Source: an uncultured Halobacteriales archaeon (GTDB lineage: Archaea > Thermoplasmatota > E2 > JACPAO01 > JAHWKR01). Taken from it: DNA of 64,000 bases. Location: the NCBI GenBank assembly GCA_964452895.1, contig CAYVRY010000001.1, forward strand, positions 525 through 64,524. The letters are read 5' to 3'. The translations under genes were made by a program, and so were the position numbers. The notes beneath the pieces are model-generated. The model was not told where the DNA came from. It did no database searches and saw only the letters and a list, made by a program, of their open reading frames with translations. This document shows, in pieces, positions 1 to 64,000 of this stretch. Each line of letters starts with the position of its first letter. The stretch's first letter is position 1.

Positions 1-391
1 CCAACGGGCGCAGATTGCTACGCGGACGACCACAAGTCCGCGCTCGTGGACGTGTACGCATACGAGAGCGATCCCACCGGATTGTGGGAGACGCACACGA
101 ACGGCAACACAGGGCCGGCCGGTTACTATGGCCCCGGGATCTCGACGGGTCCGGACGGAGAACCCGACGCCCGCTAGTCTCTCCAAGGCGAGCCTTTCCC
201 TTCCCCGTCCTCCCTTTTTCACCCTTCCTTTTACCAAACGGTCGTGCACCACGGGGAAAACGCAACAAAAACCGATGGGCGCCACGGGCCGCGACCTGAT
301 GGTCGGCCAGATGCCAAGGGGCGCTCAGGCCGTCAACGCGCATGACGGCCATCCACGCCCTTCAAATACTCCGGGGTTTTCGAGCGCCTCC

Positions 392-1879
392 ATGAGCCTC
401 GTCGTCCATGACTCCTTGAAGCGGCAGAAGCTCCCTTTCGAGCCCTTGGAGCCCGGGCGGATCCGTTTGTACGTGTGCGGTTTGACGGTGTATGACGATG
501 CGCACATCGGGCATGCGCGTACGTACGTGGCGTTCGACGTGATCCGGCGCTACCTGGAGTACCGGGGCTATGATGTGAGCTACGTCCAGAACGTCACGGA
601 CGTGGACGACAAGATCATCAACGCCGCGGCGAAGGCGGACCGGGATTTCCTGGAGCACGGGGAGCGCTTTCATCGTCGCGCGCAGGAGGACTTGACGCGC
701 CTGGGCGTGAGGCCCCCGGACCGTTTTACGAAGGTCACGGACCACATGCAGGACATCATCGAGATCATCGGGAAGGTCATCGAGAACGACCACGCGTATG
801 TCACGGAGTCGGGCTCGGTCTATTTCCATGTCCCGTCCAAGGAGGATTACGGCAAGCTCTCCAACCAGAGTGTCGATGATGTGATCTCGGGCCAGCGCGT
901 GGAGCCGGGCCAGGAGAAGCGGCATCCGACGGATTTTGCCTTGTGGAAGGCGGCGAAACCGGACGAGCCGTCCTGGGACAGCCCGTGGGGCAAAGGGCGG
1001 CCCGGGTGGCACATCGAGTGCAGTGCGATGAGCGAGCGTGCGTTGGGCCAGCCGTTCGACATCCATGGCGGCGGCCGGGACCTGATCTTCCCGCACCATG
1101 AGAACGAGGTGGCGCAATCCGAGGCGGCCTACAAGTTGGAGTTCTCGCGGTACTGGATGCACACGGGGTTCCTGCAGGTGGAGGGGGAGAAGATGTCCAA
1201 GAGTCTGGGCAATTTCGTCACGATCCGGGACATCCTGAAGGAGCACGACCCGGATGCGCTGCGGTATTTCTTCGTGTTGACGCATTACCGAAGTCCCATC
1301 GATTTCAGCGAGAAGGGGATCAAGGAGGCGGCTTCGGCGTACCAGCGGCTGGTGCGCACCGAGGAGATGCTCACACGGTACACGGGCGGCCGGGAATACC
1401 GGGCGGACGCGGCGGCCGGCGAAGCGGTCGCGGCGAGCGATGCGGAGAAGGGCCTGTTGAAGGCGACCCGTTCGTTCGTGCGTCGTTTCGCCCAGGCGAT
1501 GGACGACGATTTCAACACGCCGGAGGCGGTGGCGGCGTTGCACGCGTTCGCGGGGGAGGTCCGTCGCGCCCTGGAGGACGCACCCGATGTGAAGCGCACG
1601 CCGTATGAGGGTCCGAACCGGGTGCTGCTTGCCTGGGCCCACGACGAGTTCCTGCGCGCGGCGCGCGTCTTGTCGCTCTTCCAGGAATCCGGGGACGAGT
1701 CCTCCGGGCAGGACCCGCTCACCGAACAATCCATCGACCTGCTGCTCGAGTTGCGGGAACGGGCGCGCTCGAACAAGGATTATGAGACGTCGGACCTGGT
1801 GCGCGACCGTCTTCGCGGCATGGGCGTCGAGGTCCAGGACAAGAAGACGGGGCCCGAGTGGCGGAGGGCCACCGCATGA
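392..1879 (+). CDS. cysS: cysteinyl-tRNA synthetase (class I)
   Basis: HIGH motif (CGLTVYDDAHIGHARTY) and KMSKS motif (KMSKSLGNF) in the ORF. I moved the start to the ATG at 392 (MSLVVHDS...) because the 128-391 extension has no cysRS similarity. A TATA-like box TCAAATAC sits about 26 nt upstream. Confidence 0.9.
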   Translation: MSLVVHDSLKRQKLPFEPLEPGRIRLYVCGLTVYDDAHIGHARTYVAFDVIRRYLEYRGYDVSYVQNVTDVDDKIINAAAKADRDFLEHGERFHRRAQEDLTRLGVRPPDRFTKVTDHMQDIIEIIGKVIENDHAYVTESGSVYFHVPSKEDYGKLSNQSVDDVISGQRVEPGQEKRHPTDFALWKAAKPDEPSWDSPWGKGRPGWHIECSAMSERALGQPFDIHGGGRDLIFPHHENEVAQSEAAYKLEFSRYWMHTGFLQVEGEKMSKSLGNFVTIRDILKEHDPDALRYFFVLTHYRSPIDFSEKGIKEAASAYQRLVRTEEMLTRYTGGREYRADAAAGEAVAASDAEKGLLKATRSFVRRFAQAMDDDFNTPEAVAALHAFAGEVRRALEDAPDVKRTPYEGPNRVLLAWAHDEFLRAARVLSLFQESGDESSGQDPLTEQSIDLLLELRERARSNKDYETSDLVRDRLRGMGVEVQDKKTGPEWRRATA

Positions 1880-2193
1880 TTTACCAAGCGAAGCATCAAT
1901 ACCTTCTCTCGTGACGACGCACGCCCGGAAGAAGGATCCATTGCGGTTCGTGGACGAGATTCCCAAAAGCAAAATCCCTGCCCGCCGACGCCTGCAGGAA
2001 CTGGAACGGGACCGGGATGCGTCATGGGAAGACGCGTGATTGGCGCCTTGGATGAGCACAAAGACTCCGCCCGGGTCCGCCTTCTGGACAACCCCCGCCA
2101 ACTGGTCCCGGGTCCTGCTTGTCGGGTGGTTTTGTACTGTTCGACCCGGATTGACCCTGCCCATCTTATCTACCCCTTTACTACTGGCGATTT

Positions 2194-3213
2194 ATGGAAG
2201 ATTCCCGGCGCCGGTGGTCCGTCTTGCTCGCTTTCGCGACCGCCTTGATCCTCATGTTGACCAGCTTGCCCTCTGTGACCGCGTTGCCGGGGTTGCATCC
2301 GCCGGGCACGACCCTCCATTCGGGGGAGTTCGGCGTGGAGGACGAGATCGCCTTCGCGACCACGCAAGGGGGGCTCCTTGTGGCTCCGGGTTCGCTCGTG
2401 AGCGTTGAAGCGGATTATCGCTTCGAGGAATCGGGTTTGGATGCCGGATACACCCATTCGTTCCGCGCGATCATGAGGATCCAGGGACAGCATGGAACGA
2501 TCGACACGCAATCTGTCTTTGAGGCGGTGGAGGGCCCGGGGATGATCGACGAGTCGGGGACGCTCACGGTGGAGTTCGTCGCGCCGGAGGTGCTTCGTGA
2601 GCTTTCGGTCACGCTGGAGGCGCAACGGTACCAGACGAAGCCGGGGGAGGGTTCAAGTCTCCTGAGCGAGGCGACGTCCACGGCGCCGCTTTCCTTCATC
2701 GCGGTGCCGGAACCGGTCCAGTTCGCTACACAGGGGCTCGTGGTGGACGACCGGCTTGAAGCCGGTGCCATCGACTTCACGGGCACGAACCAGATCGTGG
2801 CCGCAAGCGACGGTCATACCTTCTTGTCCACGGACCTGGGCAGTCGTTTCGTCGTGCCCACGCAGATCGAACGACCGGAGCTGAGCGATGTCACGCTCTT
2901 TTCGTTCCACGTGGTCGTCAACCTGGTCGTCAGCGTGGAGGGTGGCCCGAACTACGGAATCCAGCGCTCCGTCTTTCAGGACAGCTGCAACGACTGGGCG
3001 GACCATGGTTGCTCCATGGGGTCCGAAATCCGCGCTTTCGACATGGAGCTTCTGCTTCCCTCCAGCGCGTTGGAGCTCCATCGCGTGGTGGATGTCACCA
3101 TGCACGTCACGTTCGAATTGTACTGGCAGGACAATTCCCAGTCTCCGCCTCAGCAGGACGGGAAGTTCATCATCGAAGGCGATTCGGGGCACCATCTCGT
3201 GTTGGGCCTGTAG
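2194..3213 (+). CDS. hypothetical secreted protein (N-terminal signal peptide)
   Basis: ATG at 2194 with a hydrophobic signal-like N-terminus (VLLAFATALILMLTSLPSVTA). The composition is unbiased, unlike the overlapping Arg-rich antisense ORF. A TATA-like CTTATCTA lies about 26 nt upstream. Confidence 0.45.
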   Translation: MEDSRRRWSVLLAFATALILMLTSLPSVTALPGLHPPGTTLHSGEFGVEDEIAFATTQGGLLVAPGSLVSVEADYRFEESGLDAGYTHSFRAIMRIQGQHGTIDTQSVFEAVEGPGMIDESGTLTVEFVAPEVLRELSVTLEAQRYQTKPGEGSSLLSEATSTAPLSFIAVPEPVQFATQGLVVDDRLEAGAIDFTGTNQIVAASDGHTFLSTDLGSRFVVPTQIERPELSDVTLFSFHVVVNLVVSVEGGPNYGIQRSVFQDSCNDWADHGCSMGSEIRAFDMELLLPSSALELHRVVDVTMHVTFELYWQDNSQSPPQQDGKFIIEGDSGHHLVLGL

Positions 3214-3270
3214 GTCAGCCTGCCTTGTTCCGATGGATTGAAAACAAGGCCCCACGTCCCCGGCCCGACC

Positions 3271-4776
3271 ATGGGCGCCCATCCTGTCCCGTACGACTTC
3301 TCGCCGTTTGTGGACGCCGTGCAGGCTGCACGGGAGCATGATCCGCTGCTTGCCGCGTGGTTGGACCGTCACGCCTTGGGTCGCGATCATCGGGCCTGGC
3401 TTGACGAGGTGGCCCACCGGGTCCATGGGGTCTTGCGGGAGACCGCGGATTTCGTGGAACGCCGGGAGAACCTGCCGCGGCTTCTGGGCAAGGGTCCGTA
3501 CGACAACGACCCCCAGCAGGTGGTCTTGCCCGCGGAGACCTGGGAGGCGTTGGCTTGGGTGCATTCCTCGGGCCTGTGGGACGAGGGCCTGCCGGAGCCG
3601 GTGCGTTTTGCAGCGGTGTATCTGTTGAACCAGAACGCGGAGATGGGGATTACGTGCAGTGTGGCGTGCACCCACGGCCTCGTGCGTGTATTGCGTCGGT
3701 ACCCGGAGGATGGGCGCTCTCAAGCGGTGTTGCAGGCGTTCGCCGATGCATCGTCGGGGGATTGGATCCACGGGGCGCAGTTTGTAACAGAGGTCCAGGG
3801 CGGCAGTGATGCGGGAAAGAACGCGGTGACGGCGCACAAACAGGGGGATGCGTGGTCGCTCCAGGGGCAGAAGTGGTTCTGCTCGAACCTGACGGCGGAT
3901 TATTGGCTGGTCACTGCCCGACCGGAAGGCGCACCGGAGGGCAGCAAGGGGGTCGCCTTGTTCTGTGTACCGCGCGACCAGCCCGGTTACACGGTGGAGC
4001 GGCTCAAGGACAAGCTGGGCACGCGGGCGCTTCCCACGGCGGAGATCGTGTTCCATGGGGCCAAGGGGTGGGCCGTGGGTCCGTTGGAGAAAGGGCTGGC
4101 GACGATGGTCTCCCAGGTGCTTGTGACCAGCCGGGTCCACAACGTGGTCGCGGCCGCGGCGTTCGCGCGCAGTGCTGTGCGCGAGGCGCGCGCCTATGCG
4201 GGGTTCCGTTCGGCCTTCGATGCCAAATTGGAGACGTTGCCGCTGGTCGCGGCTTCGTTGGAGCGCTTGGAGAAGGAGGCGGACCGCATGCAGGCAGGGG
4301 CGTTCGCCACGGTGGACGCCTGGGCCACGGCAAACCGGCCGGACGCCGACGAACAGGCGGTCTGGTGGTCACGGATCCTGGTGAGTCTCGCCAAGGCGAT
4401 GACCGCGCGGCGCGCGCCGGGTCTTGTGTATGAGGCGATGATGGTCCTGGGCGGCAACGGGATCGAGGAACGGTTCACCCTGTTGCCGCGCTTGTGGCGC
4501 GACAGCGCGATCCTGGAGACCTGGGAAGGTCCGTATACGCTTCTTCTGATGAACGCCCTGCAGGACCTGGTGCAAGCCGATGTGACCGGGAACGAAAAGG
4601 GGTTCTTGACAACATGGATCGGTGAAGGGGAACTCACCGGGGAAGCGGTGCGGGGTCTGCAGCAGGTCCTGGCGGACCCCCGGGACCCGCGCAGCATCCG
4701 GCTGTGGCCCACGGTGGCGCACAAGGTGTACGCGGTGTGGGAGGAGAACGCGCTGGAGCGGTTGAACAGGGCGTAG
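3271..4776 (+). CDS. acyl-CoA dehydrogenase family protein
   Basis: The C-terminal half reads like the ACAD fold (VLGGNGIEERFTLLPRLWRDSAILETWEGPYTLL; FARSAVREARAYAGFRSAFD). The start is probably the ATG at 3271 (MGAHPV...); the track ORF begins at 3238 with an alternative start. Confidence 0.7.
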   Translation: MGAHPVPYDFSPFVDAVQAAREHDPLLAAWLDRHALGRDHRAWLDEVAHRVHGVLRETADFVERRENLPRLLGKGPYDNDPQQVVLPAETWEALAWVHSSGLWDEGLPEPVRFAAVYLLNQNAEMGITCSVACTHGLVRVLRRYPEDGRSQAVLQAFADASSGDWIHGAQFVTEVQGGSDAGKNAVTAHKQGDAWSLQGQKWFCSNLTADYWLVTARPEGAPEGSKGVALFCVPRDQPGYTVERLKDKLGTRALPTAEIVFHGAKGWAVGPLEKGLATMVSQVLVTSRVHNVVAAAAFARSAVREARAYAGFRSAFDAKLETLPLVAASLERLEKEADRMQAGAFATVDAWATANRPDADEQAVWWSRILVSLAKAMTARRAPGLVYEAMMVLGGNGIEERFTLLPRLWRDSAILETWEGPYTLLLMNALQDLVQADVTGNEKGFLTTWIGEGELTGEAVRGLQQVLADPRDPRSIRLWPTVAHKVYAVWEENALERLNRA

Positions 4777-4850
4777 AGCTCCGCGGCCCCGACACACGTC
4801 CTGAAGGATAATCATACCGTTTAAATAGCAATGGGCGCTGCACTCGTCCA

Positions 4851-5492
4851 ATGCGTGTGGTTCTGTTTCTCTTGCCTTTTTTGCTGCTTTCTCCGGCGGC
4901 CCACGCCCAGGGGGTCGTGCAAGCGGAAATGGATACACGCCTCGAACCCGAGGCGGTGACGGTGTCTGTTGAGGAAAACCAGACCGTTCTGCTTCATATC
5001 AACGGTCGGATACAGTGCGTTCCGGGCCTACCGGGTCCCCGTGATATCCAAGGGTTCTTGTCGCGCCACGGCTGGAGTTTTCCGGGTTACTGGCGGGTTG
5101 AGCCGACCCGGCTGGAGATCCCGTGGGAAGAACGCGATGCTGGAGAATGGGTCATCGATGAGCCCGTGCCGTTGGCGATCATTGCGGACACCCCGGCGCC
5201 AGAGCAATACGCTGGCGAGGAACTGACGCAAGTAAACCTCAATTCGGCTGGTCAATTCCTCTTGCCGACCGGTCAGGGCGAATGCTCCCCTGCGGGGTAC
5301 GGCTGGGACCACCAGTCCCACGAGTTGACCGTCAATGTGCCCATCGGCGTGGAGGACGAGGCTGGCACGAACGGGACAGTAGGGGCCGGGGATCCGGGTG
5401 GCGGATGGACCTCCGCAGTGATCGCCTTGTTGGCGATCTACGGTGCGCTCATGACGCTTGTCGCGATCGCGCGCGTGCGCAAGCGCCGCTGA
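4851..5492 (+). CDS. hypothetical surface protein with signal peptide and C-terminal TM anchor
   Basis: Signal peptide MRVVLFLLPFLLLSPAAHA. C-terminal TM helix followed by a basic tail (AVIALLAIYGALMTLVAIARVRKRR). TATA TTTAAATA lies 27 nt upstream of the ATG. Confidence 0.5.
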   Translation: MRVVLFLLPFLLLSPAAHAQGVVQAEMDTRLEPEAVTVSVEENQTVLLHINGRIQCVPGLPGPRDIQGFLSRHGWSFPGYWRVEPTRLEIPWEERDAGEWVIDEPVPLAIIADTPAPEQYAGEELTQVNLNSAGQFLLPTGQGECSPAGYGWDHQSHELTVNVPIGVEDEAGTNGTVGAGDPGGGWTSAVIALLAIYGALMTLVAIARVRKRR

Positions 5493-5526
5493 GCCAGAGC
5501 CAAGGGCCCCGCTTTACATGACTGGT

Positions 5527-7446
5527 TTATTGTTGCCTGCGCCTTTTGCGTTTCCATCCCGCCCGGCGCTGCTTGGCGTCCGCTTCGGCTTCCTTGTCTT
5601 CGCTGATCTTGTATTGGTCGGGGTTCTTCTCCCAAAGCGGCACTTCGAGGGTCTGCAGGCGTCCGTCGCGGAAGACGCTCACTTGGGCGCTTTTTTTTCG
5701 GGCGGCGGTGTTCACGTGCCGGGCGAGGTTTTGCCGGTCGACTTTCCAGCCGTCCACGGCGAGGATCTCGTCGTCCGGGTCGAGCGGGGAGGGCCGCAGC
5801 GCGGCGTCCTTGCGGTAGCCGCCGTCCGGGGTGTCCCATTGGTCGGGCACGGCGAGGATCTTCAGGTTCTTCTCGTCCAGGATCACGCCCAGCCCGTTCT
5901 TCTGGTCCGGGTCGCTGTGTTTGCGTTCCAGTTTCAGTCCCAATGATCGAAGGGCCTTGTCCACGTCCACGTTGCCGGGATGGTTGACCCAGCGTGAGAG
6001 CTGCCGGGTCACGTCCACACCGGTGGCTTCGAGCACGTGTCTGGCCACGCTGTCTTCCTCGATCCCGATCCCCTGGCGGCCGTGTTCCCGGTAGAGGTGG
6101 CGCATCACCTGGTCCAGGTTCGCGCCGTTTTCGCGCAGATGGGCGTCCAACAGCAGGCAGACCAGGGTTCCTTTTGCGTAGTAGGAGACGTTCGTGTTCG
6201 GGTTGGATTCGTGGCGTTTGTAGAGTTTCGTCCAGCTGAGGCGGCTGGCATCGGCGACACTCAGCCGGTGGCGCCCGGGCGTGGATTCCACGTGCTTGAT
6301 GATCTCGGCGAGTACCTCGTAGACGCGTTTCTTCTTGATACCGGCGCGCAGGAGGAGCGGGAATTCATAGTACGTGGTGCCGCCTTCGAAGAGCCACAAT
6401 AACCCGGTGGGGACCTCTTGTTGGTAGTCGTAGGGTTGGAACACCGCGGGTTTGTTGCGGCGTACGTTCCAGACGTGGACGTATTCGTGGGCCACAAGCG
6501 GCAGCAGGCGGGTGTGGTAGGCCTTCTCGTCGATGAGTGCCAGCGGGTCCGCGCCCAGGACGGTGCTGTTGTCGTGTTCGAGGCCGCCGCCGTGGTCCCG
6601 CGCGATATGCAGGATGAAGGTGTAGTCCTTGTAGGGTGGGCCGTCGAAGACCGCGCAGGCCTCTTCGATGATCCGCGTCACGTCGTTTTTCAGGGTGTCC
6701 CAGTCCGTGCCGTCGGGAGGGTTCCAGGTGACGAACCGATGGGGTTTCCCCGCGGCCATGAAGCGCTCTTCGTGGTGGTCGACCCCCGCTTCGATGGGGC
6801 GGTCCACGAGCTGGTCGTAGTCCGCGGCGCGGTACCGGCCGGTACCGTGTTGCCGGGTGGGCCAGGGTCCGCTGCGTCTTGGTTCTTCCAGGCCGGTCCA
6901 GATCTCCCAGCCTTTGGGCAGGTCCAACTTGAGGTGCCAGGGGCGGTCCCGGGTGTCGGCGTCATACAGGAACACGGTGACGCCGTGCAGGTAGAGGTGG
7001 GTGCGGGTCACGTGGCTCGTGTTCACACTCAGGTCGCGGCAGTAGACCGTGTACCGCACGGTGAGCGGGCCGCGCCCGGGATCGTGGAACCGCCAGCGGT
7101 CGTTCTCGCTGCGCGTGGTCGGTAGCGCGCGGTCGTCCCGGGTGGTGATCTCGAGGTCGTGGACGAAGCGGGCGTAGTCGCGCAGGGTGTAGGAGCCGGG
7201 GATCCAACGCGGCATCATGAGTTCGCGTGTGCCGGCCTCGGGCAGTCCCGGGATGCGCAGTTCCACTTCGATCCGGTGGGATTCGGGTCGCTTGCAGGTG
7301 ACGCGGGCCGTCACAGGGGCCCGGTGTGGGGTCGCAGGGGGGGACACGGCGCGGCGAATCCGGCGGTTCCCATTCATTGTGTCGGTGGGGCCAGCGTGTG
7401 AGGAGGCCCGACGGACCGGGTCCATGTCCGTTGGGGGTGGGTTCAA
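5527..7446 (-). CDS. M61-family zinc metallopeptidase with C-terminal PDZ domain
   Basis: HEXXH motif (HEYVHVWN) in the middle and a PDZ-like C-terminus (EILAVDGWKVDRQNL...VSVFRDGRLQTLEVPL), which matches the M61 glycyl-aminopeptidase layout. The start is uncertain; internal Met residues at about 7425 or 7377 are more likely than the listed one. Confidence 0.6.
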   Translation of the reverse strand: MNPPPTDMDPVRRASSHAGPTDTMNGNRRIRRAVSPPATPHRAPVTARVTCKRPESHRIEVELRIPGLPEAGTRELMMPRWIPGSYTLRDYARFVHDLEITTRDDRALPTTRSENDRWRFHDPGRGPLTVRYTVYCRDLSVNTSHVTRTHLYLHGVTVFLYDADTRDRPWHLKLDLPKGWEIWTGLEEPRRSGPWPTRQHGTGRYRAADYDQLVDRPIEAGVDHHEERFMAAGKPHRFVTWNPPDGTDWDTLKNDVTRIIEEACAVFDGPPYKDYTFILHIARDHGGGLEHDNSTVLGADPLALIDEKAYHTRLLPLVAHEYVHVWNVRRNKPAVFQPYDYQQEVPTGLLWLFEGGTTYYEFPLLLRAGIKKKRVYEVLAEIIKHVESTPGRHRLSVADASRLSWTKLYKRHESNPNTNVSYYAKGTLVCLLLDAHLRENGANLDQVMRHLYREHGRQGIGIEEDSVARHVLEATGVDVTRQLSRWVNHPGNVDVDKALRSLGLKLERKHSDPDQKNGLGVILDEKNLKILAVPDQWDTPDGGYRKDAALRPSPLDPDDEILAVDGWKVDRQNLARHVNTAARKKSAQVSVFRDGRLQTLEVPLWEKNPDQYKISEDKEAEADAKQRRAGWKRKRRRQQ

Positions 7447-7452
7447 TACGGG

Positions 7453-8172
7453 GTGCCCGTTGGCGGTTTTGTGGCCCGTTCGTCGTCTTCACCTTCGGGG
7501 CAGACGCCCGTCGTCCAGGAGCGGGCGCACCGGTTGGCCGGAGGGGCAGGCGGCCATTCCGTGCGCGGGAAGGCGCGCGATGAAGTGCTGGATTGGTTGG
7601 CCCGTTTCCTGTTCCGCCTCGGTGTGCGTCCGAACCATCTCACCCTGGCCCAGACCCCGGTCTATGTGGTCATGATCTACACCGGGTTCACGGGCCGGAT
7701 TTGGATCTTCGGCTTCCTTCAGCTCCTGGTGATCTTTCTCGACGGGTTGGACGGTACGGTGGCGCGCCGCATGGGGATCCAGAGCCGGGGCGGGGCCTAC
7801 CTGGACGCGGCGTTCGACCTGTTCGGGATCGTCCTGGTGATGGCGGTGGCGATCCATGCGTTCCCCGCCTATGCGTCGCCTTTGGGTCTGTTGTTGGTCA
7901 CGAACCTGCTGCTTTATTACCAGAATTACCGGCTTGACGAGAAGGCGGTGTCCTATGTCCGGGGGCCGGTGGTATTGGGTCTTTTGGCGGAGCGTCATTG
8001 GCCGGGCGTGATGTGGATCGCGATCTGGGTGCCGCTTGCGGTCACCGTGTTGATCGTCGTGGTGCGCATGGTGCGCCAGCCGCGCCCGGTCCCGCCGCAC
8101 GAGGTGAAGGGTCCGCCGCCTTACCGTCCCGGCTTCAAGGCCACCGGGATCAAAAAGGACCGCGGTCCGTGA
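7453..8172 (+). CDS. CDP-alcohol phosphatidyltransferase family protein (archaeal lipid head-group synthase)
   Basis: Signature DG(x2)AR(x8)G(x3)D(x3)D is present as DGLDGTVARRMGIQSRGGAYLDAAFD, with a multi-TM profile. The start is uncertain (GTG at 7453, or in-frame GTG near 7564). Confidence 0.7.
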   Translation: MPVGGFVARSSSSPSGQTPVVQERAHRLAGGAGGHSVRGKARDEVLDWLARFLFRLGVRPNHLTLAQTPVYVVMIYTGFTGRIWIFGFLQLLVIFLDGLDGTVARRMGIQSRGGAYLDAAFDLFGIVLVMAVAIHAFPAYASPLGLLLVTNLLLYYQNYRLDEKAVSYVRGPVVLGLLAERHWPGVMWIAIWVPLAVTVLIVVVRMVRQPRPVPPHEVKGPPPYRPGFKATGIKKDRGP

Positions 8173-8174
8173 GC

Positions 8175-8969
8175 TCAGGCTTGTGCGCCTTCCTCGTTCT
8201 CGTTGGGATCCGCCGCGGCGGTCGCGGTGGGCGGCGGGAGTTCCACGATGCTGCGGGCGTGATCGGGGACGTCCGTGAGGATCGCGTCCACCAGGAAGCG
8301 ACGGGCGACCTTGATCCGGGCGGTGCGGTTCAGCGTCCACACCCAGAACGCGGCGCCCGCATTATGGACCGCGTCGCGCACGCTGCGGTAATGCCCGGGG
8401 TCCCGAAGGGCCAGGACGTCCGCTTCGTATTGGGCGAGCAGGCTCGCCGCGGTGGCGGCACGCAGATGACGTTCTCCCTCCAGCAGGCCGGTGGTCCAGC
8501 CGTCGCGGGCGTAGTTTCGTACGGTGCGCGTGTCGAAGGAGGTGACGATGGTGGGCCCGCGCCAGCCGGCGCGGTCGATGATCTCGCCGAGTCGGTGGGG
8601 CGGAAGGGTCCCGAGGGGTTCCTTGTGGATCTTCAGTTCGATGTCCAAAAGGGCCCGGGGCCATTTCTTGGCCATCAGCACGAGAACGGATTCCAGGGTG
8701 GGGACCGGCAGCAGGTTCGCGCTCTGGTCCGCGATCACGACGCGTTCGCCGCGGGTGCGGCGCAGGTCGGGGTCGTGGGACAGGACGGCGATGCCGTCGG
8801 CGGACCGGCGCACGTCGATCTCCACGCCGTCGGCGCCCATTTCCAGGGCGGAATCGATGGCGGCCCAGGTGTTCTCTTTGAAATGACGGGAGGCGCCGCG
8901 GTGCGCCATGATCCGTGGCCGGTCGTCCTGCCTGAGCACGTGTTCGGGTGCCGTTCGCTTCTTTTGCAT
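8175..8969 (-). CDS. glycerophosphodiester phosphodiesterase (GDPD family)
   Basis: N-terminal motif RIMAHRGASRHFKENTWAAIDSALEMGADGVEIDVRRSADGIAVLSHDPDL is typical of the GDPD family. Confidence 0.85.
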   Translation of the reverse strand: MQKKRTAPEHVLRQDDRPRIMAHRGASRHFKENTWAAIDSALEMGADGVEIDVRRSADGIAVLSHDPDLRRTRGERVVIADQSANLLPVPTLESVLVLMAKKWPRALLDIELKIHKEPLGTLPPHRLGEIIDRAGWRGPTIVTSFDTRTVRNYARDGWTTGLLEGERHLRAATAASLLAQYEADVLALRDPGHYRSVRDAVHNAGAAFWVWTLNRTARIKVARRFLVDAILTDVPDHARSIVELPPPTATAAADPNENEEGAQA

Positions 8970-9035
8970 CGCCGGGCTCCAGAAAGCGCTGATGGGTGAT
9001 GAGGCTTCCCCGCGTGACCGACACGGTGAAACCGG

Positions 9036-9722
9036 GTGTGGCCTTCGCAGGCGGCGATGGCGACGGATTCATCCGGTTTGTGGCGGGCCCATGTGGACGG
9101 CGGCTGCAACCCGAACCCGGAAGGGGTGATGGGGCTCGGGGTGCATCTCACCGACCCGGCGGGGACGGTGCGCGCTCAGCTTTCCGAGCAGCCGCCGGGC
9201 CGCGGCACGAGCAACACGGCGGAGTTCCATGGTGTGCTGCGGGCGCTGCAGGAGGCGAAGCGCCAGGGTGCCCGACGCCTGGAGGTGATCGCGGATTCCC
9301 GTTTGACGGTGGGCATGCTCACGGGGCGCATGCGGGCCCACAAGGCGCACCTGGCGGCGCTGTTGAAGCAGGTGCAAAAGGAGCAGGAAGGTTTTGACGA
9401 GGTTCTCTTTCGTTGGGTGCCGCGAGAAGAGAACAAGGACGCCGACCGGTTGGCGTCGCTGGCGATCGAAAAGGTGACGGGGCGCAAGCGGGGTGGTGGT
9501 CGAGCGGGGGTACCCGCGCCGGGCGCGGCACAGGGCAAGGCGGAGGCCAAGGCGGTAGCGGTGGACACGCGCTGTTCGGTGTGCGAAAAGGAATGCTCGT
9601 TCACATGGCAGACGTTCAAGGACGGGCGCAGGCACATCCGACAGGAGTGCCCCGTGCATGGATTCTTGCGGTATGCGCCGAAGGAGGAGCCCTATGTGGA
9701 GTTGGCCGATTCGCGGTCGTGA
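9036..9722 (+). CDS. rnhA: ribonuclease HI-like protein with C-terminal zinc-ribbon extension
   Basis: Archaeal-type RNase HI blocks: VDGGCNPNPEG, SNTAEFHGVLRAL, VIADSRL and EENKDADRLASLA (the DEDD catalytic residues). An extra Cys-rich tail (CSVCEKEC...ECPVHGF) follows. Confidence 0.75.
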   Translation: MWPSQAAMATDSSGLWRAHVDGGCNPNPEGVMGLGVHLTDPAGTVRAQLSEQPPGRGTSNTAEFHGVLRALQEAKRQGARRLEVIADSRLTVGMLTGRMRAHKAHLAALLKQVQKEQEGFDEVLFRWVPREENKDADRLASLAIEKVTGRKRGGGRAGVPAPGAAQGKAEAKAVAVDTRCSVCEKECSFTWQTFKDGRRHIRQECPVHGFLRYAPKEEPYVELADSRS

Positions 9723-9754
9723 AACCTCAAACCCCGGTCAGTCAGGAGCTTATA

Positions 9755-9771
9755 GGTTGCTTTTTGCAACC
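9755..9771 (+). terminator. perfect hairpin GGTTGC-TTTTT-GCAACC downstream of the RNase H gene
   Basis: 6-bp inverted repeat with a T5 loop 33 nt after the stop at 9722. It is flanked by T-rich sequence and is a possible terminator or regulatory hairpin. Confidence 0.3.
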
Positions 9772-9825
9772 GTAAAAAGGTCGCTTGTCGGGTCCCTTTA
9801 AACGTTCTCGGAGTGGGGGACCTCC

Positions 9826-11817
9826 ATGGGCTCCCGCGGTGGCGACCCAAGGGCGAAGCGCCCCAAAACCGGGAAGCACCAGCCGGCACAAGAGGAAGAT
9901 TCTCGTGAACCGGCCCTGCCCGAGGCCTTCTCGCCCGAGTTCTATGCCCAGGTGAACCGGGGGCCGTTGGAGGAGGCCTACGAACGGCACAACCGGGACC
10001 CGAAAAACTGGAACCCGATCCCGTGGGGCCTGCTGGTGGTCGGGGTGCTTGTGGGAATCTTGTTCGCCGTCGTGAATGTGTACGCGGCGCTCTCGTTGGG
10101 GATCATCGTCGGGGTCTCGTGGTACTTGATCTTCTTCGCCGGCGCGATGCTCGGTTGGCAGCCCGGTACGATCAATTATGTCGGCGGGGCGTCCACGGGC
10201 GCGAGCCAGATCGTGATCCCCATCGCGTTCGTCCTGCCGACCCTGTTCTTCCTGACGACCCAGGTATCCCCCGGTGGCTTCTACACTCTGGATGCGTTGC
10301 CGTCACCGTACGCGTTGGGCGGCTTCTTCCTCGTGGGCGCCGTCTTGGGGTTGATGATGTTCCAGATGTACCGCCACCTCTGGATCGTGCGGCGCCCCTT
10401 GCAATACCCGGGCGGGTTCGAGTCGGCGTCTCAGCTTCTTCGCTTGACGAAAGAGCGCGATGAGGCCGGTCAAAGCCGGTTGCGCGAGAGCGTGTTCGCG
10501 ATCACGGTGGGTGGGCTGGTCTCCGGGTTCTGGGTGCTTTTGCGGGACCTGCAGGCGTTCGGGCCGGCCGGCGCGCGCACCGGGTTTTTTGATCAGTTCT
10601 GGCGCGGGCGCTGGTTCGAGGAAGGGATCGTGCCTGCGCCCTGGGAGACCCGGCCGTTATACAACGGCCTGTTCTATCTCGACCCGTTCTTCATGGCGAT
10701 CGGTTGGTTCCTGCGGGCAAAAATCGCGATCATTCTCCTATTGGGGGCCTTGGTCACGTTCGTGCTGCCGTTTTTCGACCCCGCTGCGTATGAACCGCTC
10801 GGGTTCGCTCCGACTTCCCCCGGCTCGGGTCTGGTTGCTGTATGGGCAGCGAACGCACGCCTCCTGGCCGCCGCGGCGATCCTGGGCGCCGGCGTGGTCG
10901 CCTTGGTGCGCCTGCGTGGCCCCATCGCCGAAGGGATGCGTGCGATCTTCGGAGGCAAGGACCCGGCGGCGATGGAGACGAAGCGACCGTCGCCCTGGTT
11001 CGCGGGAGGGATCGCGCTGAGCATCGGCGTGTCCATCATTTTGTTGTGGCTCGGGGGTCTTCCCATCCTGGGGGCGTTGTTGGTGGTCCCGCTTTCCGTC
11101 TTGTTGGTCGGGCTTCTGGGTTTCATTGCGGTGAAGATCACGGGGGAGACCGCGATCCAGGCGCTCTCCCCGATGATGACCATCGGTTTCCTGTTCTTCC
11201 TGGTGCTGCTCAGCTTCGTGGGGTTCTCCGCGGGCGCGCTCGTCATGCTGTTGGTGGGCGTGACCGCTTTTTTCGGGGCGGGCATCATCATGAGCACGGA
11301 CGTGTTCCTGGACACCAAGGTCGGCCATTACATCGGCAACCCGCCGCACCGTCAGGCGATCGCCCAGGCGTCGGGCCTGCTGCCCGGTGTGATCGTGGGG
11401 ACGGCCCTGGTCTGGTTCCTCTCCGGGCTGGTCGCCGATGAGATCGCCGCCGGTCTTCAGCCCTCGCTGGCCATGCCGTTCGCGCGGGTGTTCTCCGGGC
11501 TCGCTCAACTGGGTCTCGGTGGAGAGATCCCCTGGCTGCTTCTGGGGATCGCGTTTCTTCTCGGCGCCAGCGTGGAGTACGGCACCCGCCTCGGGACCGT
11601 GTTCGCCATCGGGATGGTCCTGCAGCTTTTCGTGCCGGTGACCGTGCTCGCCGGTGCGCTTGTCCGGGAAGGATACGAAGCGTGGTTCGCCCCGCCGGAG
11701 ACCGGGGAAGGGGGACAACGGGGTCTCGTCATGCGGATCGCCGCACCCACCGGGGTGTTCGTGGGCGCCGCACTCGCCGCCCTCGTGGTCTTCGCATTGA
11801 ACCTTTGGGTGCTCTGA
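9826..11817 (+). CDS. OPT-family oligopeptide transporter-like membrane protein
   Basis: 663 aa with about 14-16 predicted TM helices, Gly/Pro-rich loops, and size and topology typical of the OPT superfamily. TATA-like CTTTAAAC lies about 25 nt upstream of the ATG. Confidence 0.5.
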   Translation: MGSRGGDPRAKRPKTGKHQPAQEEDSREPALPEAFSPEFYAQVNRGPLEEAYERHNRDPKNWNPIPWGLLVVGVLVGILFAVVNVYAALSLGIIVGVSWYLIFFAGAMLGWQPGTINYVGGASTGASQIVIPIAFVLPTLFFLTTQVSPGGFYTLDALPSPYALGGFFLVGAVLGLMMFQMYRHLWIVRRPLQYPGGFESASQLLRLTKERDEAGQSRLRESVFAITVGGLVSGFWVLLRDLQAFGPAGARTGFFDQFWRGRWFEEGIVPAPWETRPLYNGLFYLDPFFMAIGWFLRAKIAIILLLGALVTFVLPFFDPAAYEPLGFAPTSPGSGLVAVWAANARLLAAAAILGAGVVALVRLRGPIAEGMRAIFGGKDPAAMETKRPSPWFAGGIALSIGVSIILLWLGGLPILGALLVVPLSVLLVGLLGFIAVKITGETAIQALSPMMTIGFLFFLVLLSFVGFSAGALVMLLVGVTAFFGAGIIMSTDVFLDTKVGHYIGNPPHRQAIAQASGLLPGVIVGTALVWFLSGLVADEIAAGLQPSLAMPFARVFSGLAQLGLGGEIPWLLLGIAFLLGASVEYGTRLGTVFAIGMVLQLFVPVTVLAGALVREGYEAWFAPPETGEGGQRGLVMRIAAPTGVFVGAALAALVVFALNLWVL

Positions 11818-11830
11818 AGGGAGAGCCCGA

Positions 11831-13378
11831 TCACCTCGGCGGTTCTTCCGGCCCCGGGCCCATGGAAACGACACCGGAGGAGGCACCAGTAGCACCCGCT
11901 TGTTCGATGGGTGCCACGTCGGGCCCCACGGGCAACCAGGGATTGACCTCGGCGCCGGGGGAGAATCGCTCGGGCCACCATTTGTCCAGAAGCAATGCGA
12001 GCATGCCGTTGTCCAGGACGTTCACGGCGGTGCGGAACATGTCGTTGGGGCCGAAGAGGATCGCAATGAAGACCAGCGGAAACACGGCGGCTGCTGCTGC
12101 CGTGGGGAAGGGCAGGATCGCGGCCAGGACGGGAGCGGCGACCACGGCGAGGCCGCCCGGAACGCCAGGGGTCCCGATGGTAATGAGGATCAGTGGGATC
12201 ATCGCAAACAGGAAGTCCAGAACGCTCACATCGAGTCCGACCATTTTCGCGGCCACGATGGTCCCGACCACGGCGGCCATCATGGTCCCGTCGAGGTTCG
12301 CGGTGGCCCCGATCGGCAGGACGAAGCTGCGCACTTGTGGCCGCACGCCGAGTTCGTCGCGGCTTGTGGAGAGGTTCAAGGGAAGACTGGCGGCACTGGA
12401 TGACGTGGCCCAGGCAAAGGGATAGACCACACTCATGTACCGGACCACGAGTCGCTTGAGCGGGAACTTCGTGTACGCTGTGACCGCGAGGGCAGCGAAG
12501 GCGAGCCAGAGCAACGTGATGATCACCAGCACGCCCACGGAAATGAAGTAGGCCTCGAGAGGAGTCCAGATTGGTTCTCCCACACCCTCGGCACCGCCAA
12601 GTGCGTCCAGGAGGGCGTCTTCGAGTCCGGTCATCATGTAGATCCCGAGGAGGAACAAAATCGCAGGCATGGCGATCTTCAGGAACCGGCCCAGTGCGCT
12701 GAGCCCGTGAACACCGATGAGCGTGTAGATGTCCATGACGGTGCGAAACAGCCGACGAAGGGGGCTCCGGGGAGTCCTGCGGCCATATCCGCCGAGGAAA
12801 TAGATCACCACCGACATGAACAGGGCCCCCCAGATCGCCCGGAAGACGGGTTCCACGATCAAGGCGAGCCCGGTGGCGGACGCGGTGTCCGCAAACTGGT
12901 CGGCAAAGTTCGCCGCTCCGAAACCGAGCGTCATGAACGGGAAGAAGATCAATGAGACAAGAAGCGCGAACAGGCCGCCGAGCGTGGTGGTGAGGACGAA
13001 ACCGACGACCACGTAGAGGGCGAATTTCCCGGCGCTGGCGGTCCCGTACATCCGCACGAGTGCGGGGGTCAACGTGAAGAAGATGATCAAGGGGGCGACG
13101 TCGCCGATGTACCCGATCCCGGTGCGGATCCAGTTGCCCATGAACTCGGTCGTCGGGACGAGTGTGCCCACAAGGAATCCGGCAAGTAGCGCGAGGAGAA
13201 CCCAGACCGCGAACGGGATCAGACCGAGCGGGCCCAGCGAGCGTTTCACCCCGGCTTCGAAGGCGTCCACGCGACGGGCGAACGGGCCGGGCGGTGCCGT
13301 GCCTTTTTCTTGTTCATCCAGTCTTGCCCGCAATCGCGAGAAGGGGGTGTCCACTTCGGGCGCTTGTGCCGGCATCAA
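11831..13378 (-). CDS. dicarboxylate/amino acid:cation symporter (DAACS, GltP-like)
   Basis: DAACS re-entrant loop signatures: ITIGTPGVPGGLAVVAAPVLAA and FGPNDMFRTAVNVLDNG (the NVxGD-like motif). The size is right at 515 aa. Confidence 0.8.
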   Translation of the reverse strand: MMPAQAPEVDTPFSRLRARLDEQEKGTAPPGPFARRVDAFEAGVKRSLGPLGLIPFAVWVLLALLAGFLVGTLVPTTEFMGNWIRTGIGYIGDVAPLIIFFTLTPALVRMYGTASAGKFALYVVVGFVLTTTLGGLFALLVSLIFFPFMTLGFGAANFADQFADTASATGLALIVEPVFRAIWGALFMSVVIYFLGGYGRRTPRSPLRRLFRTVMDIYTLIGVHGLSALGRFLKIAMPAILFLLGIYMMTGLEDALLDALGGAEGVGEPIWTPLEAYFISVGVLVIITLLWLAFAALAVTAYTKFPLKRLVVRYMSVVYPFAWATSSSAASLPLNLSTSRDELGVRPQVRSFVLPIGATANLDGTMMAAVVGTIVAAKMVGLDVSVLDFLFAMIPLILITIGTPGVPGGLAVVAAPVLAAILPFPTAAAAAVFPLVFIAILFGPNDMFRTAVNVLDNGMLALLLDKWWPERFSPGAEVNPWLPVGPDVAPIEQAGATGASSGVVSMGPGPEEPPR

Positions 13379-13438
13379 ACGCGTGCAAGATGGCTTCTTT
13401 TTTAACCGGACCGGTGCGCGCGGTGGCGGGGTGGCCCA

Positions 13439-14179
13439 CTACAGCAACGATGCGACCAGGTAGCCGCCCATGATCCCGAGTTTGAGCCCGAGGAACATGC
13501 CGGCGGCCTTGAAGATGAAGGCGCGCGGGTTCGCGGCGATTCGGGCGAGTAGTCCCGTGCGCGCGGTCTTGTCGGGGACGTTGTGTTCGGCGGCCGCTGA
13601 CCTTCGCAGGGCTTCGACCTGGGCGGGTTCCTTGGCGTAGAGGACCTCCGTGGTGTCAAAAAGCGGCGCGCGGACGGTGGCGGGGTCGCCCCACAGGGTC
13701 CGCACGAGTCGGGCTTCGGTGGTGGTCGCGGTGGGTTCTTCTCGGGCGAGATGGTCGAGCCAGGCATCCGGTTCCAGTGAGGAGGGGGCGTCGTGGGTCG
13801 GCCAGGGGATCGGCGCTTGGGATGGTTCCGGAGCGATGGGCGCGGGTTCGGCCGGCGGCTCTTCGGCGTCGCTGAGGATCTCGTTGATCTCCCAGACGGT
13901 GGATTCGCTTGGCGGGCCCACGGGGCGCCGCTCCGGTGTGGGGCGGCCCGGCAAGCGAGGGGCGTCATTGTAGTTGTGTTCTGGCCAGGTGTCCTTGTTC
14001 TGGCCGTTGCCGTTCGTGCTTTTCCCGTCTCCGCGCGGCGTCCCGAACAGGATGCGCAGGCGTTCCCGGTCGTCCTCTTCGTCCCGGCGCTCGCTGGGAG
14101 GCCCGTTGGAGGGTTTCGGGTCGCCGTTTGTCGAGCCGAACAGGTCGTCCAGGGGAGACGGGGAATCCACAGCGTTCAA
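13439..14179 (-). CDS. hypothetical Pro-rich, low-complexity tail-anchored membrane protein
   Basis: Disordered, Pro/Glu-rich body with a single C-terminal TM helix (IFKAAGMFLGLKLGIMGGYLVASLL). It is divergent from the adjacent polytopic membrane protein. The call is weak. Confidence 0.35.
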   Translation of the reverse strand: MNAVDSPSPLDDLFGSTNGDPKPSNGPPSERRDEEDDRERLRILFGTPRGDGKSTNGNGQNKDTWPEHNYNDAPRLPGRPTPERRPVGPPSESTVWEINEILSDAEEPPAEPAPIAPEPSQAPIPWPTHDAPSSLEPDAWLDHLAREEPTATTTEARLVRTLWGDPATVRAPLFDTTEVLYAKEPAQVEALRRSAAAEHNVPDKTARTGLLARIAANPRAFIFKAAGMFLGLKLGIMGGYLVASLL

Positions 14180-14280
14180 CGCCCCACGCGGCTACATAAA
14201 CCGAGGGGATGGGTCCCGGCGGGTTTCATGGATGGGCGATCAATCCAGAAGGTTCGGCCACGTTGAAATAGGGGGGCTCC

Positions 14281-15099
14281 GTGGGCCGCGCCGTGCAGTT
14301 GCCGAATCTGCCCGGGCTGGTGGCCGTGTTCTTCAGTGCGGTGCCGGCCATGTTCCTGGTGTACTTGTTCCTGCATCGCTATGACGGGTTTTTCAGTGAA
14401 CGGCGTCTCTTGATGGCGCTCTTGGTGGGCCTGGTGGCGGGATCGGCGGTGACCCTCGTGGAGATCCTGTTCTTGCAGTTCCATCAGCCCGGTTTTCTCC
14501 TTTCGCAGCCGTGGCACCTGGGGCTCCTGCAATTGGTGGTCTTTTACCCGCTTCTGGAGACCATGGGGAAGTTCATCCCGGTGAACTGGCATTCGTATCG
14601 CGGCAAGCGGGACACGCCGTATTACGCGGTGGGGATCGGCATGGGGTTCGCGGCGATCAACGCGTTCATCCTGGTGGGTCGGGGCGTGGTGGAGTTCGAG
14701 GGCGTGTTGCCGCAGTTGACCCATTTCGACATCGCGGTGATCGCGCTCGTGGTGTTCGTCTTGTTCATGGCGGGGATCATGACGCAGGGGTTCGCCACCG
14801 TGGTCATGGGGCAGGCCATCGCGGACCGGGACCCGTGGCGGGCGTTCCTTTATGGTGTGGCCTTGCTGATGCCTTACTACGTCGGCTATTGGGCGATGGC
14901 TTTGATCCTTGGCGATCCCCTTGTGGGGATCCTGGTGACCTTGGCCGTCTTCACGTATGGCGCGGTGGGGGTGTGGTACGTGCGCAAGAACATCCTGGAG
15001 AACGTGGTGCCGCCGAAGATGGCGCGGCAGTTGCGCCGGCAGATGGCGAAAGAGGCTGCACAAGGGACCGGTGAAGGGGATCACGCACCGCGCCGGTGA
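14281..15099 (+). CDS. polytopic membrane protein (possibly PrsW/CPBP-like intramembrane protease)
   Basis: 7-8 TM helices; a weak EExxK-like motif (LLETMGK), a GFAAIN motif and an H-F-D motif. The protease assignment is tentative. Confidence 0.45.
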   Translation: MGRAVQLPNLPGLVAVFFSAVPAMFLVYLFLHRYDGFFSERRLLMALLVGLVAGSAVTLVEILFLQFHQPGFLLSQPWHLGLLQLVVFYPLLETMGKFIPVNWHSYRGKRDTPYYAVGIGMGFAAINAFILVGRGVVEFEGVLPQLTHFDIAVIALVVFVLFMAGIMTQGFATVVMGQAIADRDPWRAFLYGVALLMPYYVGYWAMALILGDPLVGILVTLAVFTYGAVGVWYVRKNILENVVPPKMARQLRRQMAKEAAQGTGEGDHAPRR

Positions 15100-15102
15100 G
15101 CC

Positions 15103-15663
15103 TCACAGTCTTTTCAGCCGCCCGGGCCGCGGTTCGTACAGTTCATCGCGCACGAGCCCGCCCCGGATCTCGGTGTCGGCGCGTTCGGGGGGCAGCCCGG
15201 CCGCTTCGAAGGCGGCTTCCAGTTGCTTCGGTGTGAAGCCGTCGCTTTGGCTTTCTTCGAGCGCGGCGATGATGCGGCGGACGCGGCTTTGGGTGCCTTG
15301 TTCGCCGGCCGCGCGGCTGGCGGCCCATTGCACGAGCCCTTCCTCGTCCCGCGGCGCCGTGGCGGGCGTGTTGCTGGTCCGCGCGCGGGCCCGGTCACGG
15401 ATCTCCTCGGCGAGCGCCTCCAGGTTCACGAGCGCCGCCTCGCCGCCGGTGACGCGGGCCTCCACGACGCCCACCGCGGTGCGCAGTTCCTCGGCGTCCT
15501 GGGCACGGTAAAGCACGTGCAGGCGCCGGTTGTCGCTGCGTTGTCCGCAGCGCCCGCAGGTGGAGGTCTGGGTCTTCAGTTCCATGCCGCGGGCATGGCG
15601 GCATTTGGGGCACACGACGACGCCGTAACGGGAGGTCCCGGTGGCTTCCTGGGAATCCGCCAT
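15103..15663 (-). CDS. hypothetical zinc-ribbon protein
   Basis: The start was moved to Met31 (MADSQEATG...). N-terminal CPKC...CGRC ribbon followed by an Ala/Glu/Arg-rich helical region. No family recognised. Confidence 0.4.
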   Translation of the reverse strand: MADSQEATGTSRYGVVVCPKCRHARGMELKTQTSTCGRCGQRSDNRRLHVLYRAQDAEELRTAVGVVEARVTGGEAALVNLEALAEEIRDRARARTSNTPATAPRDEEGLVQWAASRAAGEQGTQSRVRRIIAALEESQSDGFTPKQLEAAFEAAGLPPERADTEIRGGLVRDELYEPRPGRLKRL

Positions 15664-15721
15664 TGCAGTGCACGATGCGGCGGGGGGACTTGAACGTGTG
15701 TGTGGGCACCGGGAGTATTCA

Positions 15722-17239
15722 TCAGTCCCGCTCTCGGGCTTTCTCGGGGGCACTTTCGTGCGTGCGCAGGGACCGCACCAGGCTCCAGCACATGAGTAGC
15801 AGCAGGAGGGCCATGGGGAGGCCCATGGTGATCGAGGCGGTGCGCAGGGCGACCAGGCCGCCCGTGAGAAGGAGAAGGACTGCGAGGGTGCCTTCGGTGA
15901 GGGACCAGAAGACCCGTTGTGGCCGGGGCGGTCGGGGTTCGCCTCCGGTGGCCATGGAGGAGATCACGAGGGAACCGGAGTCGCTGGAGGTGATGAAGAA
16001 CGTGACGACGAGGAGGGTGGCGGCGAGTGATACGATGAGGGTGGCCGGTACGGATTCGAGCATCGCGTAGAGGGCAAAGGCTTCGTCCTGTGCCGTGGCC
16101 TGCCAGATGGAACCGGCGAGGTTGTGCTCGATCCACATGGCGGTGCCGCCGAAGGCGGCGAACCAGACGAACGCCGAGGCCACGGGCACGAGGAGCACGC
16201 CGACGATGAATTCGCGGATCGTCCGGCCTTTGGAGACGCGGGCGATGAAGAGGCCGACGAAGGGGGCCCAGCTCATCCACCATCCCCAGTAGAAGAGGGT
16301 CCAGTCGCTGCGCCATCGGGCGCTCGCGCCGGCGGCGTCGCCGATGAGCAGGCTCGTCTGCGGCAGCTTCCACAGGTAGACGCCCAGTCCGCGTACCAGG
16401 GATTCCAGGATGAAGAGGGTGGGGCCGACGGTCACGATGAACAGCAGCAGGGCGGCGGCGAGGATCATGTTGAAGCGGGATAGGCGCAGGATGCCGCGGG
16501 AGACCCCGAGCACGACGCTCACCGTGGCGATCGCCGTGACGACGCCGATGGTGACGATCTGCAAAAGCGCGGTGTCCTGGACCCCGAGGGTCTGGCTGAG
16601 GCCGGTGTTGATCTGCAACGCGCCGAGCCCGAGGCTCGTGGCGAGCCCAAAAAGCGTGGCGAAGATCACGACGATGTCCACCAGGTCTCCGGGCCAACCA
16701 TGGATCCGCTTCCCGATGAGCGGATGGAGGACGCTTCGCGGTGCCAGGGGCAGGCCGCGGCGGTGGTGGAAGTAGCCGAGGCTGAGCGCGACGACCAGGT
16801 AGATCGCCCAGGTATGAAGGCCCCAGTGGAAGAACGAGAAGCGCAGGGATTCGAGGATGGCGGCTTCCGTGCGGCCTTCGGCCATGGGGGGTCGTGCGTA
16901 ATGGGAGACCGGTTCGGCCACGCCCCAGAACACGAGCCCGATCCCCATGCCCGCGGAGAACAGCATGGTGAACCAGGCGAGCCGGGTGAACTCGGGCGGC
17001 GCGTCGTCCTCCCCGAGCTTGAGTGCACCGAAGCGGCTGAGGGCCAGCGCGACCACGAAGACCAGGAAGAACGAGGCACTAAGAAGAAAGAGCCATCCGA
17101 ACGTGGCGCTGATGCGTTGCTGGAACCAGGAGAACTCCTGCGCCGCCTGGTCGCCGCGCATGAGCGTGTAGGCCACGAACAGGGCGACGAGCGCGATGGT
17201 GACTGGCAAGACGTGCGCTCGGTGTTCGCGGGGCGGCAT
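15722..17239 (-). CDS. BCCT-family transporter (betaine/carnitine/choline type)
   Basis: BCCT signature WGWWMSWAPFVGLFIARVSKGRTIREF with 12 TM helices. Confidence 0.85.
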   Translation of the reverse strand: MPPREHRAHVLPVTIALVALFVAYTLMRGDQAAQEFSWFQQRISATFGWLFLLSASFFLVFVVALALSRFGALKLGEDDAPPEFTRLAWFTMLFSAGMGIGLVFWGVAEPVSHYARPPMAEGRTEAAILESLRFSFFHWGLHTWAIYLVVALSLGYFHHRRGLPLAPRSVLHPLIGKRIHGWPGDLVDIVVIFATLFGLATSLGLGALQINTGLSQTLGVQDTALLQIVTIGVVTAIATVSVVLGVSRGILRLSRFNMILAAALLLFIVTVGPTLFILESLVRGLGVYLWKLPQTSLLIGDAAGASARWRSDWTLFYWGWWMSWAPFVGLFIARVSKGRTIREFIVGVLLVPVASAFVWFAAFGGTAMWIEHNLAGSIWQATAQDEAFALYAMLESVPATLIVSLAATLLVVTFFITSSDSGSLVISSMATGGEPRPPRPQRVFWSLTEGTLAVLLLLTGGLVALRTASITMGLPMALLLLLMCWSLVRSLRTHESAPEKARERD

Positions 17240-17368
17240 GGTGGGCTCCCACGGTCCGTCGGACCGTGTCTTGCTCGCAGTCCGTCAAAGGACAAAACGC
17301 CATCGTGCGCTCCGAGTCCCCCCGACAATCCCATATAATGGAATCGGTTCGGCGGCGCCGTTGAGCCC

Positions 17369-19252
17369 ATGACTGCTGAGGAGGACCCGGCAAGGGGGGA
17401 GAAGGGGGTCGAGCAGGCGGCGGATGCTCACACCGAAGCCGCGGCACAGGACGCGGCTGCGCGGGGGCCCGAAGTGGCAGAGGGCGTGGAGGTGACCCGG
17501 TACACGCGGCAACCCATCGTGAGCGTGCTGGGTCACGTGGACCATGGCAAGACGAGTTTTCTGGACTGGGTGCGCGGGTCCACCGTGGTGGCCCGGGAGG
17601 CGGGGAAGATCACGCAGCACATCGGCGCCACGGAAGTGACCCTCGCGAAGATCGAGGAGGTGTGCGGGGCGCTGATGAAGGGGAAACAGTTCAAGGTGCC
17701 GGGGCTTCTTTTCATCGACACGCCGGGGCATGCGGCGTTCACGTCGCTGCGCGCGCGCGGCGGGGCACTGGCGGACATCGCGGTGTTGGCGGTGGACATC
17801 ACGGAGGGGTTCAAGCCGCAGACCAAGGAAGCGATCACGATCCTGAAGCAGTCCAAGACACCGTTTCTCGTGTTCGCGAACAAGGCGGACCGGTTCGACG
17901 GCTATGCCAGCCGTTCGGGCCCGGTGCTTGCCAACCTGAAGAGACAGGACCCGGTCGTGCAGGCGAAAGTGGACGAGGCGGTCTACAGGATCGTCGGCGA
18001 GCTGCACGACATGGGGTTCGAGAGCGAGCGTTTCGACCGGGTTGAGGATTTCCGCAAATCCATCGCGATCGTGCCGGGATGCGCGCTCACCGGGGAAGGG
18101 ATCCCGGATGCGTTGATGCTCCTGGTCGGTCTGGCACAACGGTTCCTGGAGGCGTCGTTGGAGACCACGGAAGAGGGGCCGGCGGAGGCCACCGTGTTGG
18201 AGGTCAAGGAGGAAAAGGGGTTGGGCCCGGCGTTGGACACGATCGTCTTCTCGGGCCGCATGAAGACCGGGGACTCTGTGGTCGTGGGCACGAAGGGCGA
18301 ACCCCTGATGACCCGGATCAAGGCCCTGCTTCGGCCAAGACCGCTGGATGAGATCCGCGACCCGAAGGATGCGTTCAAGCGCGTGCAGGAGGTCCATGCG
18401 GCCGCCGGGATCAAGGTCCTGTTGGGGGATACGGAGGGGATCGCGGCGGGGGCGCCGCTTCGCGTGGTGACCCCGGAGAACGAGGAGGAGGCGTATGAGG
18501 CCGTGCTCGCGCAGTCGCGACCCACCGTGGACCTCTCCGATGCGGGGGTGCACGTGAAGGCGGACACGATCGGTTCCTTGGAGGCGTTGGCGGTGGAGTG
18601 CCGTTTGGCGGGGATCCCGATCCGGCAGGCCGGTGTGGGTCCGGTCTCGCGTCGCGACGTGACCGGGGCTTCGGCGGAGACGGACCGGCTGCATCGGGCG
18701 GTCTTGGCGTTCAACGTGCCGATCCTGCCGGATGCGGAGTCTGCTTTGGAGGACCGGGAGGTGAAGCTGATCTCGGGGGATGTGATCTATACGCTCATGG
18801 AGGAGTACGGGGAATGGCATCAGGGGGCCGCAAAGGACGTGGACGCCGAGTTGCGCAAGCAGATCGTGCACCCGGGGAAGATCCTCTTTCTGGAGGACCA
18901 CACGTTCCGTGTCTCCAACCCGGCGATCATCGGGGTGCGCGTGGTGGGGGGCCGGATCGCGGTGGGGCACAAGCTGATGCGTGAGGACGGGCGCAGCATC
19001 GGGACGGTCAAATCGCTGCGCTTGCAGGACACGAACATCCTGGAGGCGAAGCAGGGCGACGAGGTCGCCATGGCCGTCGACGGCCCCATGGTGGGCCGGC
19101 AGATCAAGGAGGGCATCGTGCTCTTCGCGGAGATCCCCGGCAAGGATGCGCGTCAGTTGGTGGACATGGGCCGGTTGAACCCGGACGAGCGCGACGTGTT
19201 GGACCAGGTGATCCGGATCAAGCGGAAAGAGGACCGTTTCTGGGGCATGTAA
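17369..19252 (+). CDS. infB: translation initiation factor aIF5B (archaeal IF2)
   Basis: N-terminal G-domain (IVSVLGHVDHGKTSFLDWVRGS...ITQHIGATEV...DTPGHAAFTSLRARGG...ANKADR) and C-terminus IKRKEDRFWGM, collinear with archaeal aIF5B and about 600 aa. No intein. TATA-like CATATAAT lies about 33 nt upstream. Confidence 0.92.
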   Translation: MTAEEDPARGEKGVEQAADAHTEAAAQDAAARGPEVAEGVEVTRYTRQPIVSVLGHVDHGKTSFLDWVRGSTVVAREAGKITQHIGATEVTLAKIEEVCGALMKGKQFKVPGLLFIDTPGHAAFTSLRARGGALADIAVLAVDITEGFKPQTKEAITILKQSKTPFLVFANKADRFDGYASRSGPVLANLKRQDPVVQAKVDEAVYRIVGELHDMGFESERFDRVEDFRKSIAIVPGCALTGEGIPDALMLLVGLAQRFLEASLETTEEGPAEATVLEVKEEKGLGPALDTIVFSGRMKTGDSVVVGTKGEPLMTRIKALLRPRPLDEIRDPKDAFKRVQEVHAAAGIKVLLGDTEGIAAGAPLRVVTPENEEEAYEAVLAQSRPTVDLSDAGVHVKADTIGSLEALAVECRLAGIPIRQAGVGPVSRRDVTGASAETDRLHRAVLAFNVPILPDAESALEDREVKLISGDVIYTLMEEYGEWHQGAAKDVDAELRKQIVHPGKILFLEDHTFRVSNPAIIGVRVVGGRIAVGHKLMREDGRSIGTVKSLRLQDTNILEAKQGDEVAMAVDGPMVGRQIKEGIVLFAEIPGKDARQLVDMGRLNPDERDVLDQVIRIKRKEDRFWGM

Positions 19253-19277
19253 AGAAGGGAAGAGAACGGGGGAGCGT

Positions 19278-20120
19278 CTACTTGCGGGCGACGATCAGGT
19301 GGGCCGTCATGGGGAAGACGATTCCCTGGTCGTCCGTGTAGGGCGCAAGGCCTTGTTGCACCTCTTCGAAGAGCGCTTTGCGATGGGTCGCGTCGACCAT
19401 CTCATACATAGCTTTCAGGTGGCCTTTCGGGCCGGGCGGGACGCCGTCGATGCTCAACTGGGTGAATTCGTCCGCCGAGGGGTAGCGGACGGTTCCGACT
19501 TGCACCTCATGCCGGGCCTCCCGGAATCCGGCCTCTTCGACGATGGCGCGCAGTCCCGTGCCGTCTTCGGCCTGGAACGGGGTGCGCATCACGTCGCCGG
19601 CTTTGGGGTCCACGTGGCGGTCCAGGGCGTCGCACAGCACCCGGTAGCCGGGGATGTGGTCGATGCCGAGCCACTGGGTGAAGCCGGCCCATCCGCCGGT
19701 TTTCAGGACCCGGTGCATCTCTTGGACCGCACGGGCCTTGTCCGGGATGAACTGCACGCCTTGTTGGCACAAGACCGCGTCGAACCGGGCGTCCTCGAAG
19801 GGCATGTCCGTGGCGTCGCCCAGGTGGAACTCCACGGGCAGCCGTACGTCCTTGAACACCTCTTTCGCGGTCTGGATCATGCCGGGGTTCAGGTCCAACC
19901 CGGTCACAAAGCCTTTCTCGCCCACGCGGGCGGCGGCGAGCCGGGTGACCGCGCCGGAGCCGCAGGCGACGTCCAGCACCGCATTGCCGGGCACCACAGG
20001 CACGTTTTCCAACAGGCGTCGGCCCCACGGGTCGAACAGGACCGGGACCGCCCGGTCGTGGTAGGTCCTTGCGCTTTCCAGGATGAGTTGTTCCTTGCTC
20101 TGGGTTTCTTGTGGCGTCAT
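19278..20120 (-). CDS. class I SAM-dependent methyltransferase
   Basis: Motif I VLDVACGSGAVTRLAA and post-I acidic loop VTGLDLNPGMI. Confidence 0.8.
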   Translation of the reverse strand: MTPQETQSKEQLILESARTYHDRAVPVLFDPWGRRLLENVPVVPGNAVLDVACGSGAVTRLAAARVGEKGFVTGLDLNPGMIQTAKEVFKDVRLPVEFHLGDATDMPFEDARFDAVLCQQGVQFIPDKARAVQEMHRVLKTGGWAGFTQWLGIDHIPGYRVLCDALDRHVDPKAGDVMRTPFQAEDGTGLRAIVEEAGFREARHEVQVGTVRYPSADEFTQLSIDGVPPGPKGHLKAMYEMVDATHRKALFEEVQQGLAPYTDDQGIVFPMTAHLIVARK

Positions 20121-20234
20121 GTTGCTGTCTCCAAGGGATCTTTGTCAGGGACTCGTTGGCATGTCGGGGGGTCGATGTGTCGGTGCATTGACCCTTGCGA
20201 TGGTGCCCTTCCCAGGCGTCTTCTTTACTTGGTT

Positions 20235-21086
20235 TTATCGTGCACCATGAGTAAGGGCCGTCTCCATGAAGCGGGTCAGATCGGAGGCCAATCGATCGGG
20301 TTCTTCCCAGTGGCATGCGTGACCCGTTCCCTCATAGACCGTGAGCCGGGCGTGCGGGATCGTGGCCTTCTGCAGTTCCTGGTCGCTGCGGGTACAGAAT
20401 CCGTCCTGGTCCCCCCAGATGATGAGGGTCGGGGCCTGGATCGTGTCCAGTTCTCTCGAAAGCGCGTCGTCCTTCAGGCTGCCGGCGGTCGCTGCTTGCC
20501 ATACGCGTAGGGGGACCTTCAGACTCTCGTGCATGATGGTTTCAAAGAACGCTTGCGGGACCGGCTTGGCGATCGTGCTTTGCTGGAACTCCCGCACGAA
20601 TTCCGGATCGGTCTCTTCCATGTTGGCGATTATCTGCCCTACCTCCTGTGCGGCTGGATTGTTCGGCAGGTCGGCGAACGAGCTGACGAGCACAACTCCA
20701 AGGGTCCGCTCGGGGTGGTCGACGGCGAACCGTTGGGCGTTGCAGCTGCCCATGGAATGGCCGACGACGACCGCTGCCTCCAGGCCGAGTGAATCCATGA
20801 ACGCGGCGACATCCGCCGCATAATCCGGGAAGCGGTAGCCCGTCTCGGGGCGGCTCGAGTCGCCGTGGCCCCTTTGCGTGAGGGCGAAGGCACGAACGGA
20901 CCGGGGCAGTCGCGACAAGACGAGTTCGAAGGACCGCCAGGAATCACTCAGGCCGTGCAGGAACACCACGGGGATCCCCGACGGGTCTCCCTGCTCGGCG
21001 TACTGGAGGCGGACTCCGGTGGAAAGTTCGACGGATTGGACCTTGGGCGGCGCCTGGTTTTGGGGTTTCGATTGTCCAACGGCCAT
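20235..21086 (-). CDS. alpha/beta-fold hydrolase
   Basis: HGLSDSW oxyanion region and nucleophile elbow VVGHSMGS. The start was moved to the ATG at 21086 (MAVGQSK...) because the upstream extension is Arg/Gly-rich junk. Confidence 0.75.
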   Translation of the reverse strand: MAVGQSKPQNQAPPKVQSVELSTGVRLQYAEQGDPSGIPVVFLHGLSDSWRSFELVLSRLPRSVRAFALTQRGHGDSSRPETGYRFPDYAADVAAFMDSLGLEAAVVVGHSMGSCNAQRFAVDHPERTLGVVLVSSFADLPNNPAAQEVGQIIANMEETDPEFVREFQQSTIAKPVPQAFFETIMHESLKVPLRVWQAATAGSLKDDALSRELDTIQAPTLIIWGDQDGFCTRSDQELQKATIPHARLTVYEGTGHACHWEEPDRLASDLTRFMETALTHGAR

Positions 21087-21120
21087 TGCATTCCCTCGCG
21101 TGTGCCGGACCACCAAAAAG

Positions 21121-21160
21121 GTAGACCGACCGACATATTCAGTAGACCGACCGTCATATT
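21121..21160. promoter_or_regulatory. two 19-bp direct repeats (GTAGACCGACCGACATATT / GTAGACCGACCGTCATATT): candidate TetR operator overlapping TATA box
   Basis: The repeats are seen directly at 21121-21139 and 21142-21160, in the 102-bp divergent intergenic region between the hydrolase (-) and TetR (+). The second repeat runs into the TATTTAATAG box about 28 nt before the TetR ATG. Confidence 0.5.
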
Positions 21161-21188
21161 TAATAGCTTTGTCACCCCATTGACTTTC

Positions 21189-21770
21189 ATGGGCTCCGAG
21201 ACCCGCGAAAGGATGGTCCAGACGACGGCCCGGCTTGTCATGAGCCAGGGGTTCCACGGCACGAGCCTCGCCGAGATCCTCGCAGCGAGCCAGGCGCCCC
21301 GCGGTTCGCTCTACTTCCACTTCCCCGGGGGAAAGGAAGAATTGATCCTGGCCGGGGCGCAGCACGCGATCGCCCAGGCCAGCAAGAACCTGCGGCACGC
21401 CTTTGCACAAGCCGCGGACGCCTCCGAAGGCGTCCGCCTCTTCTTCGATGGGCTCGTGGAGATGGAGCTCGACTCCCACTACCGCATCGGCTGCCCCGTC
21501 AACGCGCTCACTTCGGACACACCGGCCGACACGTCGCCCATCTCCGACGTATGCCGGGAAGGCATCCGGGAATGGGAACAGATCTACCGGGATGCGTTCG
21601 TGGCCGACGGCATCGCGCCAGCGCGGGCCGGGGAACTGGCCACCTTCGTGCTGGCCGCGGAAGAGGGCGCGATCCTCATGGCGCGCGCGCAACGAGAGAC
21701 CGGCCCCCTGGAATCGGTGCGCGACCAGCTGGCGACGATGATCCGCAACGAACCCAGAAGTCCCGCATGA
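21189..21770 (+). CDS. TetR/AcrR-family transcriptional regulator
   Basis: N-terminal HTH (RLVMSQGFHGTSLAEILAASQAPRGSLYFHFPGGKEEL). The start was moved to the ATG at 21189 (MGSETRE...). Confidence 0.8.
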   Translation: MGSETRERMVQTTARLVMSQGFHGTSLAEILAASQAPRGSLYFHFPGGKEELILAGAQHAIAQASKNLRHAFAQAADASEGVRLFFDGLVEMELDSHYRIGCPVNALTSDTPADTSPISDVCREGIREWEQIYRDAFVADGIAPARAGELATFVLAAEEGAILMARAQRETGPLESVRDQLATMIRNEPRSPA

Positions 21771-21789
21771 CCAAGGCCACGGCGCCTGC

Positions 21790-22839
21790 CTAATTGGACT
21801 CTCCGTGTTCGATCAGGAAGTTCACGCTCGTGGGCCAGTGTCCTCCATGGGTCTCCTTGACGAGGGTCACCGTGCGATCACCCGTCAAAAGCGGCAACAA
21901 TCCGTCGGGCAGTTCAGCGCGGTAAGGCGGGATTATTGCCACCCCCGTGTACACACCGGCCTGGTCGAGCACCTGGTGACCGCTCCACCACAGATGCTGG
22001 TTGATGAGCCAGGCCGTGGGGCTGCCGTCGAACCCGAGAAGCGCGTACACGTAGGGCATGGCGTGCACGGTGCCCACGTGTTCGTCGTCAATGTAGACCT
22101 TGAACCGCGGTGGTTCCGGTTCCCCCAACGCGCTGAGGTACCAGAACTCCCCGTCTTGGGTGTGCCCGCTTGTGAACAGTTCGATGGTCGCGCGCTCCAC
22201 CGGGGCGTCTCCGAAATCCAGGGAGGCGGTGTGCGTGCTTGTCCCGGAGACCCCGCGGAACGTGAAGGCGGATCGGACCGCTTCTGCGCGGGCGTCGCCC
22301 GCCGCCGCGGTGGGTTCCTGGTAGAACAGCAGGTCCGCGCTGACGAAGATCCCGGCGCCCACCCAGCTGTCGAGATACACGCTCACGTTCACTGCGGTCC
22401 CGTCGAACAGGGAGGCGTATTCCGTGAGGTCCTCGGTGATCTCGAAATCGCCGCGCGTGGTGGTGCCGTGCAGGACCTGCACGCCGTCAATGGCCGCCCG
22501 GAAGAGCCGGTCCCACGGATCGCCGCCGGGATGGTTCGGCCAGGAATGAAACCGCAGGAAGACCCGGTTCCACTGCACGTCTTCAAGCTCCACGGTGCTC
22601 GTGCGCGTGCCCGCGGTGAAACGCCATAGCTCCTCTTCGAACGCGCTCACCGTGGCCACGGGCTGAGTGACCGGGGGTGTATCGGGGCCCTGCTCGGGAA
22701 CGAGCACGGGTCCGCTTTCATCCCCGCCCGACCGGACGACCGACTCCGGCTCATTCATGGGAACAAGCCCGGCGTGTGCACTGCCCGGTACGATGATCAA
22801 GACGAACGCACAGACCGTGAGCAACCTACCCCGCACCAT
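21790..22839 (-). CDS. hypothetical secreted protein
   Basis: Signal peptide MVRGRLLTVCAFVLIIVPGSAHA and unbiased composition over 349 aa. Confidence 0.5.
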   Translation of the reverse strand: MVRGRLLTVCAFVLIIVPGSAHAGLVPMNEPESVVRSGGDESGPVLVPEQGPDTPPVTQPVATVSAFEEELWRFTAGTRTSTVELEDVQWNRVFLRFHSWPNHPGGDPWDRLFRAAIDGVQVLHGTTTRGDFEITEDLTEYASLFDGTAVNVSVYLDSWVGAGIFVSADLLFYQEPTAAAGDARAEAVRSAFTFRGVSGTSTHTASLDFGDAPVERATIELFTSGHTQDGEFWYLSALGEPEPPRFKVYIDDEHVGTVHAMPYVYALLGFDGSPTAWLINQHLWWSGHQVLDQAGVYTGVAIIPPYRAELPDGLLPLLTGDRTVTLVKETHGGHWPTSVNFLIEHGESN

Positions 22840-22921
22840 GGGCTGGGCAGATGCGGGTATCTGTTTAAGCGTACTGATTCATTTCAGACCGGCGCCCCGA
22901 TGCATTGACCGGATCGCGTCT

Positions 22922-24112
22922 TCACACATCCGGGTCCCGTCTGCGCCGTGGTTGCACGCCGCGTTTGGGGCCTTGCGAACTGCGTTTTTGCGCCAACGGC
23001 GAGTCGCGTCCTACCTTGCGGGCTGCGCCGCCGGTGGGTCCGCTGCGGCGTTTGCTGGGTGCTCCGCCGCTTCCCGGCGGGCCGCCGCCTTGACGCGCCC
23101 GGCCTCCACGGCGTCCGCGTCGGCGACGACCGCCGCCGCCTCTTCCCGGGCCGCCCTGTTGCGGGCCGCCGCCACCGCCACCACCGCCGCCACCGCCGCT
23201 GCGGCCGCGTCGGCGGCCACCGCGTCGTCCACGTCCAGGCGGAGCGATCCCCATCACGCGACGGACTTCGTTCTCGAACCGTCGGTCATACTTGGCGAGG
23301 GTCTCGTCGAGGTCTTCCTCGGGCGCGATCTCCGGGCGGGGTCCGAGCCGTTCCCGCACTTTCTTCTCCGCGTCTTCGCGGGTGATGCGTGGGCGCTTGG
23401 GGGCTTGTCGGTCGCGTCCGAACTCGCGTTCGTCACGCAGTTCCACCTCTTCTTCCCCTTCCGCCATCTCGGTGGTGATCATGTCGTCGTACGGGCTTGC
23501 TTCCATGGTGGTGGAGAACTCAGAACCGTAGAATGAATCGAGATCCTCGGGGTCTTCCTCGGGGGTCTCTTCTTTCGTTTCCGTCAAGGGAGCGTCTTGA
23601 GCCTGTGTCTCTGCATCCGGTTGCTGGACGGTTTTTTCCACTTGCTTCTTCACGGTCCGTTTCTTGGCGGTCGTCGCCGGCGCCGTTGTCGCCGTGGGCT
23701 CTGGCTGATGCACGGTTGTGGTTTCTTCGCCGTCGGTGCTCTGGGGCGCCATCTTGGCGGACGGTTTCTTGGCCGCGGTTTTCTTGGCGGACGACCCGCG
23801 CTTGCTGTGCCCTTGACCGTTTTTCATCGCGGGGGTCGCAGGAGACGTTTTCACCCCCTTGGCCGTCTCGCTGGCGGCGTGGCGGGCGCAGAAGGCACTG
23901 TCCTCCTGCGGCTTGAGCCGGCACTGGGTCCCTTTGACCGTGGTCGCTTGACAGGTGTCGGCCGTCGCCTTTGTCCGTTTCGCGGGCTTGGCCTTTTTTG
24001 CGGCTCGCGGGGTGCCAACCTTCTGGCGACCCCGTGGCCCCTTCTTACTGGTTACCAACAGGACAACTCCTGGGGTGGCGTCTGTTCGAAAGGCGCCTGG
24101 GTACTGGCGCAC
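22922..24112 (-). CDS. intrinsically disordered protein: Lys/Ala-rich basic N-region, acidic middle, C-terminal RGG/GAR-like Gly-Arg repeats
   Basis: A single 465-codon open frame with coherent charge blocks (AAKKAKPAKRTKA...; EETPEEDPEDLD...; GRGRRGGRRRGRSGGGGGGGGGGG...GRGGGGRRRRGRRGG). The track start at 24319 would overlap the divergent ABC gene, so a start at the GTG at 24112 or the ATG at 23827 is more likely. Confidence 0.4.
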   Translation of the reverse strand: MRQYPGAFRTDATPGVVLLVTSKKGPRGRQKVGTPRAAKKAKPAKRTKATADTCQATTVKGTQCRLKPQEDSAFCARHAASETAKGVKTSPATPAMKNGQGHSKRGSSAKKTAAKKPSAKMAPQSTDGEETTTVHQPEPTATTAPATTAKKRTVKKQVEKTVQQPDAETQAQDAPLTETKEETPEEDPEDLDSFYGSEFSTTMEASPYDDMITTEMAEGEEEVELRDEREFGRDRQAPKRPRITREDAEKKVRERLGPRPEIAPEEDLDETLAKYDRRFENEVRRVMGIAPPGRGRRGGRRRGRSGGGGGGGGGGGPQQGGPGRGGGGRRRRGRRGGRARQGGGPPGSGGAPSKRRSGPTGGAARKVGRDSPLAQKRSSQGPKRGVQPRRRRDPDV

Positions 24113-24166
24113 TCCGGTCTCGCCGGGTGCAGCCTGATTCCCTGTATTCCCCTGACTCTGCCGACC

Positions 24167-24174
24167 TATAAAAA
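24167..24174. promoter_or_regulatory. TATA box (TATAAAAA) in divergent intergenic region
   Basis: 30 nt upstream of the GTG start at 24200 of the ABC ATPase. The near-palindromic box could also serve the divergent disordered-protein gene. Confidence 0.45.
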
Positions 24175-24199
24175 CAATCGGGTACGCGCTTGGCGTCGT

Positions 24200-25258
24200 G
24201 TGCGCCCCAAAGAGGTTTTCAGCGGACCCTTTATCCGCGCCAGCGTGCCGGATCAAAGATTCGCTGTTCAGGTGAAGGATCTTGTCAAGGAGTATCCGAA
24301 ACCCGATGGGTCGTCGCAATCATCGTTTCGTGCAGTGGACTCGTTGAGTCTGTCGATCCCGAAGGGTGGGTTCTATGGGCTTCTGGGTCCCAACGGGGCG
24401 GGCAAGACGACGACGATCCGGATCTTGACGGGGCTCGCGCGCCGGACCAGTGGAGAGGCACGCGTGGGGGGCCTGGACGTGCGCAAGGACTTCCGGACCA
24501 CGCGGCGCATGATCGGGCTGGCGCCGCAGGAGTTCGACTTCGACCAGTTCCTGACGACCCAGCAGGTCTTGTTCTACCATGGTCTCTATTTCGAGATGAG
24601 CCGGCGGCATGCCCGTGCGAACGCCGCGGCGTTGCTGGAGCGGTTCGGGTTGTTGCACAAGCGGGACGTGCGGGTGATCCACCTCTCCGGGGGACAAAAG
24701 AGGCGTCTGTTGATCGCCAAGGCGCTGATGCATGAACCGGACCTGTTGGTCCTGGATGAACCCACGGCGGGCATCGACGTCTCGTTGCGACGTGACCTGT
24801 GGGATTATCTGCGCGAGCAGAAGAGCCAAGGACGCACGATCTTGTTGACGACGCACTACATCGAGGAGGCGGAGGCCTTGTGCGACCAGGTGGGGATCAT
24901 CGATCAGGGACGGTTGGTGGCCGAGGGCACGCCGGGGGAGCTGTCCGCGCGCTCCGGGAGCGACAAGGTCCGGGTGGCCCTCGCCGAGCCACTTGTGCAG
25001 GACGTGGCTGCGCTTTCCGAGAGACTGGGGATGCAGGTCTGGCTGGAGGAGGACGGCAATCTGCTTGTGGCGCAAGGGGGCCGCGGGGGGCGTGTGGCCA
25101 CGCAGCTTCTGGAAGGCCTCGTGGGCCAGGGGATCCGCGTGGAAAGCCTGGAGATCAGCCGGCAGAGCCTGGAGGATGCGTTCGTGCAATTGACCGGGTT
25201 GCGGCTCGACGAGCGGGGGGAGATCTCGCAGCGGCGCGAAGCGGGAGGCAACGTCTGA
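24200..25258 (+). CDS. ABC transporter ATP-binding protein
   Basis: Walker A GPNGAGKTT, signature LSGGQKRRL and Walker B LLVLDEPTAGID. The GTG start at 24200 is chosen from the TATA spacing. Confidence 0.85.
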   Translation: MRPKEVFSGPFIRASVPDQRFAVQVKDLVKEYPKPDGSSQSSFRAVDSLSLSIPKGGFYGLLGPNGAGKTTTIRILTGLARRTSGEARVGGLDVRKDFRTTRRMIGLAPQEFDFDQFLTTQQVLFYHGLYFEMSRRHARANAAALLERFGLLHKRDVRVIHLSGGQKRRLLIAKALMHEPDLLVLDEPTAGIDVSLRRDLWDYLREQKSQGRTILLTTHYIEEAEALCDQVGIIDQGRLVAEGTPGELSARSGSDKVRVALAEPLVQDVAALSERLGMQVWLEEDGNLLVAQGGRGGRVATQLLEGLVGQGIRVESLEISRQSLEDAFVQLTGLRLDERGEISQRREAGGNV

Positions 25259-25268
25259 TGGGAGGATT

Positions 25269-26030
25269 GTGCTGATGCGGGGCTGGGTCGCGGTGATGGA
25301 ACGGGAGATCCTGCGCTACATGAAGGTGTGGACGCAGACCATTGTCCCTCCGGTCCTTCAGGCGGTGCTGTTTATCTTGATCTTCGGGCAGGCGCTCGGG
25401 CCGCGGATCCGGGAGGTCGAGGGCGTGGCGTACCTGGATTTCATCGCGCCGGGTCTCGTGATGCTCGGCATCGTGAACGCCTCCTACCAGAACTCGGCGA
25501 CGTCGCTCTACGATTCCCGGATGCGGGGCTACATCGAGGACGTCTTGACGGCCCCGGTGTCGGATTTCGAGCTCGCGTCGGCGTATGTGCTCGGCGCGGC
25601 TTCCCGCGGGGTGCTGGTGGGCCTGGGCACCATCGCGATCGTCCTGATGTTCACGAGCCTTCCCTGGACGAACATCTTCCTGGTGGGTTTCTACATGGTG
25701 GCGGTGAGCGTGATCTTCGCCTGCCTGGGATGTTGGTTCGGACTGTGGGGCCGCCTCTGGGACCACGTGTTCCTGCCGGTGACCTTCCTGTTCATGCCGC
25801 TTACGTTCCTTGGTGGGGTCTTCTACAGCATCAAGATGCTGCCGCAGGGGGCGGCGAACGTGTCCATGTTCAACCCCATGTTCTACATGGTGAACGGGAT
25901 CCGCTACTCCATGGTCGGTGTGAGCGACGCGAACGTGCTCGCGGGCACGTTGGGGATCGGTCTCGCGGCGGTGGGTTGTTTCGTGTTTACCGTGGTGTTG
26001 TTCAAGAGCGGGTACCGGCTCAGGTCGTAA
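25269..26030 (+). CDS. ABC-2 family transporter permease
   Basis: 6-TM ABC-2 type permease 11 nt after the ATPase stop (GTG start at 25269 or ATG at 25275). Confidence 0.8.
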   Translation: MLMRGWVAVMEREILRYMKVWTQTIVPPVLQAVLFILIFGQALGPRIREVEGVAYLDFIAPGLVMLGIVNASYQNSATSLYDSRMRGYIEDVLTAPVSDFELASAYVLGAASRGVLVGLGTIAIVLMFTSLPWTNIFLVGFYMVAVSVIFACLGCWFGLWGRLWDHVFLPVTFLFMPLTFLGGVFYSIKMLPQGAANVSMFNPMFYMVNGIRYSMVGVSDANVLAGTLGIGLAAVGCFVFTVVLFKSGYRLRS

Positions 26031-26048
26031 GCGGCCAGACGCACTCGC

Positions 26049-27833
26049 TCACGGCCGTTTTCCCCACGGCACCTTCATGGTGGCCTCCGGGTCGGTCCAA
26101 TGCAACGATACGCTCGTCCCTTCCGGTCCCAGGTGGATCGTGTTCGTGGCGCGGCCGGCGGTCTCGGCGGGCACGATCCCGGTGGGGTTGTAGCAGCCTC
26201 CTCGGTGGTCGTCCCAGCAGTGCGGCTCCCCGGCGAGTCCGTTCGTATTGGCGGAGTCCTGACTGGCGATGACGAGCGCGACCCGGTGGCCCGCCTCGAC
26301 GACCACGGCGCTGGGCATGAGCTGTATGTCCCATTCGTACACGCTGCCCGGTTCCATGTCGAGCCATTCGTCCTCGGCCCCCCAGGAGTGGCTGTCCGCG
26401 TAGCCGTGACTGATCCATTCCCAGGACCCGTCGGGTGCCTCGTCGAGCAGGTAGGCGACCCATTTCGTCTCGGCTTCGTCGCTGGATGCGAGCAGGTGCA
26501 CGGTGGGCGCACCGTTGACGAGGCGGGCCGCGTCGAGGGGTTCGGTGCGGAAGGCCACATGGGCGTCCTCCCATCGGCCCCGGTTCACGCCGTTTTTGTC
26601 CATATAGGACACGTCGCCCTCCTCGACGGCGCTCGGGGTCAAGCCGCCGTCCGCGCTCGCGTTCAATTGCACCGGCTCGCTGGGTTCCAGCGGCCACTGT
26701 TGTCCTTCGTGCCAGGTCCCCGTCGAGTCTTCCACCAAGACGCGGGGTTCGCCCCACAGGCCGTTGTCGTGCTCAAAGAGCGTCCCGTCCAGCCACCGGT
26801 GCCGCACCTTCTCGAAATCCTCGGCCGGGTGGTCTTCCATGTCGGGCCATCCGTGGTACCACCAACCCATGATCATGTACTTCGGGAAGTCGTCAGGAAG
26901 AACGTCCCAGTAGAGCTGGGAGTGGTCGGGGTGGACGTTGAGGTCCACGAAGCCGTGTGTGAGAAGGATCGGTGCTTGCGCCAGGTGGGCGTGCCGGGAA
27001 AGGTCCCGGTCGGACCACAACTCGGTGAAGGGGCCTTCCACCTGGGCGTACTGGACGAGGGTCTCGCCGGTGCACGGGGCGGCTTGTGCACTCAGGCCCT
27101 CCAGGTCGAGGTACATCGCCGGTTGAAGTTCGACCACCTGGTAGAACTCGTTGATCTGTTCAAGCCGTGCGCCCTGCAGCCACTGGTCTTGATAGTAGCT
27201 GACGACCGGTGCGTGGGCAAGGGCGGCACCCAGATCCTCGTCGGCGGCGTGGGCGACGACGGACCCCATGCCCGGATGGCTCACGCCGTCCGTGACGATG
27301 ACATCATTGCTCCAGGGTTGGGATCGGATCCATTCCGTGAACACGCGGGCGTCCGAGCGGTCCTTGGAACCACCGAAGTCCAGGCAACCTTCGGACCCGT
27401 TCGTCCCGCGGGCGTCCGCCTCTACGTAGGCCGCGCCCCGCAGTACATAATCGGCCCATGATGGAGTAGGTCCAGAGACGCCTTCGACCGGGTCCGAGGT
27501 CCGCCCCGATTGGTAGGGTGTGAGCTGTAGGAGTGTGGGCAACCGGGCATCGGGTTCAAGCCCCGCCGGCAGGTGGAGACTCAAGGACAACCGGGTGCCG
27601 TCTTCCGCTTCGATGTAGACGACCGAACTGTCGATCGCATCGTGGATCGGTTCACTGAGATTGCCGAGCCACGCCTCGGGGGCGACGCGTTCGGTGGCGG
27701 TGTCTTCGTCCGTGGGCTCTGACCCATTGTCCGTGTTCCCGAAGCAACCGGCGAGCACGACGGACGTGACCAGAATGACCATGAAGGAAGGGTTTTGCAT
27801 CATCGCACCAGCAACAATCCAACCCAAGACCAT
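26049..27833 (-). CDS. S15-family (CocE/NonD, X-Pro dipeptidyl-peptidase-like) hydrolase, lipoprotein
   Basis: LTPY motif and GVSHPG nucleophile elbow (the GxSYxG class). The N-terminus carries an archaeal-lipobox-like LAGC signal (VILVTSVVLAGCFG). Confidence 0.7.
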   Translation of the reverse strand: MVLGWIVAGAMMQNPSFMVILVTSVVLAGCFGNTDNGSEPTDEDTATERVAPEAWLGNLSEPIHDAIDSSVVYIEAEDGTRLSLSLHLPAGLEPDARLPTLLQLTPYQSGRTSDPVEGVSGPTPSWADYVLRGAAYVEADARGTNGSEGCLDFGGSKDRSDARVFTEWIRSQPWSNDVIVTDGVSHPGMGSVVAHAADEDLGAALAHAPVVSYYQDQWLQGARLEQINEFYQVVELQPAMYLDLEGLSAQAAPCTGETLVQYAQVEGPFTELWSDRDLSRHAHLAQAPILLTHGFVDLNVHPDHSQLYWDVLPDDFPKYMIMGWWYHGWPDMEDHPAEDFEKVRHRWLDGTLFEHDNGLWGEPRVLVEDSTGTWHEGQQWPLEPSEPVQLNASADGGLTPSAVEEGDVSYMDKNGVNRGRWEDAHVAFRTEPLDAARLVNGAPTVHLLASSDEAETKWVAYLLDEAPDGSWEWISHGYADSHSWGAEDEWLDMEPGSVYEWDIQLMPSAVVVEAGHRVALVIASQDSANTNGLAGEPHCWDDHRGGCYNPTGIVPAETAGRATNTIHLGPEGTSVSLHWTDPEATMKVPWGKRP

Positions 27834-27934
27834 GCTGGCTTATAAGCGTTCTTGGACCGGGTCAACGGTTCGATGCAGGGGCGCATATTCTGCCTCCATG
27901 CGTCTTGGATCGGTTTTCCTTTCGAGTCCATGGG

Positions 27935-28861
27935 CTAGACGGGGACGGTCCATTGGGTCGGTGCGGTCTCCAGTTGCAGGTTGAACCCCCCGTCCGAGGT
28001 GAGATCGAGGATCCGTTCAATGGTAGGCCCTTGTTCCAGTACCACGCCGGCAACGGGCGTGAGCCCGGCGGTGTGGATCCCGGCGGCGCGACCGTCGCCG
28101 TAGACGAGCGGGGCGCCGGAGTCGCCGCCGGAACCGACGCCGTTCCAGGAGAGTGTGTTGCTGGAGGACAGGAACTCGTCATGGATTCGGGCTCTGGATG
28201 CGGCGGCGATGCTCGTGGCGCTGCCCCAGCCGTATTCCAGCAGGAGATCGGTGTCCAGGAGCGATCCGGGGGAGCCGATTCCCGTAGGCCCGCCCCAGGT
28301 GCATAGGGCCGGGTCCACGTCGTCGTGGTGTTGCGCGTCGATCTTGATCAGGGCGAAGTCGTTGGCGATCGCGCTGGGGTTGTTTTCCCAGCCGTCGAAG
28401 ACGACCGCTCCGAAGTCGCCGACGCCCGCGGCCGACACGCGTTGACCGGTGCCGCCCACGCAGTGCGCGGCGGTGCCGATGAAGAGGTCGCCTCCTTGGC
28501 TGAAGACGAAGTTCAACGTGCAGCCGCTCGGGGCCGTCATGCGCGCCCCGGGACGCAGTCCTTGGCACGCTTCGAACGACGGAAGGGTTTGGCCCAGCGG
28601 CACGACCGGTCCGTCAAGCGGGTCACTCGTCCGCTCTGGCGCGTGAGGCGCCGGACCGACAAGTCCCTCTTCCCGGCAATCCTTCGGCGTCCATTGGGAC
28701 CTGAGCACGAGATGGCCCCCGGTCGCCCCGGCCTGCATGATGAGCGGTTCGTCATGCCCGGCGGGCGACGAAGCGGCGAGGGGAGCCTCAGTGGCACCCG
28801 CCGTCAAGGCGAGCAACAGGATCAACGCGGCCGCGGTCTGGAAGGCGAAGATTTTCTGCAT
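27935..28861 (-). CDS. secreted trypsin-like (S1) serine protease
   Basis: Signal peptide; catalytic motifs TAAHC (His), DFALIKI (Asp) and GDSGAP (Ser). Confidence 0.8.
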   Translation of the reverse strand: MQKIFAFQTAAALILLLALTAGATEAPLAASSPAGHDEPLIMQAGATGGHLVLRSQWTPKDCREEGLVGPAPHAPERTSDPLDGPVVPLGQTLPSFEACQGLRPGARMTAPSGCTLNFVFSQGGDLFIGTAAHCVGGTGQRVSAAGVGDFGAVVFDGWENNPSAIANDFALIKIDAQHHDDVDPALCTWGGPTGIGSPGSLLDTDLLLEYGWGSATSIAAASRARIHDEFLSSSNTLSWNGVGSGGDSGAPLVYGDGRAAGIHTAGLTPVAGVVLEQGPTIERILDLTSDGGFNLQLETAPTQWTVPV

Positions 28862-29073
28862 GGGCCCACCGGAAGTTCAGGATGGCGATGGGGGGGTTAT
28901 GGTTTGTGATTTCATTCGAGTATTCGGGATGCAGAAGGCGTATTAGCTACCGGAGAGCGGCCAATTATGCTTACTAGGGGTTGGGGGCTGCGTTCATTGC
29001 GTTCATGGCGTTCGTGCAAAACGCTGAAAACCGGCGCGGTCTCGCGGCAAGGGAGATGCATCGCCATGGCACG

Positions 29074-29490
29074 ATGAAGGGGCGCTGGAAGGCGCTGGCG
29101 TTCGGCGCCCTCTGGGTGCTGCTCGGCTTCGCGCTCGCCCGGCCCGGATGGCGGGCGGTGTTCCAGGGACCCGTGCCGCAACCGCCTGGTGGCTGGGAGG
29201 CCCTGATGATCTTCGGCGGTGGGGCCTTGATCCTGGTGGGTCTGATCCTCGGCTTGACGCCGCACATCATCTGGGCGATGCGGGCGTTCTACAAGGAGGA
29301 TTTTGCCCCCGATGCGCGCTGCCCGGTCATGGTGGTCTGCCCGTCGTGCCGGGAATACAACAACCGGGCCCGGCTCCGCTGTGCGGCGTGCACCGTGGAA
29401 CTGGCCGGAGCGAAGTCGGCAAGCGGCGGCGGGGACCCGTTCTCAGGTACGGGGGACGCCTCGTTGCACGGCGATCCGCACAAACCGTGA
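29074..29490 (+). CDS. hypothetical membrane protein with C-terminal double CxxC zinc ribbon
   Basis: Two TM helices followed by CPVMVVCPSC...RCAACT. The start was set at Met32 of the track ORF. Confidence 0.35.
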   Translation: MKGRWKALAFGALWVLLGFALARPGWRAVFQGPVPQPPGGWEALMIFGGGALILVGLILGLTPHIIWAMRAFYKEDFAPDARCPVMVVCPSCREYNNRARLRCAACTVELAGAKSASGGGDPFSGTGDASLHGDPHKP

Positions 29491-29501
29491 GCGTCGCGCC
29501 T

Positions 29502-29804
29502 TCACTCGAACATGGCGCCCATGCCTTCGGCGGCGCTTTCCTCTTCTGCGGTGATCGCGTCGGAGACCTTGGCGGCCTGGTCCTTTGGCAGCGCCCGGCC
29601 GATCATTTTGGATTCGAAGAGTTCCTTGGCGCGTTGGACCCCTTCCTCCTGTCCGGCCACGACGACGTAGACGCAGTCTTCCTCCATGCCCAACGCGTTC
29701 GAGTCCCGCGTGGTGATGCTCAACCGGGAGACGATCTCGTCCTGGGTGATTTCCGGAATCTGTGCGGCCTTGGATCGGTCGATCTTGAATACGGTCTCGG
29801 TCAT
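29502..29804 (-). CDS. hypothetical 100-aa protein with acidic ribosomal-stalk-like C-terminal tail
   Basis: Compact unbiased ORF ending ...AITAEEESAAEGMGAMFE. No family recognised for the body. Confidence 0.45.
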   Translation of the reverse strand: MTETVFKIDRSKAAQIPEITQDEIVSRLSITTRDSNALGMEEDCVYVVVAGQEEGVQRAKELFESKMIGRALPKDQAAKVSDAITAEEESAAEGMGAMFE

Positions 29805-29814
29805 GGATTGGCTC

Positions 29815-30786
29815 CTATACTTTGTTGAGGATGCGGATCTCGACGGTCACGGGACGCCCGATGGTCTCGGGTTCCATACTCTCGTGGTACATCAAGGAGA
29901 CCCGCTCCTCGGTGACCTGTTCGACGTGATAGCTGCCGGGCTGGAACCCCGCCTGGAGCAGCGGGTCCTCGCCGCCAATGGTGAAGATCGCCCCTTCCTC
30001 GAAATCCACCCGGTAATGAAGCTGGGTCTCGTCTTCGCTCAAGACCACGGTGACCCCGCCCGGGATCCCTTCCACGTCGAAGAACTCGCCGTCCTGCACG
30101 GTATGCCGGAACAAGACGCTGCGGTTGCCGCGGTTGACGTCCTCGAACACGATGTCCCAGCTCGGTGGGAACACCTGGTCCGCGTTGAACACGGTGCCGT
30201 TCTCCACGGGCCCGATCGCCTGCTCCAGTTCGTCAAGACTGAACTGCTGGTTGCCTTCCCGGCCTTCTTGTTCGGCCGCGGCGGGTTCCTGCAGGAAGAT
30301 CGTCCGCTGGAAAGGTTCCGGCCCGAGCATGCGCTGCAGGCCGTCCGGCGGGAAGGGTTCCCAGTCCTCGGTGCCTGCGGTGGTCACCCGGACCATCCGG
30401 CCGACGGTTGAATTGAGCACGGCCTGTTCCACCTCCGCACCCCAACCCAGTCCAGGGTTGGCCGGGTCCAGCGTGGCCCGTTGCGGCCCGTAGTCCGCTT
30501 CTTCCCCGGCCGCGAAACCCTCCTTCTGCTGGGCCCGCTGGGCCACATTGTAGATCGTGGTGTCGAGCAGGGTCCCTTCCTCGCTGGTCACTGTATAGTG
30601 GTACTCGATCCGGTCGCCGTCTTCCAGCTGCAGTCCGTCCAGCTGCTTCTGGCTGTCCACGATCGTCAAGCCGACATTCACGAGCATGAAACCCAGGAAC
30701 AAAACCCCCACCACGGTGAGTAGGGTGACGCGGGGACCGCTGGGCCGGGTGCGGCGGGATTCCGGGAGATTATAAAGGTCAGGCAT
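29815..30786 (-). CDS. membrane-anchored FKBP-like peptidyl-prolyl isomerase domain protein (tentative)
   Basis: N-terminal TM anchor; DGDRIEYHYTVTSEEGTLLDTT resembles the start of the FKBP fold. The rest is divergent. A TTTAAAAAAA box lies about 36 nt upstream. Confidence 0.4.
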   Translation of the reverse strand: MPDLYNLPESRRTRPSGPRVTLLTVVGVLFLGFMLVNVGLTIVDSQKQLDGLQLEDGDRIEYHYTVTSEEGTLLDTTIYNVAQRAQQKEGFAAGEEADYGPQRATLDPANPGLGWGAEVEQAVLNSTVGRMVRVTTAGTEDWEPFPPDGLQRMLGPEPFQRTIFLQEPAAAEQEGREGNQQFSLDELEQAIGPVENGTVFNADQVFPPSWDIVFEDVNRGNRSVLFRHTVQDGEFFDVEGIPGGVTVVLSEDETQLHYRVDFEEGAIFTIGGEDPLLQAGFQPGSYHVEQVTEERVSLMYHESMEPETIGRPVTVEIRILNKV

Positions 30787-30895
30787 GCCGGATGGCCCGC
30801 GAGCCCCTTGCCTTTTTTTAAACTACCGCCGTAGGCGAGCCCCGCCCGCCTATGGAGCGTCATTCGTCACCCGGTTTGAACAACGGAAGGGCCGC

Positions 30896-32308
30896 TCAGA
30901 CGGTCCCGCTTTTCTCCATGAACCGCCCCAGTCGTTTCATCGCCTCGGCGAGCACCTCTTCCTGCGGCAGGAAGACCACGCGGAAGTGGTCCTTGCCGTA
31001 TTGTTTCCCGAATCCGGACCCGTGAACGCTCAAGACGTGCTCTTTCTCCAGGAAGTCCAGGACGAATTCCTTGTCGTTTTTCCATGGGGTCTTCTCGCCG
31101 TCGGCCAGCGGGTCGATCCGGGGGAACGCGTAGAACGCGCCTTCGGGGCGGGCGCACGAGACGCCGGGGGTCTCGTTGAGGCCTTTGACGATCACGTCCC
31201 GCCGCGTGCGCAGTTTCTCCATGGTGGCCTGCACGTGGTCTTGCGGCCCGGTGAGTGCGGCGAGCGCGGCGCGCTGCGCGATCGTGGACGGGCAGAGACG
31301 GTTGCGGGCGGTGCGCATGAAGCCGTCGAGGATCTGCTCGAGGCGTCCTTGCGGGTCGTGGAAGACCGCGTAGCCCATGCGCCAGCCGGTGACCAGGTGG
31401 ACCTTGGAGAAGCCGTTGAGCGCGACCACGCTCTGGTCTTTGGCGACCTTCGCGGTGGGCACGTGCTCTCCGTCGAGGGTCATCTCGTCGTAGATCTCGT
31501 CGGAGATCAAGAACAGTTGGTCTTCATGCTCCGCGGCCAGGTCCGCGATCTGTTTCAGCCGCCGTTCGCTGTAGAGGGCGCCGGTGGGGTTGTTCGGGTT
31601 GATCAGACAGATCGCGCGGGTCTTGGGGGTGATCTGTTTGCGCAGGGCGTCCACGTCGGGTTGCCAGCCGTCCTGCTCGTTCGTGGCGTAGCCTATGGGT
31701 CGTCCGTCGAAGTAGTGCGCGAGGCCTTCGTAGGGCGAGTAGGCGGGGTCGGGGATCAGGATCTCGTCGCCCGGCGAAAGGGTCGCGCCGAAGAGCATCT
31801 GCAAGACCTCGGTGACGCCGGTGCCGATGTGGACCTGTTCGGCGCTGGTGGTTTTTCCCGTGCGACGCCCTTCGCGCTCGGCGATGGCGTGTCGCAGCTC
31901 CGGGTCCCCTTCGCTGGGTCCATAGCCGTTGAAGCCGGCCTGGGCGCCTTCGGCGAGCGCTTGCACCATGTGCTCAGGGACCGGGAAGTCGAAGGGTCCC
32001 GGGTCTCCGATGTTCAGTTTGAGCACCTTGTGGCCTTGCTTCTCGATCTCTCGTGCTGGTATGACCACGTCGCGGATCGCGTATTCCAGTTCGGCGGCAC
32101 GTCGGGCCGCGGGGTAGGGTCTGACGATTTGTTTCTCTTGCACGGGGTGTGGCCTCCAGGGGTGCCCGGTCGGTGGATTCCCGGGACATCCACGGGCTAC
32201 GAAAGGGTATCGCAGGGGCCTTGACGGGCGGGGGACCAGCGCATGGGCGCGTTGGAACCGGGCAGACCGGCGTTTCGGTGGCGTCGTCGTGGCGGGGACT
32301 GTGCTCAC
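30896..32308 (-). CDS. class I/II pyridoxal-phosphate aminotransferase (alanine/aspartate aminotransferase-like)
   Basis: PLP-lysine motif NGFSKVHLVTGWRMGY; N-terminal region ELEYAIRDVV...LNIGDP. The GTG start overlaps the upstream gene's stop (GTGA), and the N-terminal 60 aa may not be real. Confidence 0.85.
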   Translation of the reverse strand: MSTVPATTTPPKRRSARFQRAHALVPRPSRPLRYPFVARGCPGNPPTGHPWRPHPVQEKQIVRPYPAARRAAELEYAIRDVVIPAREIEKQGHKVLKLNIGDPGPFDFPVPEHMVQALAEGAQAGFNGYGPSEGDPELRHAIAEREGRRTGKTTSAEQVHIGTGVTEVLQMLFGATLSPGDEILIPDPAYSPYEGLAHYFDGRPIGYATNEQDGWQPDVDALRKQITPKTRAICLINPNNPTGALYSERRLKQIADLAAEHEDQLFLISDEIYDEMTLDGEHVPTAKVAKDQSVVALNGFSKVHLVTGWRMGYAVFHDPQGRLEQILDGFMRTARNRLCPSTIAQRAALAALTGPQDHVQATMEKLRTRRDVIVKGLNETPGVSCARPEGAFYAFPRIDPLADGEKTPWKNDKEFVLDFLEKEHVLSVHGSGFGKQYGKDHFRVVFLPQEEVLAEAMKRLGRFMEKSGTV

Positions 32309-33066
32309 GACTCGGTCCGGTCGCGGGCCAGGTAGGCGATCACGGTGGCGATCACGGCGAGCAGTGCACCGACCCAGACCACGGCGGGGAGGAAGCGGCT
32401 GGTCTCGCTCGGTGCCCGCTCGGTCAGTTGCATGCTGATCGCGGTGATCAGGATGAGCAGCGTCCCGGCTGCGAAGGCGCCGGCCACGGCGATGTGCTCC
32501 CAGCGCAGCAGGCGACGGCGTACGACGGTGAGTTCATTGCGGGGGACGCCTCGTTCGGCGAGCAGGGCGATGTGATGGTGGGCGGATTGTTGGGCCATGA
32601 GCAGCACGCCGCACAAGACCAGTGCGAGACCGGCGATGCTGCGCACGAGCGGCACGGGTCCCGATTCCACGCGGAAGGCGACGCCGCCTGCGAAGGCGAC
32701 CCAGTTGAGTCGGGCCACTTCCAGCACGCCGGTGGTCGCCAGCACGGTGGCGAGGCCGACCCATAGGATGAGCGGCGCCCGGTACCGGGTGAGCGCGAGG
32801 GGGATCCCCAGGACGAGGGGCAGGGTCAAGGGGATCAGGTAGCGGGTGGGAAGGGGGAACCCCCAGGGGGTCTCCAACTCGGGGATCGCGTCCAAGAGCG
32901 GTTCCATGATCGGGGAGCGCCAGCTGACCAGCAGGAGCGCGATGCCTGCGACGATGAGCACGCGGAGTTGGTGCAGTGTGTGTTGGGCTCGCCAGGCGGG
33001 TGGCAGTTGGGCAGCGGGGATCGTCTCTTTGGGGTCCGCTTGTGTGTTTTTTGCGTAGGGGTTCAT
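32305..33066 (-). CDS. hypothetical polytopic membrane protein (first gene of DUF58 operon)
   Basis: 6 predicted TM helices; its stop overlaps the aminotransferase start. Part of a run of four overlapping genes on the minus strand. Confidence 0.5.
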   Translation of the reverse strand: MNPYAKNTQADPKETIPAAQLPPAWRAQHTLHQLRVLIVAGIALLLVSWRSPIMEPLLDAIPELETPWGFPLPTRYLIPLTLPLVLGIPLALTRYRAPLILWVGLATVLATTGVLEVARLNWVAFAGGVAFRVESGPVPLVRSIAGLALVLCGVLLMAQQSAHHHIALLAERGVPRNELTVVRRRLLRWEHIAVAGAFAAGTLLILITAISMQLTERAPSETSRFLPAVVWVGALLAVIATVIAYLARDRTES

Positions 33067-34364
33067 TTCGCGACCACCTCCCGTACGATCAATCGTTCCA
33101 GGGGCGTCCGTGCGGGGTCCCAGTCGATCACGCGCACGCCGCGCCGGCGGATGTCCTGGTATGCGGCGCGGGCGGCGGTCTGCAAGACGGCGGCGGTGAT
33201 GGGGTGATGGCCGCTTGCCAGGGTGTGTGCGACGGGTGTGGGGGCGATGAGCAGGATCGGTACGCTGCGCGCGCCGTGCCCGGTGATGGAGCGGATCTGG
33301 GACAAACCGCGGCGCGTGGCGGCGGGGTCGTGTTCGGGTCGGGTGACGAGCAGGACGAGGGGGCGTTCGCGAAGCAGGAACCCGCGCGAGGCGAGAACGG
33401 CGCGGTCCAGCGGGTCGCCGCCCGGATGGGCGGTGAGCGTGGCGAGCGCGCGGGTGAGCCGGCCCAGTTGGCGCGTGCCGACGTCCGGGTAGTAGATGCG
33501 GGTCTCTTTCTGGTGGTAGATCGTGGCGCCGACGCGGTAGCCCCGGTCGAGGAAATGGGAGAGCACGCCGAGGGATCCTTCCAGGGCGTGGTCGAGGGCG
33601 TTCTCGCGTGTGGAGCCCACCTCCATGTGGGCTCCGCCGTCAAGAAAGAGCCATACGCTCTGGCGGCCTTCCGGGACGAATTCGTTGACCATCAGCCGCA
33701 TGTGGTCGTGGCTTTGACGGGCGGTGGCTTTCCAGTTCACGCTGCGCAGGGGGTCGCCGATGTGGTACGGGCGGACTTCTTCGAAGTCGTTCCCGCGCGC
33801 ACCGAGCATGGCGCTGTCGCCGGCGGGTTTCAGGGTGATACCGTGCCCGCGCATGTGGCGCAGGCGCGGGACGCGGCGCACGCGCGGTTCCACGGCGACC
33901 TGGACGTCTTCGCTGAGTTTGCGGGTTTCGCCGGTCTTGAGACGAAGCGGGGAGAGCGCGTGCATTTGGACTCCGCCGAGCGTGGCCGGGCCGCGCGTGT
34001 CCGCGCGCAGGTCGAACCGCAGCCGGGCCCGCAGCGGGCGTGGTCCTTTCCAAAGCAGGTGCAGGTTGGACCCCTTGGCCAGTTGCAGGCGCTCCGGCAG
34101 CGGGATGTGCACCAAGATGGGCCCGACGCCGGAGCGTACATCCAGTTCCACTTGGACGCGCACCGTGTCGCCGATGCGCAGGTGGTTCCGGTCGACGTGC
34201 AAGCGGCCGGTGGCCCCATGGGGAGGCTTGGTGGTGAGCGCGTAGGCGAGCACCCCGCCGACGCTCAGGCCCCACACGATGAGCGGTGCGAGGCCGAGGC
34301 CGAGGCCGAACGCGACGAGCAGGGTCGCAAGAAGCAGGATCACCATGGCACGATGGGCGATCAC
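33063..34364 (-). CDS. DUF58 (vWA-like) domain protein with N-terminal TM helix
   Basis: DUF58 core SVNWKATARQSHDHMRLMVNEFVPEGRQSVWLFLDGGAHMEVG... Confidence 0.75.
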   Translation of the reverse strand: MIAHRAMVILLLATLLVAFGLGLGLAPLIVWGLSVGGVLAYALTTKPPHGATGRLHVDRNHLRIGDTVRVQVELDVRSGVGPILVHIPLPERLQLAKGSNLHLLWKGPRPLRARLRFDLRADTRGPATLGGVQMHALSPLRLKTGETRKLSEDVQVAVEPRVRRVPRLRHMRGHGITLKPAGDSAMLGARGNDFEEVRPYHIGDPLRSVNWKATARQSHDHMRLMVNEFVPEGRQSVWLFLDGGAHMEVGSTRENALDHALEGSLGVLSHFLDRGYRVGATIYHQKETRIYYPDVGTRQLGRLTRALATLTAHPGGDPLDRAVLASRGFLLRERPLVLLVTRPEHDPAATRRGLSQIRSITGHGARSVPILLIAPTPVAHTLASGHHPITAAVLQTAARAAYQDIRRRGVRVIDWDPARTPLERLIVREVVAK

Positions 34365-35587
34365 GTCCGGACCTCCGCGTTGAGTAGTCCGTCGCGCAGC
34401 AGCTTGACGAGGCCTTGTTCGCGCGCGCGACGGGCCCAGGGCCAGCGGGGCAATCTGCGCAGGTGGTCTTCGATCCGTTTCGTGCTGGCCTCCTCATCGG
34501 CTTCCTGCAGGAGGAGTGCGATCTGTTCGGCGAGGTCCTTGCGGGCAGCGCCCAGGCTCAGGAACCGTTCGATGGCGTCGTCCAGGCGATGCAGGCGTTC
34601 ATCGGGGATCGTGGCGATGCGGCTTTCGTGCCGGCGCATGGCGACTGGACCGGGGAGGGCGCGGGGATGCGCGGTGCCGCCGCGCGCCATGAGCGCGCGG
34701 GAGACCAGGGGGAGGGACGCCACGAGCGCGGCCCAGGCGATGGGCGCGGTGAGCGGGAGCCCGGGCGCGACCACGAGCAGGATGACGAGCAGGCCTCCCA
34801 GTGTGACGATCAGGGTGAGCATCCCACCGGGCGGTTGCACGGTGCCGGCGGGCAGGTCCAGGGGCGCCGTGTGTCCGGGGGCCGCGGCCGCGGTCGTCTC
34901 GGTATGTTCTGCCTGCTGCCGGGCTTGTCGGACGGACCAGGGTGGGGCCAGCAGGTGGACGGCCGAAAGCGGCAGGGCCGCCGCGGCGAGCAGGATCGGG
35001 CCGGGGTCGTTCCAGACGAGGATGACGATGAGCAGGCTGGCGCTGGCCGCAATCCATGCACCGGCGGCGACGATCCGTCGTGCGGGGGCGCCCAATGCGG
35101 CCGCGTGGCGCGCGACGACGAGCGTCGCAAGCGGTGCAGCGAGCAACAGCGGGAAGATGGCGAGTGCGGCGAGCCGGGGCGCATCGAGAAGCGGGACCAG
35201 GAGCCACCAGAAGAGACCCGCGTGGGCGAGTGCCTTGGCGCCCCGTGCGACGAGTTCGGATTCCCAGGTGAGCGGGTTCCATGTGCGCGCGAGCACGCCG
35301 AAGAGGATCAAGGACCCGTAGATCAAGAGGCCGATCCGGCTGGACGCGGCGCCGAAGTGGTCTTGCCAGAACGGCGTGGCATCAAGTAGCGGCGCGAAGA
35401 TGAATGCGGCGGTGAAGAGGGCAGCGAGCACAGCCAGCGAGACGACGGCGCCTTGGCGGGCGTCGTTGCGGTCGCGCGGGTCGTGCGCGCTCTGGCGCGT
35501 TCGGGGTCGCGGGCCCTTTTGTGCGTCCCCGGGGTACCGGCCGGCCGGGTCGAAGCCGTTTTTCATCACGCCTTCATCCCGCGTCAT
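34361..35587 (-). CDS. polytopic membrane protein with C-terminal helical DUF4129-like region (tentative)
   Basis: About 8 TM helices followed by a charged helical tail (RLDDAIERFLSLGAARKDLAEQIALLLQEADEEA...). Starts and stops overlap the neighbouring genes. Confidence 0.45.
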   Translation of the reverse strand: MTRDEGVMKNGFDPAGRYPGDAQKGPRPRTRQSAHDPRDRNDARQGAVVSLAVLAALFTAAFIFAPLLDATPFWQDHFGAASSRIGLLIYGSLILFGVLARTWNPLTWESELVARGAKALAHAGLFWWLLVPLLDAPRLAALAIFPLLLAAPLATLVVARHAAALGAPARRIVAAGAWIAASASLLIVILVWNDPGPILLAAAALPLSAVHLLAPPWSVRQARQQAEHTETTAAAAPGHTAPLDLPAGTVQPPGGMLTLIVTLGGLLVILLVVAPGLPLTAPIAWAALVASLPLVSRALMARGGTAHPRALPGPVAMRRHESRIATIPDERLHRLDDAIERFLSLGAARKDLAEQIALLLQEADEEASTKRIEDHLRRLPRWPWARRAREQGLVKLLRDGLLNAEVRT

Positions 35588-36602
35588 GGCTTGTGGGGCG
35601 ACCGAGTAGCTGGAGTTCCATTTGTTGGGAGGTGGGGCTGGCGGACGGGTTGTATTCCACGTGCAGGGTCAGGTTGCCGGGGGGGATCGGTGCGGGGTCC
35701 TGGTGGTCGATCAGGCTGAGCGGGGCGCTGGAGGTACCGCTTGATTGGGCAGGTTCGCAGTCGCTCTCGGCTTCCGGGTCCTCTTTGGGCACCCAGCAGA
35801 TCAATTGGCCTTCTTCCTCGTGGTAGAGTGTCGCCTGCCATCCCGGGTTGAGCAGGCCTCCTCGCTCGATCTCAAGGCTCAGGTTCTGGTAGTGGGCTTT
35901 CAGTTCGATGTACACGGTCTTCTCGTCGTTGTTCGTCCCTTCGAAGCGCAAGGTGCGCAGGCGATGGGTGATCGTGGCGATGCAGTCTCCGTCGTAGGTC
36001 TCCACGAACCCCGGGGCGCAGGTCGGGGTGGGCACCGGCTCGATGGGGGGGCAGTGGTCCCCGCGCGTTGGGTTGTCTTCGTGGCATTCCGGGTCGATGA
36101 CGCATTCGCCTTCGCCGTCGTCGAAGATCTGCCCGGTGGGACACTCCTCGATGGGTGCGCAGTCCGTCGCGGTCCCGTTGGCTGCAGGCTCGTTATCGCC
36201 GTCCGGGCAGGGGAGGGGTCCATCCGGACAATCGGGGTCCAGGGGGGTCGCTTCGCAGTCCGGTGCCACTTCGTCGCAGACGCTTTCGTCCCGGAACTGC
36301 TCCTGGGTCTCTTCGCACCCGTCCGGCCAGACCAGGATCACGCGACCGTCGGCGTCGACGCGGTAACCGACGTCGTCCGGGATGTTCAGGTCCGAGTCCG
36401 GGCGGATGATGAGCCAATCCACGATCATGGGGGGAAGGAATGCCTCGACGCGTTCGAGCAGCGGAAAATCGTTGAGGGTCTGGGGCTCGTCGAGCGCTTC
36501 GAACTCGAGCAGGCTCGCGTCCCGTACGGTGGCGAGCACCGGGCCGGCGCTGGCGGCCACGAGGAGGGCGGCCACGGCGTAGACGGTGAGCGCGTGCCCC
36601 AT
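35574..36602 (-). CDS. secreted Cys-rich protein (last gene of DUF58 operon)
   Basis: Start at Met60 of the track ORF with signal peptide MGHALTVYAVAALLVAASA. A central region carries about 18 Cys in CP/CE/CD spacing. TATAATAC lies about 28 nt upstream. Confidence 0.5.
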   Translation of the reverse strand: MGHALTVYAVAALLVAASAGPVLATVRDASLLEFEALDEPQTLNDFPLLERVEAFLPPMIVDWLIIRPDSDLNIPDDVGYRVDADGRVILVWPDGCEETQEQFRDESVCDEVAPDCEATPLDPDCPDGPLPCPDGDNEPAANGTATDCAPIEECPTGQIFDDGEGECVIDPECHEDNPTRGDHCPPIEPVPTPTCAPGFVETYDGDCIATITHRLRTLRFEGTNNDEKTVYIELKAHYQNLSLEIERGGLLNPGWQATLYHEEEGQLICWVPKEDPEAESDCEPAQSSGTSSAPLSLIDHQDPAPIPPGNLTLHVEYNPSASPTSQQMELQLLGRPTSHDAG

Positions 36603-36784
36603 CAATCCGGTCCAGCCGCGATGGAGCCTATAATACTTGTTGGGGATGTCGTCGAAATGCCGCCCCCGGCCGTGTGGAAACCGTACAGTGTGCGCTTTCA
36701 GGCCCTGGGGACCGACGGGGCCTGCCTTGCGGGTGCCGGCCGGTGCGGGCGCCCCCATGCGCGAGCGCAGTCCGGGCACAAGGG

Positions 36785-36792
36785 CTTATAGG
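36785..36792 (+). promoter_or_regulatory. TATA-like box (CTTATAGG) for purA
   Basis: About 32 nt upstream of the purA ATG at 36820, consistent with a leaderless transcript. Confidence 0.35.
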
Positions 36793-36819
36793 GAGGCGGT
36801 CCTGGCGCAGCGCGAATCC

Positions 36820-38103
36820 ATGTCGATTGAATTGGTCTTGGGGACCCAGTGGGGCGATGAGGGGAAAGGGAAGGTGGTGGATATCCTGGCCGAGCGCGCC
36901 GGGATGATCGTGCGTTTCCAGGGCGGGAACAACGCCGGTCATACGATTGTTGTGGGGGAAGAGACGTTCAAGTTGCACCATCTGCCCAGTGGCGTGGTGC
37001 GCGGGAAGACGGCGGTGATCGGCAACGGCTGCGTCGTGGATCCGTCCGTCTTGTTCGACGAGCTGGACAAGCTGGAAGCGCGCGGCATCACACCGGACCT
37101 GGTGGTCTCGGACCGCGCGCACGTGATCACTCCGCTTCACCGTCTGCTCGACGGTGCGGAGGAGGAGTCGCGCGGTGCCGGGAAGGTGGGCACGACGAAG
37201 CGCGGGATCGGCCCCACGTACGCCGACAAGATGACGCGCAGCGGGATCCGGGTGGGGGACCTGCTTCGTCCCGAGCGGCTGCAAAAGCGGGTCGCTTCCT
37301 TGGTGCAGCAGCGCAACCGCTACCTGGAGGCTTTGGGCTCCGGGGAGCGCGTGGACGCAGCACACATGACCGAGGAGCTTCTGGAGACGGGGAAACGGTT
37401 GCGGCCGTACATCCGGGACACCGTGGTGTACCTCCAGGATGCGGCGAAGTCCGGGGAGAACATCCTGTTGGAGGGTGCCCAGGGTTGTATGTTGGACATC
37501 GATTTCGGCACGTGGCCCTTTGTCACGTCGTCGAACACGACGGCGGGCGCGGTGGCCACGGGCACGGGCTTGCACCCCCGCTCGGTGGACCGGGTCGTGG
37601 GTCTGATGAAGGCGTACACGACGCGCGTGGGCAGCGGCCCGTTCCCCACACAGATCGACACGGCCAAGCCACCGGGCAAGCATCTGCTGGACGTGGGGGA
37701 CGAATACGGCACGACGACGGGCCGACCGAGGCGTTGTGGTTGGCTGGACCTCGTGGTGGTGGGTCACGCGGTGCGCCTTTCGGGCGTGGACACCATGGCG
37801 GTCTCGAAGCTGGACGTCCTTTCCGACCTGGAGCAGGTCTCCTTCGCCGCGCGGTACAACATCAACGGCACGGAGACGGACCGGTTCCCCAGCGACCCGG
37901 ACGATCTGGAGATCGCCGAACCGGTCTACCAGACCATGCCGGGCTGGCGCAAGTCACCCAAGAACGCGGTGATCGAGTCGCTGGAGGATCTGCCCGCCGA
38001 GGCGCAGGATTACCTGGATGCGGTGCACAAGGCCTTGGGCGTCCCGCTCCATTCGGTAGGTTTCGGGCCGCGTCGCGACCAACTGGTCCTGCTCGCTGAA
38101 TGA
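36820..38103 (+). CDS. purA: adenylosuccinate synthetase
   Basis: N-terminus MSIELVLGTQWGDEGKGKVVDIL (P-loop), then GPTYADK and GTTTGRPRRCGWLD. The start is moved from the track's 36637 to the ATG at 36820. Confidence 0.92.
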   Translation: MSIELVLGTQWGDEGKGKVVDILAERAGMIVRFQGGNNAGHTIVVGEETFKLHHLPSGVVRGKTAVIGNGCVVDPSVLFDELDKLEARGITPDLVVSDRAHVITPLHRLLDGAEEESRGAGKVGTTKRGIGPTYADKMTRSGIRVGDLLRPERLQKRVASLVQQRNRYLEALGSGERVDAAHMTEELLETGKRLRPYIRDTVVYLQDAAKSGENILLEGAQGCMLDIDFGTWPFVTSSNTTAGAVATGTGLHPRSVDRVVGLMKAYTTRVGSGPFPTQIDTAKPPGKHLLDVGDEYGTTTGRPRRCGWLDLVVVGHAVRLSGVDTMAVSKLDVLSDLEQVSFAARYNINGTETDRFPSDPDDLEIAEPVYQTMPGWRKSPKNAVIESLEDLPAEAQDYLDAVHKALGVPLHSVGFGPRRDQLVLLAE

Positions 38104-38211
38104 GGGGCCTGCCGATTCGGGGTGGCTCGCATGATCCGTCGACGATCGAAGAAAAAAAGCACGGCAAAAAGGGAACAGGGCCTATATACCCTCCTCGCCG
38201 CCGGGCCAAAG

Positions 38212-38220
38212 GATATATAA
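38212..38220 (+). promoter_or_regulatory. BRE/TATA box (AAAGGATATATAA)
   Basis: 25-33 nt upstream of the FKBP ATG at 38245. The same AAGGATATA-type motif recurs at 41241-41253. Confidence 0.5.
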
Positions 38221-38244
38221 CACCGCCCGGCTGAGCCGAATCCT

Positions 38245-38670
38245 ATGTCCGTCAAAGAAGGTGACAAGGTCGCCATCCAGTACACGGGGCGCCTTGAGGA
38301 CGGCACCGTTTTCGACTCGAACGTGGGGGACAAACCCTTGGAGTTCACCGTCGGAAGCGGTGAAGTGATCGATGGGTTCGACAAGGCCGTGCGCGGCCTG
38401 GCCCCCGGCAAGCCCACGCAGTTCAAGCTTCCTCCAGAGGAAGCCTACGGGAGCCGGGATGAAGAACTCGTGATCCCCGTCAAGAAGGAGATCTTCGGTG
38501 AGCAACAGCCGGAAACCGGCATGGATGTCGCGCTCAAGGGCCAAGACGGTACCGTGTTCAACGGCCGCGTCGAGAAGGTCGAGGACGAGCAGGTCATGGT
38601 GGACCTGAACCATCCGCTCGCCGGTCAGGCCCTGGAGTTCGAAGTCGAAGTCGTCGACGTGAACAACTAA
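38245..38670 (+). CDS. FKBP-type peptidyl-prolyl cis-trans isomerase (short archaeal SlyD-like)
   Basis: GDKVAIQYTGRLEDGTVFDSN...EFTVGSGEVIDGFDKAV...LEFEVEVVDV. Confidence 0.85.
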   Translation: MSVKEGDKVAIQYTGRLEDGTVFDSNVGDKPLEFTVGSGEVIDGFDKAVRGLAPGKPTQFKLPPEEAYGSRDEELVIPVKKEIFGEQQPETGMDVALKGQDGTVFNGRVEKVEDEQVMVDLNHPLAGQALEFEVEVVDVNN

Positions 38671-38726
38671 AGGCGCTCCTTCGGCCGCTCCTTATTCCTT
38701 CTCATCCTGACGATCTTCCCAGGGAC

Positions 38727-39497
38727 TCAACGCCGGCTGTCCGTTTCCAGCATGTCGCCGAGTCCGTCCAGCGTGAATTCGACACGTGTTTTCCCCTTCC
38801 CTTTTGATTTGGTCCCGAGCATGCGCAGCCGACCGATCTCCTTGGTGTTCTCCACGTGGGTCCCTGCGCAGGGGCACAGGTCGGTCTTGTCGATCTCCAC
38901 GATCCGCAGGCGCGGGATGTGCGCCGGTACCAGGTCCAGGTTCGAACGTTCCGGGTCCACCCGGGCGAGCAGGTTCTCCCTGGCTTCCTCGTAGGCGGTG
39001 ACCCGTCGGCCCGCGTTGAAGACCTGGTTCGCGTCCTCTTCGAGTTGGGTGAGGTCCGTGGGGTCCAGGCGGTCGAGACCGAGGTCGATCCGGCTCTTGT
39101 CGTGATGGATCTGGTTGCCTACGGTGCGCGCGCGGCCGAAGAGCTCGTACGCCAGCGCCGTCACGATGTGCTGCGCGGTGTGCATGCGCATGTGGGCGAG
39201 GCGTCGGTCCCAGTCCACTTCCCCGGTGACCTGCTGGACGCCTTCTGGAAGCGGTGATTCCAGCCAGTGCAGCACCTCGTCGCCTTTTTTCTGCACGCGT
39301 TTGACGCGCACCTCCCCCGGCACGCCCTGGGGGTCCAGGAAGCGAAGCACCCCCGTGTCGTGTTCCTGTCCGCCGCCCGTGGGATAGAAGGCGGTGCGGT
39401 CCAAGACGATGTAATCCGTTTCCCGGCGCAGGGGGCGGGCGTCGAAGGTGCGCTGATAGCCGGCCGGGATGCCGGCCATATGGATCTGTTCGGTCAT
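38727..39497 (-). CDS. alanyl-tRNA editing protein AlaX-M
   Basis: Zinc-binding HxxxH (TAQHIVTALAYELFG) and the CxxxH-type motif CPCAGTHVENTKEIG. The ATG at 39497 is preferred over the listed 39527 from the TATA (CCTATAAATC at 39539-39548) spacing. Confidence 0.85.
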   Translation of the reverse strand: MTEQIHMAGIPAGYQRTFDARPLRRETDYIVLDRTAFYPTGGGQEHDTGVLRFLDPQGVPGEVRVKRVQKKGDEVLHWLESPLPEGVQQVTGEVDWDRRLAHMRMHTAQHIVTALAYELFGRARTVGNQIHHDKSRIDLGLDRLDPTDLTQLEEDANQVFNAGRRVTAYEEARENLLARVDPERSNLDLVPAHIPRLRIVEIDKTDLCPCAGTHVENTKEIGRLRMLGTKSKGKGKTRVEFTLDGLGDMLETDSRR

Positions 39498-39702
39498 GAC
39501 GGGTCCCGTTCTCGCGTGCCCCTGCAACGCGCAGGGGGCCTATAAATCTGGCCTCGTGACGGGCCCGGGGATCGGTCCACGAGCTCGTTGGGGGCTTGGG
39601 TGTTGAAGCGGCCGGCAAAAAACATGGACGCAAGAGGGGGAAAAGGGGGGGAGAGTGAGGATGAATGCGGCTGCGCGAGAGGTTTCGGTGGAGCCCGGCG
39701 GT

Positions 39703-40554
39703 CTAGGCGGTGAACTCCAGTTCCATCCCGGGAGACGGTGCGATCCAAGAGTACAGGAACAACCATTTCGTGCCCTCCGGCAACGTCCCGGCGCAGGCAT
39801 CACCACCGTTGTTCAGGTCCGTCCCGAGCGGTTCCAGGTCCTCGTTGAACGCGGTGCAGTCCGTGTCCTGGTAATCCTCGAGGCCGTTGGTCACGCTGAA
39901 GCTGAGGCCCCAGTAGCTCTCGTCGAGTTCCTGCCAGTGTCCGTCGATGGCGGGTTCTTCCGGGCCGAGAAGCGCGGAAACGCACATCAACCCGACTTCT
40001 TCGTCCAGGGCGCCGACGCATCCGAGCGTCGGCTGGTCGTACGTGAACACCAGCTCATCGGGCACGCTTTGGCCTGCCTCGATAGTCAGATCCACCGTCT
40101 CCTCGACGGTCTGGGAGTCTCCGTAGGTGAGCGTGAAGGTCGCCGTGAAGTTGCCGGCGTCATAGCCGTGAACGAGGGAATCCTCACCGTCGGTCACGTC
40201 GCCGTCTTCCGTGGCGCCGTCCCCAAGTGCGAGGCTCCAGGTCGCGTTCTCGTCGTTGGTCTCCACGTCCCATGTGAACGTGACGTTCACGGGCGCGGTC
40301 CCGCTTGTGGGGTCCGCGCTGAAGGATTCAATGGAGGCCGTCCACTCTGCGTCGTCTCCAGGACCCGACGTGTCATCGGGATCCGACGCGTCGTCGGGGT
40401 CCGAGGTGTCACCCGAGTCGTCACCGTCGGTCGCGTCGTCATCGGTCGTGTCTACGGGATCGTCCCCGCCGGAGAGGCACCCAGAGAATACCAAGGCAAA
40501 AAGCATGAGCACGGCGAGGGAGAGTTGGAATCGCATCAAGAGGGCGGCCCGCAT
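39703..40554 (-). CDS. secreted acidic PKD-domain lipoprotein
   Basis: Signal plus lipobox-like LVFSGC; Asp/Thr-rich linker; PKD fold (SADPTSGTAPVNVTFTWDVE...GNFTATFTLTYGDSQ). An oligo-T run on the coding strand (A6 at 39617-39622 on the plus strand) follows its stop. Confidence 0.7.
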   Translation of the reverse strand: MRAALLMRFQLSLAVLMLFALVFSGCLSGGDDPVDTTDDDATDGDDSGDTSDPDDASDPDDTSGPGDDAEWTASIESFSADPTSGTAPVNVTFTWDVETNDENATWSLALGDGATEDGDVTDGEDSLVHGYDAGNFTATFTLTYGDSQTVEETVDLTIEAGQSVPDELVFTYDQPTLGCVGALDEEVGLMCVSALLGPEEPAIDGHWQELDESYWGLSFSVTNGLEDYQDTDCTAFNEDLEPLGTDLNNGGDACAGTLPEGTKWLFLYSWIAPSPGMELEFTA

Positions 40555-40726
40555 AGGGGCATATAGGTCTTGTGGACGCTTCGTGCTTCAATCCCTGAAG
40601 CCGACACTTTACGGGCGACGCCGATGCCGCGCCCATGGTTTGAACAGTCGCTCCCATTGCGAACCGGCCGCCAGCGTTAAATCGTCCCCCGGGGTCGCCC
40701 ACTCTCTGGATTCCGGCATGGCACGC

Positions 40727-40799
40727 GGGCCCGTGGTCTAGGGGTTATGACGGCGCCCTTACAAGGCGCAGATCACCGGTTCAAATCCGGTCGGGCCCA
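40727..40799 (+). tRNA. tRNA-Val (anticodon UAC)
   Basis: Folded by hand: acceptor GGGCCCG/CGGGCCC, anticodon stem GCGCC/GGCGC with loop CTTACAA, T-arm ACCGG-TTCAAAT-CCGGT, discriminator A. No encoded CCA. Confidence 0.85.
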
Positions 40800-40877
40800 T
40801 CCCCTTCTTGTGCGTCCGGGTGGGGGGGACCGGACGCACTTCCTGCAAAGGGAAACCGACGGAATGCATGTGGCCGC

Positions 40878-41141
40878 TCAAGGCCACGGTGCCTCCATGG
40901 TGATGTTCACGGGTGTCCCTTCACGCACCGGTTTGGGCACTTTGATGGCGACCTCTTGGCCGGCCTCCGCCAACCGGATCGGCGTATGGTTCAGTTCCAG
41001 GCTCTCCACGGGCAGGGTCACTTCCCCGTCGGTGCTTTCCAGTTGGACGAAATCCCCGAGGCGAAGGATGTCGTTGAGTCGCACCGCTGCGACGTTTATG
41101 TTCGTGTAGTAACGGGTCACGGTCCCGACTTGGCCGGTCAT
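40878..41141 (-). CDS. small (87 aa) beta-barrel protein resembling EF-Tu domain 2 (hypothetical)
   Basis: The ATG at 41141 opens MTGQVGTVTRYYTNINVAAVRLNDILRLGDFVQLE...AGQEVAIKV. Only a weak pattern match. It lies between the two tRNA genes. Confidence 0.3.
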   Translation of the reverse strand: MTGQVGTVTRYYTNINVAAVRLNDILRLGDFVQLESTDGEVTLPVESLELNHTPIRLAEAGQEVAIKVPKPVREGTPVNITMEAPWP

Positions 41142-41244
41142 ACATTGTGGATTGCGCGGGGCCGGCCAAATAGACTGTCTCCAGCAGGACATGTAGGCCG
41201 ACCGGGATTGTGCCTCGGCGAAAGGGCCCGGCCCCCCGTCAAGG

Positions 41245-41253
41245 ATATAAATA
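41245..41253 (+). promoter_or_regulatory. BRE/TATA box (CAAGGATATAAATAGG) for tRNA-Gln
   Basis: TATAAATA centred about 45 nt upstream of the mature tRNA 5' end. Confidence 0.5.
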
Positions 41254-41294
41254 GGACGTTCGTAGCCGCGCCTGGCCCGGTGCACGTTTCTCGC

Positions 41295-41367
41295 AGCCCC
41301 GTAGTGTAGAGGCCAATCATGGGGGACTCTGGATCCCCCGACCGCGGTTCGAATCCGCGCGGGGCTA
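41295..41367 (+). tRNA. tRNA-Gln (anticodon CUG)
   Basis: Folded by hand: acceptor AGCCCCG/CGGGGCT, anticodon stem GGGGA/TCCCC with loop CTCTGGA, T-arm CGCGG-TTCGAAT-CCGCG, discriminator A. No CCA. Confidence 0.85.
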
Positions 41368-41428
41368 TCCCAGGGCGGGCATTGACCCCCCATCATGTTT
41401 CGATGTGGCAGGGTTCCACACTTCGGTC

Positions 41429-41908
41429 TTATTCGTGGTCGTGTTCGCGCCTGATCACCATGGTGTCTGAGTCCAGGATCTGGACGCGCAGACCGTCTTG
41501 GTTGTGAAGGTCCATCATGCGCACGACGTCTTTGGGCCAATAGGTGCCCAGGTTCCTGCCGGAGACGCTTGTCACTTTTGCCTGGTAATCTGTAAGGATC
41601 CTCTCGGGACCGTTTTCTTCCAATGTGATCTCTTCAAAGGCTTCCAGGAACTCCGTCGCGCACTGGGTGCACCGTGCGCCATGAAGATTGTGGTGGATCA
41701 GGACGATCGAGCCGACGGTGGTTTCCCGCATGAGGTCGTCGCGGCTTTCGAGGGTACGTCTTTGGCACACGGGGCACTTCCTTTTCGTCCCTGACGGGAA
41801 CGCCCGCGGCTTGTCCTTCATGAGACGGTTGCGGGTCTCGTGCATCGCTTGTGCCCAATCCTGCGGGTTCGGCGTGGTCTTGTTTTTTGGGTCCGTTGTT
41901 GCGCTCAT
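41429..41908 (-). CDS. hypothetical zinc-ribbon protein (second gene of tRNA-adjacent two-gene module)
   Basis: The ATG at 41908 (MSATTDPKNK...) lies 5 nt after the stop of the upstream gene. CPVCQ...CTQC four-Cys ribbon, then an acidic/beta C-terminal region. Confidence 0.45.
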   Translation of the reverse strand: MSATTDPKNKTTPNPQDWAQAMHETRNRLMKDKPRAFPSGTKRKCPVCQRRTLESRDDLMRETTVGSIVLIHHNLHGARCTQCATEFLEAFEEITLEENGPERILTDYQAKVTSVSGRNLGTYWPKDVVRMMDLHNQDGLRVQILDSDTMVIRREHDHE

Positions 41909-41913
41909 GTAGA

Positions 41914-42204
41914 TCACACGTGATAGGCCGTCACGACGAGGAGGAGGGTGCCGCCCCGATCTTGGTGCACGTCGAAGTCCACTCGCAGCCGGCGTTTGTG
42001 GGGAAGGTTCGAGAGTGCATACCACCCCCTTTGGTGCAAGACCTTTCCGTCTTCCGATTCCCTGATGTCTTTGGCGACATGGTAACAGCGTTCCAAGGCC
42101 ACGAGAACCGCCTGGAAAGGGATGCCCCGTTTTCCGGGATGATAATTGGGCGCCTTGACAACCTGTCCATTCCGGGCCAAGTCGTGCACTTCATGGACAT
42201 CCAT
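41914..42204 (-). CDS. small protein with DUF4258/BrnT-like C-terminus (candidate toxin; tentative)
   Basis: 96 aa. The C-terminal LLLVVTAYHV and an internal ALER segment recall DUF4258-type toxins. The similarity is weak. Confidence 0.35.
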   Translation of the reverse strand: MDVHEVHDLARNGQVVKAPNYHPGKRGIPFQAVLVALERCYHVAKDIRESEDGKVLHQRGWYALSNLPHKRRLRVDFDVHQDRGGTLLLVVTAYHV

Positions 42205-42231
42205 GGGCTCAAAAACACCGTCAACGTAGTT

Positions 42232-42278
42232 ACGTGTATTACACGTGCATATATAAGCTTTACGTGTTTTGCACGTAA
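42232..42278. promoter_or_regulatory. two ACGTG-type inverted repeats flanking a TATA box (ACGTGTA-t-TACACGT ... ATATATAA ... TTACGTG-ttttg-CACGTAA)
   Basis: Seen directly: IR1 at 42232-42246, TATA at 42249-42256, IR2 at 42260-42278, located 30-75 nt upstream of the 42204 start. Five ACGT cores lie within 55 bp. Confidence 0.45.
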
Positions 42279-42292
42279 GACCCTCCTGCTGT

Positions 42293-42952
42293 TCATGATG
42301 GGGCTGTGTACTGCGTGAGAATGGGCGCCGTCAGCAGGAGACCCATCGCAGCCACGAAGATCCAGTGGTACGGTGCCGGCGGGTCGGCCGCTTGGACCTG
42401 CAGGACCATTGCTGCCGCGAGCAACCCAAGCCACAGGACGCTCACCGCGAACGCCTTCGTGCGCACGGTGAGCCCTCTACGGGGGATCTGCGACATGCCA
42501 GAGGTTGTGTCCAGGGAGGTGGGTCGCGTGGCCAGGAACACCGTCACGCTCGTGGCGATCACCAACAGCACCGCCTGCAGGTAGACCTCTCGCGCGGCGG
42601 GCACGGTGAAATGAAGTACACTCATGGACACGAGGATGCCGACCCACACACTGGCGATACCGACCCGCTTCGTCCGATGTGAGAGGCTGCGGTGCTGTTC
42701 CCAGTCGTTGAGGATGGGCCCGAAGACCCGGTGGCCGTAGATCCAACGGTACATGCGTTCGGAGCTGCGCCCGTAACAATAGGCGGCAAGCAGCAGGAAG
42801 GGGGTGGTGGGGAGGAATCCGCGGATGAACAAGCCGAGCGTCGCAAGCCCGAGGCTGAGGGTGCCCAGGACCAGATAGAGCGCCCGCTGCAACGGATTGC
42901 GCGCCAGGCGCAGGCCGGCTCGGTCCACCAGGGTCTGCGGTTCCCCGTGCAT
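42293..42952 (-). CDS. DUF454/YbaN-family inner-membrane protein
   Basis: Family hallmark LPTTPFLLLAAYCYGRSSERMYRWIYGHRVFGPILNDWEQHRSLSHRTK. Start moved to the ATG at 42952. Confidence 0.7.
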   Translation of the reverse strand: MHGEPQTLVDRAGLRLARNPLQRALYLVLGTLSLGLATLGLFIRGFLPTTPFLLLAAYCYGRSSERMYRWIYGHRVFGPILNDWEQHRSLSHRTKRVGIASVWVGILVSMSVLHFTVPAAREVYLQAVLLVIATSVTVFLATRPTSLDTTSGMSQIPRRGLTVRTKAFAVSVLWLGLLAAAMVLQVQAADPPAPYHWIFVAAMGLLLTAPILTQYTAPS

Positions 42953-43140
42953 CGGCGCCACCTGCGCCCGGGTACAAAAAAAGCCACCCGCAATCACCAT
43001 TGACATGGCAACCTTGTCTCGCTCCTTGGGGATTGGGTCGTGGGGGCCGCACGGGGGGAGGGGCACTTTGTCTGATGGGACGTGGGTGCTTCATGTGGTC
43101 TTTACATGGCCTGGTGGGTCCGAGTGGGCCATGAGCCCGC

Positions 43141-44997
43141 GTGCCTTCTTCTCGCCGCGTCTTGTTCTTTCGGCGTTTCGCCGCTGTGACCAACTCCAGC
43201 GCGCGCCAGGCCGCCGACCAGGAGGCTCGTTTGCAGGCCATGCGGTGGACGGAGACCCGCGACGGGAACCGCCGGATCTCGTTGGCCACCTTGCCGGTTC
43301 TGGCGCTGCTCGGTCTCTATCTGCTGGTTTGGCCACCGCCGGATCTGGGGCGGCTGGCGGGCGCCATCGCGCTCGGGATGGCCGGCGTGATCCTCCTCGT
43401 CGTCTTGACGGCCCTGCAGCCCAACAGCGACCCGGGCCTGGCGGTCCCGTTGAGCACGGGAAGTTCCGTGGCCTTGGCCGCGTTGCTCACTGCGTTCCTG
43501 GTGGTCAGTGGCGAACCGGCGGCCGCGGTGGGTCTCTCGCTCGTGGTCGTCGCGGCGGGGGTCTTCATCCTGTCCGTCCCTGCACTCGTGGTGATCGCGC
43601 TCGCGGTCCATGTCGGATTCATGATGGCGGTCGTTCACCATGGTGGCGACACGGCGTGGTTGTTGGCCGGTGCGGGTCTGGTCTTGTCCGTGGTGTTGGC
43701 GGGTCTCGCGCACCACCGGCAGATACGCGTGTTGAAGGCAACGCTTCGCCTGGCGGACCGGGAGCGACGTCATGAGGTGGAGATGGAGAAGGCCTTCCGC
43801 AGATCGCGTGATGCGGAGCTGAACGCGAAGCGGCTTTCCGAGTCGGCTTCGGCCGGGATCCAGGCGCAGCGTGAGCGGGAGGCGTTGCGCGGGCGCATGC
43901 AGTCGATCCTGGACAGTGCGGGGGAAGGGATCATCGGGACGGACCATCAGGGCCGTGTGGTTTTCGTCAATGAGGCGGCCGCCCGGTTGACCGGCTTCCC
44001 GGAGGGTCAACTTGTGCGGGAGAACCTGCATGAACTCGTGCATCATTCCCGTGCAGACGGCTCTGTGTATCCGGCCTCGGAGTGTCCGGTCCGGGAGGTC
44101 CTGGACCGGCGTCGTGTCCGGGAGGTGGAAGGGGAGGTGTTCTGGCATCGCGACGGTTCTTCTTTCCCGGTGTCGTACGTGGCGAGCCCGTTGGTCGAGG
44201 AGGGGAAGGTGCGGGGGGTCGTCGTGGTTTTCCAGGATGTGACGGAACGTGCGGAACTGGAGAAGATGAAGGATGAGCTGGTCAGTGTGGTCAGTCATGA
44301 ACTGCGCACCCCGCTGACCTCGATCCACGGTTCGTTGAAGCTGCTCTCCGGCACCATGAAGGACGCCTTGCCGAAGCAGGGGGCGAAGCTCATCGACATG
44401 GCTTCGCGCAACACGGAGCGTCTGATCCGGCTGGTCAATGACCTGTTGGACCTGGAGCGGCTGCGGGCCGGGCGGTTCGAGATGGCGGTCTCGCCCGTGG
44501 GCACCAGGGAGCTCGCGGTGGAGGCGGTCCAGAGTCTGCAGGGTTTCGCGCACAGCCACGACGTCCGTCTCGTGACCGCCGGGGAGGACGTGACGATCGT
44601 CGCGGACGGACATCGGGTCCATCAGGCTTTGGTGAACCTGATCTCGAACGCGGTGAAGTTCTCCCCGATCGGGGGCACCGTGCGGGTGAGCACCGAGATG
44701 GATCCGGACCGGGTCTGGTTCAGTGTGGTGGACGAGGGACCGGGGATCCCTCGCGACAAACAGAAACAACTGTTCCGGCGGTTCTCCCAGTTGGACGTGG
44801 GCGACGCCCGGGACAAAGGGGGAAGCGGGTTGGGTCTTGCGATCACGCGGGGCATCGTGGAGGCCCACGGCGGACATGTGGGTCTCGTCAGCGAGCCGGG
44901 GAAAGGCAGCACGTTCTACATGATGCTGCCGCGGGAGAACATGGAAACGGGCGAAGACATCCGCGGGGAGGACCCCAACGAGGTGGATGTACAATGA
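43141..44997 (+). CDS. membrane-bound PAS sensor histidine kinase
   Basis: About 6 N-terminal TM helices, a PAS region, H-box HELRTPLTSIHGSLKLL, and N/G1/G2 boxes (LISNAVKFSP...DEGPGIP...GGSGLGLAI). The start may be the ATG near 43240. Confidence 0.85.
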   Translation: MPSSRRVLFFRRFAAVTNSSARQAADQEARLQAMRWTETRDGNRRISLATLPVLALLGLYLLVWPPPDLGRLAGAIALGMAGVILLVVLTALQPNSDPGLAVPLSTGSSVALAALLTAFLVVSGEPAAAVGLSLVVVAAGVFILSVPALVVIALAVHVGFMMAVVHHGGDTAWLLAGAGLVLSVVLAGLAHHRQIRVLKATLRLADRERRHEVEMEKAFRRSRDAELNAKRLSESASAGIQAQREREALRGRMQSILDSAGEGIIGTDHQGRVVFVNEAAARLTGFPEGQLVRENLHELVHHSRADGSVYPASECPVREVLDRRRVREVEGEVFWHRDGSSFPVSYVASPLVEEGKVRGVVVVFQDVTERAELEKMKDELVSVVSHELRTPLTSIHGSLKLLSGTMKDALPKQGAKLIDMASRNTERLIRLVNDLLDLERLRAGRFEMAVSPVGTRELAVEAVQSLQGFAHSHDVRLVTAGEDVTIVADGHRVHQALVNLISNAVKFSPIGGTVRVSTEMDPDRVWFSVVDEGPGIPRDKQKQLFRRFSQLDVGDARDKGGSGLGLAITRGIVEAHGGHVGLVSEPGKGSTFYMMLPRENMETGEDIRGEDPNEVDVQ

Positions 44998-45057
44998 CGT
45001 GGATCACCAGGCGTGTGATTTTTTTGGGTTCACGAGCCGGAATGGCGATAGGGAGGT

Positions 45058-45447
45058 ATGGGCATGACGCGGCAGGTATTGATCATTGACGACGACGAGG
45101 ACATCCGGGAAGTTGCGAAGATGGCGCTGGAGGCCACCACCACATGGGGGGTCCGGGCCTTGGCGGACGGGCCGTCCGGGCTGGAGGCGGCCCGTGCGGA
45201 TCCACCGGATGCGATCCTTCTGGATTACATGATGCCGGGCATGGACGGGCTCACGGCGCTGGGTGAATTGAAGAAGAACGACTCGACGCGGCACGTCCCG
45301 GTGGTCGTGTTCACCGCGAAATCGGAACCGGGGCTCGCCCAGCGGCTGCACGACGCCGGGGCGATCGGGCACGTGGTCAAGCCGTTCGATCCCATGAGCT
45401 TGGCCGAGAAACTGGAGGGACTCTTGGGTTGGAACCGCGAGCGTTGA
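45058..45447 (+). CDS. single-domain CheY-like response regulator receiver
   Basis: VLIIDDDEDIRE...DAILLDYMMPGMDG...VVFTAK...KPF. Confidence 0.85.
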   Translation: MGMTRQVLIIDDDEDIREVAKMALEATTTWGVRALADGPSGLEAARADPPDAILLDYMMPGMDGLTALGELKKNDSTRHVPVVVFTAKSEPGLAQRLHDAGAIGHVVKPFDPMSLAEKLEGLLGWNRER

Positions 45448-47993
45448 AAAAACTTCATACGACCGATGGGGCTCGCACGGAGAAGAGGCCGGGGCCGGAC
45501 CGGGTCCCGCCCGCGTTGGTCCCACTGTGGCAGCGGGCCCGTGGGAGCATGCAGGGACGCCTTGGCGTGTTGCAAAGCGCTTTGGCGGAACTGGAAAACG
45601 GCGGCATTTCCATCGGGACCCGGGAAGCGGCGATCCGGGAGTCGCACAAACTCGCCGGCAGCCTCGGTACCTACGGCCTCTTGCACGGCTCGGAAGTTGC
45701 GCGGGAGATTGAAGAGCGTCTTGAGCACGATGCACTGGTCCGCGCGGATTCACCCTGGTTGCGCGCCCGCGTCGAACGGATTCAGCAGCTGCTCGAGGAA
45801 GCCGGGGGCCAAGGCACGCCGCAGCGCGCCCCTGGGGACACCGGACCCCCACCCGTTTCCCTGGGCGGGCCCACCCCTGTGCACTGGGACCCGGAACATC
45901 CCACGCCGGGAACCGTGCATGCGGACGGGGCCACGACGGAGGATCGCCGGCAGACACCGGCCGCCCGCCGCGCCCCGGTGGAGGCGCACCATGGCCGGGG
46001 GCCGCTGGCGCGCTTTCTTCGCAGTGTGTTGGAGGACCTGGTGGAGCAGGAAGCCTTCGTAGCGAAGCTGATTCGCGCCTCTGGACACGGTTCCCCCCAA
46101 GAACCGCAGTTGGCCACCCGGGCGGCCAGGGCCGCTGCGCTGGCGCAGGCGGAAGAGGGACTTGCCGGTTTGTCAAGGCGGTTGCAGCGCATCGGTCTGG
46201 ACCGCCCGGCGCATCAGGCCCGGTTGTTGGCCGCCTGCTTCAAGCCGGGCATGAAAAGCTCCGAGGCGGTGCACGTGGCGAAGGGGCTTCTTGAGTTGGT
46301 GCGGTCGTTGACGCGGTGGTGCCCTGAGATCCCAGCGCGATGGGACGACGCCTTGGTCTGGGTCGTCTCCAGGGATCCCGACTGGCGCGATGAAATGGGG
46401 GCGGCGTTGGAGGCCATGGGGCAACGCGTGATGCTGTCGGCCCAGGCGCACGACGCGGGTTTGTGGATGCAGACGAAGAGACCCACGGGCGTCGTCGCGC
46501 ACGCGGCTGACCCGGGCGATTCACTGGGCCTGCCTGACGGTCTTCTGGGGCCGGCTGGAGGGTTGCCGATCCTCGTCGTCTTGGACCAGCCGGGAATCGA
46601 CGACCGGGTACGTGCCGCGCGCGCGGGCGCCCACCGGGTCGTGGAGCGCGCCGCTGCACCCCGGGAGATCGCCACCACGTTCCGCGATCTGGTGCAGTCG
46701 CGTCAACGTACGGGGGGCCGGGTGCTCGTCGTGGACGACGATGAGACGATCGTTTCCATGGTGCGGGAGGTACTGGTCTGGCACGGCTTCGAGGTCACGG
46801 CGGTGGTGGGGACACACCGAATCTGGGATGCATTGGAGTCTTGTTCCCCGCATTTGGTGGTCACCGATCTGAACATGCCCGGCATCGACGGCGTGGACCT
46901 CTGCCTGGCCTTGCGCACGGACCCGCGCTGGGAGAACCTGAGCGTGGTGTTCTTGTCCGCCCGCGATGACGAACAGAGTCTGCGGCGGGTGTTCGAAGCG
47001 GGAGCGGACGATTTCGTGCCGAAACCTGTGGACCCGGCGGTCCTGGTGGCACGGGTGCAGAACCGGTTGGCCCGGAAGAACGCGCGCATGGCCACCGGCC
47101 ATCTTGACCCGGTGACCCGTTTGCCGGCCGGACCGTCCTTCGAGGATCGGCTGAAGGGTCTTGTGGAGACGTCGGCCAAGGAGCACTCCAGGATCACCAT
47201 CGCCGTGGTGCGGCTTGATTCGGCGTCGCGTCTGCGCCAGGAGGTCGGGTACGTGGCCACCGAGCGCGAGGAGGCGCGTCTGGCTCGGGTGCTTGCGGCT
47301 CACCTGGAGGTCGGTTCCTTGGTGGGCCGGTTGGACATGGATCGGTTCGTGGTGGCACTGGACGGCATGGATGCCCAGGATGCGAAGAAGACGCTGCGGC
47401 TCGTGGTGGAAGAGTTCCAGGCGGCGCGGATGCGCGCCGGGCAAGAGTCCTTGACCGGGGCGGGTGTTTCCGCTGGGGTCGCGCAACGTTCGCTCCATGG
47501 CAGGGACCTGCGTGAGCTCATGGATCAAGCGGACGCGGCGCGCCGACACGCGGAACAGGCGGGGGGCTCGCGGGTCCACATCGCGGGCGGGGAAGGGCAA
47601 GGCCGTCCCGTCGAGAAGGTGGATGTGCTCGTCGTGGACGACGACCCCACCATCGGGCATCTGCTCGTGGAGACGTTGAGCCAGAAAGGCTGGCGGGTCT
47701 CATGGGAGTGCGACAGTGCGCGAGCACTCAAGCGCCTGGCCGGTGAACATCGTGACCTGAAGGCCCGCGTGATCCTTCTGGATGTGAACATGCCCGGGAT
47801 GGACGGTCTCACGGTGCTCCGGTTGTTGGCGAAGCGGGGGGTGGTGCCCGAGACCCGGGTGATCATGCTCACCGTGCGGGCGCGAGAGGATGAGGTGGTG
47901 CGTGCGTTGGGTCTGGGCGCATCGGACCATGTCGCGAAACCGTTCAGTGTCCCCGTGTTGGCCTCCCGCGTCAAGCGGGCTTTGGAGGATTGA
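45429..47993 (+). CDS. multidomain phosphorelay protein: HPt - pseudo-receiver - REC - degenerate GGDEF - REC
   Basis: HPt motif ESHKLAGSLGTYGLL. REC1 VLVVDDDETIV...VVTDLNMPGIDG...KP. GGDEF fold with DPVTRLP...ITIAVVRLD...GRLDMDRFVVAL...ADAARRHAEQAGGSRV, where GRLDMDRF replaces RYGGEEF. REC2 VLVVDDDPTIG...LLDVNMPGMDG...KPF. The TTG start overlaps the CheY stop (alternative ATG at 45549). Confidence 0.75.
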   Translation: MEPRALKKLHTTDGARTEKRPGPDRVPPALVPLWQRARGSMQGRLGVLQSALAELENGGISIGTREAAIRESHKLAGSLGTYGLLHGSEVAREIEERLEHDALVRADSPWLRARVERIQQLLEEAGGQGTPQRAPGDTGPPPVSLGGPTPVHWDPEHPTPGTVHADGATTEDRRQTPAARRAPVEAHHGRGPLARFLRSVLEDLVEQEAFVAKLIRASGHGSPQEPQLATRAARAAALAQAEEGLAGLSRRLQRIGLDRPAHQARLLAACFKPGMKSSEAVHVAKGLLELVRSLTRWCPEIPARWDDALVWVVSRDPDWRDEMGAALEAMGQRVMLSAQAHDAGLWMQTKRPTGVVAHAADPGDSLGLPDGLLGPAGGLPILVVLDQPGIDDRVRAARAGAHRVVERAAAPREIATTFRDLVQSRQRTGGRVLVVDDDETIVSMVREVLVWHGFEVTAVVGTHRIWDALESCSPHLVVTDLNMPGIDGVDLCLALRTDPRWENLSVVFLSARDDEQSLRRVFEAGADDFVPKPVDPAVLVARVQNRLARKNARMATGHLDPVTRLPAGPSFEDRLKGLVETSAKEHSRITIAVVRLDSASRLRQEVGYVATEREEARLARVLAAHLEVGSLVGRLDMDRFVVALDGMDAQDAKKTLRLVVEEFQAARMRAGQESLTGAGVSAGVAQRSLHGRDLRELMDQADAARRHAEQAGGSRVHIAGGEGQGRPVEKVDVLVVDDDPTIGHLLVETLSQKGWRVSWECDSARALKRLAGEHRDLKARVILLDVNMPGMDGLTVLRLLAKRGVVPETRVIMLTVRAREDEVVRALGLGASDHVAKPFSVPVLASRVKRALED

Positions 47994-47994
47994 T

Positions 47995-49080
47995 ATGACC
48001 GGGGTACTGGATGACGTCCTGCATTTGGCGGTCGTGGTGATCATCGCCGGGGCGACGGTTGCGTTCCTGCTCGTTTTCCTCCATGGTTGGCGTGAACAAA
48101 GAGACCGGGTACATTATGCGCGCGTGGAGGTGAAGCTGCGCGGCCCGTTCTTGTTGGCGATCCAGGGTGAGCGGCACGAGGCGGGGCTGGACTCACGGCT
48201 GAACAGGGTGCCGGTCCGGCATCGAACTCGCCTCTTGATGCAGGTGGCACGGCTTGTCCGGGGTGAAGAGCGTGCCCGGCTGACGCGTTTCGCGGCGCGC
48301 ACGGGGGTCTTGCAACAGGCGGCCCGGGCGACAAGGAGCAGCCTATGGTGGCGCCGGTTGCACGCGGTGCGGGTCTTCACGGCGACGGGGGGCGGCGAGA
48401 ATGAGGTGCCGGCCTTGTTGGCGGACCCGCATCCGCTGGTGCGCTCGGAGGCGGCCTCTTGGTGCGCCGGGCATCCGCGCCCGGAGAACATCCGGCGCTT
48501 GCTGAACCTGATGGACACGCCGTCCATGGCGGACCGGATCGCGGTGATCGACGCACTCGTGTCCATTGGGCCTCCGGCGCTCAGACCGTTGGCCGATCAT
48601 CTCCAGGCGTGCACCGAAGAGGGGCGCAAGGCGGGCCTGACGGCAGCGTTGGGGTTGGCGCACCCGCTCTTTTTGCCCCCTGCGCTGGCCGCGGTCCGGG
48701 ACCCGGCGTTCGGCGTACGCGTGCAGGCGGCGCGGTTGTTGTCCATTCTGGGCGGGGAACAAGCGGTGGAGGCGATCACTCGGCTCCTTGAGGACGACCG
48801 GCCGGTGGTCCGGGCGGCCGCGGCACGGGGCCTGGGGCGACTGGGGGCTTGCTCGGCGGCGGGCAGTCTTGAGTTGCTGTTGGCGGATCGGCATCCGGAC
48901 CCGCGTCGCGACGCGGCGCTCGCCCTGGCGGAGTTGGGCGCATCGGGCTGGGTGTTGCTGCGGGAGACCGCCCGCCTGGGGGGCCCGGCGGGGCGGTTGG
49001 CCAATGCGGCCCTGGAATCGCTGGGTACGCCGGTACGGGTGCTTGAGCCGGTGGAAGTAGAGGGGAGGGCGGCGTCTTGA
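47995..49080 (+). CDS. membrane-anchored HEAT/PBS-lyase-repeat protein
   Basis: ATG 2 nt after the previous stop. N-terminal TM helix (LHLAVVVIIAGATVAFLLVFL) followed by several HEAT-like repeats (DPHPLVRSEAASW, DPAFGVRVQAARLL, DDRPVVRAAAARGLGRLG, HPDPRRDAALALAELG). Confidence 0.6.
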   Translation: MTGVLDDVLHLAVVVIIAGATVAFLLVFLHGWREQRDRVHYARVEVKLRGPFLLAIQGERHEAGLDSRLNRVPVRHRTRLLMQVARLVRGEERARLTRFAARTGVLQQAARATRSSLWWRRLHAVRVFTATGGGENEVPALLADPHPLVRSEAASWCAGHPRPENIRRLLNLMDTPSMADRIAVIDALVSIGPPALRPLADHLQACTEEGRKAGLTAALGLAHPLFLPPALAAVRDPAFGVRVQAARLLSILGGEQAVEAITRLLEDDRPVVRAAAARGLGRLGACSAAGSLELLLADRHPDPRRDAALALAELGASGWVLLRETARLGGPAGRLANAALESLGTPVRVLEPVEVEGRAAS

Positions 49081-50507
49081 TCGAGCATTTTCTCACGCAG
49101 TTCCTCGTGGCATTGCAGATCTTTGCGATCTCGTTCTTTTTCGTGGCGAACACGTTCTACGGACTGCAGGTGTTCATGGCGTTCACGACCGTCCAAGACC
49201 ATGTGCGCGCGCATCGGGACCAGGACACCGAGCGTATGGCCCGCTCTCACGCGTTGCCGCGGATCAGCCTGATCGCCCCGGCGTACAATGAAGAGTCCAC
49301 GGTGGCCGAGAGCCTGCGTTCCCTTCTTGCTTTGCATTATCCGGGTCTTCAAGTGGTCCTGGTCAGCGACGGTTCCACGGACCGCACGCTGGACGTGTTG
49401 AAGTCGGTCTACAGATTGACGCCGAGCCGACGGCTTTACGACGAGGGGATCCCGACGCGCGGGGTGCGCGGCATCTATCGCAGCGAAGTCTATCCGGATC
49501 TCTTGGTGGTGGACAAGGAGAACGGGGGGAAGGCGGATGCGTTGAACGTGGGGTTGAACCTGGCGGACGGGGAGTTGGTGTGCGCCATCGACGCGGACAC
49601 CTTGATCGAGTCGGACGCCTTGCTGCGTCTCGTGCGGCCGTTCGTGGAGGACGCCGACGTGGTCGCGGCGGGGGGGAACATCCGGGTGGCCAACGGCTGC
49701 CGGATGGGTCGGGGCCGCGTGGAGGAACCCCGGGTCCCGCGCCGGCCCTTGCCGGGGTTCCAGATGGTGGAATACACGCGGGCGTTCCTGGTGGGCCGCA
49801 TGGGTCTCAACCGGTTGGGCGGCAACCTGGTGATCTCAGGGGCGTTCGGCCTGTTCCGGCGCGACGCGATGATCAAGACGGGCGGGTATTCCACGTCGAC
49901 GATCGGGGAGGACATGGAACTCGTGCTCCGCCTGCGCCGCCATGGCAAGGACCACGGGGGCCCCCACAAGGCGGACTTCATCCCGGACCCGGTGGCGTGG
50001 ACAGAGGTCCCGCAGACGTTGGGCAGTCTGGGCAGGCAGCGCGACCGGTGGCACCGGGGGCTGGCTCAGACCATGATGGCGCATCGGGGCGTGATGTTCC
50101 GCCCGCGGTACAAGGCGATGGGTTCTGTGGTCTATCCCTATTTCTTGTTCGTGGAGCTCTTGGCGCCGCTCGTGGAACTGCTCGGGCTGATCGGCCTTGC
50201 CGTGGGGGTCGGCCTCGGGGTCTTGGATGTCACCTTCGCCCTTTGGTTCCTGGTTTTTGCTTATGGTTACGGCCTGCTTCTTACAAGCATCGCGATGATG
50301 CTGGACGGGATCACTTTCCGGCTCTATCCGCGCCAACGGGACCGGCTTTGGTTCATGCTCTGGGTGGTCCTGGAGCCGTTCGGATACCGCCAGCTCACGG
50401 TGTTTTGGCGTCTGCGGGGTCTGATTCGTTTCGTGATGGGGCATCAGGAGTGGGGCGTCATGCAGCGTCAGGGGTTCCAGTCGGACGCGCCCGGTGCGCC
50501 GGTGTGA
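49077..50507 (+). CDS. processive family-2 glycosyltransferase (PgaC/BcsA/chitin-synthase-like polysaccharide synthase)
   Basis: N-terminal TM helix, ISLIAPAYNEE, DAD, and QRDRWHRG (the QxxRW motif), plus C-terminal TM helices. The TTG start overlaps the HEAT gene's stop by 4 nt. Confidence 0.8.
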   Translation: MIEHFLTQFLVALQIFAISFFFVANTFYGLQVFMAFTTVQDHVRAHRDQDTERMARSHALPRISLIAPAYNEESTVAESLRSLLALHYPGLQVVLVSDGSTDRTLDVLKSVYRLTPSRRLYDEGIPTRGVRGIYRSEVYPDLLVVDKENGGKADALNVGLNLADGELVCAIDADTLIESDALLRLVRPFVEDADVVAAGGNIRVANGCRMGRGRVEEPRVPRRPLPGFQMVEYTRAFLVGRMGLNRLGGNLVISGAFGLFRRDAMIKTGGYSTSTIGEDMELVLRLRRHGKDHGGPHKADFIPDPVAWTEVPQTLGSLGRQRDRWHRGLAQTMMAHRGVMFRPRYKAMGSVVYPYFLFVELLAPLVELLGLIGLAVGVGLGVLDVTFALWFLVFAYGYGLLLTSIAMMLDGITFRLYPRQRDRLWFMLWVVLEPFGYRQLTVFWRLRGLIRFVMGHQEWGVMQRQGFQSDAPGAPV

Positions 50508-50580
50508 TCCGACAACGCCCAGATCACCCGGAGTGACCCGCGCGAAAACGCTACAACCACCCGGCTGTTCGCCATGGTTG

Positions 50581-50796
50581 ATGTCCATGCGTACGCTGAT
50601 CGTCGTGACCCTCGTCCTGCTCGCCCTGCTGGCCTTCACGCCGCAACCCGCGGCCGCGCAGCACGTGCCCTGTTTCTCGGACTACGACCACGGGATCACG
50701 TTCCAGTGCGAGCCCGATGCATCGGATCCGCTTTGCATCGAGTGGTTCTTCGGGATCGGGGTCGCCAAGGTCTGCCCGCGCGACCTGCTTCCCTGA
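50581..50796 (+). CDS. small secreted 4-Cys protein (hypothetical)
   Basis: The ATG at 50581 opens MSMRTLIVVTLVLLALLAFTPQPAAA as a signal peptide, then about 45 aa with 4 Cys. Confidence 0.3.
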   Translation: MSMRTLIVVTLVLLALLAFTPQPAAAQHVPCFSDYDHGITFQCEPDASDPLCIEWFFGIGVAKVCPRDLLP

Positions 50797-50818
50797 GACG
50801 ACCCAAACCGGGTCCCGC

Positions 50819-51259
50819 TCAGCCCATCTCTTCGACCACGAACCACACGTCGCCCCGGCCTTGCCCGTTGGCGGCTCCGGGTCCTTGGTCCGCGGCGAAA
50901 TAGTAGAGCGGCCGGTCGTCATGCGCGACCTGCATGGTCCCGTTCCGGTCGATCAGCGACAGGCGCTCTTCGAGTCCGTCGGATGCGTCCGGGACCTCAT
51001 CGGCAAGAAGCGGGGGCCAGTTCTCGGCGCATTCGTCGAAGCAGGTGCTCTCGCCGGGTCCGTCGTTCGTGAAGATGTAGAGCGTCATCCCGTCACCATC
51101 GACGAGGATGCTGCCCAGTTCGGAGTGGTCGTCGAAGCGCAGTTCAGCCGCATCGCCGCCGTCCATGCATCCTGCCAGTGCCACGAACGCAAGCAGGAGG
51201 ACGATCAGGAGGGGAAAGTGGACCCAGGAGTTCGTGCTCAATCGCATGCCTGACGGCAT
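50819..51259 (-). CDS. COG4315-type (secreted repeat) lipoprotein
   Basis: Lipobox LAGC. Two copies of the repeat G(D)GMTLY(I/Y)F..D.GPG(E/A)S.C...C...WPP (GDGMTLYIFTNDGPGESTCFDECAENWPP; RPLYYFAADQGPGAANGQGRGDVWFVV). Confidence 0.6.
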   Translation of the reverse strand: MPSGMRLSTNSWVHFPLLIVLLLAFVALAGCMDGGDAAELRFDDHSELGSILVDGDGMTLYIFTNDGPGESTCFDECAENWPPLLADEVPDASDGLEERLSLIDRNGTMQVAHDDRPLYYFAADQGPGAANGQGRGDVWFVVEEMG

Positions 51260-51337
51260 CCCCGCATTCTTCTTGAACCCCTTCGCCGCAGGGATTACCT
51301 TGAGGAAACCCCGAATTGGTGCCTGGTTCGTGACCGA

Positions 51338-53668
51338 TCAGGATTTCGCGGCCCGGATCACGTTCAATGCGCTGCCGGCCTGGAACCAGCGCACCTGGTC
51401 TTCGTTCAGGCTGTGGTCCACGTTGAAGGTGTCGCGCGTGCCGTCCGGGTGTTCCAGGGTGACCTTGAGCGGTCTGCCGGGGGCGAGCCCGTCCAGGCCC
51501 TGGATGGAGACCGTGTCGCCTTCTTGCACTTTCTCGTAATCCGCGCCGTCTTCGAAGGTCAAGGGCAAGACGCCTTGTTTCTTCAGGTTCGTCTCGTGGA
51601 TCCGGGCGAAGCTGCGTGTGATCACGGCGGCGCAGCCCAAGTGGCGGGGTTCCATGGCGGCGTGTTCCCGGGACGACCCTTCGCCGTAGTTCTCGTCGCC
51701 CACCACGACCCAGCGCTGGCCTGCCATTTTCAGGTTGCGCGCGATCTGGCTCAATGCAACGTCTTCTCGGCCGCCTACGGGGTCGTTGCCGGTTCCTGCT
51801 TCACCGGTGAAGGCGTTGACGGCGCCGCTGAAGAGGTTGTCGCTGATGTTGTCCAGGTGACCACGGAAGCGCAGCCAGGCACCGGCCGGGGAGATGTGGT
51901 CTGTGGTGCATTTGCCCTGGGCTTTGAGAAGAAGCGGCAGCCGCTTCATGTCCTGGCCGTCCCACTGCGGGAAGGGTTCCAACAGGGCGATCCGGTCGCT
52001 TCGTGGGTCCACGTGGACGTCCACCTGTGCCCCGTCGTCGGCGGGGGGTTGGTAGCCTGCAGGGTCCTGCACGAAGCCGCCGGGCGGCACCTCGGGGGCG
52101 GGTTTGGGCGGCACGAGGCGCCAGGGTTTGCCGTCGGCGTCCTTGAGTTCGTCGCTGGTGGGGTCGAAATCGAGTCGGCCGGCGAGCCCGAGGGCCATGA
52201 CGATCTCGGGGCTGCCCATGAAGGCGAGCGTGTTCGGGTTGCCGTCGTTGCGTTTCGGGAAGTTGCGGTTGTAGGAGGTGACGATCACGTTGGTCGCGTC
52301 GTCCTTGAGTTCCGGGCGTCGCCATTGTCCGATGCAGGGCCCGCATGCGTTGGCGAGCACCTGCGCGCCGACGGCCTTCATTTTCTGCATCTGGCCGTCG
52401 CGTTCAATGGTTGCCCGCACCTGTTCGCTGCCTGGGGTCACGAGGAAGGAGGTGGCCACACCGATCCCGTGCGCCTGGGCTTGTTGCACGACGTCCGTGA
52501 CGCGGGCGATGTCTTCGTAGCTGGAGTTCGTGCAGGAGCCCACCAGTGCCGCACTGATCCGGGCCGGGTAGTCCTCCTCGCGCACCGCTTTCTTGATCTG
52601 GCTGATCTCGCGGGCCAGGTCCGGTGTGTGGGGGCCCACCAGGTGGGGTTCCAGTTCGTCCAGGTCGATCACGACGACGCGGTCGTAGTAGCGCTCCGGG
52701 TTTTCGGCGATCTGTTTGTCCGCGATGATGTGGTCTTGGTGGTCCTCGAGGATCGGCACGAGGGCGTTGCGGCCCGTTGATTCCAGGTAGGTGCGCATGC
52801 GGCGATCGTACGGGAATATGGAGGTGGTGGCGCCGAGCTCGGCGCCCATGTTCGTGATCGTGCCTTTGCCGGTGGCGCTGATGGACTCGGTGCCGGGTCC
52901 GAAGTATTCCACCACGTGGTTCGTGCCGCCCTTGACGGTGAGTTCGCCGCACAGTTTCAGGATCACGTCCTTGGGGGCGCTCCAGCCGTCGAGTTTTCCT
53001 TCCAGCCGGACGCCGGTGATCTTCGGGTGAAGCAGTTCCCAGGGCATCCCGGCCATGACGTCCACGGCGTCCGCACCGCCGACGCCGCTGGCCCACATGC
53101 CGAGCCCGCCGGCGTTCGGGGTGTGGCTGTCGGTCCCGATCATCATCTGCCCGGGAAAGGCGTATTGCTCGAAGACCACCTGGTGGATGATCCCGGCGCC
53201 GGGTTTCCAGAACCCCATGCCGTAGCGTTTCGCGGCCGTGGCGAGGAAATCGAAGACCTCCTTGTTCTCGCCCAGGGAGTTGCTCAGGTCGGGCTCGGCG
53301 CCTTCCTGCGCACGGATCAGGTGGTCACAGTGGACCGTGGTGGGGACCGCGGTGGTGTCCATCTTGGCGAGCATGAACTGCAGCACGGCCATCTGCGCGG
53401 TCGCGTCCTGCATGGCGACGCGGTCCGGGCGCAGCATGAGGTAGCTCTTGCCTCGTTCCAGGGCGGCCCCGGCGGGGTCGTCCAAGTGGCCGTAGAGGAT
53501 CTTCTCGCTCAGGGTGAGCGGATGACCCAGGCGTTCGCGCACGACCTGCAGACGCTGGGCGATCCGTTCGTGGACTTGACGGGTGAAATCGGGGGTGGAT
53601 TCGACTTGAGGCATGGGGCCCTCTCCGGGTCCAGGCGCCCATCCGGATGGGCGGTCGCTGGCAGTCAC
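51338..53668 (-). CDS. aconitate hydratase (aconitase/IRP family)
   Basis: Conserved blocks GIIHQVVFEQYAFPG, MIGTDSHTPNAGGLG and VGSCTNSSYEDI, with SR at the C-terminal substrate-binding site. 776 aa. Confidence 0.9.
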   Translation of the reverse strand: MTASDRPSGWAPGPGEGPMPQVESTPDFTRQVHERIAQRLQVVRERLGHPLTLSEKILYGHLDDPAGAALERGKSYLMLRPDRVAMQDATAQMAVLQFMLAKMDTTAVPTTVHCDHLIRAQEGAEPDLSNSLGENKEVFDFLATAAKRYGMGFWKPGAGIIHQVVFEQYAFPGQMMIGTDSHTPNAGGLGMWASGVGGADAVDVMAGMPWELLHPKITGVRLEGKLDGWSAPKDVILKLCGELTVKGGTNHVVEYFGPGTESISATGKGTITNMGAELGATTSIFPYDRRMRTYLESTGRNALVPILEDHQDHIIADKQIAENPERYYDRVVVIDLDELEPHLVGPHTPDLAREISQIKKAVREEDYPARISAALVGSCTNSSYEDIARVTDVVQQAQAHGIGVATSFLVTPGSEQVRATIERDGQMQKMKAVGAQVLANACGPCIGQWRRPELKDDATNVIVTSYNRNFPKRNDGNPNTLAFMGSPEIVMALGLAGRLDFDPTSDELKDADGKPWRLVPPKPAPEVPPGGFVQDPAGYQPPADDGAQVDVHVDPRSDRIALLEPFPQWDGQDMKRLPLLLKAQGKCTTDHISPAGAWLRFRGHLDNISDNLFSGAVNAFTGEAGTGNDPVGGREDVALSQIARNLKMAGQRWVVVGDENYGEGSSREHAAMEPRHLGCAAVITRSFARIHETNLKKQGVLPLTFEDGADYEKVQEGDTVSIQGLDGLAPGRPLKVTLEHPDGTRDTFNVDHSLNEDQVRWFQAGSALNVIRAAKS

Positions 53669-53741
53669 TTGACGGCGCGTTCTCCTTAAGGCTTACTGTC
53701 TTTGCGGCAGCGGTTGCGCGCGGGGCACTTGGGGAAAACCG

Positions 53742-54779
53742 TCAACCGGTCTGGATGATCCCTTCGTATTCCATGTTCACCCCAAGATGGTGCGACACGC
53801 GCAGGGTGAGCGTCTCTCCCTGGTAGGGACTCAGGCTGTCGCCCACGAGCCACAATTGTTCGAAGGGGTACGGGGTGACGCCCCAGGTGATGGTTTCGCC
53901 TTTCGGGTCCATGAGCGTCATGTCCATGTCCACGGTGTGCCCGTTTGTGTCCATGATCCCGCCGTCCCCCCGGGGTTGCACGAAGGCGAGAAGCACCTGG
54001 TCGTTCTCTCCCACCTCGATCTCGTGATCGGCATGGGTCATGCCCGAATCGGGGACCCCGGTAAGGAACCGATCCGAAAGCAGGAGTTCCCCGGAGATCG
54101 TCTGGTTCTCGAGGACCAGCTGCCCCTGGATGTCCAGGTCTGCGGGTCGGAACTCCTTGGTCTCCAGTTGGACTTCGGATGCGTGTTCTCCCCCCGTGAG
54201 GATGCGCACGTTGTGCTCTTCCTGTTGGGTCATGGTCACGGTGACGAACAAGGTGATCCCGCCCAGGCCCAGGATGGCCGGCTGCGATTCGGGTCCCTCC
54301 AGTTCGAAGGATACGGGTGTGACCTCGTCCGGCATCAGGGGGCCGTCCAGCTTCGTCGAGGCGACAAGGGGGGCGTGCAGGCTGCTGCCCAGCCAGACCG
54401 CCACGTCGGGGAGCACGCCTTCGGCCGGGAAGACGGGGGCGTCCGTGGTGAGGTAGAGGGTGATCGTGGCGTTGTCCGCGGAGATCCAGTCCCAGGGACT
54501 CAGTTCGGGGTCGAACCCTTCCAGGTTGAACTGCGGGTGGGCGCCGCTGCGGGTGGCCCACTTCGTGATGAAGTCGCCGGCCTCGATGCTTCCTTCCCCT
54601 TGCGGCGCCTGTTCGACCAGCGTCGAGTCGGGGCTCAGGTAGAGCGTACGCGGGGCGAACGACGACGCGGGGGGTTGCGTGGGATCGTTTTCGCCGCCAT
54701 CGTTGTTGGAGGTCGAGAAGCAACCGGCGAGGCTGACCAGGATCAAGAGCGAGACCAACAGGCCGGCCGTAACACGCAT
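53742..54779 (-). CDS. hypothetical lipoprotein (LAGC lipobox)
   Basis: MRVTAGLLVSLLILVSLAGCFSTSNNDGGEND... with unbiased composition. The overlapping ORFs in other frames are Arg/Gly-rich. Confidence 0.5.
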   Translation of the reverse strand: MRVTAGLLVSLLILVSLAGCFSTSNNDGGENDPTQPPASSFAPRTLYLSPDSTLVEQAPQGEGSIEAGDFITKWATRSGAHPQFNLEGFDPELSPWDWISADNATITLYLTTDAPVFPAEGVLPDVAVWLGSSLHAPLVASTKLDGPLMPDEVTPVSFELEGPESQPAILGLGGITLFVTVTMTQQEEHNVRILTGGEHASEVQLETKEFRPADLDIQGQLVLENQTISGELLLSDRFLTGVPDSGMTHADHEIEVGENDQVLLAFVQPRGDGGIMDTNGHTVDMDMTLMDPKGETITWGVTPYPFEQLWLVGDSLSPYQGETLTLRVSHHLGVNMEYEGIIQTG

Positions 54780-54832
54780 AAGGACCGGTTCGGGCCGCTA
54801 TGTGAAAACGGTTTCGGCCAGCACAGTGGGCC

Positions 54833-55318
54833 TCAAAGCCCTTTTCCGCACGCAGAGCAGAATTTTGCGGTCTCTTGCTCCAGACTGCCGCAACCGCGGC
54901 ATCGCACCCGGATCGTCTCTGTTGCGGTTGCCGGGTCATTGGCGCTCTTCCAACCCCGGCCCAGGGCGCCACCCACCGTCTCCACGGCCCCCTCCGTCTC
55001 CGTGGCGACGATCTGCGAGTAGGGCCGAAGGAAGCCCAGTTGCAAGAGGGCGATGCCGAAGAACAACGCGACGGTTCCGATGCCGAAGTACGCGAGCATG
55101 GTGCCTGCTTGCTGTCTGGCGCGATCCATGAAGTCTTCGTCGCCCGGCGAGGGTCCGCCCTGAAGGATCTGGGAGAACGCCATGACGACGAAGAGGACGC
55201 CGACCATTGTGAGCACGATCCCGGCGACCCGGATGCCCCATCGTTGCCCGGGGGTCAGACGCAAGGCCCGCTGCCTCATCCGTTCTCCCATGGGACAAGC
55301 GAGCGGTGGGTGTTTCAA
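54833..55318 (-). CDS. hypothetical membrane protein with C-terminal CxxC...CxxC zinc ribbon
   Basis: Two TM helices followed by RVRCRGCGSLEQETAKFCSACGKGL. Start uncertain. Confidence 0.4.
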   Translation of the reverse strand: MKHPPLACPMGERMRQRALRLTPGQRWGIRVAGIVLTMVGVLFVVMAFSQILQGGPSPGDEDFMDRARQQAGTMLAYFGIGTVALFFGIALLQLGFLRPYSQIVATETEGAVETVGGALGRGWKSANDPATATETIRVRCRGCGSLEQETAKFCSACGKGL

Positions 55319-55343
55319 ATAGGTGGCGATGGGTTTTACGCCG

Positions 55344-55796
55344 CTACGAAGGATTTTCCGCCCGAGGAAGCAATTTTGCGTGTTCTCCCCGCTGGGATTT
55401 CAGTCTTGAAAGAACATCCTCCAGGGTCTCGATCACCCGCTCGCGTTCGTCCGTCTGGTCGGGGTATTGGCTGGACCATCGGCGCCAGTGCGGCCGTTTG
55501 TGCGCGATCTTGAATTTGAGTCCCTGCATGAGGGTGTCGTAGGCGTCCGCGTCCACTTTGCGAACATGCTGGTGTGCGAGGATGAACCAATGATAACCGG
55601 TGCCAGAAGGGGCCCCGCTCCCGGGCGGGGCTGCCCGGGTGCGCTTCTTGCGCGCGCTGTATTCGAAGGTCCATTCGTCGGGGGCTGCCTTGGTCTCGTG
55701 CCATCGGCCGTCCGGGTAATGCCATGTGTGGGAGCCGCCCACGCGCATCCCGGAGTAGGGTCGGCCTTGATGGGTCTTCACGTCGTCGAAGCTCAT
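55344..55796 (-). CDS. hypothetical protein
   Basis: ATG at 55796 (MSFDDVKTHQ...GYHWFILAHQHVRKVD...). Unbiased composition; the upstream part of the track ORF is Pro/Arg-rich. No family recognised. Confidence 0.35.
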   Translation of the reverse strand: MSFDDVKTHQGRPYSGMRVGGSHTWHYPDGRWHETKAAPDEWTFEYSARKKRTRAAPPGSGAPSGTGYHWFILAHQHVRKVDADAYDTLMQGLKFKIAHKRPHWRRWSSQYPDQTDERERVIETLEDVLSRLKSQRGEHAKLLPRAENPS

Positions 55797-55906
55797 GCCG
55801 CTTGAATGGGCGGGGTTGGGTTGTTCTGGGTTTCCGTGGGGGGTGACCGAAAGTATTCCCCAAAAGGCTATCCGGAGACGGGGGATGCCGGCGTGATTTC
55901 GACCGG

Positions 55907-56611
55907 GTGGATGTCTTGACGGGAAAAGGTGACCAACAACGCGGCGAGCCGGAGGGGCAGGCGACATGGCCGCTGGCCGCCCTTGACCGGCCGACGAAGA
56001 TCGTCTGCATCGGCAAGAACTGGGCCGAGCATGCCAAGGAGTTGGGCTCCTCGGTTCCCAAGGAACCGATTTTGTTCTTGAAGCCGCCGAGCGCGTTGAT
56101 CGGCAGCGGTGAGCCGATCCGTTTGCCGGCGGGCGTGGGGCGTGTGGATCATGAGGTGGAGCTGGGGGTCGTGGTGGGCAGGCGGATGACCCGTGTGACG
56201 GAGGATGATGCATTGGACCATGTGCGGGGTTGGTGTCTGGCGTTGGACGTCACGGCGCGCGACATGCAGGCGGTGGCGAAGCAGAAGGGGCGGCCGTGGG
56301 CCGTGGCGAAGGGCTACGACACGTTTTGTCCGGTGTCCGCCTTGCTTGGAAAAGACCGGGTGGATCCTTCCAACGCCGAGTTGCTGTTGAAGGTGAACGG
56401 CGAGGTCCGCCAGCAGGGCACGACGCAGGACATGGTGTGGAGCGTCGCGCAACTGCTGGCGCACGTCAGCTCGATCATGACACTGGAGCCGGGGGACCTG
56501 GTCTTGACGGGGACGCCGTCCGGTGTGGGGCCGCTGCAGGCGGGGGACCGGGTGGAGGCGTCATTGGATCACGTGGATTTGCTGCATCATGAAGTGGTCC
56601 AGTCCACTTGA
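55907..56611 (+). CDS. fumarylacetoacetate hydrolase (FAH) family protein (HpcE / 2-keto-4-pentenoate hydratase-like)
   Basis: KIVCIGKNWAEHAKELG...PILFLKPPSALIGSGEPIRLP...DHEVELGVVVG...GYDTFCP are typical FAH-family blocks. Confidence 0.8.
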   Translation: MDVLTGKGDQQRGEPEGQATWPLAALDRPTKIVCIGKNWAEHAKELGSSVPKEPILFLKPPSALIGSGEPIRLPAGVGRVDHEVELGVVVGRRMTRVTEDDALDHVRGWCLALDVTARDMQAVAKQKGRPWAVAKGYDTFCPVSALLGKDRVDPSNAELLLKVNGEVRQQGTTQDMVWSVAQLLAHVSSIMTLEPGDLVLTGTPSGVGPLQAGDRVEASLDHVDLLHHEVVQST

Positions 56612-56660
56612 ACCTCGTCATGGTCACCCCCGTCAAGACGTTTGGTCTGACCTCAGACGT

Positions 56661-57107
56661 CTACTGCGTGACGCTTTTTTGTGGCACACCGGCGCTGGTG
56701 CGCCGTTCGATGCCCCAGACGACGAGTCCGGCCACGACGCCGTACATGAGGTGGCCGAGCAGGCTGAACCATGCGGCGGAGGCGCCCAGCGGGAAGACGG
56801 ACATTCCGAGCATCAGCGGCATGATGATCAGGCCACCACCGATCCAGGCGGCCACGCCCCACATCATGCCGGCGACGATCCGGTTCCAGTCGACGGCGTG
56901 CAGGATGCCGCCGAAGGCGACGCCGAAGATCAAGGAGATCACGAGATGGACGGCCCATCCGACGCCGACGCTTTCGCTGCCGACGAGATTGGCGACCATC
57001 GCCATCATACCCATCATCGCCATGACCATGCCGAAGACGATGCCGCCGGCCAGACTCCCGATGATCCCGTTCCTGATATTTGTGGTGACTGCGTTGTCTG
57101 TCATCAA
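56661..57107 (-). CDS. hypothetical small polytopic membrane protein
   Basis: 148 aa, 4 TM helices, Gly/Met-rich. A TATA-like box (GATAATAG at about 57129-57136) lies about 26 nt upstream. Confidence 0.5.
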   Translation of the reverse strand: MMTDNAVTTNIRNGIIGSLAGGIVFGMVMAMMGMMAMVANLVGSESVGVGWAVHLVISLIFGVAFGGILHAVDWNRIVAGMMWGVAAWIGGGLIIMPLMLGMSVFPLGASAAWFSLLGHLMYGVVAGLVVWGIERRTSAGVPQKSVTQ

Positions 57108-57266
57108 ATGGCGAGTGGACGAGAGGGGATAATAGGGCTATCTTCCAATGGTCCAAGGGGTTCTTCAATCATCAGATTCCCCGGGGAGGGTGCTCGCTTC
57201 CCGAGACCGGGGGATGGCGTCCAACGCAGGCGATACTGGAACCTCCGAGAGGGCACCGCCACGGTC

Positions 57267-57647
57267 TCAATACGTCCTCGTGGGTACGCCCAGGTCCTCG
57301 TAGTGACGTACGTTCCGAGTCAGTACGCTCATCCCGAGCATCCGTGCGGTGGCTGCGATCTGGACCTCGGACCAGCCGGGGAACCGCCCCTTTCCGATGG
57401 CCTGTTGTGCGAGGCGTGAAGCTTCCAGCGCGATCTCTTCATCGCAGATGACCACCCAGAACGATCCCCGCAGTTTCCGCATCCCCGCCGCCGGGTCCTT
57501 GCGACCTGTGCAATATTCTATGGCCGCCTGGATCGGGACCACGAGCGCCTCTTCTTCTTGGACTGAAACTTCGATCTGTTTACGCAGGGAGGGGTCGTTT
57601 CGGTCCGCGTCGATGAGAACCGTTGCGTCCAAGGCGGGCAACTTCAC
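57267..57647 (-). CDS. vapC: PIN-domain toxin VapC
   Basis: LDATVLID (first acidic residue), conserved internal Asp/Glu residues and C-terminal TRNVRHYE. Its start overlaps the upstream antitoxin's stop. Confidence 0.75.
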   Translation of the reverse strand: MKLPALDATVLIDADRNDPSLRKQIEVSVQEEEALVVPIQAAIEYCTGRKDPAAGMRKLRGSFWVVICDEEIALEASRLAQQAIGKGRFPGWSEVQIAATARMLGMSVLTRNVRHYEDLGVPTRTY

Positions 57648-57898
57648 CCCTCGCGGTCCAGTGCAGATTGTTTCATCCGCCGGATGTCCGCTTCCTGCAT
57701 CTTCAGGCGGATCTGCTCTTGTTGATCTTTGGACCAGGCAGGTTCTGGAGGATGTCGGAAGAAAGCCAGGGGGTCCTTCTCTTTGCGGTTGGTCTCGCGC
57801 ACGAGGCGGAGCACGACGTCGCTGTCGCTCTCCCCCTCGCGCTTCTGGGAGCGCAGGGCACGAAACGCCTGGTCACTGAGCGAAGTGGAGCGAGCCAT
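57644..57898 (-). CDS. vapB: VapB-type antitoxin (archaeal MxxTItISDExYxxLxxLKREGESFSDVIxRL family)
   Basis: ATG at 57898: MARSTSLSDQAFRALRSQKREGESDSDVVLRLV... followed by a charged C-terminal tail. Confidence 0.7.
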   Translation of the reverse strand: MARSTSLSDQAFRALRSQKREGESDSDVVLRLVRETNRKEKDPLAFFRHPPEPAWSKDQQEQIRLKMQEADIRRMKQSALDREG

Positions 57899-57924
57899 GA
57901 CACATGCATGTGCACTTATCCTAC

Positions 57925-57979
57925 GTATAATTATTGGCATTCACTGGAGGAAACAGACCCCCGCACCCCTCTTATATGC
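57925..57979. promoter_or_regulatory. divergent promoter region with two TATA boxes (CGTATAATTA for vapBC; CTTATATGCC for icd)
   Basis: TATAATTA is about 30 nt from the vapB ATG at 57898. TTATATGC is about 24 nt from the icd ATG at 58000, so both starts are probably leaderless. Confidence 0.45.
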
Positions 57980-57999
57980 CCTCCCCTTCGGCGGCCCCG

Positions 58000-59262
58000 A
58001 TGACAGCAGCGGCGCCTTTTACGGTCCCGGAAGGCGGCAGACGGATCTCCATGGACGACGAGGGGCGCATGGACGTCCCGGACGACCCAATCATCCCGTT
58101 CATCGAGGGTGACGGGATCGGCCCGGACATCTGGGCGGCCTCGAAGCGGGTCCTGGATGCGGCCGTGGAAAAGGCGTACGGCGGCAAGCGCCGTCTGGCC
58201 TGGATGGAGGTCTTGGCGGGCGAGAAGGCGCTCGAGCAGACCAAGGAGTGGCTGCCGGAGCAGACGCTCGATGCGATCCGGGAGTACCGGGTGTCGATCA
58301 AGGGTCCGCTCACTACGCCGGTGGGGGAAGGGATCCGTTCATTGAACGTGGCGATCCGGCAGAAGTTGGACCTTTACGTGTGCCTGCGGCCCGTGAAATG
58401 GTATGAGGGCGTGCCGTCCCCGGTCAAGCATCCGGACCGCACGGACATGGTGGTTTTCCGCGAGAACTCGGAGGACATCTACGCGGGCATCGAGTGGAAG
58501 GCGAAGACGGACGACGCGAAGAAGGTGATCAAGTTCCTGCGCGAGGAGATGGGGGTCTTGACGATCCGGTTCCCGGAGACCAGCGGGATCGGTGTGAAGC
58601 CGGTGAGCGAGCAGGGCACGAAGCGTCTCGTGGAGGCGGCGTTGGATTACGCGGTCGAGCACGACCGCAGCAGTGTGACCTTGGTGCACAAGGGGAACAT
58701 CATGAAGTACACGGAGGGGGCTTTCAGGGATTGGGGGTATGAAGTGGCGCGCGAGCGCTACGGTGCTGAGCCGCTTGACGGCGGGCCGTGGCATGTTTTC
58801 AAGAACCCGAAGACGAAGAACGAGATCGTCGTCAAGGACGTGATCGCGGACGCGATGCTTCAGCAGATCCTCACGCGGCCCGGCGAGTACGACGTGATCG
58901 CCACCATGAACCTGAACGGGGATTACCTCTCCGACGCATTGGCGGCGTGTGTGGGCGGCATCGGGATCGCCCCCGGCGGGAACATCAACCACCGCACGGG
59001 GCACGCGGTCTTCGAGGCCACGCACGGGACGGCGCCGAAATACACCGGCCAGGACAAGGTGAACCCGGGTTCCATGATCCTCTCCGGCGTGATGATGCTC
59101 CGGCATCTGGGCTGGAACGAGGCGGCGGACCTGATCGAGAAGGGGATGGCGAAGACGATCTCCCAGAAACGGGTGACCTACGACTTCGAGCGGTTGATGG
59201 AAGGAGCCACGCTCATGAAGACGAGCGAGTTCGGCGATGCGATCGTCGAGAACATGAAGTGA
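58000..59262 (+). CDS. icd: NADP-dependent isocitrate dehydrogenase
   Basis: [23 protein letters not shown] and [13 protein letters not shown]. Start moved to the ATG at 58000 (MTAAAPFT...). Confidence 0.9.
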
Positions 59263-59298
59263 AAGGGAAGGGACGGGAGGGCACGGCAGGCCCCCAGC

Positions 59299-60213
59299 TC
59301 AGCCGCCTTGACCGGTCTCGTTCTCACCTTGATCGCCGGATTGGTCACCGGTCTGGTTGCCGTCTTCAATGCCGGTCTCCTCTTCGCCTTCCGGAAGACC
59401 GCTCTCGTCGTCCGACTGGTCCTGGCGCGGGTCGTCCTCCACATCCTCGGTGACCTGGGCCTTGCCGATCACGGGGGTCATCCGCCAGCCATGCGGGTCG
59501 TGCGGGGGCCCTTGCGGGCGCACGCTGCGGTCCAGGTCGATGTCGATCACCACCTGGGTGGTGCTGTCCGCGTTCACGTCGAAGCTCTTGACCACTTTGA
59601 CGGGGCTGTTGACGACGGCGATCTCTTCGCGTTCCCCGTCGTCGGCGCGGATCCCCCATGCCTGGCTGATGTGAAGACGGATCTGCGTGTACTTGCCGGC
59701 TTGCAACTCCGCCTCGCCGAGGAACGCTTTGCTGTCGTTTTCGGAGAATGACATGAGGTCCAGATCGCGCGGGGTGTCCACGACGAGCGTCCAACCGCCC
59801 CGCGATCCGTCGCCATCCGCGGTCTCATTGTCCCCTTCATTCTCTGTCTCGTTGTCCCCGTGCGTCGCGGTCTCATTGTCTGCTTCAGCCTCTGTCTCGT
59901 TGTCCCCCTCGGTCGCGGTCTCGTTGTCCTCGAAGACGCTCTGGGTTTCGGTGGCGGTCTCGTTGTCCTCCGGGTCCGCTTCGTCGTCTCCGGTGCCGTT
60001 CACGCTGCCCGGTGCGATATGGACCTCCACTTGTTCAATGGAGACCCAGATCTCGGAGAAGTCGTCCGTTGCGGCGTCCTTGACGTACATGGTGACGGTG
60101 CCTGTCTCGGCGTCTTCGTCGTCCGACCGATCGGGATCCGCCATGCATCCTGCCAGGGATGTTGCGACGAACGCGAGAAGCACGAGTATCGTAAGGGAGC
60201 GAATTCGGTTCAT
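59299..60213 (-). CDS. DUF4382-family lipoprotein with tandem N-glycosylation-sequon repeats
   Basis: LAGC lipobox. DUF4382 blocks (TVTMYVKDAATDDFSEIWVSIEQVEVH; GKYTQIRLHIS; VVNSPVKVVKSFDVNADSTTQVVIDIDLDRS). A central run of six DNETATEG-like 8-aa repeats each contains N-E-T. Confidence 0.65.
   Translation of the reverse strand: MNRIRSLTILVLLAFVATSLAGCMADPDRSDDEDAETGTVTMYVKDAATDDFSEIWVSIEQVEVHIAPGSVNGTGDDEADPEDNETATETQSVFEDNETATEGDNETEAEADNETATHGDNETENEGDNETADGDGSRGGWTLVVDTPRDLDLMSFSENDSKAFLGEAELQAGKYTQIRLHISQAWGIRADDGEREEIAVVNSPVKVVKSFDVNADSTTQVVIDIDLDRSVRPQGPPHDPHGWRMTPVIGKAQVTEDVEDDPRQDQSDDESGLPEGEEETGIEDGNQTGDQSGDQGENETGQGG
59821..59970. repeat. 24-nt tandem repeat (about 6 copies, GTCTCGTTGTCC(C/T)C core) inside the DUF4382 gene
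   Basis: Seen directly; encodes the NET-sequon repeats. Confidence 0.6.
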
Positions 60214-60310
60214 GGGTGAGCCTTCCAGGGGGGAATCGGCTCTTTGACCCTGACGTATTAAACATTAATGGGGCATTCGACGAAGACGACCTGCAGCAAG
60301 AAACGGGCTG

Positions 60311-60925
60311 TCAGAGGACGAGATGCACCAGGGCATCCTGAAGGTTGTCGCTGTAGGAAAACCGCATGTCGCGGACCCAGCCGTAGGCGGTCCAATCCCC
60401 CCAGGCGGTCGGCAACTGCCCCCATCCGGCCAGACGACATTCCCCGGTGCCCAGGTTCGCCGCTTCCAGCGTCGTGAAGTCGAGGATCGAGCGGGTCCCC
60501 GGAGAGCAACTGAAGATGAACATGCCGAAGGTTCCGGGCTCTTCGTTCAATCCGTCGGAGTAGCAGCCGCTGGGGCAGTCATGCACGGCGTACCGGAACC
60601 CCCAGCCGTGGCTTTCTTCTTCGCAGGGAGCCGTTGGTGTACCCGTCACGGCCCATCCCGACCCTTGGTCCGCGGTATCGCACCCCGCGTCATGGCCAAA
60701 AAGACCCTGCACGGGGAGCGAGGGCGGAGCCTCGGAAAAACGGGACAGTGGCACGTCCTGGATCGCGATCGGTTCCAGGCGGGACCAGTCGCCCTCGTCC
60801 AGACCCGGGCGATGGTCGAGCCCCATGGTCGTCGCCGCGCTGTCGTGATCATCGGTCTGCGAGACAGCGGGGGCTACACTCACCAAGAGGACCGCGACCG
60901 CCATGAGGGTCAATCTTCTGTTCAT
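60311..60925 (-). CDS. hypothetical secreted Cys-containing protein
   Basis: The ATG at 60925 opens MNRRLTLMAVAVLLVSVAPAVS as a signal peptide; 8 Cys residues. Confidence 0.45.
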   Translation of the reverse strand: MNRRLTLMAVAVLLVSVAPAVSQTDDHDSAATTMGLDHRPGLDEGDWSRLEPIAIQDVPLSRFSEAPPSLPVQGLFGHDAGCDTADQGSGWAVTGTPTAPCEEESHGWGFRYAVHDCPSGCYSDGLNEEPGTFGMFIFSCSPGTRSILDFTTLEAANLGTGECRLAGWGQLPTAWGDWTAYGWVRDMRFSYSDNLQDALVHLVL

Positions 60926-61019
60926 GCTGCACCACCTTGCACGGGCCGGGGTCTCCCATCGCCCCGTGCTTGATCCGGGAAACAACTCCAGGGTTGATAG
61001 GACTTCTGGGCGTTTTCGC

Positions 61020-61937
61020 CTAGGAGGCGGGGGTTTCGATCCCGCGCGCTTCCTCGATCTTGCCCTTGACGGCCTGCACGGTGGTCTTCAGTTTCGCCAG
61101 TTCCTCGTCGCTGAGCTCGGGGGTCTTGACCTCCTGCACGCCGCTTTTGCCCAGCACGGCGGGCAGGCCGATGCTCACGCCCTCGTGACCGTATTCACCG
61201 TCGAGCAGGACGCAGGTGGGGATCGTCTCCCGGGTGTCGTCGACAATCGCTTTCACCATGCGGGCGACACAGGCGCCCGGGGCCCAACTGGTGGCGCCCT
61301 TTCGTTCGATGATCTGCATGGCGCGCTCGCGCGTCGTCTTCTCGAGCTCGCTCCAGTCCACATCTTCGATGCCGGCGCCGCTGGACAGGCTCGGTACGGG
61401 GAACATGGTCTCCCCGTGTTCGCCCAGGATCACGCCGTCGGCGTCCTTGATGCCCTGATCCGTGAGGATGTCGGTGAGTCGAACGGAGTCATGCAGGCTT
61501 CCCATGCCGAACACGCGTTCGCGGGGCCACTGCAGGATGTCCTGGGCGGCGCTCAGGAGCACGTCGACGGGGTTCGTCACAAGCAGGAAGATCGCATCGG
61601 GGCAATGTTTTTTCGCTTTCGTGGCGACGTCGCGAAGGATGGAGAGGTTCTTCTCCAGCAGGTCGACGCGGGTCATTCCGGGTTTGCGGGGGAAGCCGGC
61701 GGAGACGACGAGCAGTTCGCAACCGGCCAGGTCGGCGAAGTCGTCGGTGCCATGGATCCGGGTGGTCCGGCCGAAGGCGACACCGCTTGTGGACAGGTCC
61801 ATGGCGTGGCCTTCGGCGGGGCCACGGGCGATGTCGTAGATGATCATCTCGTCGATCTGGGTGAGTGCCAGCGTGGCGAATGCCGAGGTGGAACCGATGG
61901 CGCCCGCTCCCACGAATCCAATGCGTTTCATGTGCAC
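61020..61937 (-). CDS. mdh: malate dehydrogenase (LDH-like, archaeal type)
   Basis: Rossmann IGFVGAGAIGSTSA, substrate loop GFPRKPGMTR, and catalytic H in ILGEHGETM. Confidence 0.88.
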   Translation of the reverse strand: MHMKRIGFVGAGAIGSTSAFATLALTQIDEMIIYDIARGPAEGHAMDLSTSGVAFGRTTRIHGTDDFADLAGCELLVVSAGFPRKPGMTRVDLLEKNLSILRDVATKAKKHCPDAIFLLVTNPVDVLLSAAQDILQWPRERVFGMGSLHDSVRLTDILTDQGIKDADGVILGEHGETMFPVPSLSSGAGIEDVDWSELEKTTRERAMQIIERKGATSWAPGACVARMVKAIVDDTRETIPTCVLLDGEYGHEGVSIGLPAVLGKSGVQEVKTPELSDEELAKLKTTVQAVKGKIEEARGIETPAS

Positions 61938-62047
61938 GGGGCGAACCGGGGCGTCCGCTTAAACCTCTTCGGTGGCAGCGGCCCGTCACGGTTCCCGACG
62001 GCGAAGGTGGGTCGATCCGACCCGCTTGACCTTCCAGCAGCCCGGGG

Positions 62048-62815
62048 TCATGCCAGCAGGTGGGCCTCGCCGTCGTCAGGGCGCTTCCAGAAGCGGGCGT
62101 AGACGAAGGGCTGCTCGTTGCCGCCCGGAGTCTTGTGGAGTTCCCGCGCCTCTTCGGCGAGTCGGAACCCGCTGCCGAGCTCGCGCGCCAGCGAAGCGCC
62201 GTCGTGCCGCATGACGGGGAGCCCGCTGCATTTCTCGGGTCCGTCCGGTGCGAAGGTGGCCATCACAACATGCCCTTTCGCCGCCAGATGGCTGCTCATG
62301 TTGCGGACGTAGGCGGCTCGGTCCTCGGGGTCCGTGAGGAAGTGGAACACGGCCCGGTCGTGCCACACGTCGAAGGGCCCTCCCAGGTCATCTGTGCGCA
62401 CGTCGGCCACGGTCCATTGCACCCGGCTCGCTTCGGCCCCGAGCCGGTCCCGGGCCCGGTCCAGGGCGTCGTCGGCGATGTCGACGACGCTCAAGGTGTC
62501 CCATCCCTGCTCGAGCAGGTGGTCCACCAGCCGGGAGGCCCCACCGCCCACGTCGACCACGTGCGCGGACGCGGGGACCCCGGTGGCCTGGATCATCCTG
62601 AGCGATGCTTTTGGAACGTGCTGGAACCAGCTGACATCCGTTTCGGTGCGTTCTTGCCATACGCGCTGCCAGTGGGACCGGTCCGGCATGTCGTCCACGA
62701 GGCATGATGAGGCGCCACCCTGATGAGCCATTCGACCGCTGCAAGAGAGGCCCCGGCTCGGCCCCGCGGAACCAGCCTGATAATGGTTGTCATAGGAAAG
62801 GGCCAGAAACTTCAT
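62048..62815 (-). CDS. class I SAM-dependent methyltransferase
   Basis: Motif I HVVDVGGGASRLVDHLLEQG and VVDIADDALDRAR. The ATG start may be internal (MPDRSHWQ...). Confidence 0.7.
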   Translation of the reverse strand: MKFLALSYDNHYQAGSAGPSRGLSCSGRMAHQGGASSCLVDDMPDRSHWQRVWQERTETDVSWFQHVPKASLRMIQATGVPASAHVVDVGGGASRLVDHLLEQGWDTLSVVDIADDALDRARDRLGAEASRVQWTVADVRTDDLGGPFDVWHDRAVFHFLTDPEDRAAYVRNMSSHLAAKGHVVMATFAPDGPEKCSGLPVMRHDGASLARELGSGFRLAEEARELHKTPGGNEQPFVYARFWKRPDDGEAHLLA

Positions 62816-62925
62816 AGCGCGGCAAGGGCCGGTTTTCCCGGAGCCTCTTGGTCTGGACCCGTCTCAGTGGCAGTACCCGCGCGGCACGACGGCGCCATCG
62901 CAGCGGGAGCCTTCTATGGATCACC

Positions 62926-64000
62926 ATGGTCGTTGTCTCGGTCCTGTCGACCGGCACGCCGGTGGTCGCGGACGAGGTCTGGGACCCCCCCGACCCGGTG
63001 GACCCGGATGATTTCTTCCAGGGCGCCTTGTGGGACCTGGAGCTGGGCAACCTGGCAAAATCCGAACTGGCGGCGGCGTCGGGGTTCTCCCAGCTGCACG
63101 TTTCACCGTCCGGAGAGGTCTTGATCGCGGGCCTGAACAACGGGGGGATCTTGTTCCTGGAGACCGAGACGGGGGCGGTGATCACCACGGCGTTCACCAA
63201 GGACCACGGTGCGGTGCGTTCGATCTCTTCCGACCGTCAAGGCGAGCGGGCCGTGTTCGTGTATGATGACGGGTACGTCGCGGCGGTGGACGCGTCGCAG
63301 GAGGAACTGCTCATGTCGCGCTTCTCCGAGGCGGGGGCCGGGCGGTACACGGACCGGGTGGGGGCACAGATCAGCATGGACGGCCAGACCCTGGTGGTCA
63401 CGTCGGACCGGTTGCAGATCTATGATCTGGAACGAGAGAGCCACGGCCTGGTGTTTGCGCCGGGGCCGGAACTGGAGCCCGCTTTGGGCCCTCATCTTTT
63501 CCTGCATCCTCAGCTTCCCTATTTCGCGGCGCTGGACCGCGACGGCACCCTCGGGGTGTTCAACATGGAGTTGGAACCTCAACATCCGCTGGTCGATCTG
63601 GGTGATGAGGCCTCCCAGGTGGCCGCATTGGCGGTCTCCCATGACGGGAGCGCGTTCGCGCTCCTGCAAAGCGACGGCCGGTTGCTGCGTTACGCAGTGC
63701 GCCTTTCGGCCTCGGACCCGGAACTGGTGTTGACCTACGAATCACGGTTGCGATGCACGGTCCCCACCTGCGGGGACCCGTTCGGGGTCGCGTTGAACAC
63801 GAACGGCGACCGGGTCATGGCGTGGACGAACCAACAACTGATCTGGGCAGAGGGGGACAACCAGAACGTGCCGGAGGAGGAGGCGCAGAAGACAAACGAA
63901 GCGAACACGGTGAGCTTGGCGGTACCGGTGGACGGTTCGTGGTCGTTCGGTCAGATCGCCCCGGACCAGGAACTCTCCCGGGCGCTCATCACCCAGGCGG
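62926..64000 (+). CDS. beta-propeller (WD40/PQQ-like) repeat protein, 3'-truncated by window end
   Basis: Open frame from the ATG at 62926 to the window edge. It is absent from the ORF track because it has no stop in the window. Repeated hydrophobic-Asp-Gly blades (VYDDGYV; ISMDGQTLVV; ALDRDGTLGVF; VSHDGSAFALLQSDGRL; LNTNGDRVMAW). Confidence 0.5.
   Translation, partial: MVVVSVLSTGTPVVADEVWDPPDPVDPDDFFQGALWDLELGNLAKSELAAASGFSQLHVSPSGEVLIAGLNNGGILFLETETGAVITTAFTKDHGAVRSISSDRQGERAVFVYDDGYVAAVDASQEELLMSRFSEAGAGRYTDRVGAQISMDGQTLVVTSDRLQIYDLERESHGLVFAPGPELEPALGPHLFLHPQLPYFAALDRDGTLGVFNMELEPQHPLVDLGDEASQVAALAVSHDGSAFALLQSDGRLLRYAVRLSASDPELVLTYESRLRCTVPTCGDPFGVALNTNGDRVMAWTNQQLIWAEGDNQNVPEEEAQKTNEANTVSLAVPVDGSWSFGQIAPDQELSRALITQA

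What the first reader, a model, noticed from the sequence alone, without database searches (positions are those of the whole stretch)
43141..50507. Co-directional locus linking a multi-step phosphorelay with a degenerate GGDEF module to a processive GT2 polysaccharide synthase in an archaeon
Five genes lie on one strand with short gaps or overlaps (45429/45447, 47993/47995, 49077/49080). They are a TM-PAS histidine kinase, a CheY-like receiver, a large HPt/pseudo-REC/REC/degenerate-GGDEF/REC protein, a TM-anchored HEAT-repeat protein, and a QxxRW glycosyltransferase with flanking TM helices. This layout recalls bacterial second-messenger-controlled exopolysaccharide synthases (Pga, Bcs, Pel), but the background here is archaeal, where GGDEF proteins are rare. 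The HEAT-repeat membrane protein next to the synthase has no obvious counterpart in described systems.
Basis: partly seen in the sequence, partly recalled or inferred. Interest (0 to 1): 0.72.

Follow-up and report, generated by a model that had tools for sequence, protein, structure and literature searches.

The report
Bacterial-type polysaccharide synthase cassette in archaeon
An archaeon carries a five-gene bacterial-type cassette acquired by horizontal transfer, in which a phosphorelay with a dead GGDEF domain sits beside a membrane HEAT-repeat protein and a polysaccharide synthase; the same HEAT-synthase pair is widespread in bacteria, and I found no description of it in the literature.

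Summary
Five + strand genes at 43141-50507 encode a multi-TM PAS histidine kinase, a single receiver, an Hpt/pseudo-REC/REC/GGDEF/REC protein, a one-TM HEAT-repeat protein and a QxxRW family-2 glycosyltransferase. The last four overlap or abut.

The contig is archaeal. Its aIF5B scores 679 bits on the archaeal model and 188 on the bacterial one, and its nearest named relatives are Thermoplasmatota or "Euryarchaeota" MAGs.

The cassette is not an archaeal invention. The same gene order occurs in bacteria such as Longimicrobiaceae. A HEAT protein lies directly upstream of the synthase in 79 of 80 instances (78 of 79 relatives' loci plus the window). Among 63 bacterial loci with enough upstream sequence, an REC-containing protein lies upstream in 61.

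The archaeal copies form one clade nested among bacterial sequences and keep the same insertion site in four assemblies. This fits a single old bacteria-to-archaea transfer.

Most bacterial GGDEF domains keep the RxxD c-di-GMP I-site (27 of 35), and 7 keep GG[DE]EF. All four archaeal copies have lost both motifs.

The most likely function is phosphorelay control of an exopolysaccharide synthase through the HEAT adaptor, without c-di-GMP. I rate it a new variant of a known kind, of moderate interest.

The parts
43141..44997 (+). Sensor histidine kinase (618 aa). About six N-terminal TM segments (aa 46-190), PAS (aa 252-367), HisKA with H-box His386 (SHELRTPL, codon at 44296), and HATPase_c (aa 489-599). 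The true start may lie downstream, at Met34 (43240).
   Evidence: Pfam; hydropathy; motif; 42-50% identical to kinases of bacterial cassettes and 58% to the archaeal-clade relative L096
45019..45025 (+). T7 run in the 60-nt kinase/receiver spacer. It may be an archaeal oligo-T terminator or attenuator. A GGGAGG follows, just before the receiver ATG.
   Evidence: only 18 runs of 6 or more T or A in the 64-kb window; function inferred, not tested
45058..45447 (+). Stand-alone receiver (129 aa) with canonical DDD, Asp56 and Lys108. Proposed first Asp of the relay.
   Evidence: Pfam Response_reg 4e-26; residues; 69% identical to L096 and 42-48% to bacterial cassettes
45429..47993 (+). 854-aa Hpt/pseudo-REC/REC/degenerate-GGDEF/REC protein, called HRGR in this report.
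   Evidence: Pfam; family HMMs; alignments
45525..45797 (+). Hpt domain (aa 33-123) with the phospho-accepting His73 in ESHKLAGSLGTYG.
   Evidence: Pfam Hpt 29.2 bits against a cutoff of 24.6; family HMM E 1.9e-27; His conserved in L096 and in bacterial copies
46356..46694 (+). Pseudo-receiver (aa 310-422). It lacks the conserved Lys, and in this genome it also lacks the acceptor Asp.
   Evidence: family REC HMM E 2e-16; not found by Pfam; alignment
46719..47069 (+). Receiver 1 (aa 431-547): DDD 436-438, Asp480, Ser510, Lys532.
   Evidence: Pfam; invariant columns
47103..47576 (+). Degenerate GGDEF domain (aa 559-716). It has DMDRF in place of GG[DE]EF and EVGS in place of the RxxD I-site. The substrate-binding N/R of DxLTGLxNRR and the DxD..FK residues are also lost.
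   Evidence: Pfam GGDEF 6e-14; motif comparison
47622..47987 (+). Receiver 2 (aa 732-853): DDD 737-739, Asp785, Thr815, Lys837. It is the most conserved part of the protein and directly precedes the HEAT gene.
   Evidence: Pfam; invariant columns; a receiver abuts the HEAT gene in 56 of 63 bacterial loci
47995..49080 (+). Membrane-anchored HEAT-repeat protein (361 aa). It has one TM helix (aa 11-29) within a long helix 2-57, a basic stretch after the TM that suggests a cytoplasmic solenoid, and about nine helical repeats (aa 65-344). A SxxWWRRLxxVR motif lies at aa 115-126.
   Evidence: Pfam HEAT_2 1.5e-21; AF2 pLDDT 90.3; hydropathy; Foldseek finds only generic HEAT/ARM scaffolds; family alignments
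49077..50507 (+). Membrane-integrated processive-type GT2 synthase (476 aa). It has an N-terminal TM helix, a GT-A domain with D98, D172xD174, G277-E278-D279 and Q321RDRW325, and C-terminal TM and interface helices (aa 343-453).
   Evidence: Pfam/NCBIfam; alignment; AF2 pLDDT 82.8; Foldseek top hits are Chlorella virus hyaluronan synthase (TM 0.69), BcsA and chitin synthases

Best explanation
The locus is a horizontally acquired, bacterial-type, synthase-dependent exopolysaccharide module.

Proposed mechanism:
1. A membrane PAS histidine kinase autophosphorylates on His386.
2. The phosphoryl group passes to Asp56 of the stand-alone receiver, then to His73 of the Hpt domain, then to Asp480 and/or Asp785 of the two intact receivers in the 854-aa protein. 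This is a classical His-Asp-His-Asp relay.
3. The phosphorylated C-terminal receiver and the dead GGDEF module dock on the cytoplasmic solenoid of the one-TM HEAT protein.
4. The TM helix of the HEAT protein packs against the synthase, and this switches on polymerisation and translocation of a beta-linked (GlcNAc-type?) polysaccharide by the QxxRW GT2.

In most bacterial relatives the GGDEF domain supplies a c-di-GMP input, either by synthesis or by I-site binding. After transfer into this Thermoplasmatota-like archaeal lineage that input was lost, and only phosphorylation-driven protein-protein control remains.

Shown here: gene order, domains, catalytic and phospho-acceptor residues, conservation of the cassette, nesting of the archaeal clade among bacterial sequences, and loss of the GGDEF motifs.

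Inferred: the direction of phosphotransfer, the HEAT protein as adaptor, a secreted polymer as product, and independence from c-di-GMP.
For: Domains and residues.

Synthase fold: the AF2 model (pLDDT 82.8) matches the membrane synthases HAS, BcsA and Chs. Sequence search of the PDB gives BcsA as best hit.

Cassette conservation:
- The identical five-gene order occurs in Longimicrobiaceae.
- A HEAT protein is the upstream neighbour in 79 of 80 gene -1 products scanned, the window's included.
- The next gene upstream carries REC in 52, GGDEF in 33 and Hpt in 22 of 64.
- With my own HMMs, among 63 bacterial loci with at least 4 kb upstream: HEAT 62, REC 61 (56 abutting the HEAT gene), Hpt 42, GGDEF 38. 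Among the 26 loci with at least 50% synthase identity: HEAT, REC and Hpt 26 of 26, GGDEF 22 of 26.
- All five proteins are collinear homologues of the bacterial cassette proteins.

Archaeal host: aIF5B scores 679 bits on TIGR00491 against 188 on bacterial IF-2, and AlaXM is present. The nearest aIF5B relatives are Thermoplasmatota or 'Euryarchaeota' MAGs.

Stable inheritance: relatives L001, L094 and L095 keep the same synthase / Lipoprotein_15 / aconitase junction, and L096 keeps all five genes.

Transfer: the archaeal clade is monophyletic and nested among bacterial sequences. All 80 best species-representative genomes are bacterial.

Loss of c-di-GMP motifs: the archaeal copies read DMDRF, DSDRF, ELDRF and ELDRF with no RxxD. 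Among bacteria, 27 of 35 keep RxxD and 7 of 35 keep GG[DE]EF.

Export partners: TPR proteins (6 loci) and TPR+YaiO beta-barrel proteins (4 loci) follow the synthase in some bacteria, which fits a secreted polymer.

Precedent in archaea: response regulators there act mostly through protein-protein contacts, and REC-BcsA-like GT2 fusions exist in Methanobacteriaceae (PMC5847659).
Against: - No experiment or complex prediction links the HEAT protein physically to either the receiver or the synthase. No REC-HEAT or HEAT-GT2 gene fusion was found among the 80 loci.
- The polymer is unknown. The PgaC/IcaA model scores only 140 bits against a cutoff of 422.
- A T7 run between the kinase and the receiver may uncouple the kinase transcriptionally.
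- I could not survey the rest of the genome for GGDEF, EAL or PilZ genes, so a c-di-GMP source elsewhere is not excluded.
- The tree is neighbour-joining without support values.
- Codon usage of the cassette is only slightly different from the rest of the window (r 0.88 against a baseline of 0.94). Composition therefore neither proves nor dates the transfer.
Confidence: 0.6

Rival explanations
1. The system is still nucleotide second-messenger dependent. The degenerate GGDEF domain, the HEAT solenoid or the Arg-rich conserved C-terminal tail of the synthase binds c-di-GMP, or another nucleotide, made elsewhere in the archaeal cell. The phosphorelay only modulates this.
For: The ancestral bacterial cassette is clearly tied to c-di-GMP: 27 of 35 copies keep RxxD and 7 of 35 keep GG[DE]EF. 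The GGDEF fold is retained under selection in all four archaeal copies. Degenerate GGDEF domains can serve as nucleotide or protein-binding modules, for example PelD and GdpS (PMC11962490 is listed; the rest is my own knowledge). The HEAT and synthase proteins contain conserved Arg-rich motifs.
Against: Both known c-di-GMP contact motifs (GG[DE]EF and RxxD) and the GTP-binding residues are lost in all archaeal copies. No PilZ or other known receptor domain appears in any of the five proteins. GGDEF and EAL proteins are nearly absent from archaea (PMC5847659). No such gene appeared among the window ORFs I scanned.
Confidence: 0.15
2. The glycosyltransferase does not make a secreted exopolysaccharide. 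It makes a cell-envelope glycan, a short oligosaccharide (NodC-like chito-oligosaccharide) or a lipid-linked sugar, so the cassette controls envelope remodelling and not matrix formation.
For: Family-level hits are all below the curated cutoffs: PgaC 140 against 422, NodC 65 against 550, CelA 65 against 699. No deacetylase, hydrolase or export gene is consistently linked. The archaeon has a single membrane and needs no exporter.
Against: The QxxRW motif, the G-E-D motif and a C-terminal helical bundle are present. The best structural matches are channel-forming processive synthases (HAS TM 0.69, BcsA, chitin synthases). TPR and YaiO-barrel outer-membrane partners occur in several bacterial loci. 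Dol-P/Und-P sugar GT2 models score far lower.
Confidence: 0.15
3. The 854-aa protein and the HEAT-synthase pair are only co-regulated neighbours. The relay output goes elsewhere, for example to motility or transcription, and the HEAT protein is a structural subunit of the synthase unrelated to signalling.
For: No fusion or direct-contact evidence was found. The kinase is present on the same strand within 8 kb in only 15 of 63 bacterial loci. HEAT repeats are generic scaffolds.
Against: A receiver-containing gene abuts the HEAT gene in 56 of 63 loci spanning more than ten bacterial phyla. The genes overlap or abut in the window and in its relatives. Linkage conserved over that phylogenetic distance usually marks functional coupling.
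Confidence: 0.07
4. The locus is bacterial DNA mis-assembled or mis-binned into an archaeal contig, so there is no archaeal cassette.
For: Every close non-clade homologue is bacterial. GC is slightly higher in the cassette (0.66-0.68) than in its immediate flanks (0.62-0.64). Galperin et al. raised the same worry for bacterial-type regulators in archaeal MAGs.
Against: The window is continuous sequence that holds aIF5B (17.4-19.3 kb) and AlaXM (38.7-39.5 kb), both with archaeal best models. GC3 of the cassette genes (0.80-0.84) falls within the range of the other genes. Three independent assemblies from other samples reproduce the synthase / Lipoprotein_15 / aconitase junction, and L001 continues collinear with the window for about 6 kb. 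The clade's synthase divergence (71-78%) is comparable to the aIF5B divergence among relatives (79-85%).
Confidence: 0.03

Closest known systems
PgaCD / IcaAD poly-beta-1,6-GlcNAc synthases
   Same: This is the best-scoring curated family for the synthase (TIGR03937, E 7e-41). Size and topology are similar: a GT2 with N- and C-terminal TM helices and a QxxRW motif. Both need a small membrane partner encoded next to the synthase. PgaCD is allosterically switched by a signalling input (c-di-GMP; my own knowledge).
   Different: The score of 140 bits is far below the 422-bit equivalog cutoff. The partner here is a 361-aa one-TM HEAT solenoid, not the small PgaD or IcaD. No PgaB/IcaB deacetylase or PgaA porin is present. 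The polymer is unknown.
Pel system inner-membrane complex (PelD degenerate GGDEF receptor, PelE helical-repeat membrane protein, PelF, PelG)
   Same: Both combine a catalytically dead GGDEF domain that serves as the regulatory module with a membrane-anchored alpha-helical-repeat protein thought to scaffold the complex (my own knowledge of Pel). Bacterial members of the present family keep the RxxD I-site with a degenerate A-site, like PelD.
   Different: The Pel transferase is a cytosolic GT4 (PelF) with a separate transporter (PelG), whereas here it is an integral processive GT2. PelD has GAF and TM segments and no receivers or Hpt. PelE is TPR-like, not HEAT. There is no sequence relationship, and the archaeal copy lacks the I-site.
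BcsA-type cellulose synthase with PilZ, and the other membrane-integrated GT2 synthases (HAS, chitin synthase)
   Same: BcsA is the closest solved sequence relative (E 1e-14). The GT-A plus TM-channel fold is shared (Foldseek: HAS TM 0.69, BcsA 0.58), as are the D, DxD, ED and QxxRW motifs.
   Different: There is no PilZ domain and no BcsB-like partner. The protein is much shorter (476 aa against about 750-870). Regulation is supplied in trans by the HEAT protein and a response regulator.
PleD / WspR response-regulator diguanylate cyclases and multi-step relays (ArcB, BarA, LuxU-type Hpt)
   Same: It shares the REC-(REC)-GGDEF logic and scores on the PleD model (NF007135, 147 bits). Hpt, H-box and acceptor Asp residues are all present. 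Some bacterial members have a canonical GGEEF with RxxD.
   Different: The 147 bits are below the PleD cutoff of 474. The architecture Hpt-pseudoREC-REC-GGDEF-REC, with a receiver after the GGDEF domain, is not that of PleD or WspR. The archaeal GGDEF cannot be a cyclase.
Archaeal REC-BcsA-like GT2 response regulators (MTH_548 type, Methanobacteriaceae)
   Same: This is the only described archaeal link between a receiver domain and a family-2 (PF13641) glycosyltransferase (PMC5847659). It supports phosphorylation-controlled glycan synthesis in archaea.
   Different: There the receiver is fused to the transferase, with no HEAT protein, Hpt or GGDEF. The lineage differs, and nothing indicates common origin with this cassette.

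Membership tests
Membrane-integrated processive GT2 polysaccharide synthases (BcsA/HAS/Chs/PgaC kind) | GT-A family-2 catalytic domain with D, DxD, (T/G)ED and QxxRW motifs | tested here: met
   Pfam PF13641, PF00535 and PF13632. D98, D172-A-D174, G277-E278-D279 and Q321-R-D-R-W325 are invariant in 20 homologues.
Membrane-integrated processive GT2 polysaccharide synthases (BcsA/HAS/Chs/PgaC kind) | TM helices flanking the catalytic domain that build a translocation channel | tested here: met
   Hydropathy shows N-terminal and C-terminal TM segments. The AF2 model has pLDDT 82.8. The best PDB folds are HAS, BcsA and chitin synthases. The channel itself is inferred from the fold match.
Membrane-integrated processive GT2 polysaccharide synthases (BcsA/HAS/Chs/PgaC kind) | Produces and exports a polymer | not testable with these tools
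   No biochemical data. Indirect support comes from TPR and YaiO-barrel partners in some bacterial loci.
PgaC/IcaA PNAG synthase (TIGR03937 equivalog) | Score at or above the curated cutoff of 422.3 bits | tested here: not met
   140.5 bits.
PgaC/IcaA PNAG synthase (TIGR03937 equivalog) | Operon partners PgaD/IcaD, deacetylase PgaB/IcaB and (in diderms) PgaA | tested here: not met
   The window has none of them. No deacetylase family recurs downstream in 56 bacterial loci.
c-di-GMP-controlled exopolysaccharide synthases | Linked GGDEF domain with a catalytic GG[DE]EF A-site | tested here: not met
   The window reads DMDRF. Archaeal relatives read DSDRF, ELDRF and ELDRF. 7 of 35 bacterial relatives do meet it.
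c-di-GMP-controlled exopolysaccharide synthases | Known c-di-GMP receptor site (RxxD I-site, PilZ, MshEN and similar) | tested here: not met
   No RxxD in the four archaeal copies. No PilZ or other receptor family in the five proteins. 27 of 35 bacterial relatives keep RxxD.
c-di-GMP-controlled exopolysaccharide synthases | c-di-GMP binding or dependence shown | not testable with these tools
   Needs binding assays. The rest of the genome is not available to search for cyclases.
Multi-step His-Asp-His-Asp phosphorelay | Histidine kinase with H-box His and HATPase domain | tested here: met
   HisKA 6e-18 and HATPase_c 1e-28. SHELRTPL contains His386.
Multi-step His-Asp-His-Asp phosphorelay | Intermediate receiver with the acceptor Asp | tested here: met
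   The 129-aa REC has DDD, Asp56 and Lys108. In some bacterial versions the kinase is itself a hybrid kinase in addition.
Multi-step His-Asp-His-Asp phosphorelay | Hpt domain with a conserved His | tested here: met
   Pfam Hpt 29.2 bits against a cutoff of 24.6. His73 lies in HKLAGS, conserved in L096 and in bacteria. Family HMM E 1.9e-27.
Multi-step His-Asp-His-Asp phosphorelay | Terminal receiver(s) with acceptor Asp, Thr/Ser and Lys | tested here: met
   REC1 has D480, S510 and K532. REC2 has D785, T815 and K837. All are invariant across the archaeal and bacterial copies aligned.
Multi-step His-Asp-His-Asp phosphorelay | Phosphotransfer demonstrated in that order | not testable with these tools
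   Needs in vitro phosphotransfer profiling.
PleD family response regulator (NF007135) | Score at or above the curated cutoff of 474 bits, with REC-REC-GGDEF architecture | tested here: not met
   147.4 bits. The architecture is Hpt-pseudoREC-REC-GGDEF-REC.
Archaeal REC-BcsA-like GT2 response regulators (MTH_548 type) | Receiver domain fused to the PF13641 glycosyltransferase in one polypeptide | tested here: not met
   The synthase has no REC domain. The receivers are on separate proteins.

The most novel reading that the evidence does not exclude
The HEAT-GT2 pair defines a large class of synthase-dependent polysaccharide machines, spread over many phyla, for which I found no published description. 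In this class a one-TM helical-repeat adaptor couples a response-regulator/GGDEF signalling protein to the synthase. The archaeal copy is then a natural experiment showing how a bacterial c-di-GMP input is stripped away and replaced by pure phosphorelay control after transfer into a domain of life that lacks the messenger.
Probability: 0.35. Interest if true: 0.72.

Novelty: new variant of a known kind. Interest (0 to 1): 0.55.

Why it matters
Synthase-dependent exopolysaccharide systems such as cellulose, PNAG, alginate and Pel are the paradigm for how signalling controls biofilm matrix production. A HEAT-repeat membrane adaptor tied to an Hpt/REC/GGDEF/REC regulator would add another regulatory design. 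It occurs in at least a dozen bacterial phyla, many of them poorly studied (Gemmatimonadota, Chloroflexota, Acidobacteriota, Nitrospirota and others).

Its presence in a Thermoplasmatota-like archaeal lineage is notable because Hpt, GGDEF and two-component systems are otherwise rare there. It gives a concrete, datable case of inter-domain transfer of a complete sensing-to-matrix module. It also offers a testable case of what happens to a second-messenger domain in a host without that messenger. For uncultured archaea it predicts regulated matrix or aggregate formation.

Tried and rejected
- Exact-sequence look-ups of window proteins (synthase, receiver, aIF5B) found no retrievable contig. The organism was therefore placed only through aIF5B homologues.
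It returned only seven distant GT2s and no new archaeal relatives.
- MAFFT suggested a second, His-less Hpt-like domain at aa 191-297 of the 854-aa protein. I tested and rejected this: no HMM or BLAST signal.
- Gene fusions (REC-HEAT, GGDEF-HEAT and similar) that would have shown direct interaction: none in 80 loci.
- The sigma-70 promoter and intrinsic-terminator scan found nothing above shuffles, and it is not appropriate for an archaeon.
- Seven literature searches combining HEAT repeat with GT2, PgaC, c-di-GMP, Hpt and response regulator found no description of the cassette. The library lacks most subscription-journal papers, so absence is not proof.
- The PDB sequence and fold searches of the HEAT protein returned only generic or designed HEAT/ARM repeats.
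- The profile search of 1.84 billion representatives is contaminated by giant HEAT-repeat proteins, so it gives only a lower-bound impression of family size. About 80 of the best 150 are single-stretch proteins, nearly all 337-421 aa plus three shorter fragments.

Full report
OBSERVATION

The five + strand ORFs are present exactly as described:
- 43141-44997, 618 aa
- 45058-45447, 129 aa
- 45429-47993, 854 aa
- 47995-49080, 361 aa (a database protein identical to this 361-aa product supports the ATG at 47995)
- 49077-50507, 476 aa

All five show the frame-specific GC3 of 0.80-0.84 that marks real genes in this 65% GC window. The last four genes overlap or abut: a 19-nt overlap, a 1-nt gap and a 4-nt overlap. 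The kinase is separated from the receiver by 60 nt.

DOMAINS

The kinase has about six N-terminal TM segments, one PAS domain, HisKA with the H-box SHELRTPL (His386) and HATPase_c.

The 129-aa protein is a canonical receiver with Asp56 and Lys108.

The 854-aa protein, called HRGR here, contains in order:
- Hpt (29.2 bits against a cutoff of 24.6; His73 in HKLAGS).
- A Pro/Gly-rich linker and a helical region.
- A pseudo-receiver, found only by a family-specific HMM (E 2e-16). It lacks the Lys and, in this genome, the Asp.
- An intact receiver (D480, S510, K532).
- A GGDEF domain (6e-14).
- A second intact receiver (D785, T815, K837).

The GGDEF domain is thoroughly degenerate. It has DMDRF for GG[DE]EF and EVGS for the RxxD I-site. 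The substrate-binding residues upstream are also lost.

The 361-aa protein has one TM helix (aa 11-29) followed by basic residues. A confident AF2 model (pLDDT 90.3) shows a long helix 2-57 and about nine helical repeats. Structure searches find only generic or designed HEAT/ARM scaffolds.

The glycosyltransferase carries D98, D172xD174, G-E278-D279 and Q321RDRW325. Its AF2 model (pLDDT 82.8) matches the membrane-integrated processive synthases best: Chlorella virus hyaluronan synthase at TM 0.69, then BcsA and chitin synthases. By sequence its best curated family is PgaC/IcaA, but at 140 bits against a cutoff of 422. It is therefore a PgaC-like relative, not a PgaC.

HOST

The window encodes an archaeal-type initiation factor aIF5B at 17369-19252. 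It scores 679 bits on TIGR00491 (cutoff 555) against 188 bits on bacterial IF-2. An AlaXM-type editing protein lies 3.6 kb upstream of the cassette. Its best models are archaeal, although the AlaXM score (229 bits) is below that model's cutoff of 300.

The nearest aIF5B sequences with names are a "Euryarchaeota archaeon" MAG (70% identity, GCA_019347805.1) and many Thermoplasmata or Thermoplasmatota MAGs at about 55%. The archaeal background is therefore supported. The organism is a divergent Thermoplasmatota-like archaeon.

THE CASSETTE IS BACTERIAL IN ORIGIN

A search of 5.8 billion proteins gave three synthases at 71-73% identity. After those came thousands at 59% identity or lower, and every one that carries a name is bacterial: Longimicrobium, Nitrolancea, Pseudomonadota.

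A Longimicrobiaceae genome has exactly the same order: a hybrid PAS kinase, a receiver, Hpt/REC/GGDEF/REC, HEAT and GT2, followed by two TPR proteins.

A scan of one genome per GTDB species returned 80 loci. All are bacterial: Gemmatimonadota, Chloroflexota, Actinomycetota, Acidobacteriota, Nitrospirota, Binatia, Bacteroidota, Ignavibacteriota, Marinimicrobia, Bdellovibrio, Myxococcota, Cloacimonadota and Lentisphaerota.

Neighbourhood counts:
- I scanned 80 products of the gene directly upstream of the synthase: the window's own and those of 79 relatives' loci. HEAT_2 was found in 79.
- The next gene upstream has REC in 52, GGDEF in 33 and Hpt in 22 of 64.
- With HMMs built from the family, I examined the 63 bacterial loci that have at least 4 kb upstream. 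HEAT was found in 62 and REC in 61, with a receiver ending right before the HEAT gene in 56. Hpt was found in 42, GGDEF in 38 and a kinase core in 15.
- In the 26 loci with at least 50% synthase identity, HEAT, REC and Hpt are found in all 26 and GGDEF in 22.

All five window proteins have collinear homologues in these bacterial cassettes: kinase 42-50%, REC 42-48%, HRGR 34-39%, HEAT 35-40%, synthase 53-57%.

The conserved core is therefore [Hpt-REC-(GGDEF)-REC] | HEAT | GT2. A profile search of 1.84 billion cluster representatives suggests the HEAT partner family is large. About 80 of the best 150 hits are single-stretch proteins, nearly all 337-421 aa plus three shorter fragments. Giant HEAT-repeat proteins contaminate the raw counts.

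THE ARCHAEAL CLADE

Relatives from four other samples keep the cassette. They are L001, L094, L095 and L096, and two further HEAT proteins (P0243, P0244) also belong here.
- L096 has all five genes.
- L001, L094 and L095 reproduce the junction of synthase, Lipoprotein_15 on the opposite strand, and aconitase that is seen in the window.
- L001 stays collinear with the window for about 6 kb.

This argues strongly against a chimeric assembly and for vertical inheritance within the lineage. In a neighbour-joining tree of 85 synthases the archaeal sequences form one clade nested inside the bacterial subfamily (no support values).

GC is slightly raised in the cassette (0.66-0.68 against 0.62-0.64 in the flanks). 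Codon usage is only mildly different from the rest of the window (r 0.88 against a baseline of 0.94). Both fit an old, ameliorated transfer.

WHAT CHANGED AFTER TRANSFER

Among 35 bacterial GGDEF domains of the family:
- 7 have GG[DE]EF plus RxxD. These are presumptive phosphorylation-controlled cyclases.
- 20 have a degenerate A-site but keep RxxD. These are presumptive c-di-GMP receptors of the PelD kind.
- 8 lack RxxD.

All four archaeal copies lack both motifs (DMDRF, DSDRF, ELDRF, ELDRF). The Hpt His and the Asp, Thr/Ser and Lys residues of both intact receivers are all conserved.

None of the five proteins has a PilZ or other known c-di-GMP receptor domain. Galperin et al. found GGDEF regulators essentially absent from archaea, with one GGDEF protein known at that time. 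They found Hpt only in Methanomicrobia, and only 3 kinases and 4 regulators in 11 Thermoplasmata genomes. They concluded that archaeal regulators act mainly by protein-protein contacts, and they noted REC-BcsA-like GT2 fusions in Methanobacteriaceae (PMC5847659).

MECHANISM (INFERRED)

1. The kinase His386 passes phosphate to REC Asp56.
2. Phosphate moves to Hpt His73, then to REC1 Asp480 and/or REC2 Asp785.
3. The phosphorylated C-terminal module, made of the dead GGDEF domain and REC2, binds the cytoplasmic solenoid of the HEAT protein.
4. The TM helix of the HEAT protein sits against the synthase, in the way PgaD, IcaD or the BcsB anchor sit against their synthases.
5. This opens or closes the active site, and a beta-linked polymer is made and extruded.

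Some diderm bacteria add TPR proteins (6 loci) or TPR+YaiO-barrel proteins (4 loci) downstream of the synthase. This fits export of a polymer. The archaeon, with one membrane, has none.

The T7 run at 45019-45025 may terminate or attenuate the kinase transcript. In relative L096 the kinase and receiver are only 4 nt apart.

RIVALS

- Residual nucleotide dependence (0.15).
- A non-secreted glycan product (0.15).
- Mere co-regulation without physical coupling (0.07).
- Contamination or chimerism (0.03).

The evidence for and against each is in the structured fields.

COMPARISON AND NOVELTY

The system works like the known regulated synthase-dependent exopolysaccharide machines (Pga, Bcs, Pel). 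It fails the membership tests for PgaC and PleD, whose curated cutoffs are not met. It also fails the test for a c-di-GMP-controlled system in the archaeal copy. It meets the sequence-level tests for a processive membrane GT2 and for a four-step phosphorelay.

Seven full-text searches found no paper describing a HEAT-repeat partner of a GT2 synthase or this cassette. The library lacks most subscription-journal papers, so this is not proof of absence.

I classify the locus as a new variant of a known kind. Its claim of archaeal uniqueness was not, and its second-messenger analogy applies to the bacterial ancestors and probably not to this copy.

Interest is moderate (0.55). The two points worth following are the widespread HEAT-GT2 module, for which I found no description, and the loss of the c-di-GMP input after inter-domain transfer.

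Noticed in passing
window 45019-45025: T7 run in the 60-nt spacer between the kinase and the receiver, followed by GGGAGG and the receiver ATG. It is one of only 18 runs of 6 or more T or A in 64 kb. It may be an archaeal oligo-T terminator, which would make the kinase a separate transcript.
   Followed up: partly
window 50494-50796 (+): Small ORF directly after the synthase, with a signal-peptide-like stretch (MRTLIVVTLVLLALLAFTPQPAAA) and a Cys-rich tail of about 45 aa. It has no Pfam hit. It is absent from relatives L001, L094 and L095, where Lipoprotein_15 follows the synthase after about 40 nt, so it is probably not part of the cassette.
   Followed up: partly
window 17369-19252 (+): Archaeal aIF5B (TIGR00491, 679 bits). 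A 100% identical database protein sits on a 78,427-bp NCBI contig that could not be retrieved. The nearest named relative is a 'Euryarchaeota archaeon' MAG at 70% identity, so the lineage seems sparsely sampled.
   Followed up: yes
window 39703-40554 (-) and 53742-54779 (-): Two Asp/Thr-rich acidic proteins with an N-terminal hydrophobic segment ending in a lipobox-like G-C, and no Pfam hit. They are probably archaeal surface lipoproteins. The second is conserved next to aconitase in L001.
   Followed up: no
window 40727-40799 and 41295-41367 (+): tRNA-Val(TAC) and tRNA-Gln(CTG) lie about 2 kb upstream of the cassette. tRNA genes are common integration sites, which may be relevant to how the cassette arrived. 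No repeats or integrase were looked for.
   Followed up: no
window 46356-46694 (aa 310-422 of the 854-aa protein): In this genome the pseudo-receiver has a two-residue deletion that removes the Asp which the three archaeal relatives keep (GVV--AHA against GVVLDA). All four lack the conserved Lys.
   Followed up: partly
bacterial loci L007, L008, L010, L011, L013, L019, L032 and others (Gemmatimonadaceae): This subfamily has GG[AS]DF, GGAEF or GWAEF with a strictly kept RxxD I-site. A conserved ORF of about 170 aa and unknown function sits immediately downstream of the synthase.
   Followed up: no
bacterial loci, genes flanking the synthase: TPR+YaiO beta-barrel proteins of the NfrA-like outer-membrane type (my own knowledge) flank the synthase in a few loci, 4 downstream and 2 upstream. 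TPR-only proteins follow it in 6 loci. This hints at an outer-membrane export arm in diderm versions.
   Followed up: partly
window 50819-51259 (-), 51338-53668 (-): A Lipoprotein_15 repeat protein and a 776-aa aconitase form a junction with the cassette that is conserved in four independent assemblies. This is useful as a marker of the insertion site.
   Followed up: yes
window 32305-36779 (-): A run of four co-directional genes, one with DUF58 and three without any Pfam hit, in the region of highest GC (0.69) in the window. Not examined.
   Followed up: no

Follow-up and report, generated by a model that had tools for sequence, protein, structure and literature searches.

PleD of Caulobacter, an active cyclase with both a GGEEF motif and an RxxD I-site, combines a true receiver (REC) and a degenerate adaptor receiver (REC') with a C-terminal GGDEF domain. 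PopA is a REC-REC-GGDEF protein. Both PopA and PelD (PMC7112168) are I-site-only receptors, in which a GGDEF domain without catalysis serves as an output or recruitment module and c-di-GMP, bound via RxxD, is the input. PssE of Listeria and YdaK of Bacillus are degenerate, catalytically dead GGDEF proteins of EPS operons; each is encoded beside a GT2-type synthase and is needed for activation of this glycosyltransferase (PMC4125290, PMC5422440). PssE and YdaK are membrane-anchored, lack receiver and Hpt domains, and depend on an intact c-di-GMP-binding RxxD I-site.

In archaea, reviews find GGDEF response regulators missing from complete genomes, note that c-di-GMP has never been detected, and ask for confirmation of GGDEF genes on archaeal contigs (PMC5847659, PMC10249747, PMC10086821). 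Drafts of 'Candidatus Micrarchaeum' encode proteins that join a REC to an inactivated GGDEF domain, a curiosity of uncertain authenticity (Galperin et al. 2018, PMC5847659).

Here we analyze an archaeal response regulator with a degenerate GGDEF domain, encoded in a window (the whole stretch of DNA analyzed) of 64,000 nucleotides (Table 1). The regulator consists of an Hpt domain, a helical insert, a pseudo-receiver, REC1, the GGDEF domain, and REC2. PleD is the best structural match of the whole AlphaFold model (9g85, 2v0n, 1w25; E ~1e-20) in a Foldseek search that also matched WspR and DgcB, and likewise combines true and degenerate receivers with GGDEF. However, the archaeal regulator lacks both GGEEF and RxxD, places the pseudo-REC before the REC, and has an N-terminal Hpt and a C-terminal second REC; its score on the PleD equivalog NF007135 (NCBIfam) is 147.4 bits, below the cut-off of 474. 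An orthologue has been named 'PleD family' by JGI annotators. In contrast to PssE and YdaK, the archaeal regulator is soluble, has no RxxD, and appears wired into a phosphorelay, and its HEAT-repeat partner is absent from Pss and Yda; nonetheless, the gene order suggests a role for which these two proteins would be the closest functional analogy. Unlike PelD and PopA, the archaeal regulator would, judging by its sequence, have phosphorylation as its sole input. The 'Candidatus Micrarchaeum' proteins share the inactive GGDEF output of an archaeal response regulator but belong to another phylum and have a simpler, WspR-like layout, with no synteny or operon context reported, whereas five syntenic assemblies support authenticity in the present case.

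Table 1. Features of the regulator and its operon, in window coordinates.
Feature	Coordinates	Strand	Evidence
Sensor histidine kinase: N-terminal membrane region, PAS, HisKA, HATPase_c	43141..44997	+	Pfam
Stand-alone receiver protein, 129 aa	45058..45447	+	Response_reg E=4e-26
Multidomain response regulator with degenerate GGDEF, 854 aa	45429..47993	+	ORF; identical protein in NCBI (P0001, 78,427-bp contig)
Hpt four-helix bundle, aa 28-126, conserved His73 in ESHKLAG	45510..45806	+	Pfam PF01627, model helices 28-126
Archaeal-clade insert: disordered linker aa 129-188, then second four-helix bundle aa 192-296	45813..46316	+	Model
Pseudo-receiver, aa 309-426, His at phospho-acceptor Asp position (VVAHAAD)	46353..46706	+	Model, alignment column
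REC1, aa 431-556, DD436/437, D480, K532 intact	46719..47096	+	Response_reg best stretch 432-544
Degenerate GGDEF domain, aa 558-720	47100..47588	+	Pfam PF00990, PDB alignments, Foldseek, AlphaFold
R595-L596-D597 in place of D-x-D with metal-binding Asp (PleD D327 equivalent is Arg)	47211..47219	+	Alignment to 5m3c_A, family table
E627-V-G-S630 at position of RxxD I-site (inhibitory/c-di-GMP-binding), motif absent	47307..47318	+	Alignments
D636-M-D-R-F640 in place of GG[DE]EF active-site hairpin	47334..47348	+	Alignment
REC2, aa 729-853, DDD, D785 (LLDVNMPG), T, K intact	47613..47987	+	Second Response_reg stretch, model
Membrane-anchored HEAT-repeat protein, 361 aa, one N-terminal hydrophobic helix	47995..49080	+	HEAT_2 E=2e-21
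Processive GT2 synthase, 476 aa, DAD, GED, QRDRW, C-terminal membrane helices	49077..50507	+	Pfam Glyco_tranf_2_3 E=1e-25

Identity and context of the GGDEF domain

Residues 558–720 of the regulator are a full-length member of the GGDEF superfamily that has kept the fold. An earlier note on this DNA had proposed a degenerate GGDEF domain and suggested a profile search and structure prediction as checks; both bear it out. PF00990 matches aa 558–714 over profile positions 2–160 of 161 (E=6.2e-14; 52.5 bits vs the gathering cut-off of 23.8), and the domain matches diguanylate cyclases among PDB sequences down to E=7e-10 (phmmer). The AlphaFold model of the domain (pLDDT mostly 80–92) has the palm-like β-α-α-β-β-α-β-α-β order and superposes on solved isolated GGDEF domains with TM scores of 0.8–0.86 and rmsd of 2.3–3 Å (Foldseek), with values of 0.86 and 2.5 Å for 6tts_A. 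The blocks that the note had read as fold-defining, DPVTRLP (aa 560–566), ITIAVVRLD, GRLDMDRFVVAL (aa 633–644), and ADAARRHAEQAGGSRV, all lie in the regulator ORF. The domain is also embedded between two receivers, as had been claimed: Response_reg matches in two stretches (E=5e-52), and the model delimits REC1 and REC2. The span given for the domain, 47104–47590, located it correctly but began one base out of frame, where the frame 1 translation contains stops; the correct limits are 47100–47588.

The AlphaFold model of the complete regulator has a mean pLDDT of 80.3 and a pTM of 0.41, making the relative arrangement of the domains unreliable. The Hpt domain is recognized by PF01627 (E=1e-6; 29.2 bits vs the cut-off of 24.6), and its H73 (HKLAGS motif) does not vary among 16 family members and reaches at least 90% conservation across 150. 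REC1 (with Ser) and REC2 (with Thr) possess the complete receiver set of acidic pocket, phospho-acceptor Asp, Thr/Ser, and Lys; the pseudo-receiver does not, showing a (β/α)5 pattern in the model and a weak Response_reg match (E=0.14, profile positions 3–108 of 111). D436, D437, D480, and K532 of REC1 are at least 90% conserved among the 150 family members, and REC2 is the best conserved part of the regulator, with 69–86% identity among archaeal orthologues. In the 150-member alignment, the insert region comprises 166–177 residues in only the three archaeal members vs about 35–85 in the others. The insert has no Pfam match; we considered it as a second Hpt domain and rejected this assignment, as profile support is absent.

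The active site and the I-site

The GG-to-DM substitution described in the earlier note is present, with DMDRF at aa 636–640 in place of GG[DE]EF (VARLGGDEFIILL vs VGRLDMDRFVVAL in the PDB sequence alignment of the hairpin), and it is one of many. In PleD-equivalent numbering, the replacements are D327→R, K332→S, N335→R, D344→E, G368→D, G369→M, E371→R, K442→E, and R446→G, several of them charge reversals (PDB alignments, family table). The strand that carries the metal-binding Asp aligns to 5m3c_A as FIDLDRFKHIND vs VVRLDSASRLRQ. The guanine ligands N335 and D344 are both altered, Asn to Arg and Asp to Glu (5m3c_A alignment, family table). In the last helix, Glu and Gly take the place of the phosphate-binding Lys and Arg (AEQAGG vs AKSRGR). 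Because metal, guanine, and phosphate ligands are replaced too, the loss of cyclase activity predicted from the GG substitution is better grounded than the note had argued. The absence of RxxD that it reported is likewise seen in the alignments: five residues before the GGDEF position, the window protein has LEVGS. RxxD is found in none of the five archaeal orthologues, which have EVGS (window), SPGL/ASPG-type, ASGA, NTGA, and GAGG sequences there. These replacements argue strongly that the domain has lost cyclase activity as well as c-di-GMP binding at the classical I-site.

A frameshift or sequencing error, named in the note as what would undo its claim, is ruled out as the source of the substitutions by the intact frame and the concordant orthologues: four independent orthologues have the same frame, a similar length, and DSDRF or ELDRF vs DMDRF in the window protein, so that [DE]xDRF is found in 5/5. 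It is extremely improbable that the domain still works as an enzyme, which would be a nucleotidyl cyclase of unorthodox active site; it retains the palm-like fold, the acidic D638, and the preceding R634, but the Gly-Gly hairpin, the second metal ligand, and both the base-recognition and the phosphate-binding basic residues are gone. Among the cyclases studied, such as PleD and WspR, none is known to stay active once the GG or the acidic pair alone has been mutated.

The earlier note had left a choice between a nucleotide-binding and a protein-interaction module. The loss of nearly all residues that contact the nucleotide favors a role in protein interaction or as a scaffold and disfavors nucleotide binding. 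Degenerate GGDEF domains that bind GTP are known. The cleft could have been rebuilt to sense another ligand, be it a different nucleotide, c-di-AMP, or the nucleotide-sugar substrate of the GT2 synthase; the five archaeal orthologues all share R601, R603, D638, R639, and F640, four of them have E709, and R634 is retained from the canonical site. A degenerate GGDEF domain with ATP hydrolysis has been described (YybT, according to a reference cited in PMC8646023), and archaea make c-di-AMP (PMC10249747). We nevertheless consider a repurposed ligand sensor unlikely. All residues that position base, phosphate, and metal in solved cyclases have been replaced, in several cases with reversed charge, and three of the replaced positions vary among orthologues (595 R/R/A/A/A, 636 D/D/E/E/E, 637 M/S/L/L/L). 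No known binding motif was recognized, and the opposite charges occur in pairs that may just as well form internal salt bridges occupying the vacated site.

Archaeal host and conservation among orthologues

The host is an archaeon related to Thermoplasmatota, and the locus, which is vertically inherited, occupies the same place in five independent assemblies. The contig encodes aIF-2/eIF5B 24 kb upstream (679 bits on TIGR00491), whose nearest named relatives, used here to infer the taxonomy, are from Euryarchaeota and Thermoplasmata MAGs, and an AlaXM-type editing protein 3.6 kb upstream. The upstream genes for PurA (80% identical), FKBP, AlaXM, and DUF454 recur in the related locus L083, and the downstream genes for a lipoprotein, aconitase, and FAA hydrolase recur in L169. 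GC content is 0.62–0.69, and third-position GC is also uniform across the window. This shared position in all five assemblies leads us to take the locus as neither contamination nor a sequencing artefact. A bacterial operon misjoined or misbinned with archaeal sequence would explain why the regulator, HEAT, and GT2 proteins have distant relatives in bacteria only, and published surveys have voiced doubt over archaeal GGDEF genes (PMC5847659, PMC10086821). Such a chimera is very improbable, however, as the DUF454-kinase junction in L083 and the GT2-lipoprotein-aconitase order in L169 and L170 come from independent assemblies of different samples, aIF-2/eIF5B and the AlaXM-type protein lie on the same contig, and GC is uniform. 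With its archaeal housekeeping neighbors and constant position, the gene is a well-supported case of an archaeal GGDEF gene. The earlier note's view that such a domain is unusual in archaea holds, given the archaeal host and the reported absence of GGDEF response regulators from complete archaeal genomes (PMC5847659).

All five archaeal orthologues share an invariant RLR in the GGDEF domain, where 38 of 163 positions are invariant. We compared identity per domain because dN/dS was not usable, the L001 and L083 proteins being identical in the domain and other pairs too diverged. Identity among orthologues is 37–67% in the GGDEF domain vs 12–29% in the linker; between subclades, it is 37–45% vs 64–78% for the REC domains. 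These values suggest a real but modest constraint on the GGDEF domain, below that on the flanking receivers. Several charged residues of the old active site (R603, D638, R639) are invariant in the archaeal clade, which may indicate a new ligand site rather than a pocket that has been filled in.

The domain might instead be an inert spacer or relic, without a function of its own, kept only for folding or spacing of REC1 and REC2 and drifting to loss. It is the least conserved of the recognizable signaling domains, and loss of catalytic residues is common and varied in the family, where only 52 of 150 representatives keep them all, suggesting relaxed constraint. Yet the frame is intact, with no notable indels across the five lineages, whose overall identity has fallen to about 47%, and no orthologue has deleted the domain. 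The invariant positions include a block of 13 residues at the N terminus (GH.DP.TRLP.G), the domain is modeled with confidence, and the unconstrained parts of the regulator, at the low identity of the linker, vary in length. These features make a mere spacer quite unlikely.

The operon, its bacterial relatives, and a proposed role

The genes of the operon abut or overlap by 4 bp: the HEAT gene starts one base past the regulator stop codon, and the GT2 gene overlaps the HEAT gene by 4 bp. The order kinase-REC-regulator-HEAT-GT2 is conserved in L001, L002, L083, L169, and L170 and in the bacterial locus L086. This five-gene context, shared with bacteria, where the block is common, is absent from the earlier note. 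The kinase (PAS E=1.7e-18, HisKA E=6e-18, HATPase_c E=1e-28) has a readable H-box, SHELRTPL, and no receiver domain of its own; a PAS kinase is found at the equivalent position in L001, L002, and L083. In all family loci inspected, the gene immediately preceding the regulator encodes a single-domain REC, presumably the first phospho-acceptor of the relay. The HEAT protein is 54–57% identical to those of archaeal L001 and L002 and 34–39% to that of bacterial L086. The GT2 protein, which also matches Pfam Glyco_trans_2_3, has the D, DxD, (G/T)ED, and QxxRW motifs and membrane helices of processive membrane synthases (cellulose/PNAG/chitin synthase type). Its best NCBIfam match is PgaC_IcaA (TIGR03937), at 140.5 bits below the equivalog cut-off of 422, and it shares 78% identity with its L001 and 54% with its L086 counterpart. 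The locus suggests that a Thermoplasmatota-like lineage of plankton or sediment regulates the synthesis of an extracellular polysaccharide.

The identity of GT2 relatives is 71–78% in a few archaeal-clade loci and then drops to at most 59%; below this value there are thousands, and all those with an organism name are bacterial (Longimicrobium, Nitrolancea, Pseudomonadota). Bacterial members of the regulator family (P0005 in L086 and the regulator in L098) likewise have the layout Hpt, REC', REC, GGDEF, REC in a kinase-REC-regulator(-HEAT-GT2) block, with identities to the archaeal proteins of 34–41% (regulator), 54–56% (GT2), and 34–39% (HEAT), but they lack the roughly 170-residue helical insert. 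The organisms they come from have outer-membrane proteins and c-di-GMP enzymes nearby. The best reading is that the operon was acquired from bacteria.

RxxD is found in 99 of the 150 family representatives. Among 80 metagenome loci with the HEAT protein, in a set inflated by many closely related soil sequences (W.GGADF group), a GT2 gene follows downstream in essentially all that have room for it, and a GGDEF regulator directly precedes the HEAT gene in 43 of the 51 with room. These HEAT-linked regulators rarely have a canonical GGEEF-type active site (4/49) and nearly always have RxxD (47/49), which suggests that the bacterial protein, usually dead but RxxD-bearing, is a c-di-GMP receptor. 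We also considered whether the archaeal domain came from a bacterial ancestor that was already degenerate, as P0005 is, and found this unsupported; since the bacterial regulators nearest by identity include canonical GGEEF proteins (L098, L102), loss within or just before the archaeal clade is more likely.

Taken with the conserved fold and operon, the replaced sites make it probable, in our view, that the GGDEF domain is a pseudo-enzyme kept as a structural or interaction module in a phosphorelay regulator of a bacterial-derived polysaccharide operon. The kinase would phosphorylate the single-REC protein, from which the phosphate would pass to His73 of the Hpt domain and on to Asp480 and/or Asp785 of REC1 and REC2. 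The ensuing change in the REC-GGDEF-REC unit, either dimerization or surface exposure, may reach the HEAT protein and the GT2 synthase through protein contact, and this contact would switch extracellular polysaccharide synthesis. The order of phosphotransfer and, from gene order, the control of the synthase by contact are inferred with moderate confidence. The bacterial regulator, usually equipped with the RxxD I-site, is probably c-di-GMP-sensing, and both nucleotide sites would have been lost in the archaeal lineage. Loss of the sites for making and sensing c-di-GMP, with the fold and operon kept, fits the absence of this messenger from archaea, and the locus is a natural experiment on roles of GGDEF domains besides nucleotide chemistry.

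A bolder version is possible, if doubtful: a complete bacterial c-di-GMP-responsive EPS module, once captured, may have become a messenger-independent, phosphorylation-only switch, in which the invariant charged R601, R603, D638, and R639 (and E709 in 4/5), now lining the old GTP cleft, form a new, specific surface for the HEAT partner or an archaeal ligand, and the bacterial parent system may represent an undescribed, widespread class of c-di-GMP-controlled synthases. If true, this would be a traceable case of a second-messenger enzyme fold re-invented after crossing a domain boundary.

As a by-product, the analysis points to a common, apparently uncharacterized bacterial operon of an I-site-only GGDEF regulator, a HEAT protein, and a GT2 synthase, accessible in cultivable soil bacteria; a literature search for a HEAT, GT2, and GGDEF-regulator system returned nothing relevant. 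No match was confirmed when metagenomes were scanned with patterns drawn from the archaeal domain. A scan of species genomes with the generic receiver motif [AS]GADD[YFL][VL]xKP retrieved 80 unrelated response regulators but not the lineage of the window itself, and the nearest among the species representatives were cyanobacterial.

A GGDEF fold between two receiver domains

The GGDEF feature is enclosed in a single ORF encoding an 854-aa regulator. By Pfam, aa 34-123 form an Hpt domain, whose 29.2 bits exceed the cut-off; the receiver profile matches twice (E = 5e-52, with aa 432-544 as the best stretch), and a GGDEF domain covers aa 558-714 (E = 6.2e-14, 52.5 bits vs. a cut-off of 23.8). The GGDEF alignment, which covers positions 2-160 of the 161-position profile, is nearly full-length; the coordinates proposed in the earlier note, 47104-47590, do bracket the domain, with a start that is one base out of frame. 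The full-length AlphaFold model (mean pLDDT 80.3, pTM 0.41; inter-domain geometry unreliable) resolves seven parts. PleD is the first PDB match to this model in Foldseek (E about 1e-20), and the GGDEF part superposes on isolated cyclase domains with a TM of 0.8-0.86 and an rmsd of about 2.5 Å. Thus, Pfam, model and structural matches together confirm, far beyond chance, the GGDEF fold flanked by two receivers.

A linker and an extra four-helix bundle (aa 129-296) are inserted between Hpt and the pseudo-receiver (REC'). In a 150-member family alignment the gap between these domains measures 166-177 residues in three archaeal members only, vs. about 35-85 in the rest. The insert is the fastest-evolving folded part of the regulator (20-32% identity) and has no Pfam match. 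In the pseudo-receiver, the phospho-acceptor Asp position is occupied by His (VVAHAAD); this His is found only in the window protein, with Asp still present in the orthologues from loci L001 and L002.

Features of the regulator, its gene block and other genes of the window (domain boundaries from the AlphaFold model; identities between archaeal subclades)
Feature	Window position (strand)	Regulator aa	Identity	Remarks
PAS histidine kinase	43141-44997			upstream of regulator; H-box present
Single-domain receiver	45058-45447			upstream of regulator
Regulator	45429..47993 (+)			854 aa
Hpt four-helix bundle		28-126	49-57%	
Linker and insert	45813-46316	129-296	12-32%	
Disordered linker		129-188		
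Second four-helix bundle		192-296		
(beta/alpha)5 pseudo-receiver	46353-46706	309-426	30-41%	
REC1		431-556	64-78%	range shared with REC2
GGDEF domain proper	47100-47588	558-720	37-45%	
REC2		729-853	64-78%	range shared with REC1
HEAT-repeat protein	47995-49080			downstream of regulator; one N-terminal membrane helix
Processive GT2 synthase	49077-50507			DAD, GED, QRDRW motifs
RVT_3 protein	9036-9722 (+)			small, RNase H-like
aIF-2/eIF5B	17369-19252			
TetR-family regulator	20865-21770 (+)			bacterial-type
Predicted lipoproteins/secreted proteins	26049-27833, 39703-40554, 50819-51259, 53742-54779, 59299-60213 (all -)			A-G-C lipobox-like signal
Four co-directional genes	32305-36779 (-)			GC 0.69
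tRNA-Val (TAC)	40727-40799 (+)			
tRNA-Gln (CTG)	41295-41367 (+)			
Aconitase	51338-53668 (-)			

Loss of the nucleotide sites and constraint on the domain

We compared the window GGDEF domain with solved cyclases residue by residue, using HMMER alignments. The three aligned stretches are FIDLDRFKHINDSLGHPIGD (5m3c) vs. VVRLDSASRLRQEVGYVATE, VARLGGDEFIILL vs. VGRLDMDRFVVAL, and ADAAMYRAKSRGRSRI vs. ADAARRHAEQAGGSRV. In PleD numbering, and with the roles that these positions have in the PleD structure, the metal ligand D327 is replaced by Arg, K332 by Ser, the guanine ligands N335 and D344 by Arg and Glu, G368 and G369 by Asp and Met, E371 by Arg, and the phosphate-binding K442 and R446 by Glu and Gly; the sole survivors are R366 and E370, the latter being the motif's first acidic residue (Asp638 in this protein). 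The position of the RxxD inhibitory, c-di-GMP-binding I-site reads EVGS. Replacement of the metal, guanine, Gly-Gly and phosphate positions strongly supports the predicted loss of cyclase activity, and the predicted absence of an I-site is likewise strongly supported, both as argued in the earlier note, whose observation and interpretation hold up; residual catalysis is highly improbable. Nucleotide binding at the old GGDEF site is also unlikely, as hardly any nucleotide contact is left.

The exact regulator protein is on record in NCBI, on a 78-kb contig, and four other assemblies yielded orthologues (listed as L001/L083, JGI metagenomes; L002, NCBI assembly GCA_964599105.1; L169/L170, Logan assemblies). 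All five archaeal sequences carry [DE]-x-D-R-F at the motif and an invariant R-L-R where K-x-x-N is expected, none contains RxxD, and 38 of the 163 positions of the GGDEF domain are invariant. A frameshift or sequencing artefact, which had been considered as a source of the substitutions, is ruled out by these shared features. Judging by the gradient of identity across regions, the constraint on the GGDEF domain is real but moderate and the domain is not free-drifting sequence; that it is an inert spacer is quite unlikely. The invariance of R601, R603, D638 and R639 speaks for a GGDEF cleft rebuilt as a ligand pocket, a reading that we regard as unlikely.

The gene block and its archaeal host

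The regulator belongs to a five-gene block with a PAS histidine kinase, a single receiver, a HEAT-repeat protein and a processive family-2 glycosyltransferase (GT2) synthase, whose best match, PgaC/IcaA, scores below the cut-off. One base separates the regulator and HEAT genes, the HEAT and GT2 genes overlap by 4 bases, and gene order is unchanged in all archaeal loci, with 78% identity for GT2 and 54-57% for HEAT within the archaeal clade. The block is also present in a Gram-negative bacterial contig (L086), whose GT2 synthase and HEAT protein are 54% and 34-39% identical to those of the window. There, the GT2 gene is followed at 7752-11001 by three genes, encoding in turn an outer-membrane barrel of the YaiO family, a 473-aa protein of unknown function and a glycosidase of family GH16; this set hints at a secreted beta-glucan-like polymer. 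The archaeal loci lack these export genes.

The aIF-2/eIF5B encoded in the window matches TIGR00491 with 679 bits (cut-off 555), and its named relatives are Euryarchaeota and Thermoplasmata MAGs (55-70% identity). An AlaXM-type editing protein is encoded 3.6 kb upstream of the block, and GC content and codon-position GC are even across the window. Genes for PurA (80% identical), FKBP, AlaXM and DUF454 precede the block in L083, matching window 36.6-43.1 kb, and a lipoprotein, an aconitase, two unknown genes and an FAA hydrolase follow it in L169, matching window 50.8-56.6 kb. Since independent assemblies share these junctions exactly, a chimeric contig is ruled out; contamination as the explanation of the locus is very improbable, and the pseudo-GGDEF domain is authentic and resident in the archaeon. 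The locus bears on doubts in the literature: a survey of complete archaeal genomes turned up no GGDEF response regulators and cast doubt on those of drafts (Galperin et al., PMC5847659), archaeal GGDEF proteins 'need to be confirmed in archaeal contigs' (Romling, PMC10086821), and c-di-GMP is undetected in any archaeon (PMC8646023, PMC10249747). A Pfam scan of ORFs from the 64-kb window revealed no further GGDEF, EAL, HD-GYP or PilZ domain. The stretch between AlaXM and DUF454, just upstream of the block, holds genes for tRNA-Val (TAC) and tRNA-Gln (CTG); for the matching gap of L083, the gene calls are two short ORFs without annotation.

Bacterial relatives and a proposed output

A profile search of 1.84 billion representatives identified at least 150 clusters (50% identity level) that match the Hpt-REC'-REC-GGDEF(-REC) architecture over its full length with >620 bits, which makes this a large family. 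Among 150 aligned members, 52 keep all ten catalytic positions, 60 have GG[DE]E and 99 retain RxxD. Active-site degeneracy is therefore an ordinary habit of the family, which lowers the surprise of the archaeal case. Scanning metagenomes with the HEAT protein as seed yielded 80 loci, with counts inflated by many near-identical soil lineages. Where there is room, GT2 follows HEAT in essentially all loci and a GGDEF regulator directly precedes HEAT in 43 of 51; a canonical active site is present in 4 of the 49 complete HEAT-linked regulator domains, and RxxD in 47. Despite the inflation, the pattern of RxxD-bearing, putatively active-site-dead regulators is clear in bacteria, where those linked to HEAT and GT2 have the appearance of c-di-GMP receptors of the I-site type. 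In this they are analogous to PssE and YdaK, each of which switches on the glycosyltransferase encoded in its operon (PMC4125290, PMC5422440). The archaeal clade is the extreme case, with the I-site lost too.

The regulator-HEAT-GT2 operon (L089-L168) is widespread, mostly in soil metagenomes, and looks like an undescribed polysaccharide synthase system under the control of a putative c-di-GMP receptor; a literature search found no paper describing it. Eight HEAT-GT2 loci (L091-L096, L104, L113) have enough upstream sequence and no GGDEF regulator directly upstream, so some synthase pairs probably use another regulator or none.

Identity of GT2 relatives drops from 71-78% in a few archaeal-clade loci to at most 59% in thousands of others, and all organism-named ones among the latter are bacterial (Longimicrobium, Nitrolancea, Pseudomonadota), which points to a putative transfer from bacteria into the archaeal lineage. 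Since canonical GGEEF proteins (L098, L102) are among the closest bacterial regulators, both nucleotide sites were probably lost within or just before the archaeal clade.

Acceptor pockets are complete in the single receiver, REC1 and REC2, and Hpt retains its His. A relay would run from the kinase via the single receiver to Hpt His73 and on to Asp480 and/or Asp785. In PleD-like proteins, phosphorylation makes the receivers dimerise and so juxtaposes two GGDEF domains, in line with the Foldseek matches of the regulator. Such a movement would have no chemistry left to perform in the archaeal protein, and the conserved output could only lie in an altered protein surface or oligomeric state, with the co-transcribed HEAT protein and GT2 synthase as its obvious candidate readers. 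We consider this phosphorelay-driven, non-catalytic output, read by the HEAT protein and the synthase, somewhat probable. The archaeal domain is best filed with the known degenerate GGDEF regulators of polysaccharide synthesis, from which it differs in being hosted by an archaeon, in having lost both nucleotide sites, and in its phosphorelay and HEAT-protein context; what deserves attention is its occurrence in an archaeon, together with the bacterial parent system, which is uncharacterised.

Other genes of the window merit mention. For the aconitase, the matching model is the 'mitochondrial-type' TIGR01340 (1046 bits, over the cut-off) rather than AcnA or AcnB; the label is unusual for an archaeal MAG, and the gene adjoins the block in L169 too. 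The predicted lipoproteins and secreted proteins are very acidic (14-25% Asp+Glu, 1-6% Lys+Arg), far above the cytoplasmic proteins of the window. The four co-directional genes form its most GC-rich part; a DUF58 domain is recognised in one, and Pfam matches nothing in the other three. The TetR-family regulator and the RVT_3 protein may be further bacterial-type genes in this archaeal contig.
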